Source of the DNA: Stramenopiles sp. TOSAG23-6 | Taxonomy: Eukaryota | Direction: 5' to 3' | DNA: 33,096 nucleotides | Assembly (NCBI GenBank): GCA_900128565.1 | Contig: LT635956.1 | Coordinates: 1-33,096 of the forward strand | Shown here: positions 1 through 33,096 of the stretch, piece by piece | Numbering within the stretch: the stretch's first letter is position 1 | Layout: each line of letters begins with the position of its first letter | Position numbers and translations under genes: made by a program | Notes under the pieces: generated by a model | Seen by the model: only the letters and a program-made list of their open reading frames with translations | Told to the model about the DNA's origin: nothing | Databases searched by the model: none

Positions 1-106
1 TATTTTGGAAAAATATTTCAAAAAAAAATCTAAAAAAAATTGTTAGGTACAAAATGTACTATAAAAAAAATTCGATTTTTTTGTTAAAAAAAAAAATAAA
101 ACATAC
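1..106 (-). other. REV1 intron 3, repeated intron family, truncated by the window edge just before its 3' end
   Basis: ATA T|GTATGTTTTATTTT donor right after GGHGI; core GTACATTTTGTACCTAAC; ends ...TGAAATATTTTTCCAAAATA at position 1, matching the 3' tails of other copies. Confidence 0.85.
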
Positions 107-2512
107 ATATGCCATGACCTCCTTTTTTTGACGGTTCATGTATTGTAAAAAAATATGTTTCAAGTTTGAAATTCGTTAGGTACAATTTTTTTTTTTTTTT
201 GTAAAAAAAATACATTTGATATTGAAGTGTATTTTGGAAAAATATTTCAAAAAAAAAAAAACTAAAATTTGTTAGGTACAAAATGTCGTACGAAAAATAA
301 ATTCGAAATTGAAAAAAAAATAAAACATGACAACATACAATAGGTTGTTCAACCTGTCGACGTTTTATTTTCACAATGAGTCGATTTCCACACATTTGGG
401 ATTCTTGGGCTCTCTTGCTAATCTCTTCTGACATTGCATAAATAAATTCTTTCCATTCAAGATGATCCTCTTCTATTAAATAATCTTCATTTTTTGGTCT
501 ATTTGGAATATGTATCGATTTTGTTTTGTTTTGAAGACTATCTTTTAAATGCAGTAATGATAATTCTAGTTTATATGAGCGTCGAAAACGAATTCCCCAA
601 TTACAAACAGCACTGATAGATCTTTTATTATTTCGTGTTTCATCCAGATTATTGGGACTTTCATTTTTTTTTTTATTTGGGCTAATGACAGTACCAAAAG
701 GTGATGCATCAGTTATAGAAGAAGTAGCTATGGACTTCATAGGAGATGTATGTATGGATTCAGGGTCAATTCCGCGACATAAACGCCAAAAATTAATACC
801 TCTTTTAGTACCAAATAGTTGTCGGAGATTTTCTTTTGTTTGTTTTTGTAATGAAACTATCGAATTTATATTATTTGACGCAAAAGCTCTCAACGTTTTA
901 CGGCCAATACCAGGCAAATTGCGTAAATTAAATTTTGCAACAAATTCTAATGCGGCTGTTTTATGTATTTTGGAAAAATATTTGAAAAAAAATTCGTTAG
1001 GTACAAAATTTCGTACGAAAAAAACATTCGAATTGAAAAAAAAATAAAACATACATACGCATCTTTTTCAAATGTAGAAATATGAGAGCTTTGAACTACT
1101 GTATTTGATTTAGTTTTTGATTTCGTCGGTGTACTCATCCATGCCCTATCTGCGTCATATGTTTTATTCATTGTTTTATATGTATATGTACAAGGTGCTA
1201 CAAACATCCCATTTGGTTTAGCTTTTATTAAAGCTAGTCGAGCAAGAATTTTAGAAGTACCAATACCAACGGATGCAGTACATCCAATTGCAATTTCTAT
1301 ATCTACACGTATTTGATTTGCAATTTCCTCCGCAGTTTTAGATTCTCCAACTTCAGTACTAATGACAGATGTATTATATGTACATTTCCAACTAGGAAGA
1401 AAAATTAATGCCTCGTCAATACTTTTCTGTATAAATCGGCCACCTAAAGATGAGGAATGCTCAGATAATATACTCATCACAGTTTGAGAAAAGTTTTTAA
1501 TCATTTGTGTGTTGTATGGAAGCACAACAAGATATTTACATTTCTCTGCAGCAGTTTTTACATACATGCCCGCACGAATTCCAAATTTTCGTGCTATATA
1601 ATTTGCACTAGATACTTCACTTGTACTGGTTGTTTTATTATGCAAAGTAGAATTTTTAATGCTACCTGCATGGGCAACGACAACTGCACAACTTCTGATA
1701 TTTTTTTGTTTCTTTTCTGCAATTTTCATTGCAACTGCAGCAAAGAAACAATCCATGTCAATGTGTAATACAATTTCCCCCATATAAACCATTGCTTTCA
1801 ACTCAGCATGTTTTTCACTACTTTGGTCATTTGTTCTCCAAGTACCAATGGTATTGAGGCGACTTTTCTTCCAAAATTGTTGAAGAAATATTTTATCCAT
1901 TCTGCGTCTATGACAACCAGTGACTCGTGATGCTCGTGATGTCTGGTATTGTCGAGCATTTGAGCTTTGCTTATTGTTAGATTTTATTGATGTTTCAGAT
2001 TGTACGGATAAATTACTCTTTCTAAATATTGAGCTTACTGACGGCTGCGTTGTATTTCTGACGGTTGGAATGAGGTGCATTTCCACATGCTCTAAAGTAC
2101 CTGAAGCAACACTATGCATTATCCAAGACGGGAGAACTACAGGACGAAGTTTCTGACGACTTGCACCACTTGCAGTTCTCATTTCCTCCAACTTGTTGCC
2201 AGGAAGAGTAGTAGCAATAATATGAGTTGTTCGAGAGGCTTTGTAAGTATCAAAATCTCCACCATGAATCATTACTGTTTTATGAAGAATTTGTGCTGAT
2301 GGCTCCGTGAAACCATCAACATATATACAAATACCTTTAAATAGTGTAGATTCAGATGTATCCGTTCGAAACCTCTCAAACTGTAGTTTCATTTTCTTTC
2401 GCTTTGTAGTCATATAAGTGTGCCCACAACCACCATGATGAAGCTTGTCTGGTAAATCATCTGGGTTCTTTCGCTTTTCCGTTGACAAGGTAATTGATAA
2501 GGGTGAACTCAT
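107..2512 (-). CDS. REV1: DNA repair protein REV1 (Y-family deoxycytidyl transferase), spliced and 3'-partial; inferred exons 2512-1055, 962-339, 137-107, continuing beyond the window start
   Basis: N-terminal BRCT-like segment (FKGICIYVDGFTEPS...THIIATTLP...VVLPSWI), SRL N-digit, HIDMDCFF and SIDEA catalytic motifs, ASVGIG..KILARLA..KAKPNG, HhH NLPGIG, RSISAVCNWGIRF and KGGHGIC, spread over ORFs 947..2512 and 84..1052. Confidence 0.93.
138..338 (-). other. REV1 intron 2 (201 nt, compound, two core motifs), inferred GT...AT ends
   Basis: Removing GTATGT...ACAATACAT joins KRRQVEQPI to EPSKKGGHGIC, matching the REV1 motif spacing; contains two TTGTACCTAAC cores. Confidence 0.85.
225..331 (-). 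mobile_element. Inner family copy apparently nested in REV1 intron 2, flanked by TT
   Basis: GTCATGTTTTATTTTTTTTTCAATTTCGAAT...TCGTACGACATTTTGTACCTAAC...TTCCAAAATACACTT closely resembles REV1 intron 1; removing it leaves a 94-nt family-like intron. Confidence 0.55.
963..1054 (-). other. REV1 intron 1 (92 nt), repeated family, inferred GT...AT ends
   Basis: Frame switches between ORFs 947..2512 and 84..1052; TAT|GTATGT...TTTCGTACGAAATTTTGTACCTAAC...CCAAAATACAT|AAA restores frame into ALEFVAKFNLRNLPGIG. Confidence 0.85.
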
Positions 2513-2691
2513 TCTTTTTAAAGTATTTCACTTAACGAAAGCATATATATATAAATAGATGCTCAGTTATCGATTAATATCAATGATATCAATTCACATT
2601 TCAAGAAACTGCATCGCAAGAAGAAGAATATTTTCTGTTTCTTCTTCCCTTTTGGAATTGGAACGCAGGTTCTTCTGCTCTTCTTTTACTG

Positions 2692-2703
2692 TGCCACGTG
2701 GCA
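2692..2703. promoter_or_regulatory. Palindromic G-box/E-box-like site TGCCACGTGGCA in the divergent REV1/ATP23 intergenic region
   Basis: Perfect 12-bp palindrome with a CACGTG core in an AT-rich intergenic region; function not shown. Confidence 0.35.
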
Positions 2704-2833
2704 TTTGATTTGATGGCCAACTTTTATTATCGACTTGCAAGCAGCAACCTTCTACAATAAAATATAGTAGCTAGTAGCTAATGGTAGATCAAGTGTGTGT
2801 CCGATAAAATTCGAAATGTTGTAGCATAAAAGT

Positions 2834-3589
2834 ATGGGTGGTAGTAGCAACCAGAATAATGAAAATACAGATAGTGGTCTAGGTGTTGCTGCGTGTGTAG
2901 AAGCTACAAAGAAAGCACTGAGTACAGGTCGTCTCAATGTTCTGGTACGAGAATTATCGAAGCGAATAAACTGCAAGTTCAAAATTTACGCTGAAAACTC
3001 CAACCATTCAAGTAAACTAAATGAAGATTCACCTGGTCAGTTATCATTTGTTGAAGCTGGTCAATTCAATTTTTCTAATAGCGAAAGTAGTAGTAGTAGT
3101 AGTATCAGTAGTCAAACTTCAGAACTTCCAATAATTGTTCGACAATGTGTCAAAGATGGTGTTGAGGGAAATGCCCGCGCTTTCTTTTCTGATCCGAAAT
3201 CTATTACACTCTGTGCAAATCGACTTCATTCAGAAAAGGATGTAACAGATGTTATGGTTCATGAGTTTGTTCATGCATACGACTTTTTGGTTCTCAAAAA
3301 AGACCTTACAGACTGTGAACAACTTGCCTGTAGTGAAATTAGGGCGAATCGAGATGGAGAGTGTTATTCTAAATATGCTGAACAGGATAATAAGGGGATG
3401 TATTTTGTACAAAAACTAATGAAGTATAAGGAGAGAACGTGTACACTAAACTCTGCAATTCGTGCGACGCAATCTTTCTTTCCAGAAAAAGCTGAAAAGT
3501 GTGTAAAAACAGTTTTTGAAGAATGCTTTCAAAATCGAATACCTTTTGCTAGTCGTGGGCTTAAAAGTACAAAAAATGAGGCCAAGTGA
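2834..3589 (+). CDS. ATP23: Mitochondrial inner membrane protease ATP23 (peptidase M76)
   Basis: ITLCANRL, HEFVHAYD (HExxH), CEQLACSEIRA and C-terminal CVKTVFEECF..RIPF; intronless. Confidence 0.9.
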   Translation: MGGSSNQNNENTDSGLGVAACVEATKKALSTGRLNVLVRELSKRINCKFKIYAENSNHSSKLNEDSPGQLSFVEAGQFNFSNSESSSSSSISSQTSELPIIVRQCVKDGVEGNARAFFSDPKSITLCANRLHSEKDVTDVMVHEFVHAYDFLVLKKDLTDCEQLACSEIRANRDGECYSKYAEQDNKGMYFVQKLMKYKERTCTLNSAIRATQSFFPEKAEKCVKTVFEECFQNRIPFASRGLKSTKNEAK

Positions 3590-3868
3590 TATACATACAG
3601 TAGTTAGTAAATGTTGTTTACTAGCTTGATGGTATTATTTATGGCTAATTTAAGTTATATATAAAAATATGTGTAGAAATGAATCCGAAATGAATCTCAA
3701 AAGAAATTGAAAATTGAAAATTTGAAGGGATTTCAAAGCGATTTCAAAATTTGAAACCGTCATCTTTTTTTTTGACCAGTACTTTTCTTATACCCACGTA
3801 AAGAAGGTAGTAGCATTAGGATCATTGCAATACAATTTCATATATATGATGCATACGTTTGAAAGAAA

Positions 3869-6800
3869 ATGACTCGCACATTTCGCTCAAATATATCTCA
3901 GTGGTCACATTCCAAAGTTGCAATAGAATCTAAACTACAGAGGCGGGCCGTACATGAGAGAGAGTATGCTTTGTCTCGCCTCTTATTTGAATCTAAAGTT
4001 TCTAAAGAAATTAAAAGACGCAAAATTGAAAATATGGCCATATATGCAGCAAAGGACGCCGCTATGGCTTCCAAAGTAGCATGCCATGCTGTTGAACATA
4101 CTTTTAATATCATGAAACGAATGAAGAAACGAGTTTCCAAAGCAAAGCGTCGTGCAAAACAACTTCAAAAAGAGCGAATGAAAATTATTCATAGTAAACT
4201 TAGTGAAACATCAGTTGTAGTGGGGGATTTAAATATAGTTGAAAGTACTATGGATACATCTAGCTTTGGTTCTATTATAATGCCAGAGAAATCAATAGGA
4301 TTATTCGATGGTAAAATGAAACAAGCTACTTCTGTGAAAAAAAATCCAAATGAAGCTCAGCAAAAAACAAATGAAAATGATTTTGTTGCTGAAATTGTTA
4401 CTGAAAATATAAATGCATCAAATGATACTGAAAATGATACTGAAAAAGCCACAAATAAAAACGTTTTTGTCGCTGAAATTGTATCTGAAAATATACAACC
4501 TGAGAATAAAGATAAAATAGTAGAAATTATCTCAGAATCTCTTCATTATGACGAAATATCCGAGAAAATACCTGAGAAAATAGAATCGCCAGTTATTATA
4601 CGAAAACAAAATAAACAAAATACACTCGAATCAAAATTAGCACATCGTGATAAAATGTGGGAAGAAGCAGCAACTCGCTCCAAACGCCGGATAAATCTGC
4701 TGCAACATCTTGAAAACAGTTGGTTAGAAACAGTTGAAGAAGCTGAAGCGGACTTTTTACCCCCTCCTTTACCGCCTAAATTATTGGATGTATGTAGCAT
4801 TGTAAATGCTCAGCAAAAAGAACGCATTTCTAATCGATTGCGGTCAGCGTGGAATAATGCAAAACAAAATGCGGAATTGACAGGTAATCCGATACCCCCA
4901 ATACCACATCAATTAGTTACAATCAACGAATCAAAACAGCAATTTAATAAAAAGAATGCGCTTTCTAATCCTAAACGCGTAAAGATGAAGAAAGCTGTGG
5001 GATTGAAAGTGGTCAATACAAGTAGGAAAAAGAAAGTTATTCCAGTGAATAAAAGACAGAAAAATAGACGTAAACGACGTAAAAAGAGAATTTCTAGAAA
5101 TGTACCACCAAAGTTACCAATGAAGCAAGTATTGTCTCGAATAAAAGCTGTTCAAAAATTACTTGTATGTCGTATTGGAGGCTGTGACAATGAGCCACAA
5201 TACATCAAATCAAAAAATCTTTGGTCAGAATATTGTGAACAACATATGTGTCTCATTACGGGATGCGCAAATAAATCATCTAGCTGGAGTGGTATGTGTG
5301 CCACGCACGATGCAATATCTGTTTCATTCGTAATTGATGAAGCTTTAGTGCAGGAAAAATCAATGGCTGAAAAGCGTGAGATTTTCCGATTAAAAAGGGA
5401 GACACGAAAAAGATTAGAAAAAAGAAAAAGAATACTAGACAAAAAACTAATTAAATTTCGAGAAAATAGACTTCGAAAATTTGGATATACTGAGGAATAT
5501 ATTCAAACCTTGAACCAAAACTTTGAAAACATGCTCATCGCATTGAAAGCTGAAGAAGCAAAACGTAAAAAGAAGCGTAAAGTCAAGAGTAAATTGCGTA
5601 GAACAAAATCTATAAAGAGAAAGTTAAAGAGGCAATCGAAAAAAATATTTCATAAAAGGGCTCCAAAACAAAAGTCACTTTTAAAGAATACTTTGGAGAA
5701 AGATGTTAAATTACCTCCAATTCTAGAAAAGGCAAAGTGTGCTCGACGGATACAATCTTTACGCCGTGGATTCACTTCGCGTCGTTCACTTGCTGCTTCT
5801 CGTGCAGCGGCAGTATCACAAAGGGCGTCAATAGATGCCAGAATGAAAGCAGCATCAGCTTTACCTGCATGGAGCAAAATCGATGCAGAGATGCATCAGA
5901 GAGTTCTTTCCCGTGCGGGAACAAGTCGAATGCAAAAGGCGTTGTCTGAGGCTTTTAAAGTGGAATCATCATCTGGCGATGATAGTGATGATTCAGAGAG
6001 TGATTCGGAGATTTCAGCAAATGATGTGGAAGAAGTTCTTGATGAAAATGGTGAAGTTGTAAAAATTCAAATGCCAAAGATGACACAAAGGGATGCTGAA
6101 ACAGATGCAGAATATTTAGAACGAATGACTCGTGAATATGCCTTAGCAAAAGCTGCAACAATGCGCAAAAGGCTTGAAGCAAAACAATTTAAACCTGCAC
6201 AAAAATGTCAACGTATGGTCCGTGGATGGATGGCAAGAGAAAAGTATAAGATACTTCTGAAAGAAGTCAAAGCAGCACGCCAAATACAAAGAATATGGCG
6301 AGGTCTAAAAGGTAGGCGTATATGGGAAATGCTTTGTAGTCCAGTTTGGATGGATATTCTCACTCCTGAGGGATTAATCGATAAAACATGCAGTCGTGTT
6401 CGTTGTACTGTTGTATCCATCTATCATATTGCTGGTAAAAAATATGCAAGTGTTGAAGTTATGAAGACTACTAAAGGTAAAGAATGTGGTCTTATCGGTG
6501 TAAAGGATGATGTACTTGTGGAAAATTTATGGGGTAATGAAGTACGCAATAAACCTGTACCCTGGGCTAAAATAGTTGATAAACTCCGACCTTCTAGTGT
6601 AGTGAATAATACAACAAAAAAAAGATATAAAGCTATTAAAATTCTGAGAAAGTCTCTAGCCCAAGTTCATTCTTGTTTAGACAGTATACGTGATGATCTC
6701 AGAAAATCATTCGATGTAGAAGATGTACAGGAGTCCACTGCTATCACAAATTCTGCTCTGGTTCGTTTGGAGGAAGCAGTAAATATTATTGTACCACCTC

Positions 6801-7279
6801 TACCTCATGGGACTAAACCAAATGAATCAAATCAAGAGTTGTTTCAAACACGGGGACATTTCAAAACAGCAAAGGAAAAGCTGATGCGATCTTTACAACG
6901 TGTAGTGGTAGTGTGTGCGTTTTCATTATGAATTTCAAATTTTTTTTTTTTTTCGTACGAAATTTTGTAACTAACAAATTTCGAATTTAATTTTTTTTAC
7001 AATACATGTAGCGAGGAAAGCCTTTTAAAAGTTGGTCACTTTGGAACGATTCAAATGGGACCGAGACGACAATCCAGTGCTGCTCAACTTGAAGTTATAG
7101 AAACTGAGATAGTTGAGGCAGTTGCAGAAATTGAACAATTGGGTAATTGGGTTTTAGACTATGATACATATGGTCAGTCATATTACGTGAATACGAAGAC
7201 TGGGGCAACTGAATGGCAGAAGCCACGTTTGACGAATATGAAAAACCTCGCTAAAATAGGCTTTTTCAGTAATTGGTAA
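3869..7279 (+). CDS. Large basic coiled-coil protein with IQ motifs, a Cys/His zinc-finger-like pair and a C-terminal WW domain (~1105 aa, one intron)
   Basis: IQ motifs RRIQSLRRGFTSRR, KCQRMVRGWMAR, RQIQRIWRGLKGRR; CRIGGC...CEQH and CLITGC...CATH; the WW domain WVLDYDTYGQSYYVNTKTGATEWQKP joins in frame after removing the intron at ~6915-7007. Confidence 0.8.
6915..7007 (+). other. Intron of the repeated family (93 nt); GTGCGT...ATACAT preferred, GT-AG alternatives (6913 or 6919 to 7011) also in frame
   Basis: Contains the in-frame TGA ending ORF 3869..6931, a T-tract, TTTCGTACGAAATTTTGTAACTAAC and TTTTACAATACAT. Confidence 0.8.
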
Positions 7280-7336
7280 TAAATAAATGTGTAGGAAATA
7301 AGTGAAAATTATGATATTATGAAATTTAGTATTTAT

Positions 7337-8294
7337 TTAATTGAGATCTGTAGGGAGAATTGCACTAGGTTTGTGATAAGTACAGTTATCTTTAACTTTA
7401 CTGTCTTCGACTTGAACTGTAACATTATTCAAATCACTACCTTCTGTTTTTGATTTAACAGTATGCAAAACAATACGTTCTGTTTTTAACGCACTTGACG
7501 AGGTAGTACTAGGAGCTACTCCATTTTTTACATTTTCTGTTCTATTTAGTCTTTTCTGCTTTGCGGCTTCTTTGCGCGCTCTAAAAGCTGCCGCCTGACG
7601 AGCTAAAAGCCAATCATAGGTACCAACACGCGCCCAGACTACCAAATATAAATGAAAACCAAGTAAAGATAGAAACAAAGTGTTGTCAAAAAATATTTCA
7701 AAAAACAAATCGTTAGGTACAAAATTTTGTACGAAAAAAAAATGAAATTCATAAAGAAAACGTACAAGCTGTAACAATTCCAGCTATTAAAGCTTGAATT
7801 GCAAAAACTATAGCAAAAATTATTGACTCGTCCTTGAAACGCCAATCTAAAAATATTAATATATTGACTAGAGTTTGTGCGCCAAATTGAATCGTTCCAA
7901 ATGTAATGAGGGCAAAGAAAATTGGGTAGTTACGCTTCCCAATACAAGTGTTAAGCCACATACAATGATGATCCAATCCTTGAACATGTTTGTAGCACAA
8001 AGTACAATAATGTTTCTGACTTTGTGTTTTACTCATACACACACATGGTATACCACCTGGTTCAGCAGGGTCAATAGTTTCGACTAGATACCAAAGAATA
8101 AGAAAAGTGATAACTAACACTGAGTAAATTGTTAGACACGTAATCAACTCAGTTTTATATTTATCATCCCAAAGGGCAATGACAGTACCGATATAAAATG
8201 CGATAGTACATAAGGACCATAAAACCCACGTAGACTTTTGCTCTCGCGAATATGGTTTGCTAAATCCATTTATACGGCAAGCATTATTGACCAT
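7337..8294 (-). CDS. DHHC palmitoyltransferase (zDHHC), inferred exons 8294-7766 and 7677-7337 (~289 aa)
   Basis: RINGFSKPY N-terminus, HYCTLC...DHHCMWLNTCIGKRNY, four hydrophobic segments; TM4 LLGFHLYL and GTYDW lie in the second frame. Confidence 0.92.
7678..7765 (-). other. DHHC intron (~88 nt), repeated family, non-AG 3' end (inferred ...ACAACACTT)
   Basis: GCT T|GTACGT donor, GTACAAAATTTTGTACCTAAC core, and no AG between the core and the conserved LLGFHLYL codons. The exact 3' end is uncertain by whole codons. Confidence 0.8.
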
Positions 8295-8606
8295 ACCTAT
8301 TTAAATAGAAAAGAAGGACAAAGAACAGCAATCACCTCTTCAAGCAAAAGGTAGTATTTTGATTGTAACTATGCCACAAGTTTTATTTCTGCCAGGATAC
8401 TTTTATTCGAAGTGGCAACTTAAATCAATAGTTTTATCTATTAAAATCCTCAATATCAAATATTTTCTACCCCTGGCTCGGCTGATACTTATTGAGTGCT
8501 TCAATAATATCAACCAATGCTGCTGAAACAACAACACGACGTCCCCGGAGAATGAATGACATGCGTGAAATATTTTTTCAATTAAAACTGATTGATGGCC
8601 AAGGAG

Positions 8607-8625
8607 CCCTAAGCCCTAACCCTAA
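8607..8625. repeat. Short interstitial telomere-like repeat (CCCTAA x3)
   Basis: CCCTAA G CCCTAA CCCTAA in a divergent intergenic region. Confidence 0.55.
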
Positions 8626-8821
8626 CGCTATAATGCAATAGAAGTAAATTAGAAATTCAAAATGTGATGCTCGCTCCATTCATACTCATGAAGAAGAAGA
8701 TCTCCAAAATACTGTATCTACACAGTGAGGAGAAGAAGATAAACGCTTGAATAGATAACGATTGTCATTTACTAGAAGTGCTACATTACATATTTCTTAC
8801 GTTTTCGATAATACTACAGGA

Positions 8822-9454
8822 ATGAAGATAATGTTTCGTACTCTCATAAACTGTTTGCTTCTTCTAACACCAGCTATGAGTGTTAACTATACAAAGGATG
8901 ATGCTTGTACCATAATGAAAGATTTAAAATCTTTCGGGGTCGTAAAAGTTTGCGATGATCTTGGATTTTCTGCTTGCAAGGCAATTATCAAACATAATAA
9001 TAATGAAGCATTCTCGTGTGATCTTGTATGTAAAGAAGTTAGTCTAACTTGTTCAGCGGCGTGGAAAGTTGAAGCTACATGGGCAACTTATGAAGGAACT
9101 AAAAAGGACTGTCCAAAGGACGGCGACGGGGAAGTTACACTTTTAGCAACTTCTAAATCATGTGAAGTCTCGAATTCTGATAATAAGTATTGCGAATGCC
9201 AAAATATTAGAGATAAGGACATTTCGGTGTACGATTATCTGCTCATTATCGTTTTCATCACTTTCCCTGTGATCACGCTTATCTGTTTCACTCTTTCGTG
9301 TTGGACCTTAAGGACAGGAAAATTAGCTGAAATTGAGGCTGAAGAAGATGCACATGTTGCGAGACTGGTTAAATCAGCTGATGATTCCGGTCTTAAGAAG
9401 GATATTGAACCAAATGAAGTTAGATCTGCCGAAATGACGACGCTAGTCAAATAA
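8822..9454 (+). CDS. Cys-rich type I single-pass membrane protein of unknown function
   Basis: First ATG gives a signal-peptide-like MKIMFRTLINCLLLLTPAMS, followed by a Cys-rich ectodomain, TM YLLIIVFITFPVITLICFTLSCW and an acidic tail. Confidence 0.75.
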   Translation: MKIMFRTLINCLLLLTPAMSVNYTKDDACTIMKDLKSFGVVKVCDDLGFSACKAIIKHNNNEAFSCDLVCKEVSLTCSAAWKVEATWATYEGTKKDCPKDGDGEVTLLATSKSCEVSNSDNKYCECQNIRDKDISVYDYLLIIVFITFPVITLICFTLSCWTLRTGKLAEIEAEEDAHVARLVKSADDSGLKKDIEPNEVRSAEMTTLVK

Positions 9455-9770
9455 TAAAGTTGAAAAAAAAAAAATTAAACAATTCTTTAGACCTGATTAT
9501 AAAGATTTTTGTTTTAGAAGTTTTTAAAATGAGTAAATAAATAGGCTATGTCGATGTAATGAATTCTAATATATATATATATGAAAAATAATTTGTATTT
9601 GTTGTACACAATCCTAATTTTGAATTTTTCGAATGTATGAATTCAATTAAGATGTGATAGATAAATTAAAATTTAATACATATGATCAAAAATAACTATA
9701 TTCTTACTTTTATTTAAAACTTCAACAATGGTAAAGATGTCATTTTATGACTAACACAACACAACAGGTT

Positions 9771-10568
9771 TTATTTTCGTCTATAAATGTGCACTGAGGA
9801 TTGTCCCCAAGACTGGTGATATTTTTGTTTCAAAATCAATTCAAAACAATCTGATAGTAGAGGTTTCGTGTTTGTAATGAATATTGCACCTGACTGCAAG
9901 AGCTTTCCGCAGACTGAAATTTTCTCCATTAAATTTCCATCGAAGCATGTACTATTAGCAAAAATTATATCACCAATGGACCAATTAAAATATTTCCGTG
10001 GTTTTATCTCTGAATTGGAAGGACTCTTCACAGAAGAAATATCGGCCTGATAAAATTCTATTGTGGTTGGAATTTTTTTTCCCTTTACTTCACTAATATA
10101 CCTTTGGTGGCAACTCTCTGCAAGCTTATGTAAAGTTGGCATTAGCTCTATCCCAATACAACGATTAAATTGTATCCATGGTTGAAGTGCCGCCGAATAT
10201 ACAGTATTTCCGGCCCCGGAACCCAAGTCAATAAACGTCAATTCGGAAGACATTGGTTTACAGTGCTCCATAATATATCGCAAAATTCGACAAATACTAG
10301 GAAACTCCATTACGCCATACGTAAATTTTGGTACGTATCGTTCTCCTCGCTCTACACGATCGGTTATAGAAGCCGCTTTTGCGTCTTTGTAGGGAATAAC
10401 TATTTTTGAAAATGATATTTCAGCCGCAGTCTCTTCTGGTGTAGGTCCTTCGCCTCCTAACCAAATGTCCACAGTTGTAGAATCCGAGTCACTGTCAAAG
10501 TCGCCGAGTGTGTGTAATTTTGTGCTTAAACTATGCATTAGGCATCCAATACTGGAGTCACCACTCAT
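9771..10568 (-). CDS. DOT1-like class I SAM-dependent methyltransferase
   Basis: TYGVM, FIDLGSGAG (motif I), CIGIEL, FYQADI, DIIFANSTCF and terminal SWG..SVHIYRR. Confidence 0.8.
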   Translation of the reverse strand: MSGDSSIGCLMHSLSTKLHTLGDFDSDSDSTTVDIWLGGEGPTPEETAAEISFSKIVIPYKDAKAASITDRVERGERYVPKFTYGVMEFPSICRILRYIMEHCKPMSSELTFIDLGSGAGNTVYSAALQPWIQFNRCIGIELMPTLHKLAESCHQRYISEVKGKKIPTTIEFYQADISSVKSPSNSEIKPRKYFNWSIGDIIFANSTCFDGNLMEKISVCGKLLQSGAIFITNTKPLLSDCFELILKQKYHQSWGQSSVHIYRRK

Positions 10569-10745
10569 ATGAAAATAACTCTGATTGATTTAGATTACTT
10601 TAAAAAATAACCGGAAAGAAGGGCAACTTGCACCGAAATAACGGAAATAACGTCTTTTCCGTTATCTCCTATATTGTATTATTACCTCTAGCTACACCAG
10701 GTCCTACGTACGTACTAAGGTACTACAGAATCCTGAGCTAGTACC

Positions 10746-12243
10746 ATGGATTTTACTGCAAGTAACATGAACTTCGATGAAGAATTGCAAGCTAAAAGTC
10801 CGATAGGGAAGAGGACAACTATCTTTCAGAGAGCCCGGAACGTAGTAGCGCACAAAACTATACGTATAGCAACAGAGCAACCCGATTCAATGTATACAGA
10901 AGCCTCTGATAACTTCTTCCGTCACGATCAGGAATTACAGGACCTTCATCGAAATGTACAATCCCTTGTAAGCGACGCAACGCGCTTTGCATCATCTTTA
11001 ACAAGGGTAATGGCTTCGCTTGTAACTTTAGGTGAAGATTCAACTATTGTTGGCGATAATGAGATGAGCCGACGAGAACACGCTAAAGTCTGTATGAAAA
11101 TAGCGACGCTAGTAGAACAAAGTTTTGTTCAGCCCTTGGAAACACAGGTATTAAATACACTTGATATAGCATGCTGCAAGAATAGAGAGACAAAAGAAAA
11201 AATGAAGGACCGTCTAAAAATAAAACGCGAATACGACGTAAGTTTATTTTTTTTTCATAGAAAAATTTGTATCAAACAAATTTCGAATTTGTTGAAACGA
11301 TCACTTTTCCAGTTTTCACTCATTTCTAAAAACCATTTTCTAATTTCACACTTCACAGCATTATGTCGAAAAATGTAACAGGTTAAATGTAGAATGTATA
11401 TCGCCATCGTCTTCGTTCAAAAACAAACAACAAACTGAGCAGAAACTGAATCGAAACCAGACTGTATGTTTTCTTTTTTTTTTCTTACAAAAAAATCGAA
11501 TTTTTTTTTCGTACGAAATTTTGTACCTAACAAAAAAAACATTTAAAAAACAATTCACAGTACATAAACTTTCCTTTGCAACTGAAAATTTACGAGAATC
11601 CACTGCTGAGTTGATGGGAGTTTTCAGTGATATGCGAAAACAACAGGCGCCAAAAGGTGCTAAGAAGGAAGCTGTGTGCATTTGGCAAGCTATTTCTGAT
11701 TTATTTTCAAAAGGCCATTCAATTTTCAATAATTCTATCCAATCCATCGGAACAAATAAAAATAATGAAACAGAAGAAATCAGAAAAGTTGAAGATGATT
11801 ACAACAATATTTTTGGAAGTGATGATACAAAAACGAATAGTTTAATTGAAAGTAATATCCTTGATTATAGTTCACATGAAAATGTCGGAAATACATCATC
11901 TCATAGTGAAAATGAATCTTTATATGATCTATATAGTGAAGCACTATCTCCACGTACTGAAAATGAATCTTTATATGATATGTATAGTGAAGCGCTGAAA
12001 TCAAGTCCAAAATTTAGTCATAATCCTACAATGTTGAATGAAACTAAAACCGAAAATGTAGACAATTTTAGTAATCCATTTGCGAACAACCCTAGTACTA
12101 TGCTGAATGAAACTGATAAAACAGAAAATGTAGACAATTTTAGTAATCCATTTGCGAACAACCCTAGTACTATGCTGAATGATAAAACAGAAAATGTAGA
12201 CAATTTTGGTAATCCATTTGCGAACAACCCATTTGAAAAATGA
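10746..12243 (+). CDS. BAR-domain-like protein with C-terminal NPF repeats; inferred exons 10746-11237, 11359-11463, 11566-12243 (~424 aa)
   Basis: Helical N-terminus; spliced product reads KDRLKIKREYD|HYVEK...KLNRNQT|KLSFATENL, as in BAR helices; the tail carries repeated NPF motifs. Confidence 0.7.
11238..11358 (+). other. Canonical GT-AG intron (121 nt) containing a decayed family core
   Basis: GAC|GTAAGT...TTCTAAT...TTCACAG|CAT, phase 0; its 5' half resembles the family core. Confidence 0.85.
11464..11565 (+). other. Intron of the repeated family (102 nt), inferred GT...AT ends
   Basis: ACT|GTATGT...TTTCGTACGAAATTTTGTACCTAAC...CACAGTACAT|AAA; the nearby CAG is out of phase with the GTATGT donor. 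Confidence 0.8.
11908..12234 (+). repeat. Coding tandem repeats: 2x ENESLYD(L/M)YSEAL and 3x ~66-72 bp TMLN..KTENVDNF(S/G)NPFANNP
   Basis: Near-identical nucleotide repeats visible at 11908/11959 and from ~12022 to 12234. Confidence 0.9.
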
Positions 12244-12463
12244 TAATATGGATACCGCGCGAATGCAAAACAATTTATTTACTTAAATTGTATTATTCAA
12301 TGAATAAAATTAATATAATTCGCACAAACCTGTTTTTTGTACCTAAATGTAACGGCGTTTCAATGTTCCATCATTTTGTATATCTTCTTGCAAAAGACTA
12401 CTACTACAATCTTTTTGTTGATTAAGGGACAAGTACACGTAAAGGTGGATTTTCTCTCTCACT

Positions 12464-15400
12464 ATGGGAGACTTATCACCTTTATCGCAACAGTTTCGTC
12501 TAAAGGTTCCACCACCTTCGCCAAGAAGTGGACGGAAATCACCGACACGTACTTTTAAACTCCCAGTACGAGAACCTGGCTCTCCAAGTGCAACACCAAA
12601 AGTCACATCACGAAAAACTTTCAAACGAGTAAAGCCAAGTAATTTTAATCATCCAAATCGTAATAATCTATCCAATCCATCGGTGCCATCATCTAGAGAA
12701 TCACGATATAGTCATTTTAATTCAAAGGAATATATTGCACCAAGCAATCGTATTGCTAGTAACTACACACCTACTGCTGCTGGGCTCTCGTTATCGATCA
12801 TTTCAGATGCACTCAGTGGTCGACCAGGCTTTTCGTCTCCTTCGCGTAAGGAACGATCAAAGCGTAGAATGAATTCGTCAAACAGTCGAACGGTGACGTT
12901 TTCGGCTAGCGATTTTGGGTCTGGGTCGCAAGGACGACGACACGATGACACCGCACGTAGTAACCCAAATTACCTTGACTTAAAGGTTAATCTTGCTCCT
13001 GGTGAAAATATCATTCTTCCTTCTCCTAAACGTGGAAATGAGAGATCAATGCAAGATTTGTTTGAGTGGAGTCCAATTTCAGAAGAAGGTGATGAAGTCA
13101 AGGCTAGCGATTTCAATATAACTAAAAAGACTCGAGGAATAACAGCATTACAAAGATTTAATTCTCAATATCTTCAGCGAAACGTGAATCGTTATTGGCG
13201 TGTACTTCTTAAACAACCTAATGATAAGCTTCCTAAACTTCGGGATACGTGGTTAAAGCATGCACTTATTCGTATGGGTATTATTGCTCAACCTGAACAT
13301 GAAAGTGTGATTGAAAACCTTTTGGTTGAAATCAAAGCTCTTTACTTCTGCTCCTTGCAACAAATTAATTTGGATTATGAAATCAAAAACCCTGATGTTT
13401 CAAATAGACTGAGTATTGACTATGACGCACTTTTATTCTCTCGAAATTGGATGGCTAGTCCAACATCTCAACAAATTATTCAAAATCCACACATGACATT
13501 TGATTGGAAAGTTCTTCGAAATACATTTATTAATAGCAAACGGATTGCCAAAAAGCGCTTACTCATCCAGACATTTTTTGATGTGCTGGAACAAACTATG
13601 CAAGCATTACAAAATATTTGGTATATTCCAAAACAGGTGAAAGACTCTCCACTCAAACATTCCAAGGCATTGGTAGATACAACATTTGTTGATGTTGCTA
13701 CTAAAGACTTTTATAAAATGCTTCCTCTGGAACCAGATCAGTTTTACGATTATGTAGTCAAACAGATAAATACGCATCGATCTCACCTCCGATCAGCTTG
13801 GCTTGACAAAATATTCACAATACTTAGTGCCGTTTCGAAGCGTATGATATCTGAACAATCATCGCCGCAAATGGAAACAACAGTTTCTAAAACAAAAACA
13901 AAAAAATCAAATGGGTCGTCAAAGGGTGTTCATCGCAAAACTACTACCACAAAAAGACACGAACGCAGTGATGAAGATGTATTGTTATCAGCCGCATCTA
14001 CAGTTATGAGCAAACAACTACGATCGTGCTCTGAAAACTCATTAAATGCACTTCTTGGTTGGATGGAATGGATGACTAAAGATAAGCCCAATACACACGC
14101 AGGTTTTCATATCAAGTTAAGTGTCACTCCCCATGTAAAAGAATTGTCAAAAGATTGGGACCAAAACAGCGCTGATAAAAGTGTAGCTATTGGAGACTCT
14201 GATGAAGAACCTGAAGACGACAAGGGCGACTCTACGTCTCAAGATAATTCACCGTTCACTATATCGCCTTCTACTGACGAAATGATTGATATACTAACAA
14301 AATGTGTTGAAAAGATCATGAATGCAGATCAAAACTTTCCATCGGCAAAGCAGCTTGTTTTTCCTGATAAAGAATCTCGTAATCGAACATTGAGTGCATG
14401 TCAAATGAGCAATGAATCTCCAATTGTTCTGCTCGTAAAGGAACGAATTGCTGAAATAGTGCAGAACAATTACTCTGCGCCTCTTGCTCTTCTCGCATCT
14501 TTTGAAAAATTCAAGTCTCTCTTTGATGGTACAGAAGAAGAAACTATCGGCAACACTATAGAACAGATTGAGGAGTTACAGGAATCTGATGAACCGGGAG
14601 CAAGCATTACTGTTCTTGAACTTGTTCGAAAGGAACTTGTTCGCTTGTTTGAAGTAGCGGAAGATGCGTGTAATTTTACTGAAGATACTGTGTTTTATCC
14701 AATGTTTCAGGTGGATGTTGTGGAGTTTAAAAAGGCATTAGAATCTCGAGCACTGTTACTTGCAGATAAGCTGATGTCTGTGGTAGTTCTCGAAAACCGA
14801 AGACAAATGAAATCACTCTGTAGTATCTACGAAAATATGGCCAATGTTTTGATGACAACACCCCAAGACACCACTGCTCTCCGTAAACTTCAAGACTATT
14901 GGATAAAATGCGACGAAATGTTTCTCAAAATGAAGAAAACAGCCAACGAAGAAGTACATAGTCGCGTGCTATTTGTTTTAGAATTGGGCAAATGTTATGA
15001 AGATCAGAATAATGCCCATTTATACGGTGAGGACATAATAATGTATGGGAAACTTTTGGAATGGCCACGGCACATTATGGATTTCCATGAAAGGTCGCGT
15101 ACAATGCAACAATCTAAGAAAGGAGAATTAGAGTCAGTTTTGATGATGCGAAAGAGTACATTTGAAGATGAATTGAAATCATGTTCACTCACATTGTCTA
15201 CGTTGAAAGCAGAGAGTGCCTATACACAAGCCATTGTAAAGAAAAATCTGGCCAAGATTAAGTCTCTAACTAAAGCTCTTGAAAATGCAGAAATGGAAGC
15301 TACTCGAATTAACGAGCAAGAAGTGGAAGTCGGTCTTGATGAACCTACTGGCTACATTGATGATATCAAAACAATGCAAGTTGAAATAAAACCTCTGGGA

Positions 15401-18400
15401 GAGATGTGGCAAAAAATCGAAGAATATTTCACGTACATGCAACAATGGACAAAAACACCGTTATATCAGTTAGATGCAGAGACAATTGAAAATGATGCTG
15501 ATACATTAAAGCGCAATTTTGGAAAGCTTAAGAAAACTTTCACAAAACTTGACTTGTTGGAGGCACTCAAAATTTCTGAGAAAGTTGCAATAAATGTTGA
15601 CACTTTCATGGATGATATGGTGCCACTTCTAATGCTAGTCTGTACACCAGGGTTGCGTCTACGTCACTGGAATAAAATTGCGGAAATAACAAGTCTGGAC
15701 ATTGAATGGCATCAAGAAGCTTGTCTTTCTGAAGTGACTGAGTTAGGTCTTCAAAATTATACAGCATCAATTGAAGAAACGTGTATTACAGGTGTCAAGG
15801 AGTATTCCCTTGAAAAGGCTATGGATAAAATGGAAGAAGAATGGCAAGGAATGACGTTCGAATTGACTGCTTACAGAGACACTGGAACACATATTATCTC
15901 GTCAATTGACGATATCCAACAAATTCTTGATGATCAAATTGTAAAGACCCAAGCAATGCGAGGATCAAGATATATAACACCATTTTTAGATCGTGCAAAT
16001 AAGTGGGAATTTATTCTCAAGAATCTTCAAGACATTATTGATAATTGGCTCAAAGTACAAGGTGTATGGTTGTATCTGGAACCTATTTTTTCATCTGATG
16101 ATATCAATAAACAAATGCCAAAGGAGGGTGAAATGTTTCGAGGAGTAGATAATGTATGGCGCGACTCAATGAAGAAAACATCTGACGAACCCGAAGTACT
16201 CAAAGTTGCTCAACGTAAAGGTTTGGTGAAAAGTTTGTTGAATGCGATTGATGTATTGGAACAGATTCAAAGGGGCTTGAATCAATATTTGGAAACAAAG
16301 AGACTTTTCTTTCCAAGATTTTTCTTTCTTTCTAACGATGAGTTACTTGAAATTCTTGCTGAGACAAAAGACCCTCTTCGTGTGCAACCACATCTTAAAA
16401 AGTGTTTTGAAGGAATCAATAATCTGGTTTTTGAAGATAATCTTGATATTGTAGCAATGAAATCTCGCGAAAAAGAACAAATTGTATTCGATTATGATAA
16501 GATTAATCATAAATTGGTGAATCCAAATGATGCCGCTGGTTGTGTTGAGGTGTGGCTCTTGCAAGTCGAAGAAACGATGCGTCGTTCAGTCGCATTACAG
16601 ACTAACTTGGCTATGATAGATGTAGAAGAACGAGAACGCACAGAATGGCTCACAATATGGCCTGGACAAGTTTGTATTAGTGTATCTCAGAAAAAGTGGA
16701 CCACAGAAGTAGAACAGGCTTTCCTCGATGATAATCTTTCAAGTGTATCACAGACTCTTCAGGATGGTTTAGTCAGTATTGTCAAACTAGTACGCGGGAA
16801 ACTTCCAAAACTAGCTCGAAAAACAATTTCTGCTATTTGTGTAATTGACGTACATAATCGTGATGTTGTGAAAAACATGTGCTCTTTAGGTATTGATTCA
16901 AAAACGGATTTTGATTGGATGGCACAGCTTCGATACTATTATTTCCCTGACTTTGGTTCTGAATTGACTGGAAAGCCAGGAACTATTCGATGTAGAATGA
17001 TATTATCAGAAATTAGCTATGCAAATGAATATTTAGGTAATTCAATGCGTCTTGTGATTACTCCATTAACAGATCGGTGTTACCGCACACTCATTGGTGC
17101 TGTCGCATTGGATCTTGGTGGAGCCCCCGAGGGACCTGCAGGAACAGGGAAAACAGAAACTGTAAAAGATCTTGCAAAAGCTCTGGCTATGCAATGTGTT
17201 GTTTTCAATTGTTCAGATGGTTTAGATTTTAAAGCAATGGCTAAATTTTTCAAAGGTCTGGCTTCATCTGGTGCATGGGCTTGTTTTGATGAGTTCAATC
17301 GAATTGTACTAGAAGTATTGTCTGTTGTTGCACAGCAGATTCTTACGATCCAACGAGCAAAGATCGAAAAGAAAGAAAAATTTCTATTTGAAGGTACAGT
17401 TATTTCTTTGAGAACAACCGCAAATGCGTTTATTACTATGAATCCTGGGTATGCTGGAAGAGCAGAGTTGCCTGATAACCTTAAAGCTCTGTTTCGCACT
17501 GTGGCAATGATGGTTCCAGATTATGCTATGATTGCAGAAATTATCTTATATTCGATGGGTTATTTATTAGGAAAATCACTTTCAGTTAAAATTGTACAAT
17601 GTTATAAATTATGTTCTGAACAGCTTTCAGCGCAGAGACATTATGATTATGGAATGCGGGCTGTAATGGCTGTACTCCGAGCGTCTAATAATTTGAAGCG
17701 AGCCGATATGGACAGAGGAAGTGGCGATACAGATGAAGATGTTTTATGTCTAAGAGCGATTATGGATGTAAATTACGCAAAATTTTTATCACATGATTTA
17801 CCTCTATTCAATGGAATTGTAGGTGATTTGTTTCCTGGAGTTAAACTACCAGAGATTGATCGAACAAACCAACTAAGAGCAATGAGGAAGGCTTGTAAAG
17901 TACTTAAACTACAGCCTACTGCGCCATTTCTTACAAAGACAGTTCAAATATATGAAATGATGGTGGTTCGTCATGGTTTCATGATTGTAGGCCTTCCATT
18001 TGGTGCAAAGACTTCGGCATGGAAAGTATTACAGCTACAAATGGGAATTATGAATGAATGGTATCCTGAGGATACTAGATGGACTCAAGTCCATGTCGTA
18101 GTAATCAATCCAAAAGCGCTAACTATGGGACAGCTATATGGACAATTCGATCCAGTTTCTCATGAATGGACTGATGGTGTGATTCCTATATACTACAGAA
18201 ATATGGCAAATAATAAAATAGGAAAGGCTCCAGACCGAAAATGGATGTTATTTGACGGACCTGTAGATGCTATTTGGATTGAAAATATGAACACTGTGTT
18301 GGACGATAATAAGAAACTTTGTCTAATGTCCGGTGAAATTGTTGCTATGAGTGATGTCATGAGCATGATGTTTGAACCAATGGACTTAGATGTCGCATCA

Positions 18401-21400
18401 CCTGCCACTGTTAGTCGAGTTGGAATGATTTATATGGAACCTCGTGATTTAGGATGGAGACCTTTACTAGATTCTTGGCTGCAAGGTTTAGTGGATGATT
18501 CTACGTATGATGAACTTGTTGATAAGAAAAGACAAATGGATGAAGAAGGTGAAGAAGACGATCGACCATTCTTGATTACATCTAAACAAGCATGTACTAT
18601 TGAGCTTATGTTTGAATGGTTGGTTGATCCTTTATTAGAATTCCTTCGAAAAGAAGTAAAAGAACAAAGTAAAACACAGGATCATTTCATGGTACAGTCT
18701 ATTATACGCATCGTTGAATCATTGTTAGAACAAACACTAATTGGTGCTCATGACATTGATAAAATGATGCGCGAAGCTGATAAAAAACAAAAAAAGAAAA
18801 AGAAGAAGAAAGGAGATGACGATGAATATGACCCCGATATACGGAATCGTATTACAGAGGAACTTATTGAGTCGATATTTTTAGTTGCGTGTACATGGTC
18901 TGTATGCTGCTCAACTGATCATATTGGGCGTGCGAAGTGGGATATATACTTTCGAAAATTACTCCAAGGTTCTGATTTTATTAAAGAAGAACACAAATCA
19001 GTTTATAGAGGTCTAAACTTAAGAGGTTGGGTTGCGCCTCGATTTGACCCAGAAGGTAAAAGAAATACTAGAAAGCTACAAAATCCAATTCCAGATGGAT
19101 CAATATACGACTATATGTACGTCCCACCTGAAAGCGCAAAGAAAAAGGGGAAATGGGTGACCTGGTTAAGTCAATTGAAAGATTTAAACGTCGCGAAAGA
19201 CGCTGACTTTTCATCTATTTGTGTACCAACGGTTTACACTGCATCTTTTGAGTGGATATTAAAGTTATTAGTTACACATAAGATCCCAGTTCTTGCATGT
19301 GGTCCAACAGGGACTGGAAAAAGTGTGTACATCCAGAATGTTTTGAATAAGCAAATGCCCAGAGATATAAATGGTTTTGGGTATGTAAATATTCAACTGG
19401 GGTTATCAGCAAAGACGACGGTCAATATGGTACAATCTATAATTGATGGGAAATTAGACAAAAGAAGGAAAGGTGTATACGGTCCGGCCGCAGGGAAAAA
19501 TTGTGTCATATTTGTTGATGATTTGAATATGCCTGAAATCGAGGAATACGGCGCCCAGCCGCCGCTTGAGTTACTGCGTCAATTAATAGGATCTGGAGGT
19601 TGGTTTGATATGAAAGACAAGACCTGGCGGAGTCAAGTAGATACACAAATAATTGCTGCAATGGGTCCACCGGGCGGTGGTCGCAATACTGTATCTCCGC
19701 GTACATTACGACATTTTAATCTAGTTTGCTTTGTTGAGTTTTCAGATGATACTTTACTCCGAATTTTTAGCTTTATCGCAAAATGGCATTTTGATTGCAA
19801 CAACTTTGATGCATCTATCAAAAAGAAGTCCAATAATTTGGTGAATGCGACTATTGATATGTATAACACTGCAAAAGATAATTTATTGCCGACACCGGCA
19901 AAATCGCATTACATATTTAATCTTAGAGATGTAGCTCGTGTAATTCAAGGTTTGCTCTTAGTTAAGCCTTACACAGATATTAACGTAGATGTTGTTACAA
20001 GACTTTGGTTGCATGAATGTCAGCGAGTATTTGCAGATCGCCTTGTAAACACCGAAGACGGTGATTGGTTTACTCAGAATGCTGGTACTCTAATATCTCG
20101 ACATTTTGGAACAACTTTAGACAAGGTTTGTGCTTCAATTGCCAATGAAGAGAAACAAGTAGGCCGTCTTGAGTTGCGAAGACTATATTTTGGAGATTAT
20201 ATGATTCCTGGTGCAGCAAGTAAGAGTTACAAAGAAGTTATTGAATTAGAGAAAATGAGTAAAGTATTTAATCACTATCTTGAGGAATTCAATTCAATGA
20301 CTAGAAAAAAAATGGACTTGGTGCTCTTTCAGTTTGCTATCGAACATTGTAGTCGGATAATTAGAATGATGAATATACCAGGAGGTAATATGTTACTTGT
20401 TGGTGTTGGAGGTTCTGGGAGACAATCTTTAACAAGACTTGCCGCATCGATTGCTGATTATGAATGCTTCCAAATTGAAATTAGTAAAAATTATACTACG
20501 GCTGAATGGCGAGAGGACATGAAAAAGGTTCTGATTGGTGCAGGTACCGGTCAACGCCCCTTCGTTTTCTTATTTTCAGATACACAAATAGTTGAAGAAT
20601 CATTCATTGAAGATATCAATAATATTCTAAATTCTGGAGAAATCCCAAATCTCTTTTTAGCTGATGAAAAAATGGAAATTGTCGATCGCATTCGTGGAAT
20701 AGCAAAAGCCACGTTTGGACGAAAGGCAGAATCAATGAATGCTGGTGATATGTACAACTTCTTTGTGAAAAGACTAAGAGATAGATTACACGTCATGCTT
20801 GCGTTTTCACCTATTGGTGATGCTTTTAGAGAGCGATTAAGAAAATTTCCTTCTTTGGTTAATTGTTGTACAATTGATTGGTTTATGGAATGGCCTTCTG
20901 ATGCATTAGTTGCAACAGCGGAAAGATTTTTGAACGACATCAAAGTAGACAGTGAAGAAATACGTGCGTCGATTGTTAACCTTTGTCAATTTTTTCATGA
21001 CTTTACTTTTGATTTGAGTAAAAAGTATTTACAGAAGCGTGGACGTCATAATTATGTGACCCCAACATCTTATCTTGAACTTATCAAAGCGTATAAAATA
21101 TCGCTATCGGAAAAACAAATTGAAGTTCGCGCCGCACGGGATAGATATACAAATGGTGTGCAGAAAATTGAATTCGCCGGAGAGGCTGTTAGTAAAATGC
21201 AAGATGAGTTAATAGCATTACAACCAGTTTTAAAACAAGCACAAATTGATACAGATAAACTCATGGTTGAGATCCAGGAAGCCCTTCCAGGTGTCGAAAA
21301 AATTAAAGCAAGTGTATCTAAAGAAGCTGCAGCGGCTCAAGTTGAGGCAGATAAATGTGCAGTGATGAAGAAGAGTTGTGAAGATGATCTTGCTGAAGCC

Positions 21401-24400
21401 ATACCAGCTCTGAATGCTGCGATTAAAGCCCTCAATACATTGAAGCCTAGCGATATTAATGAAGTTAAATCTCTCAAAACACCTCCAGCAGGAGTAAAGT
21501 TGGTCATGCAAGCTGTTTGCGTCATGATGAGTGTCAAGCCAGACAAAGTAAAAGATCCTGAAGGTGGAATGAAAAAAGTAAATGATTATTGGGGGCCTGC
21601 AAAGAAACTTATGTCAGATACAAAGTTTCTTGATAAACTCAAAAAATACGACAAGGACAATATCAATGCAAAAATCATGGAGAAAATACGAAATTCTGGC
21701 AATTATTGTGGCAATCCGGATTTCACTCCAGCTGCTGCTAAGAAGTCGAGTCTCGCATGTGCTGGTATGTGTCAGTGGGTTTTAGCCATGGAAGTCTATG
21801 ATAGAGTTGCTAAAGTTGTAGCGCCAAAGAAGCTTCAACTTAAGGCAGCCGAAAAAGAATTAGCTGTTGTTATGGCTGACTTGTCAAAGAAACAAGAAGA
21901 ATTGGCAGTTGTTGAAGGGAAGCTAAAAACACTACAAGATAATTTTGAAGCCGCAAATAAAAAGAAGTCACAACTTGAGGCCGATGTTAAATTGTGTGCA
22001 GAAAAATTAGAGAGGGCAAAAGAACTGATCACTGGTCTTGGCGGAGAGAAAGCTCGCTGGCAGGGTTTTGCAAATGATCTTACCATTCGTTTAACTAATT
22101 TAACGGGAGATGTTTTGATTTCGTCTGGTGTGATTGCATATCTTGGTAGTTTCACATCGGATTTCCGCAAAATAGCAACAGTTGAGTGGGCAAAACAGTG
22201 CAAAGATAGAGGTATACCTTGCGCAGATGAACCATCTTTAAATTTTACCTTGGGGGATCCAATGGAAACGCAAGAATGGCAAATTTGTGGGCTACCTGCT
22301 GATGATTTTTCGACTGATAATGCTGTAGTTGTCAAGAACTCACAACGATGGCCACTTATGATTGATCCTCAAGGTCAAGCAAATAAGTGGATTCGAAATA
22401 TGGAAGAGAAGAATGCAGAGAATGAAGGTATGCCTCTTCAGGTCATTCGTCAGTCACAAAGTGATTTCCTTCGAACCATTGAAAACTCCGTACAATTTGG
22501 AAACCCTGTACTTTTAGAAAATGTACTAGAAGAATTAGATCCATCCCTTGAACCACTTCTTCTGAAACAAGTATTCAAACAGGGGGGCGTGTTATGTATT
22601 CGTCTGGGAGATTCCACTGTTGAATATAATTCAGAATTTCGATTTTACATTACAACAAAATTACCCAATCCTCATTATTTACCTGAAGTTGCTGTGAAAG
22701 TCACAGTTCTCAATTTCATGATTACCCCTTTGGGTCTGGAAGAGCAACTTGTTGGTATTGTTGTAGCAAAGGAGCGTCCTGATTTGGAGAAGCAAAAACA
22801 AGAACTAATTGTAGCTTTTGCTAATAACAAGCGAATATTGAAAGAGACAGAAGACAAAATTTTACATATTCTGTCAACTTCTGAAGGTAATATTCTCGAA
22901 GATGCTAGTGCTATTGAAGCTATCAAGAGTTCGAAACTGGTCTCTGATGACATTAAAGCAAAACAAAAGGTTGCTGAAGAGACAGGGAAACAAATCGACG
23001 AGGCTCGTGCAGGTTATAAACCTGTATCATTTCGAGCACAACTTCTATTTTTCTGCATTGCTGATCTAGCTGCTGTCGAACCTGTTTATCAGTATTCCCT
23101 AGTTTGGTTTGTAAATTTGTTCATAATGGGCATTGAGAAGAGTGAAAAGAGCAAAAAACTTGAGCAACGTCTAGATAATTTGAATAGCTACTTTACATAC
23201 TCGCTATATTTGAACATCATGCGTTCACTATTAGAAAAAGATAAGCTTCTTTTTTCTTTCATCCTAACGGTTAAAATAAATAAAGGTGCTGGTAATATGG
23301 ACCCTGCAGAGTGGTATTTCTTATTGACCGGTGGAGTTGCTATGGATAACCCTCATATGAATCCGTCAGGTAAAGGTGGTTGGCTCTCTGAGAAATCATG
23401 GGGTGAAGTTTGTCGACTTAGTGATATGCCGGCTTTTAAAGGTCTTCGGGATCACTTTTTGAGTAATACAGAACAATGGCAAGCAATGTACGACATTACT
23501 GAAGCTCACGAGGCACCTCTACCAGATGATTGGAAGCACTTAAGCTCATTTCAATTCCTTCTTGTCTTACGATGTATCCGCCCTGATAAAGTAATGCTTG
23601 CGGTACAAAATTATGTAATTGGACAACTTGGAAAGAAATTTGTAGAACCCCCTCCCTTTGATTTAGAAGCTTGTTACGATGATTCTACTTGCACAACACC
23701 ACTAGTTTTTATTTTATCTCCAGGTTCTGATCCAATGGCGTCATTGCTTAAATATTCAGAAGAGCTTAAAATCAACCTTGATACCATATCTCTTGGCCAA
23801 GGCCAAGGACCTGTTGCTGTGCGTATGATCAATAAGGCAAAAGAAGCAGGTAGTTGGGTAATTCTTCAGAATTGTCATCTTGCAGTCAGTTGGATGAAGG
23901 ATTTGGAGATTCTGTGCGAAAATTTGTCGCCGGATACTTGTAATAATAAGTTTCGACTATGGTTAACTACATATCCATCCCCAGATTTCCCAGTGTCGGT
24001 CCTTCAAAATGGCGTTAAAATGACAAATGAAGCACCTAAAGGTCTTCGAAATAATTTGATGGGTTCATACACAACAGATCCCATTTCAGATGAAACATTT
24101 TTCGACAGTGTACGTAAAGGAAAGGAATTTAAACAGTTGCTGTACTCATTGTGCTTCTTCCATGCTTTGATTCAGGAGCGTAGGCAATTTGGAGCATTGG
24201 GTTGGAACATTCCTTATGAGTTCAATGAATCAGATCTACGAATATCTATAAGACAACTTGCTATTTTCCTTGATGACGATAAACCAGAAATGCCCTTCAA
24301 AGCATTAAACTACACTGCAGGTGAATGTAATTATGGTGGCCGTGTGACGGACGATAAAGATCGTACAACACTGCGTTGCATTTTATCAAGATTTTATTCT

Positions 24401-25483
24401 CCTTCCGTCTTGGAAGATGAAGCATTTCTTGGCGGCTCAGAGGACCAGCCTTGGAAAATGGCTCCAAATGGTTCTTTGTCTGATTATGTTGAATTTATAA
24501 ATCAATTACCTCTTGTTGCAGAGCCAGAAATTTTTGGAATGCATCCAAATGCAAACATTACAAAAGACCAAAATGAAACCAATATGTTATTTGCTGCAAT
24601 TCTTATCACAGAGGGTAGTGGTAGCGGTGCTGATGTTGATATGGAAGGTACAGTCATAGATGTTGCAACTCAATTATTGAAGAAACTTCCTCCCAATTTT
24701 GATATGGAAGAAGCAGCTCTGAAATATCCTGTTGTTTGGAACGAAAGTATGAATACAGTTTTGAATCAAGAATTACTAAAATTCAATGTTCTCAGCACAT
24801 GTATTCGTAATTCACTTATAAATGTTCAAAAAGCAATAAAAGGCCTCATAGTAATGGGCGACGCACTGGAGAAAGTCTTTAAGTCTATATTCTTTGGGCG
24901 GGTTCCCGTCATGTGGGAAGCTAAAAGTTACCCATCGCTGAAGCCATTGGCAGGTTATTTTGGCGACTTTTTGCTAAGATTACAAATGTTTGCCGAGTGG
25001 CTTGCAACTAAACCTCCTCCAGTATACTGGATTTCAGGATTTTATTTTACACAGGCATTTTTAACTGGTACATTACAGAATTTTGCTCGTAAATATACAA
25101 TACCAATTGATAAAGTAGTCTTTGATTTTGCTGTAATGGAAAAAGACAATTATCCTAAGAAACCAAAAGATGGTGTATATGTACATGGATTATATATTGA
25201 AGGTTGTCGATATGACAAAAAAACTAAGCTACTTGCAGAAAGCCATCCAAAGGTGTTGTATACATTAGCACCAATACTATGGCTAAAACCAAAAGAGGAT
25301 GATGGAGAAGGCTTTGTAAATTCATACTCATGTCCTGTTTATAAGACAAGTGAACGTCGAGGTATGTTAAGTACAACTGGCCATTCAACAAACTTTGTCA
25401 TGATGATTGAAATGCCATCAGACAAACATGTGAACCACTGGATTGGCCGTGGAGTAGCAATGCTAACACAATTAGATGATTAA
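12464..25483 (+). CDS. Axonemal dynein heavy chain, probably single-headed inner-arm type (DNAH3/7/12-like), intronless, 4339 aa
   Basis: P-loops GPAGTGKT, GLPFGAKT, GPTGTGKS and GVGGSGRQS; CFDEFNRI; FPRFFFLSNDELLEIL; stalk/MTBD; C-terminal LSTTGHSTNFV. Confidence 0.97.
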   Translation: MGDLSPLSQQFRLKVPPPSPRSGRKSPTRTFKLPVREPGSPSATPKVTSRKTFKRVKPSNFNHPNRNNLSNPSVPSSRESRYSHFNSKEYIAPSNRIASNYTPTAAGLSLSIISDALSGRPGFSSPSRKERSKRRMNSSNSRTVTFSASDFGSGSQGRRHDDTARSNPNYLDLKVNLAPGENIILPSPKRGNERSMQDLFEWSPISEEGDEVKASDFNITKKTRGITALQRFNSQYLQRNVNRYWRVLLKQPNDKLPKLRDTWLKHALIRMGIIAQPEHESVIENLLVEIKALYFCSLQQINLDYEIKNPDVSNRLSIDYDALLFSRNWMASPTSQQIIQNPHMTFDWKVLRNTFINSKRIAKKRLLIQTFFDVLEQTMQALQNIWYIPKQVKDSPLKHSKALVDTTFVDVATKDFYKMLPLEPDQFYDYVVKQINTHRSHLRSAWLDKIFTILSAVSKRMISEQSSPQMETTVSKTKTKKSNGSSKGVHRKTTTTKRHERSDEDVLLSAASTVMSKQLRSCSENSLNALLGWMEWMTKDKPNTHAGFHIKLSVTPHVKELSKDWDQNSADKSVAIGDSDEEPEDDKGDSTSQDNSPFTISPSTDEMIDILTKCVEKIMNADQNFPSAKQLVFPDKESRNRTLSACQMSNESPIVLLVKERIAEIVQNNYSAPLALLASFEKFKSLFDGTEEETIGNTIEQIEELQESDEPGASITVLELVRKELVRLFEVAEDACNFTEDTVFYPMFQVDVVEFKKALESRALLLADKLMSVVVLENRRQMKSLCSIYENMANVLMTTPQDTTALRKLQDYWIKCDEMFLKMKKTANEEVHSRVLFVLELGKCYEDQNNAHLYGEDIIMYGKLLEWPRHIMDFHERSRTMQQSKKGELESVLMMRKSTFEDELKSCSLTLSTLKAESAYTQAIVKKNLAKIKSLTKALENAEMEATRINEQEVEVGLDEPTGYIDDIKTMQVEIKPLGEMWQKIEEYFTYMQQWTKTPLYQLDAETIENDADTLKRNFGKLKKTFTKLDLLEALKISEKVAINVDTFMDDMVPLLMLVCTPGLRLRHWNKIAEITSLDIEWHQEACLSEVTELGLQNYTASIEETCITGVKEYSLEKAMDKMEEEWQGMTFELTAYRDTGTHIISSIDDIQQILDDQIVKTQAMRGSRYITPFLDRANKWEFILKNLQDIIDNWLKVQGVWLYLEPIFSSDDINKQMPKEGEMFRGVDNVWRDSMKKTSDEPEVLKVAQRKGLVKSLLNAIDVLEQIQRGLNQYLETKRLFFPRFFFLSNDELLEILAETKDPLRVQPHLKKCFEGINNLVFEDNLDIVAMKSREKEQIVFDYDKINHKLVNPNDAAGCVEVWLLQVEETMRRSVALQTNLAMIDVEERERTEWLTIWPGQVCISVSQKKWTTEVEQAFLDDNLSSVSQTLQDGLVSIVKLVRGKLPKLARKTISAICVIDVHNRDVVKNMCSLGIDSKTDFDWMAQLRYYYFPDFGSELTGKPGTIRCRMILSEISYANEYLGNSMRLVITPLTDRCYRTLIGAVALDLGGAPEGPAGTGKTETVKDLAKALAMQCVVFNCSDGLDFKAMAKFFKGLASSGAWACFDEFNRIVLEVLSVVAQQILTIQRAKIEKKEKFLFEGTVISLRTTANAFITMNPGYAGRAELPDNLKALFRTVAMMVPDYAMIAEIILYSMGYLLGKSLSVKIVQCYKLCSEQLSAQRHYDYGMRAVMAVLRASNNLKRADMDRGSGDTDEDVLCLRAIMDVNYAKFLSHDLPLFNGIVGDLFPGVKLPEIDRTNQLRAMRKACKVLKLQPTAPFLTKTVQIYEMMVVRHGFMIVGLPFGAKTSAWKVLQLQMGIMNEWYPEDTRWTQVHVVVINPKALTMGQLYGQFDPVSHEWTDGVIPIYYRNMANNKIGKAPDRKWMLFDGPVDAIWIENMNTVLDDNKKLCLMSGEIVAMSDVMSMMFEPMDLDVASPATVSRVGMIYMEPRDLGWRPLLDSWLQGLVDDSTYDELVDKKRQMDEEGEEDDRPFLITSKQACTIELMFEWLVDPLLEFLRKEVKEQSKTQDHFMVQSIIRIVESLLEQTLIGAHDIDKMMREADKKQKKKKKKKGDDDEYDPDIRNRITEELIESIFLVACTWSVCCSTDHIGRAKWDIYFRKLLQGSDFIKEEHKSVYRGLNLRGWVAPRFDPEGKRNTRKLQNPIPDGSIYDYMYVPPESAKKKGKWVTWLSQLKDLNVAKDADFSSICVPTVYTASFEWILKLLVTHKIPVLACGPTGTGKSVYIQNVLNKQMPRDINGFGYVNIQLGLSAKTTVNMVQSIIDGKLDKRRKGVYGPAAGKNCVIFVDDLNMPEIEEYGAQPPLELLRQLIGSGGWFDMKDKTWRSQVDTQIIAAMGPPGGGRNTVSPRTLRHFNLVCFVEFSDDTLLRIFSFIAKWHFDCNNFDASIKKKSNNLVNATIDMYNTAKDNLLPTPAKSHYIFNLRDVARVIQGLLLVKPYTDINVDVVTRLWLHECQRVFADRLVNTEDGDWFTQNAGTLISRHFGTTLDKVCASIANEEKQVGRLELRRLYFGDYMIPGAASKSYKEVIELEKMSKVFNHYLEEFNSMTRKKMDLVLFQFAIEHCSRIIRMMNIPGGNMLLVGVGGSGRQSLTRLAASIADYECFQIEISKNYTTAEWREDMKKVLIGAGTGQRPFVFLFSDTQIVEESFIEDINNILNSGEIPNLFLADEKMEIVDRIRGIAKATFGRKAESMNAGDMYNFFVKRLRDRLHVMLAFSPIGDAFRERLRKFPSLVNCCTIDWFMEWPSDALVATAERFLNDIKVDSEEIRASIVNLCQFFHDFTFDLSKKYLQKRGRHNYVTPTSYLELIKAYKISLSEKQIEVRAARDRYTNGVQKIEFAGEAVSKMQDELIALQPVLKQAQIDTDKLMVEIQEALPGVEKIKASVSKEAAAAQVEADKCAVMKKSCEDDLAEAIPALNAAIKALNTLKPSDINEVKSLKTPPAGVKLVMQAVCVMMSVKPDKVKDPEGGMKKVNDYWGPAKKLMSDTKFLDKLKKYDKDNINAKIMEKIRNSGNYCGNPDFTPAAAKKSSLACAGMCQWVLAMEVYDRVAKVVAPKKLQLKAAEKELAVVMADLSKKQEELAVVEGKLKTLQDNFEAANKKKSQLEADVKLCAEKLERAKELITGLGGEKARWQGFANDLTIRLTNLTGDVLISSGVIAYLGSFTSDFRKIATVEWAKQCKDRGIPCADEPSLNFTLGDPMETQEWQICGLPADDFSTDNAVVVKNSQRWPLMIDPQGQANKWIRNMEEKNAENEGMPLQVIRQSQSDFLRTIENSVQFGNPVLLENVLEELDPSLEPLLLKQVFKQGGVLCIRLGDSTVEYNSEFRFYITTKLPNPHYLPEVAVKVTVLNFMITPLGLEEQLVGIVVAKERPDLEKQKQELIVAFANNKRILKETEDKILHILSTSEGNILEDASAIEAIKSSKLVSDDIKAKQKVAEETGKQIDEARAGYKPVSFRAQLLFFCIADLAAVEPVYQYSLVWFVNLFIMGIEKSEKSKKLEQRLDNLNSYFTYSLYLNIMRSLLEKDKLLFSFILTVKINKGAGNMDPAEWYFLLTGGVAMDNPHMNPSGKGGWLSEKSWGEVCRLSDMPAFKGLRDHFLSNTEQWQAMYDITEAHEAPLPDDWKHLSSFQFLLVLRCIRPDKVMLAVQNYVIGQLGKKFVEPPPFDLEACYDDSTCTTPLVFILSPGSDPMASLLKYSEELKINLDTISLGQGQGPVAVRMINKAKEAGSWVILQNCHLAVSWMKDLEILCENLSPDTCNNKFRLWLTTYPSPDFPVSVLQNGVKMTNEAPKGLRNNLMGSYTTDPISDETFFDSVRKGKEFKQLLYSLCFFHALIQERRQFGALGWNIPYEFNESDLRISIRQLAIFLDDDKPEMPFKALNYTAGECNYGGRVTDDKDRTTLRCILSRFYSPSVLEDEAFLGGSEDQPWKMAPNGSLSDYVEFINQLPLVAEPEIFGMHPNANITKDQNETNMLFAAILITEGSGSGADVDMEGTVIDVATQLLKKLPPNFDMEEAALKYPVVWNESMNTVLNQELLKFNVLSTCIRNSLINVQKAIKGLIVMGDALEKVFKSIFFGRVPVMWEAKSYPSLKPLAGYFGDFLLRLQMFAEWLATKPPPVYWISGFYFTQAFLTGTLQNFARKYTIPIDKVVFDFAVMEKDNYPKKPKDGVYVHGLYIEGCRYDKKTKLLAESHPKVLYTLAPILWLKPKEDDGEGFVNSYSCPVYKTSERRGMLSTTGHSTNFVMMIEMPSDKHVNHWIGRGVAMLTQLDD

Positions 25484-25572
25484 TTGTGATTTAAAATACC
25501 AAATATTTTTATTTAGAAATAAAAAATGTTATACTACAAAAAAACACATATTTAATTGAGTTTAGCGCTCAA

Positions 25573-25866
25573 TCAGTGAAGTTTGCTGAATCTGCAGGAA
25601 ATAATATTATTCTTTAAATCAACATATTCTGTGCATAAACACCAGAAATTCCCAGGTGCTCCACCAGCTGTCAGTTCAACATTAGTGTCTCTCATATTTA
25701 TTCCAACTGCATTTTCAGCTGTATGATTCAAATGAGAGTATCCGCCTGTGTTTGTACTTACAGCTCCTCCAATATTGAACTCCCTTCGTACATTTTTCCC
25801 AATAAATTCTTTCGCTGCGTCACTTTTCAGTTCTATGATCTTGAACGTTTGATTTAAACCTGTCAA
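25573..25866 (-). pseudogene. Degenerate paralogous fragment of the 27669-28126 coding sequence
   Basis: LTGLNQTFKIIELKSDAAKEFIGKNV aligns with LTGLNDTFKIVELKTDDALEFEGKHV; degenerate GG...WCLCTEY where the other copy has GG...CCTICTLY. Confidence 0.55.
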
Positions 25867-26371
25867 AATTCTTAATTTAGCATCCCATTCACTAGAGATG
25901 ACAAATCTCTACTTACCTATGTTGAATACTATTTGAGAAAAGTAAATACAAAATTAATTAAATCATTTTACAAACTTGCTGACAATAAATTGAAAAAAGA
26001 AATGAACCTACTAGATACCAGATTGGAGGCTATTAGGAATGTACAAGATGAATAATGACAAATGAATGAAAGAAAATAGATAAATTTATTTTAAAATTAA
26101 TTATCTGGATTTGCTTTTTTCTTTTTCAATTTTTTTATGCAGGATCTCCATTTGCTTTTGCATCTGCTGTAATGATTTTAATAATGGATTTCCTCCTTCT
26201 TCGGAAAAAGAGCCACCCAAGACCCTCTGCTTCATTTAATGGTTTTAAATGATTAAAAACATACAATGGATCTTTTCCATATAAATATCATTTTTACTAT
26301 TTCATCTAATTCAGTTCTAGGTAAACATTCTACTTCAAATAGACATGCCCCTAGATCATGGGGATATGTGT

Positions 26372-27239
26372 TACCCCTTTTGGGAGCGGGAACATGACCA
26401 GAGGAATTGACTTTGAACCATACAACTCCTTCCACTAATTATCAATATTCACTGGTGATCATACATAATTAGCATGGTGAATTGGATGTGCATAATAATT
26501 CATAGGATTTCCATTATGATGAATATTAGAATCATTATAATTATAAGGATAACTAGTAGTATTTGGATAATACCTTTGAAGTTCCTCTCAATGGTGAGTA
26601 CTCAGGATATTTCTTCTTCTTTGGAGGACAAACTGTTGCAGCAGGAGCACCAGATGGAGATAGAGATGCAGCCTTCCGCTTTGGTGCAACTGCTGGAGCC
26701 TTCTTCTCATCATTGTGATGAGTTGATGATGATTGGCCAAGTGGTGGGTCGTTGTTGCCATCTTGGGTGACTTTTTCTTCAGTTTTGCTAGTTGCTGAAT
26801 GGGTGGTTGTTGGTTTATTTCCCATATATTTCATTTTATGGGCATGATCGCCTTTCATTGGACATTTGCCTTGCTTGTTTGCCGAGCAAGGTAAGCTTCC
26901 AGCTTAGATGAAGGTTCTTCTGGAATATTGCTTCATCTTGACCTAATATGATCAGAGGAAGGTGCAAAGAATAAGTCCAACTTGTCACAGAGACATTTAC
27001 ATCTCTGGGCTTGGCAAGTTAGATGTTCATTTGAATACAAATCAATAAACCAAGTTGTATAATGCAACAAGGATTCCTTATCTTTTTGTTTAATTTGGGT
27101 TAATCTTGTACCCCTTTCAGGAGTGGGAACATGACCAGAGGAATTGACTTTGAACCATACAACTCCTTCCACTCTCTCAATGGCAAGTACTCAGGATATT
27201 TCTTCTTCTTTGGAGGACAAACCATTGCAGCAGGAGCAC
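26372..27239. repeat. Direct duplication of ~130 bp (26372-26650 vs 27109-27239); the first copy carries 148 extra nt (26437-26584)
   Basis: Shared GGGAACATGACCAGAGGAATTGACTTTGAACCATACAACTCCTTCCACT and CTCTCAATGG...GCAGCAGGAGCAC. Confidence 0.85.
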
Positions 27240-27668
27240 TGCGCATGCTGTTTATGTCAGTCTTCACAAGCCTTCCTGCGCACCTCCTTTGCTTGCTCTT
27301 CAATGCAATTTAGATGTGCTTTTTCTCTTTGTTTGTGTGCTTCAACATGATATAGTAACTGATGTCCTTTAATGTAGTCAAGAATTTTCTTTCTGCTTTT
27401 AAATATCTTATCTTCATTCATTGTTTCAAAGACAGGAACTTTTGACATAAACATGTCTCATCAGAACTTGAGGTCATTGTTAAAATTAGTTTGATTCTGT
27501 ATAATATTAGTATTAATACAAGTACAAAGTAATTACTAGTACTACTAAACTGGGTATAAAAAAACACCATGATATCAGCAGTATTTATCAGAGTAGTCAA
27601 AAATAGTTCCGAAATTATTTCAGTACTACATAGTTCAAACAAAATAAATTCTCCAAACATCTACTACT

Positions 27669-28126
27669 TTATTTTGGATTTGATATGATGGTATATGTGA
27701 ACTGCATTTCTGGGGTGAATATTTTACCAAGTGCTAGTTGATAAGCACATTGATAAACTTTTGAATGAATTATCATCTCTTTCTTTTTCTCAAGGGTTTT
27801 CAGATGACCAAGGGAAGTTTCATGTTTAGTAATCTTCCCTCTCTGAAAATTAATATTTCCTTGTTTTGTTGTCCATACATTTGGTTTGTTCTTATCACCA
27901 TACAATGTACAAATAGTACAGCACATAGGATTGAATGCACCTCCTGAATGAGATAACCAAGGGGAACATTCATTTCTATCTCATTTTTAACGTGTTTTCC
28001 TTCAAATTCCAGCGCGTCATCAGTTTTTAATTCTACTATCTTGAATGTATCATTTAATCCTGTGAGTCTTTTCATATGGCTGTTGAATTGTGCTTGGTAT
28101 TTGAAAAATTCATCCTTTCTTTCCAC
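27669..28126 (-). pseudogene. Frameshifted fragment with a TTF-type zinc finger (hAT-transposase-associated); probable transposon relic
   Basis: After a frameshift near 27965 it reads PWLSHSGGAFNPMCCTICTLY...NVWTTKQGNINFQRGKITKHETSLGH (PWL...CxxC...HExSxxH pattern). Confidence 0.6.
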
Positions 28127-28746
28127 TGCTTCATTATTTCTGCATTAAATACAGACTTCTTATTTGTTGAGGCTGAGTAAGACTTCATGCAAGCAAGATA
28201 CTTGCAGTTTCTAATTGTATTACAGCTGCATTCAAAAGTGTGCCTGTAAATTTGGCAATAGATCCAGTACTTCCATCACTATTGAGTTTGATTGAGTTCA
28301 CTTTCAACAACACAAACCATACAGGAGTATCCATTGTGGTTACTCCTACCATTGTGGTAGACATGATACCATGGTGGTATACATGAATAATATAATCAAG
28401 TGAAGTTGTGTTGTGTACTTTGTCTCTAGCTCTATTGTTGTTCAAGCCTGTAGAGAGAGCAGAGAGAGTGTCAAGAGAAGACTTTTAATTATTTATTTTG
28501 CTAATTGCAAATTTGCTACTATTTTTTATTATTCAAGCAGGTTTGTTCGTGAAATAACGGACAACTGTTACTTTCGATTTGTATATTGGTACAGTAGTAT
28601 TGATATCAAGTAACTAGTAATCATAAAATTTGTAAACATACTACAGATACAAGTATACTGTAGGACTTATTATTCAATATACAATGGTATCCTACTAATT
28701 TACAGACACAAACTTGCTTGGTACACATCATAAAAGGCGTGCAAAA

Positions 28747-31700
28747 ATGGACGCAAATGAAACGAAATATTCATCAACACTACAGCAACAAAAACCATCC
28801 CCACCACCACCAATATCAACATCACCAGTGAATACTCTGCGCAAGTCTGAAGAAGCAGATATCAATCTTATGAAAGGAATGCGCGAAATGTTAATGAAAG
28901 GAACTGTCTTTCGGAAACATAGCGAATATAGTGAACCAAATAAACGAAAAGTATGGGTAGAATTCGATGACGAATATGATGGGTTTATTAAGTGGTGTAA
29001 ATTAGGAACTCCTTCGAGCACATCGAGCGTAGAAAAGAACGATAAAATTAGACTTTCAACTATTACGCAAGTATCTGAAGGATTTGTAGAAACAGATGAT
29101 ATCATGAAGTTTAATGAAAATGTCGATTCAGGTATGTGCATATCTATTTGTACTCCTTCTCGGTCATTGAACTTTGAATCAAGTTCTGTCGAAGTATCTA
29201 AAATATGGTGCATGTCTTTGAAATATATTGTACACGCTGCGAAGCATAAATCAACCACTATTAGTCCTGTTCATTATGTGGCCAAGTTACGATTGAATGA
29301 TGATACAGAGAATGAATCTGGTGGTGATTTAAGAATTGATAAATTCAATGAACTGAAAAACAAAATAAAGTCACCAAAGAGCAATATTCCCATGTGTATA
29401 CAAGTCTATAATACTCGTCTAGCAGAAGAGCGTATAAAACACGGCAATGAACTAAAAACGAAAATTCAGAAGTATCATGAAACTATCAAGAAACAATCTG
29501 AAAAGCATAAAACTGTTTTAGCTATTTCAGAGGAACATAAAAATAATGTTGAGATTATGAAAGCTAAGTACAATGAGGCCGTAAATAATATCAAAACCGT
29601 ATCTGAAAAACACAAAAATATTTTAGAGCAACATCAAAATGAGATTAAAATGTTGAAAGATCAACATCTAGAGGCAATATTACGCACAAAAGATGAATCA
29701 TATAAATCACAGGATCATATCAAAACCGCACTCACTAATGAAATGCATCAAACTAATTTACAGATGAAAACTTTAGAGGGAAAGCATAAATTAGCAGTGT
29801 ATAATGCCACGCAAAATGCAACGTTACATGAACAAGCTGAGCAAGCACTACAAAATGCAAAAATGTCACATTTGGAGAAAATGAATAAAAAACATGATGA
29901 AATCAAATATTTGAAAGAAAAAATGCAGTTATTGAAAGAAGAGCATGATGGTAAAGAAGAAGAATGTGCTAGAGAAATAAATGAACATATGGTACAGTTG
30001 GAGGCGACTCGCGCTGAAGTGACACACCATCAACAAAATGCAAAAAAACACGAAATTTCTCGCCAAATCGCACTTCAAAGAGAGTATGGGGCAAAATTAA
30101 GATATATGAAAAATGCAGAGTTAGAAGCAAAGGAAATCAAAAGAGAGGCAAAACAAAGGCTTGATCAATTAAGAGATACACATGCCTCATTGCTTGGTGC
30201 TGCACTTAATGAACAAAAAGATTCACATACATCAGAACTCAATAAAGTAAAAGAGATGCACAACGCTGCTCTTGATGAACAGCTTGTTGCCGCAGAATAC
30301 ATTAAAGGACTAAAAGGTACACATGCATCCGAGCTGGATGAACTAAAAGGTACACATGCATCAGAACTTGTTAAACTAAAAGCTATACATGCATCAGAAT
30401 TTAATCAACTAAAATTTTCACATGCATTATTGCTTGGTGAAGAAGCGACATCGCTTGATAATCTAAAAGCTACGCATGCGTCAGAGATTAATGTATTAAA
30501 ACTTACACACTCATCGTCAATATCAGATAAATTAAAAGAAGCCGAGGGTTTAAGAAATATCATACAACTTCATTCTGAAGAAAAGCATCAGTTGGTACAA
30601 AAAGCAAATGAACACAAAGCTACAGCTAAAAGTAAAGAAGATGCTTTAGAAGAATTACAAGAAGCACTCAAAGTAGCCAAATCAAGTCATATTGAAGCGA
30701 TGGAAACGGCAACGCAAGAATCAAGAAAATTGGCCGCAATAAAGGCACAACACAAAATGGAAAAACTAAAACTCGAACATTCTCACGATATTCACTTGAC
30801 AGATCGTGTAAAATCGATGGAGGCTGTTGTTGCAAATGTAAATCAAGAAAATATTAGATTAGAACATGCTGCAGCTATCGCAAAAGTATTACACGAAGCT
30901 TCACAGAAGGATAAAAATCGAGAACATGAAGATGTTCAAAGGAATATGCAACGAGAACATGAAGTTGTTCAAAAGAATATGCAACGTGAACATGAAGCTA
31001 TACAAAAGAATATGCAACAGGAACATGAAGCTGCTCAAATAGACATACAACAAGAAGCTGAAAACAATCTTGCCCTTGCAAAGGAAAAATACCAAGAAGA
31101 AATAGAAGCTGTAATTCAAGACTCTGAAAATAGAGTAAGAAAAATACGAACAGAAGAAAACTCTCTTGCAGTTGCTTCGAGAAAAAAAAATGAGAATGTA
31201 CAGAAAAGCTTAAAAGTTTCGGAGCCTTCCGCGAATTCCAAAATTAAATCTACTGAAAATGTACACCAAGCTCTTAAAGCAATGAAAGAAACACATGCAA
31301 AGCACGTAGAAATAATGAGGACTGTAGAAGCAAAGTATAAATCTGCCGAAGACAAATTTGATCAAGAATTATTGACGTTAAAATTACAACATGAAAAAGA
31401 AATGCACTCAATGATTCAATCAATACATAAATTTCAAAGTGGAAAAAAAACAACTAGTGTGCTTTCCAAAATATTATCATGGGTAGGTAATGATTCTGAA
31501 TTGAATTCTGAATTGGATCAAAATTCGAATCAACACGATGAAATAAATAATACCGAAACAAAGATAAGTACTAACAATGTTGATAGAAAAACAAAAAAAA
31601 CAAAACAGAATATAGAAATAAAAAAAACAAAAAAGAATATAGAAGAAGACAATGATGATGAAGGTATAAAACATGTACAGCATCATTTTGGACCTAATCG

Positions 31701-31905
31701 TAAGCCAGGTGACACCGTCATAGTCAAGTTAACAGATGGTTCAAACATTGAATATAAAATACCCGAGTCCACAATGATTCAAAATACAGTTTTCCTAACA
31801 ATAAAAAAGAATCAGTTTATTGAATCTGACGAATTAGAAGAAATATCAGTGAGGAAACCAAAGATGGTCGAACCTGAGCGTCCAGTCAGAGAAACAAAAT
31901 TATGA
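28747..31905 (+). CDS. PH-domain protein with a long coiled coil
   Basis: PH-like LMKGTVFRKH...FIKWCK...IRLSTITQVSEG...CISICTPSRSLNFES...W; long E/K/H-rich coiled coil with 11-aa repeats; first ATG at 28747. Confidence 0.8.
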   Translation: MDANETKYSSTLQQQKPSPPPPISTSPVNTLRKSEEADINLMKGMREMLMKGTVFRKHSEYSEPNKRKVWVEFDDEYDGFIKWCKLGTPSSTSSVEKNDKIRLSTITQVSEGFVETDDIMKFNENVDSGMCISICTPSRSLNFESSSVEVSKIWCMSLKYIVHAAKHKSTTISPVHYVAKLRLNDDTENESGGDLRIDKFNELKNKIKSPKSNIPMCIQVYNTRLAEERIKHGNELKTKIQKYHETIKKQSEKHKTVLAISEEHKNNVEIMKAKYNEAVNNIKTVSEKHKNILEQHQNEIKMLKDQHLEAILRTKDESYKSQDHIKTALTNEMHQTNLQMKTLEGKHKLAVYNATQNATLHEQAEQALQNAKMSHLEKMNKKHDEIKYLKEKMQLLKEEHDGKEEECAREINEHMVQLEATRAEVTHHQQNAKKHEISRQIALQREYGAKLRYMKNAELEAKEIKREAKQRLDQLRDTHASLLGAALNEQKDSHTSELNKVKEMHNAALDEQLVAAEYIKGLKGTHASELDELKGTHASELVKLKAIHASEFNQLKFSHALLLGEEATSLDNLKATHASEINVLKLTHSSSISDKLKEAEGLRNIIQLHSEEKHQLVQKANEHKATAKSKEDALEELQEALKVAKSSHIEAMETATQESRKLAAIKAQHKMEKLKLEHSHDIHLTDRVKSMEAVVANVNQENIRLEHAAAIAKVLHEASQKDKNREHEDVQRNMQREHEVVQKNMQREHEAIQKNMQQEHEAAQIDIQQEAENNLALAKEKYQEEIEAVIQDSENRVRKIRTEENSLAVASRKKNENVQKSLKVSEPSANSKIKSTENVHQALKAMKETHAKHVEIMRTVEAKYKSAEDKFDQELLTLKLQHEKEMHSMIQSIHKFQSGKKTTSVLSKILSWVGNDSELNSELDQNSNQHDEINNTETKISTNNVDRKTKKTKQNIEIKKTKKNIEEDNDDEGIKHVQHHFGPNRKPGDTVIVKLTDGSNIEYKIPESTMIQNTVFLTIKKNQFIESDELEEISVRKPKMVEPERPVRETKL

Positions 31906-32226
31906 CAAGCAAAAAATGTATTCAGCTTTTGAATAAGCGATAGATATATGTTAAGTATTTTTATTTGATAAAACATTAAATTTTATGAAGTTTCGNACTC
32001 NTGNTTTTCNTTTTTTATCNCCNAAAGTAACGGCAATTATTTATTTTTCTAAATATCGGAGATTATCTTCGACGAAGTAAACCCGAATAAAAATTCAAAA
32101 ACATTCTACACACTTTGTTTCTCCGGTGCTGCTCTCATCGAGAGATGGAACAGACGGTACGTAGATATTTTATTATCCTTCGTTATATTTGACTTTATAT
32201 TCTGAGATTTCAATATTTCTCATATA

Positions 32227-33096
32227 ATGATTGGTTATATCTGTTGTAGTGATGAAAAGAGTAAAAATATAACGCAGCCACCACCACTTACAAAGGATGT
32301 TTGGATTTATGGTCACAGTAAAAATATTGCAAAGGAAGACATCTTGTGGTTAGATGAGCGTTATGGTGTTCCGCCTTCAGCACGGAAAGTAAGACTCTAT
32401 CACGACTTCGATTCAATGTGTACGTCGAGGCCATGGATTGATGCTAAACGCAAAATCGAACTTAAGAACGCTTTTTCTAAAATAATGGAACGAGATGAAC
32501 AAGATGATATATACCTAGATGATTATACAACGGAGTTACAGTTATTATTTTCAGGAGACGACGAAGCGTATTATAAGGAAAGGGAGCGCGAACTTGCAGT
32601 AAAAGCAGCGAAAGCCGAAGGTATTTGGAATGCCGAATGTGTCCGTCAAGAAACGGCAGCAAAGGAGGAGCAAATAAAAAAACATCACCTTCGACGCCGA
32701 GATGATGATGATACAACGCCTAATTTGAATGTTCCAGGACCTCCAGTTCCCACTGTTAAACATCGCCTTCGACGCCGAGATGATGATGATACAACGCCTA
32801 ATTTGAATGTTCCAAGACCTCCAGTTCCCCCTGTTAAACACACACTCCAACGCCGAGATGATGATGATACAACACCTAATGTGAATGTTCCAGGACCTCC
32901 AGTTCCCCCTGTTAAACACAGACTCCAACGCCGAGATGATGATGATACAACACCTAATGTGAATATTCTACGGCGTCTACAGCCTCCAGTTCCCCCTGTT
33001 AAACACAGATTCCAACGCCGAGATGATGATGATACAACATCTGCTGTGAATTTCCCAGAATCCTCCGATACAACATCTGCTGTGAATTTCCCAGAA
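32227..33096 (+). CDS. Partial hypothetical protein with 26-aa tandem repeats, open to the window end and absent from the ORF track
   Basis: Manual translation of frame +1 from ATG 32227 (MIGYICCSDEK...) has no stop to 33096; repeats HxLxRRDDDDTTPNxNVPGPPVPxVK. Confidence 0.7.
   Translation, partial: MIGYICCSDEKSKNITQPPPLTKDVWIYGHSKNIAKEDILWLDERYGVPPSARKVRLYHDFDSMCTSRPWIDAKRKIELKNAFSKIMERDEQDDIYLDDYTTELQLLFSGDDEAYYKERERELAVKAAKAEGIWNAECVRQETAAKEEQIKKHHLRRRDDDDTTPNLNVPGPPVPTVKHRLRRRDDDDTTPNLNVPRPPVPPVKHTLQRRDDDDTTPNVNVPGPPVPPVKHRLQRRDDDDTTPNVNILRRLQPPVPPVKHRFQRRDDDDTTSAVNFPESSDTTSAVNFPE
32683..33040 (+). repeat. 78-bp coding tandem repeat, about 4.5 copies (one unit 87 bp)
   Basis: CGCCGAGATGATGATGATACAAC recurs at 32695, 32773, 32851, 32929 and 33016. 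Confidence 0.92.

What the first reader, a model, noticed from the sequence alone, without database searches (positions are those of the whole stretch)
1..11565. Repeated intron family with normal GT donors but non-AG (GT-AT / GT-TT) 3' ends
Seen: inserts at 1-106, 138-338, 963-1054, 6915-7007, 7678-7765 and 11464-11565 interrupt four unrelated genes. All start GTRYGT and carry TTGTA(C/A)CTAAC. In the five complete ones, that donor restores the frame if the intron ends 32-37 nt after CTAAC at ...TACAT (four cases) or ...CACTT (one case). With the GTRYGT donor the nearest AG is out of phase in four cases and deletes conserved residues in the fifth. Established: U2 introns almost always end in AG; large-scale non-canonical introns are rare (e.g. 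the tunicate Fritillaria, euglenids). Inference: this organism may splice a whole intron class with an AG-independent acceptor, set by branch-point distance or end pairing. Caveat: three of the five can also be spliced GT-AG through weaker donors.
Basis: partly seen in the sequence, partly recalled or inferred. Interest (0 to 1): 0.93.

Follow-up and report, generated by a model that had tools for sequence, protein, structure and literature searches.

The report
Repeated introns lacking AG ends
A marine protist's genes carry copies of one small repeated intron with a normal start and branch site but no AG at its end, so the cell may splice without the usual end signal, though no RNA evidence could be obtained.

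Summary
Eight copies of one ~90-nt repeat lie in window 1-11565. All eight are inside coding sequence and in the sense orientation of four unrelated genes (REV1, a WW protein, a DHHC palmitoyltransferase, an unnamed gene). One source label points to an uncultured MAST-3 marine stramenopile.

Seven of the eight copies keep a 5' site GTRNGT and seven keep CTAAC. The five complete non-canonical copies end ACWT| with no AG there.

With the GTRYGT donor, the first AG is out of frame in 4 of 5 and deletes 13 conserved residues in the fifth. Two copies (I2 in REV1, I4 in DHHC) have no workable GY-AG solution. Three have one through weaker donors.

An eighth, diverged copy is a plain GTAAGT..CAG intron, so AG is also used in this genome.

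Best reading: an introner-like element family spliced by the major spliceosome at a non-AG (mostly CAU) acceptor. Yeast lacking Prp18 uses such sites.

Two cautions apply. Removing an inserted unit restores the frame by construction. No RNA contig bridged any junction. Branch-distance and end-pairing rules are not supported. Confidence 0.55.

The parts
1..106 (-). I0: family copy in REV1, cut by the window start. 5' site tat|GTATGT, phase 1, CTAAC at 42-46.
   Evidence: nhmmer E=2.1e-12
107..137 (-). 31-nt REV1 micro-exon encoding EPSKKGGHGI.
   Evidence: Human REV1 (3gqc) aligns up to the residue just before it. That the human chain continues with a matching motif is recalled, not shown by a tool.
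138..338 (-). I2: composite 201-nt insert in REV1. It holds a full unit I2a (225-338, ends ..ACACTT) and a 5'-truncated unit I2b (138-224, ends ..ACAT). No workable GY-AG excision exists.
963..1054 (-). I1: 92-nt family intron in REV1 between the palm and thumb domains, GTATGT...ACAT, phase 0. Alternative: GTTTTA(1050)..CAG(956).
6915..7007 (+). I3: 93-nt family intron in the 3' part of a large gene with a weak WW match, GTGCGT...ACAT, phase 1. Alternatives: GTTTTC(6919) or GTGTGC(6913) to TAG(7011).
7678..7765 (-). I4: 88-nt family intron in the DHHC palmitoyltransferase, GTACGT...ACTT, phase 1. It contains no AG. The nearest AG (7639) would delete 13 conserved residues.
11238..11358 (+). N1: diverged family member that is a canonical GTAAGT..CAG intron (121 nt). 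The family CTAAC is mutated to CAAAC, and a new TTCTAAT lies 15 nt before the end.
   Evidence: 84% identical to I3 over 51 nt (D10); nhmmer E=7e-5. Only one frame of exon 11359-11463 is open, which requires the CAG (read).
11464..11565 (+). I5: 102-nt family intron, GTATGT...ACAT, phase 0. It has a CAG 5 nt before the unit end and a weak U tract. Alternative: GTTTTC(11468)..CAG(11560).
339..962 (-). REV1 exon (thumb and start of little finger). It stays open between I1 and I2.
   Evidence: Pfam IMS_HHH_1 3.2e-12; alignment to human REV1
1055..2512 (-). REV1 first exon (BRCT plus IMS palm).
   Evidence: Pfam IMS 7.8e-30, BRCT 7.3e-07

Best explanation
These are copies of an introner-like element: a small mobile sequence that makes a spliceosomal intron wherever it lands in a gene. 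The host is an AT-rich, intron-poor marine stramenopile (label: MAST-3). Each unit brings its own strong 5' splice site (GTRYGT) and a strong branch site (TACCTAAC) that sits just after a short possible hairpin. It brings no AG. The major (U2-type) spliceosome is proposed to carry out the first step normally. It would then join the exons at the unit's conserved last bases, A-C-W-U| (CAU| in 4 of 5, CUU| in 1 of 5), 33-38 nt after the branch A and usually after a U run. That is a non-AG 3' splice site. It could be tolerated because second-step proofreading (the Prp18/Slu7/Prp22 type) is relaxed in this lineage. Shown: the family, its orientation, its signals, its exact insertion limits, and the lack of any workable AG for two copies. 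Inferred: that the inserts are spliced at all, and that the cut falls at the unit end. Older copies can become canonical, as N1 did. I5 may be moving that way.
For: 1. Eight of 8 copies are in sense orientation inside coding sequence of four genes on both strands. Random insertion gives this with p of about 0.004-0.008.
2. The 5' site keeps G1, T2, R3, G5 and T6 in 7 of 7 copies with a 5' end, across two subfamilies, while position 4 varies. In the one unambiguous copy (N1) this first GT is the donor.
3. CTAAC is exact in 7 of 8 copies.
4. Downstream frames stay open: 208, 135, 89 and 225 codons.
5. DHHC: unit excision aligns without a gap to two homologues (scores 611 and 453). The only GT-AG option scores 531 and 409 and loses LFLSLLGFHLYLV, of which 10 of 13 residues match P0004.
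6. REV1 I2: 0 in-frame GY-AG pairs. A search over single and double introns found only one solution, and it leaves most of the insert translated. Unit excision continues the alignment to human REV1, which stops exactly at the junction.
7. AG is depleted in the units: 4 seen against 16.4 expected, with 0 of 5000 shuffles that low, while GA is 20 against 16.3. No AG lies between the branch site and the unit end in 4 of 5.
8. Precedent, read in sections 5-8 of bioRxiv 10.1101/2023.01.12.523824: yeast without Prp18 uses non-AG 3' sites. CAU and UAU were the best-used non-G sites, and their use depends on a strong poly(U) tract.
Against: 1. No RNA evidence. The three RNA runs gave only short, low-depth contigs, and none bridges a junction.
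2. The 5 of 5 frame restoration is true by construction for any insertion into an open frame.
3. Three of 5 copies have in-frame GT-AG options through GTTTTN donors. This is more than the 1.7 expected by chance, though not significantly (p about 0.2).
4. I5 has a good CAG 5 nt before the proposed site and lacks a U run. A spliceosome that recognises AG, as N1 shows it does, should prefer that CAG.
5. I0 and I2a each have an AG shortly after CTAAC (10 and 15 nt after the branch A, by my count).
6. Other HAU triplets lie upstream of the proposed site, so what fixes the exact cut is unexplained.
7. The AG depletion is partly inherited from a common consensus, so the copies are not independent samples.
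Confidence: 0.55

Rival explanations
1. The family is spliced by ordinary GT-AG rules. Each insertion borrows the nearest AG, together with a shifted donor (GTTTTN, 4 nt inside the unit) where needed, adding or removing 0-3 codons. Copies without such a solution (I2, I4) are mis-spliced and give crippled or altered proteins that the cell tolerates.
For: In-frame, stop-free GT-AG pairs exist for I1 (1050/956), I3 (6919 or 6913/7011) and I5 (11468/11560). I4 has an in-frame AG at +39 that would still leave about 20 hydrophobic residues for the helix. N1 shows that AG is used. Introner families that add or delete neighbouring codons are described in PMC9860276 (passages read).
Against: It requires a poor donor (T at +3 and +5) to win over a perfect GTATGT 4 nt upstream. 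It also leaves the GTRNGT conservation unexplained. It fails for 2 of 5 copies, and in REV1 it would destroy the conserved little-finger region although all exons remain open. In DHHC the segment that would be lost is the best conserved in that part of the protein.
Confidence: 0.25
2. These are recent transposon (MITE-like) insertions that are not removed from RNA. The hit genes are simply broken in the sequenced cells, and frame restoration merely reflects precise insertion.
For: Frame restoration is by construction. The termini are weakly inverted: (GT)ATGTTTT against AAAATACAT in one subfamily. The closest relatives are physical neighbours (I1-I2a 93%, I3-I4 77%), as with local hopping. The repeat core has very high summed depth in RNA-run contigs, about 3000 in the bins that hold family copies at 1-410 and 11481-11890. 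That could be unspliced RNA or DNA carry-over.
Against: Eight of 8 copies are in sense orientation on both strands. The 5' site and branch site show the conservation pattern of working splice signals. REV1 carries four units yet has no other lesion. There is no consistent target duplication: TA flanks in 1 of 5, and 3-nt repeats across the boundary in 2 of 5.
Confidence: 0.08
3. The inserts are removed by something other than the major spliceosome: the U12 spliceosome (which tolerates varied 3' ends), a euglenid-like non-conventional route, self-splicing, or DNA elimination.
For: The termini GUGCG...AU (I3) and GUAYG...AU resemble the group II rule GUGYG...AY (recalled). GT-AT is a known rare U12-type pair (recalled).
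Against: The 5' site is GTATGTTTT, not RTATCCTT. The branch-to-end distance is 33-38 nt, not about 10-15. Rfam gives 0 matches in the window. No fold is significant. The units are about 90 nt, far too small for group II introns. The signals are classical U2-type.
Confidence: 0.05

Closest known systems
Introners / introner-like elements (Micromonas, Aureococcus, dinoflagellates, fungi; PMC9860276 and PMC12130899, passages read; bioRxiv 10.1101/2020.10.14.339549, abstract read)
   Same: One repeated sequence family makes up the introns of unrelated genes. The element carries one or more splice signals. Copies sit in sense orientation in genes, in a marine protist. Some known families carry the 5' site and take the 3' site from elsewhere.
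   Different: Described families end in AG (or AC). The surveys start from annotated introns, and PMC12130899 states that families with unfamiliar splice sites and no RNA support were discarded. Here the unit has no AG at its end, and 2 of 5 copies have none within reach.
Amoebophrya introner elements and non-canonical introns (PMC7789003, passages and section 10 read)
   Same: A marine protist in which repeated introns are excised at non-GT-AG borders, with short direct repeats across the exon/intron boundaries.
   Different: Amoebophrya borders are non-canonical at both ends, with no preferred dinucleotides. Its elements have 8-20 nt inverted repeats and 3-5 nt direct repeats, and U1 was not found. 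Here the donor is a textbook GTATGT, the branch site is strong, inverted repeats are only 2-4 bp and direct repeats 1-3 nt.
Fritillaria borealis non-canonical introns (PMC13326754, abstract read)
   Same: The major spliceosome processes introns with non-AG 3' ends on a genome scale.
   Different: That case is an animal in which 95% of introns escape GT/AG at both ends. It is tied to duplicated U2AF subunits and changed snRNA m6A. Here only the 3' end departs from the rule, and the machinery could not be examined.
Non-AG 3' splice sites used by yeast lacking Prp18 (bioRxiv 10.1101/2023.01.12.523824, abstract and sections 5-8 read)
   Same: Same intron grammar (GTATGT, TACTAAC-like branch site). 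CAU and UAU are the best-used non-G acceptors, and use depends on an upstream poly(U) tract. Four of 5 sites here are CAU, and 4 of 5 follow a U run.
   Different: In yeast these are low-level errors of a mutant. Here the site would be the main, productive acceptor of a whole family in a wild organism.
U12-type GT-AT / AT-AC introns (consensus recalled)
   Same: They tolerate 3' ends other than AG. The branch motif has a loose likeness (CCTAAC against CCTTAAC).
   Different: The 5' site and the branch-to-end distance do not fit. An AT-AC register shift works for I1 only.

Membership tests
Introner / introner-like element | Many introns of unrelated genes share sequence along their whole length | tested here: met
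   Eight copies in four genes, nhmmer E from 4e-18 to 2e-3, pairwise identity 61-93%. High summed depth of the core in RNA-run contigs suggests many more copies.
Introner / introner-like element | Copies are removed from transcripts as spliceosomal introns | tested here: inconclusive
   Signals and 8 of 8 sense orientation argue for it. No junction-bridging RNA contig was found.
Introner / introner-like element | Transposon hallmarks (target duplication and/or terminal inverted repeats), present in many but not all families | tested here: inconclusive
   T at exon position -1 in 6 of 6. Direct repeat across the boundaries of 2, 2, 3, 3 and 1 nt. Terminal complementarity of only 2-4 bp.
U2-type GT-AG intron | GT (or GC) at the 5' end with a U1/U6-type extended consensus | tested here: met
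   GTRNGT in 7 of 7 copies with a 5' end.
U2-type GT-AG intron | Branch site with a CTRAY core upstream of the 3' end | tested here: met
   CTAAC in 7 of 8 copies, 33-38 nt before the end.
U2-type GT-AG intron | AG at the 3' end | tested here: not met
   Unit ends are AT (4) or TT (1). With the conserved donor, no AG gives an intact in-frame product in 5 of 5. With any GY donor, none does in 2 of 5. N1 alone meets this feature.
U12-type intron | 5' site RTATCCTT, and a TCCTTAAC branch site 10-15 nt from the 3' end (consensus recalled) | tested here: not met
   The 5' site is GTATGTTTT / GTGCGTTTT. The branch-to-end distance is 33-38 nt.
Amoebophrya-type introner element | 8-20 nt inverted repeats joining the intron ends, plus 3-5 nt direct repeats over the boundaries (PMC7789003) | tested here: not met
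   End pairing of 2-4 bp only. The summed end-pair probability exceeded at least 95% of shuffles only for I1 and the I2a sub-unit, among the 8 sequences folded. Direct repeats are 1-3 nt.
Euglenid non-conventional intron | Variable non-canonical borders and a stable structure that brings the ends together (PMC4770533, listing abstract only) | tested here: not met
   The donor is canonical. MFE z-scores lie between -1.1 and +0.3.
Group II / III intron | Conserved domain V/VI structure and self-splicing size | tested here: not met
   No Rfam match. Units are 88-114 nt with no significant fold. Only the terminal letters resemble GUGYG...AY.

The most novel reading that the evidence does not exclude
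In this uncultured MAST-3 lineage the major spliceosome routinely ligates exons at a non-AG acceptor (ACWU|, mostly CAU), a natural counterpart of the relaxed second-step fidelity seen in yeast prp18 mutants. An AG-less introner family has used this to colonise an otherwise intron-poor genome. It would account for most of the genome's introns and would be invisible to standard gene finders, so the public proteomes of these organisms would be systematically wrong. The lack of target duplications, the match between unit limits and splice limits, and the clustering of closest relatives in one transcript would also fit spread by reverse splicing.
Probability: 0.45. Interest if true: 0.88.

Novelty: new variant of a known kind. 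Interest (0 to 1): 0.72.

Why it matters
The AG at the 3' end of introns is among the most constant signals in eukaryotes. Exceptions on a genome scale are few (Fritillaria, Amoebophrya, euglenids), and in all of them the 5' end is unusual too.

A family that keeps a textbook donor and branch site and changes only the acceptor would be a clean natural system for asking how the second catalytic step picks its site. It would show that the latent CAU/UAU usage seen in yeast fidelity mutants can become a normal mode.

It also matters for introner biology. Surveys that start from GT-AG annotations would miss such families. It matters in practice as well: the one public gene model found for this window (P0008) removes real REV1 coding sequence, translates an intron and stops inside another. 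MAST-3 proteomes used in phylogenomics may be affected in the same way.

If the canonical rival is right, the finding shrinks to a new introner family in a new lineage, with sloppy codon-level side effects.

Tried and rejected
RNA evidence: the look-up of sequencing runs gave three seawater RNA runs with small shares (0.14, 0.12, 0.05). Laid on 1-12300, they gave only short exon contigs at depth about 2-6, and none of the 15 joints shown (10 more were not shown) is at a proposed or alternative junction. The listed joints link different family copies.

More copies: the 21-letter core pattern found 1 chance bacterial hit in metagenome contigs (L001), 0 in viral contigs and 1 chance bacterial hit in genome contigs (L002). 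No own genome is held.

Spliced proteins:
- The DHHC exon search found only the window's own ORF and three distant homologues.
- The REV1 exon search found only the public model P0008.
- The exon after I3 found nothing.
- The translated I2 against 1.84 billion representatives found only P0008.
- A 25-residue query around the micro-exon found nothing in the PDB.

Earlier scan notes: nothing by place, sequence or words.

Ideas rejected:
- End pairing as the ruler: 2-4 bp only, no significant fold.
- A fixed branch distance: it varies 33-38 nt.
- An AT-AC register shift: it works for I1 only.
- A TA target duplication: seen in 1 of 5 complete copies.
- A 3-nt target duplication: a perfect 3-nt direct repeat at the boundaries (in I3 straddling the splice point, not purely flanking) in 2 of 5.
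- Two-intron solutions for I2.
- U12, group II and euglenid-type membership (see the membership table).

Literature: searches for introner with MAST terms and for non-canonical introns with stramenopile found no description of this family. 'Find' in three MAST genome papers (PMC5778133, PMC8163842, bioRxiv 10.1101/2025.02.28.640650) showed 2, 0 and 0 uses of 'intron'. Supplements were not seen and might hold intron statistics.


Full report
WHAT IS THERE. The window is AT-rich (31-39% GC) and gene-dense, and most genes are single open frames, including a 4339-codon dynein heavy chain. In the first 11.6 kb, four genes are interrupted by copies of one ~90-nt repeat:
- REV1 (BRCT plus IMS domains; 1-2512, minus strand) by I1 (963-1054), I2 (138-338) and I0 (1-106, cut by the window start).
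- A large gene with a weak WW match after the insert (3869-7278, plus strand) by I3 (6915-7007).
- A DHHC palmitoyltransferase (7337-8294, minus strand) by I4 (7678-7765).
- An unnamed gene (10746-12243, plus strand) by I5 (11464-11565).

The branch-site motif TTGTAMCTAAC occurs 10 times against 1.26 expected, and the 7 exact hits are the family's. An HMM built from six copies finds eight members and nothing credible elsewhere in the 33 kb. The two extra members are I2b, a 5'-truncated unit that makes I2 a tandem composite, and N1 (11238-11358), which is 84% identical to I3 over 51 nt.

All eight copies lie in coding sequence and in the sense orientation of their host gene, on both strands. 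The closest relatives are physical neighbours: I1-I2a 93%, I1-I0 87% and I3-I4 77%, against 61-76% for the other pairs.

ORGANISM. A protein search with the REV1 exon returned a public model, P0008, that is 100% identical. Its source name (eukprot: GSMAST32...) points to an uncultured MAST-3 marine stramenopile. The RNA runs that hold parts of the window are seawater metatranscriptomes. A paper on MAST-3 single-cell assemblies describes gene models built from transcript, protein and ab initio evidence; the passages I saw do not discuss introns (PMC5778133). I did not establish that the window comes from that assembly.

SIGNALS. Every copy with a 5' end starts GTRNGT: GTATGT four times, GTGCGT, GTACGT, and GTAAGT in N1. 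G1, T2, R3, G5 and T6 are constant and position 4 is free. That is the constraint pattern of a working U1/U6-type donor, and it holds across two subfamilies that differ in the next 20 nt. In N1, the only copy whose splicing is unambiguous, this first GT is the donor.

CTAAC is exact in 7 of 8 copies. It follows a near-palindrome (GTACGAAA/TTTTGTAC) that folds as a 6-bp hairpin in some copies.

The five complete non-canonical copies end at the same aligned position with A-C-W-T: ACAT four times and ACTT once. The end lies 33-38 nt after the branch A, and 4 of 5 ends follow a T run. The exon base before the donor is T in 6 of 6.

AG is rare in the units: 4 seen against 16.4 expected, and 0 of 5000 shuffles are that low, while GA is 20 against 16.3. 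The copies share ancestry, so this is largely a property of the consensus.

WHERE CAN THEY BE CUT? I enumerated GT/GC-AG and AT-AC pairs around each insert and kept those that are in frame and stop-free.

With the conserved donor:
- The first AG after the branch site is out of frame in I1 (+7), I2 (+16), I3 (+4) and I5 (-5).
- In I4 it is in frame (+39) but removes LFLSLLGFHLYLV.

With other donors:
- I1, I3 and I5 have in-frame GT-AG solutions through GTTTTA or GTTTTC, 4 nt inside the unit. I3 also has one through GTGTGC.
- I2 has none. A wider search that allowed one or two introns found a single formal solution, and it leaves most of the insert translated.
- I4 contains no AG at all.

HOMOLOGY AT THE TWO DECISIVE JUNCTIONS. 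For DHHC, removing exactly the unit gives ..AGIVTA-LFLSLLGFHLYLVVWARVGTYDW... This aligns without a gap to P0004 (..SGVIAA-LMLSLMGFHLYLILWARVGTYDW..). The scores are 611 and 453 against two homologues, compared with 531 and 409 for the only GT-AG model.

For REV1, the alignment to human REV1 (3gqc) runs up to ..KIKRRQVEQPI, exactly at the I2 donor. The micro-exon after I2 encodes EPSKKGGHGI. I recall that the human chain continues with a closely matching GGHGIC motif at the same spacing, but no tool showed this (one search found nothing).

A LOGICAL CAUTION. If a unit inserts into an open frame without a target duplication, or with a single T, then deleting that unit restores the frame and the ancestral protein by construction. 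The 5 of 5 frame fit and the two ungapped alignments therefore locate the insertions. They do not prove where, or whether, the RNA is cut.

The case for splicing rests on other facts: 8 of 8 copies in sense orientation, splice-signal-like conservation, and intact frames of 89-225 codons after each insert. REV1 carries four units and no other lesion.

Given that the inserts are spliced, and that the conserved GTRNGT is the donor, a productive mRNA needs a non-AG acceptor at or very near the unit end in all five. Allowing any donor, it still needs one in two.

MECHANISM. The branch-to-end distance is not fixed (34, 38, 33, 35, 35). The ends pair by only 2-4 bp (G1:C-3 and U2:A-4 in 5 of 5), with no fold better than shuffles.

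The best precedent I found is yeast lacking Prp18. [quoted passage not shown] Four of the five ends here are CAU, and four follow a U run.

I therefore propose normal first-step chemistry at GTRYGT and CTAAC, then exon ligation at ACWU| by a spliceosome with relaxed second-step fidelity. What fixes the exact base is not explained, because other HAU triplets lie upstream of it.

EVIDENCE AGAINST. I5 has a good CAG 5 nt before the proposed site and no U run, and N1 shows that AG is recognised. I5 may therefore use GTTTTC..CAG, or be in transition. I0 and I2a each have an AG shortly after CTAAC (10 and 15 nt after the branch A, by my count). Three of five copies have a canonical escape route. No RNA contig bridged a junction: the runs cover exons at depth about 2-6, and the very high summed depth (about 3000) on the repeat core comes from other copies. 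It may reflect unspliced RNA or DNA carry-over.

COMPARISON. This is an introner-like family (PMC9860276, PMC12130899). It differs from described families in having no AG. Those surveys start from annotated introns and discard families with unfamiliar splice sites that lack RNA support, so such a family would have been missed.

Amoebophrya has repeated non-canonical introns, but both of their ends are degenerate and they carry long inverted repeats. Fritillaria changes both ends and has duplicated U2AF. U12, group II and euglenid memberships fail on tested features.

My searches found no report of introners or non-canonical introns in MAST lineages. Supplements were closed.

VERDICT.
- Most likely (0.55): an AG-less introner family spliced at a CAU-type acceptor.
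- Main rival (0.25): canonical splicing through shifted donors, with two mis-spliced genes.
- Minor rivals: unspliced recent insertions (0.08) and a non-U2 route (0.05).

The decisive test is junction reads from this organism.

Noticed in passing
window 1-2512 (-), protein P0008: The public gene model for this REV1 forces GT-AG. It removes real coding sequence (..GMFVAP|SALEF.., and a 17-residue piece of the palm domain). It translates the whole of I2 in frame and stops inside I0. Models of this genome may be widely affected by the family.
   Followed up: partly
window 1-33096: Every intron I could recognise in the window (8 of 8) belongs to this one family. The 13-kb dynein heavy chain gene (12464-25483) and at least five other genes are single open frames.
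   Followed up: partly
window 25500-28500: A stretch of short broken frames on both strands, with two duplicated segments: 26359-26436 against 27096-27173 (88%) and 26585-26650 against 27174-27239 (94%). There are two related ORFs at 25573-25908 and 27800-28144 (-), and a GTAAGT-like site near 25905-25915 (-). This may be a decayed duplicated gene or a mobile element.
   Followed up: no
window 8607-8626: A telomere-like CCCTAA run (three units, one with an extra G) in the spacer between the DHHC gene and the next gene. One RNA-run contig lacks 7 bases at 8605.
   Followed up: no
window 31997-32025: Seven N in about 30 bases of a spacer, that is, low-quality consensus.
   Followed up: no
window 12045-12248; 30891-31055; 32662-33096: In-frame tandem coding repeats of 66-72 nt, 33 nt and 78 nt in three different genes.
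   Followed up: no
window 1-410, 821-1230, 7381-7790, 11481-11890: Bins holding family copies have summed depths of roughly 80-3200 in two seawater RNA runs (about 3000 at 1-410 and 11481-11890, about 1700 at 821-1230, 81-136 at 7381-7790), against 2-6 on exons. About 1200 contigs were laid per run, so the family is probably present in hundreds of copies or more in the community.
   Followed up: partly

What the first reader, a model, noticed from the sequence alone, without database searches (positions are those of the whole stretch)
138..338. Strongest non-canonical case: REV1 junction QPI|EPSKKGGHGIC needs a GT...AT intron
Seen: CCT ATT|GTATGT...ACAATACAT|GAA CCG gives KRRQVEQPIEPSKKGGHGIC. 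Established, from memory of the family: human REV1 reads VRKPGAPVETAKFGGHGIC, which aligns without gaps. The first AGs after the branch motif lie inside the KKGG codons at phase 1; using them with phase-1 donors gives TGA or removes EPSKKGG. Caveat: the 201-nt insert is in frame and stop-free, so retention would add 67 implausible F/K-rich residues rather than truncate the protein.
Basis: partly seen in the sequence, partly recalled or inferred. Interest (0 to 1): 0.8.

Follow-up and report, generated by a model that had tools for sequence, protein, structure and literature searches.

The report
Repeated intron lacking AG in REV1
A 201-base insert in a DNA-repair gene of a marine protist belongs to a repeated family of intron-like elements that carry normal start and branch signals but no normal end signal, so the cell probably removes them by an unusual splicing rule.

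Summary
On the minus strand, 338..138 reads CCTATT|GTATGT...ACAATACAT|GAACCG. It is 201 nt, in frame and stop-free.

Removing exactly these bases gives the gap-free REV1 little-finger motif. A profile of 16 homologues scores 60.8 bits for precise removal, 44.1 for retention and at most 47.8 for any GT-AG pairing.

The window holds eight copies in four genes, all in sense orientation.

A second member sits in a DHHC palmitoyltransferase gene (7765..7678, 88 nt). It contains no AG, shifts the frame, and must be removed at its exact ends to match the closest homologue.

Best reading (about 0.65): an introner-like family spliced with canonical 5' and branch signals but a non-AG 3' end (GT..AT or GT..TT, or TG..CA if slid one base).

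No RNA contig bridges the junction, so splicing is inferred, not shown. Rivals are retention or a disruptive insertion, cryptic GT-AG use, and non-spliceosomal excision.

It is a new variant of known non-canonical introners (Amoebophrya, Fritillaria).

The parts
138..338 (-). The 201-nt insert (intron B): GTATGT at 338-333, ACAATACAT at 146-138. It is in frame and stop-free. It is made of two tandem family copies, B1 (338-229) and B2 (228-138).
   Evidence: The homologue profile scores highest at these exact ends.
271..281 (-). First branch-like word TTGTACCTAAC (copy B1). It is followed 9 nt later by the only AG inside the insert.
175..185 (-). Second branch-like word TTGTACCTAAC (copy B2). 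Its likely branch A lies 38 nt before the 3' end, and no AG lies between them.
107..137 (-). 31-nt micro-exon encoding EPSKKGGHGI plus the first base of the next codon. It lies between two family introns.
1..106 (-). Next REV1 intron (copy a), same family, starting T|GTATGTTTTATT. It is cut off by the window start.
339..962 (-). REV1 exon carrying the HhH thumb and most of the little finger. It ends ...KIKRRQVEQPI.
963..1054 (-). Intron A, 92 nt, family member, GTATGT...AAAATACAT. It shifts the frame, so it (or a larger intron holding it) must be removed. A GTTTTA..CAG reading, and the annotation's longer GT-AG intron, are also possible.
1055..2512 (-). REV1 first exon: BRCT domain and impB/IMS catalytic core.
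6915..7007 (+). Intron D, 93 nt, family member (GTGCGT...ACAATACAT) in an IQ/WW-domain gene. It contains an in-frame stop. A GT-AG reading (6913 or 6919 to AG at 7010-7011) is also in frame.
7678..7765 (-). Intron E, 88 nt, family member (GTACGT...GACAACACTT) in a DHHC palmitoyltransferase gene. It has no AG anywhere inside and shifts the frame. Its exact ends are required by the closest homologue.
11464..11565 (+). Intron G, 102 nt, family member (GTATGT...CACAGTACAT). It is in frame and stop-free like B. An internal CAG is in frame only with the weak donor GTTTTC.
11238..11358 (+). Intron F, 121 nt, GTAAGT...CACAG. It is a canonical GT-AG intron by frame logic, and its 5' half is a degenerate family copy.

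Best explanation
The 201 nt are an intron of a REV1-like gene. The intron is built from two tandem copies of a multi-copy, introner-like element.

Each family member carries a strong U2-type 5' splice site (T|GTAYGT). About 33-38 nt before its end it carries a yeast-like branch word (TA[A/C]CTAAC). It then has a U-rich tract and ends in ACAAYAC(A/T)T with no AG.

I infer that the major spliceosome removes it from T|GTATGT (338) to ACAT| (138), using the distal branch site (A at 176). This joins ...QPI to EPSKKGGHGI....

Shown: the sequence, the family, the sense-only orientation, and that only precise removal restores conserved protein in two genes.

Inferred: that removal happens in RNA, that the spliceosome does it, and which of the slid registers (GT..AT or TG..CA) is the chemical cut.
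For: 1. Junction in REV1. The 16 REV1 homologues aligned (of the 68 non-self hits, chosen for length) read ..AP[IV]E[TP]xK[FK]xGHGxC. None has an insertion at this site, and 2 of 16 have a one-residue gap. The human chain confirms the motif.

2. Profile scores. A profile of those 16 gives 60.8 bits for precise removal, 44.1 for retention, and 41.9-47.8 for the 12 GT-AG pairings. In a 5x7 grid of in-frame shifts, the exact ends score highest: 60.8, against 58.6 for the next best.

3. The read-through peptide. The 67-residue peptide matches only the genome's own model P0001 among 5.8 billion proteins.

4. The family. There are eight copies in four genes, all in sense orientation. Similarity between copies stops at T|GT and at ACWT|.

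5. Other members must leave the mRNA. A and E shift the frame, and D carries a stop.

6. Second AG-less case. Intron E has no AG in its 88 nt. Against the closest homologue P0072, precise removal scores 611, shifts of 3 nt score 601 and 596, the first downstream AG scores 531 and retention 451.

7. Existing gene models fail at these elements. P0001 retains B, P0071 stops inside E, and P0040, P0046 and P0060 end in element read-through.
Against: No RNA evidence. In the two RNA runs laid, none of the 15 joints shown is 339/137, and 16 more joints were not shown. Exon contigs are short and stop before the junctions.

The insert is 3n and stop-free, so retention would not truncate the protein.

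A, D and G each also allow an in-frame GT-AG reading. The AG-less rule therefore rests on two introns, B and E.

In-frame precise removal is expected from insertion into an open frame whatever the splicing, so the 5-of-5 in-frame count is weak evidence.

Against the more distant DHHC homologues P0073 and P0070, the exact E junction is not uniquely best: 349 against 355 at +9, and 382 against 383 at -3.

End-pairing helices are short, in differing registers and not significant: z = +0.46, +0.78, -2.35, -1.08 and -0.91.
Confidence: 0.65

Rival explanations
1. The element is a (possibly recent) insertion that is not removed. REV1 then carries a 67-residue F/Y/K-rich loop in its little finger, as in the existing gene model, or is on its way to being a pseudogene. 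The DHHC gene would likewise be broken.
For: The insert is 3n and stop-free. Gene model P0001 retains it. No spliced RNA was seen. REV1 is dispensable in yeast (recalled, not tested here).
Against: Retention scores 16.7 bits below removal. The peptide has no relatives. The open frame is a property of the element in that frame, seen in 5 of 6 members. All flanking exons of both genes are intact and conserved up to the element ends. All 8 copies are in sense orientation, as expected if splicing signals matter.
Confidence: 0.2
2. Cryptic canonical splicing. A weak donor (GTTGTC at 334 or GTCATG at 331) joins to the AG at 120-119. This gives an in-frame REV1 in which the seven residues EPSKKGG are replaced by one or two residues (V, or VC) and a Cys codon forms at the joint.
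For: These two pairings are in frame and keep HGIC and the downstream frame.
Against: They score 44.1 and 44.6 bits, against 60.8. They would make the in-frame match of GAA..GGT to E-P-S-K-K-G-G a coincidence. They skip a perfect GTATGT 4-7 nt upstream. No such solution keeps the conserved FHLYL segment in intron E.
Confidence: 0.07
3. Precise removal happens, but not by the spliceosome. It could be DNA-level excision of a TG...CA-ended element, or another RNA-processing route guided by the short terminal inverted repeat (T)GTAT/ATAC(A).
For: Slid one base, 4 of 5 members read TG...CA. In the minimum-energy folds, the ends of B pair over 7 bp and those of G over 5 bp.
Against: The strong 5' splice site and branch word are conserved in every copy, and orientation is sense-only, which points to the spliceosome. 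The helices differ in register, show no compensating changes and are not significant. Element sequence is abundant in contigs of RNA libraries, although DNA carry-over is not excluded.
Confidence: 0.06
4. An assembly or amplification artefact placed repeat sequence inside the gene.
For: The element is highly repeated. Many contigs fit two places of the stretch: 569 and 553.
Against: The insert is flanked exactly by codons that abut in homologues. The same architecture recurs in four genes.
Confidence: 0.02

Closest known systems
Non-canonical introner elements of Amoebophrya (dinoflagellate), PMC7789003 (passages read)
   Same: Repeated intron families with non-GT-AG borders spread through unrelated genes. 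Short direct repeats overlap the exon/intron borders, so the cut can slide. Gene finders fail on them.
   Different: Amoebophrya elements have 8-20-nt inverted repeats, 3-5-nt direct repeats and no preferred border dinucleotides. Here the 5' end is a canonical GTAYGT and a yeast-like branch word is present. The inverted repeat is only about 5 bp, the direct repeat is 1-3 nt, and only the 3' end is aberrant (AT or TT).
MITE-derived non-canonical introns of the tunicate Fritillaria borealis (known to me through the review PMC11282704, passages read; the primary paper was not read)
   Same: Transposon-like repeated introns are processed despite non-canonical ends. AT is among the common 3' ends.
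   Different: The prevalent Fritillaria pairs are AG-AC and AG-AT, so the 5' end is non-canonical too. It is an animal lineage, not a stramenopile.
Canonical introners (Micromonas, Aureococcus and many others), PMC9860276 (passages read)
   Same: Multi-copy elements of roughly 100-200 nt each form a whole intron, lie in sense orientation, are AT-richer than exons, and sometimes add or remove a few codons.
   Different: The described families use GY-AG sites carried by the element or recruited from the target duplication. Members B and E here have no usable AG.
Yeast-type U2 introns (GTATGT...TACTAAC...YAG) (recalled)
   Same: The 5' site GTATGT, the branch word CTAAC and a branch-to-end distance of 33-38 nt are the same.
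   Different: The 3' end reads CAT or CTT instead of YAG.
U12-type AT-AC introns (definitions recalled)
   Same: Non-GT-AG termini exist in normal genes. Intron A can be slid to AT...AC.
   Different: The 5' site is not RTATCCTT. The branch word lies too far from the 3' end. Sliding to AT..AC is impossible for B, D and G.

Membership tests
REV1 (Y-family DNA polymerase) | N-terminal BRCT domain, impB/IMS catalytic core and HhH thumb | tested here: met
   Pfam BRCT 7.5e-07, IMS 8e-30, IMS_HHH_1 3.3e-12. Human and yeast REV1 chains are the best solved-structure matches.
REV1 (Y-family DNA polymerase) | Little-finger stretch ..AP[IV]E[TP]xKFxGHGxC, contiguous | tested here: met
   Met only if 338..138 is removed: 60.8 bits against 44.1 for retention.
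U2-type GT-AG spliceosomal intron | 5' GT within a GTRNGT-like site | tested here: met
   GTATGT at 338-333. Other members read GTATGT, GTGCGT, GTACGT and GTAAGT.
U2-type GT-AG spliceosomal intron | Branch word (CTAAC/CTRAY) upstream of a pyrimidine tract | tested here: met
   TTGTACCTAAC at 281-271 and 185-175; 9 matches against 0.38 expected. The branch lies 33-38 nt from the end.
U2-type GT-AG spliceosomal intron | 3' terminal AG | tested here: not met
   B ends ACAT and E ends ACTT. No AG lies between the last branch word and the conserved exon. All 12 GT-AG pairings fail.
U2-type GT-AG spliceosomal intron | Absent from mature mRNA | not testable with these tools
   The RNA-run contigs do not bridge the junctions. 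No spliced protein fragment is in the collections searched.
U12-type intron | 5' RTATCCTT, and a branch word TCCTTAAC within about 10-26 nt of the 3' end (definition recalled) | tested here: not met
   The 5' end reads GTATGTTG. The branch word is 38 nt from the end.
Introner / introner-like element | Many similar copies, each forming an intron, in unrelated genes of one genome | tested here: met
   8 copies in 4 genes within 12 kb. 1354 and 1361 contigs of two RNA runs lie mostly on the copies. Three further gene models end in the element.
Introner / introner-like element | Sense orientation relative to the host gene | tested here: met
   8 of 8 copies
Introner / introner-like element | Target-site duplication and/or terminal inverted repeats | tested here: inconclusive
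   The border direct repeat is 1-3 nt, always including T. The inverted repeat (T)GTAT/ATAC(A) is about 5 bp and imperfect in D and E.
Amoebophrya-type non-canonical introner | 8-20-nt inverted repeats joining the intron ends, plus 3-5-nt direct repeats at the borders (PMC7789003) | tested here: not met
   The longest end helix is 7 bp (B), the others are at most 5-8 bp in different registers, and the z-scores are not significant. The direct repeats are 1-3 nt.
Ciliate-type internal eliminated sequence | TA...TA borders and DNA-level excision in a somatic nucleus (recalled) | tested here: not met
   The borders are not TA..TA in any register for A, D, E or G. Long ORFs are open under the standard code. 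DNA-level excision itself is not testable here.

The most novel reading that the evidence does not exclude
This marine stramenopile-like organism routinely splices a proliferating introner family that has textbook 5' and branch signals but ends in CAU or CUU instead of YAG. Its spliceosome would then choose a 3' site without AG, at a defined motif (ACAAYACWU) about 35 nt after the branch. That would be a third independent lineage with systematic non-canonical splicing, after a tunicate and a parasitic dinoflagellate, and the cleanest of them, because only the 3' site deviates.
Probability: 0.5. Interest if true: 0.78.

Novelty: new variant of a known kind. Interest (0 to 1): 0.66.

Why it matters
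If these elements are spliced as inferred, 3' splice-site choice can dispense with AG while everything else stays canonical. That isolates the second-step recognition problem in a natural system. It also shows how a mobile element that brings only two of the three splice signals can still create introns.

In practice, it explains why existing gene models here are truncated or carry junk peptides (P0001, P0071, P0040, P0046, P0060). It also suggests that gene counts for such single-cell assemblies are underestimated when gene finders allow only GT-AG.

Tried and rejected
RNA test. One search found two seawater metatranscriptome runs, with word shares of 0.16 and 0.14. Laying them on 1-12000 gave exon contigs of 155-408 nt at near identity and very many contigs on the repeat. 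No listed joint was at 339/137, 7766/7677, 6914/7008 or 11463/11566; 15 joints were shown and 16 were not. The listed joints link different repeat copies and look like other loci of the family. This gives no verdict on splicing.

Whole genome. None is held.

More copies with flanks. The 22-letter core pattern found one chance hit in a bacterial membrane-protein gene in metagenome contigs. It found nothing in genome contigs or viral contigs.

Spliced protein fragments. None were found for REV1 or for the DHHC gene.

Earlier notes of this scan. Nothing on this genome; the three notes returned concern Ostreococcus introns and do not bear on this.

Rfam. No family reached threshold in the window.

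Pfam and PDB on the short DHHC tail alone gave nothing useful. A PDB search with the 26-residue tail of the REV1 frame also gave nothing.

Two-intron reading of B. B1 and B2 as separate introns under the family rule leave a 13-nt exon and a frameshift, so this was rejected (coordinates).

A strict alternative rule (donor GTTTTM, then the first AG after the branch) is in frame for A, D and G but not for B or E. That is 3 of 5, not different from chance, and with free choice among 2-4 donors an in-frame AG solution is nearly guaranteed for A and D. It was rejected as a general rule, but it is not excluded for those three introns.

A 2-bp target duplication flanking TGTAT...ATACA matches in A, D and E. 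It would make the empty site of A carry a stop and shift the frame, so it was rejected.

Literature. I found no paper on non-canonical introns in MAST-3 or Incisomonas. In PMC5778133 (passages only), 'intron' occurs twice, and 'splice' and 'canonical' do not occur. The supplements of these papers were not opened and could hold intron statistics.

Full report
**1. Observation**

The gene lies on the minus strand. Searches show ...AAA CGT CGA CAG GTT GAA CAA CCT ATT|GTATGTTGTCATG... (338 downward) and ...TTTTTTTACAATACAT|GAA CCG TCA AAA AAA GGA GGT CAT GGC ATA T|GTATGT (138/137, then 107/106). The insert is exactly 338..138 and is 201 nt long. The stop-to-stop frame 84..1067(-) runs through it.

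Pfam finds BRCT and impB/IMS in the upstream frame, and the Y-family HhH thumb in this frame. Human and yeast REV1 chains are the best solved-structure matches.

The source's own name for the matching gene model, together with the two seawater RNA runs that hold parts of the stretch, suggests a marine stramenopile of the MAST-3 group. That is an inference from a name, not a test.

**2. What the insert is**

It is not unique sequence. The window holds a family of about 90-100-nt elements with this consensus: T|GTATGTTTTATTTTTTTTT..TTTCGTACGAAATTTTGTACCTAAC..(U-rich)..ACAATACAT|.

| Copy | Coordinates | Strand | Host gene |
|---|---|---|---|
| a | 106..1, cut by the window start | - | REV1 |
| B1 | 338-229 | - | REV1 |
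| B2 | 228-138 | - | REV1 |
| A | 1054-963 | - | REV1 |
| D | 6915-7007 | + | IQ/WW gene |
| E | 7765-7678 | - | DHHC palmitoyltransferase |
| G | 11464-11565 | + | unknown gene |
| F | 11238-11358 | + | same unknown gene (degenerate copy) |

- The word TTGTACCTAAC occurs 9 times at up to 1 mismatch, against 0.38 expected.
- All eight copies lie in the sense orientation of their host gene.
- In the alignment, similarity begins at T|GT and ends at ACAT| (ACTT| in E). The flanks are unrelated.
- The finding's insert is therefore a tandem pair. B1 is full length but ends ..AATACAC. B2 has a shortened 5' part and the standard 3' end.
- Treating B1 and B2 as two introns under the family rule leaves a 13-nt exon and a frameshift. 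So B has to go as one unit.
- In two RNA runs, 1354 and 1361 contigs lie on the stretch, mostly on these copies. Three further gene models of the same annotation end by reading into the element. The family is therefore numerous.

**3. Does REV1 need precise removal?**

I aligned 16 long REV1 homologues, taken from the 68 non-self hits and chosen for length.

- All of them read ..K[IVL]xxRxxxAP[IV]E[TP]xK[FK]xGHGxC.. with no insertion at the site. Two have a one-residue gap.
- The window reads KIKRRQVEQPI | 67 residues | EPSKKGGHGI.

A profile of the 16 homologues over this region gave these scores:

| Reading | Score (bits) |
|---|---|
| Precise removal | 60.8 |
| Retention | 44.1 |
| The 12 pairings of the 4 GT donors with the 3 AG acceptors | 41.9-47.8 |

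Those 12 pairings are out of frame, contain TGA, or lose EPSKKGG. In a grid of 35 in-frame shifts of either border, the exact ends score best: 60.8, against 58.6 for the next.

The 67-residue peptide has no relative in the 5.8-billion-protein collection except this genome's own model P0001.

The open frame is not evidence of coding. The frame that starts at the first intron base is stop-free in 5 of 6 family members.

**4. A second, cleaner case**

Intron E interrupts a DHHC palmitoyltransferase gene (Pfam 8.5e-15).

- It is 88 nt long, contains no AG at all, and shifts the frame. Retention therefore cannot give the conserved C-terminal part.
- The closest homologue, P0072, runs ..GVIAA LMLSLMGFHLYLILWARVGTYDW...
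- The window gives ..GIVTA | LFLSLLGFHLYLVVWARVGTYDW.. only if 7765..7678 is removed.

Scores against P0072:

| Reading | Score |
|---|---|
| Exact ends | 611 |
| Shift of -3 nt | 601 |
| Shift of +3 nt | 596 |
| First downstream AG | 531 |
| Retention | 451 |

Against the more distant P0073 and P0070, the exact junction is not singled out: 349 against 355 at +9, and 382 against 383 at -3. Both still rank the AG solution and retention lowest. P0074 ends before the junction and was not scored. The genome's own model P0071 stops inside E.

**5. The other members**

- A (92 nt) shifts the frame and D (93 nt) carries a stop. Both must leave the mRNA.
- G (102 nt) is 3n and stop-free, like B.
- For A, D and G an in-frame GT-AG reading also exists. 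It uses the second GT (GTTTTM) and the first AG after the branch.
- The annotation instead removes a longer GT-AG intron around A. That gives a loop length closer to the homologues.
- With 2-4 donors in different phases, such solutions are nearly guaranteed. The strict version works in 3 of 5, so it neither proves nor excludes AG use there.
- F is a canonical GTAAGT..CACAG intron by frame logic. AG-dependent splicing therefore also exists in this genome.
- A caution on the 5-of-5 count: precise removal being in frame is expected from insertion into an open frame and proves little by itself. The weight rests on B and E, where conserved residues abut the element ends.

**6. Register**

Every upstream exon ends in T and every element ends in T. 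Three further gene models (P0040, P0046, P0060) read Cys-Met-Phe at the entry, which implies T before GTATG. The same mRNA therefore results from GT..AT or TG..CA in A, B, D and G, and also from TA..TG in B. For E the equivalent registers are GT..TT, TG..CT, TT..AC and CT..CA. No register is GT-AG, GC-AG or a general AT-AC.

**7. RNA**

Splicing is therefore inferred. No spliced protein fragments exist in the collections searched.

**8. Mechanism and rivals**

Best reading (0.65): the major spliceosome recognises the canonical 5' site and the CTAAC branch. It then completes the second step at a non-AG site, CAU or CUU, 33-38 nt downstream.

A short terminal complementarity, (U)GUAU with AUAC(A), appears in the folds of B (7 bp) and G (5 bp). 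It differs in register, lacks compensating changes and is not significant. I do not lean on it.

The rivals are:
- retention or a disruptive insertion (0.20);
- cryptic GT-AG use that drops seven residues (0.07);
- non-spliceosomal precise excision of a TG..CA element (0.06);
- an artefact (0.02).

**9. Known relatives and novelty**

Introners are well described, usually with GY-AG sites (PMC9860276, passages read). Repeated introns with non-canonical borders are described in Amoebophrya (PMC7789003, passages read) and in Fritillaria (via PMC11282704, passages read; PMC13326754, abstract seen).

The present family differs in keeping a canonical 5' site and branch word and deviating only at the 3' end. 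My searches found no paper reporting this for MAST-3 or its relatives. Supplements were not opened.

I rate it a new variant of a known kind. It is interesting, but it awaits RNA proof.

Noticed in passing
window 12443-25483 (+): A single uninterrupted 4346-codon frame encodes a complete dynein heavy chain (14 Pfam dynein/AAA families). The genome is intron-poor, and most introns seen in this window belong to one repeat family.
   Followed up: partly
window 84-2512 (-), 7749-8300 (-); proteins P0001, P0071, P0040, P0046, P0060: Existing gene models fail at the family elements. P0001 retains B, ends in the next intron and skips about 46 codons around A. P0071 stops inside E. Three models from elsewhere in the genome end in the peptide CMFYFF..FVRNFVPN..KYFSKIH, which is the element read in another frame.
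   Followed up: partly
window 11464-11565 (+): Intron G is, like the finding, a multiple of three (102 nt) and stop-free in the host frame. Three of the five family introns measured are 3n. Whether harmless-if-retained copies are favoured is open.
   Followed up: partly
element core, e.g. window 1007-1018 (-), 11507-11518 (+): Most copies carry the perfect 12-nt palindrome TTTCGTACGAAA just upstream of the branch word, and often a TTCGAA palindrome as well. In the RNA-run contigs, the loose ends fall at the edges of this core (places 985, 11500/11501, 7742, 6998). It is therefore the best-conserved part genome-wide. Its role (protein binding site, or a transposition signal?) is unknown.
   Followed up: no
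window 1062-1193 (-): REV1 has an open, A-rich stretch of about 46 codons (CTYTYKTMNK...STFEKDAY) between the palm and the thumb that most homologues lack. The annotation splices it out together with element A, using GTACAT..CAG. Whether it is a lineage-specific loop or part of a longer intron is unresolved.
   Followed up: partly
window 32662-33096 (+), 30161-31055 (+), 12045-12248 (+): There are in-frame tandem coding repeats: 78-nt units near the window end, 33-nt units in the 1068-codon coiled-coil-like frame, and 66-nt units at the end of the gene that holds introns F and G.
   Followed up: no
window 2825-3589 (+), 9771-10589 (-): The neighbouring genes are a peptidase M76 (ATP23-like) and a DOT1-like histone methyltransferase. 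Both appear to be single-exon genes.
   Followed up: no
window 26359-26650 and 27096-27239: Two diverged direct repeats (88-94% identical) lie in a region of short broken frames at 25.5-28.5 kb. They may be decayed paralogues.
   Followed up: no
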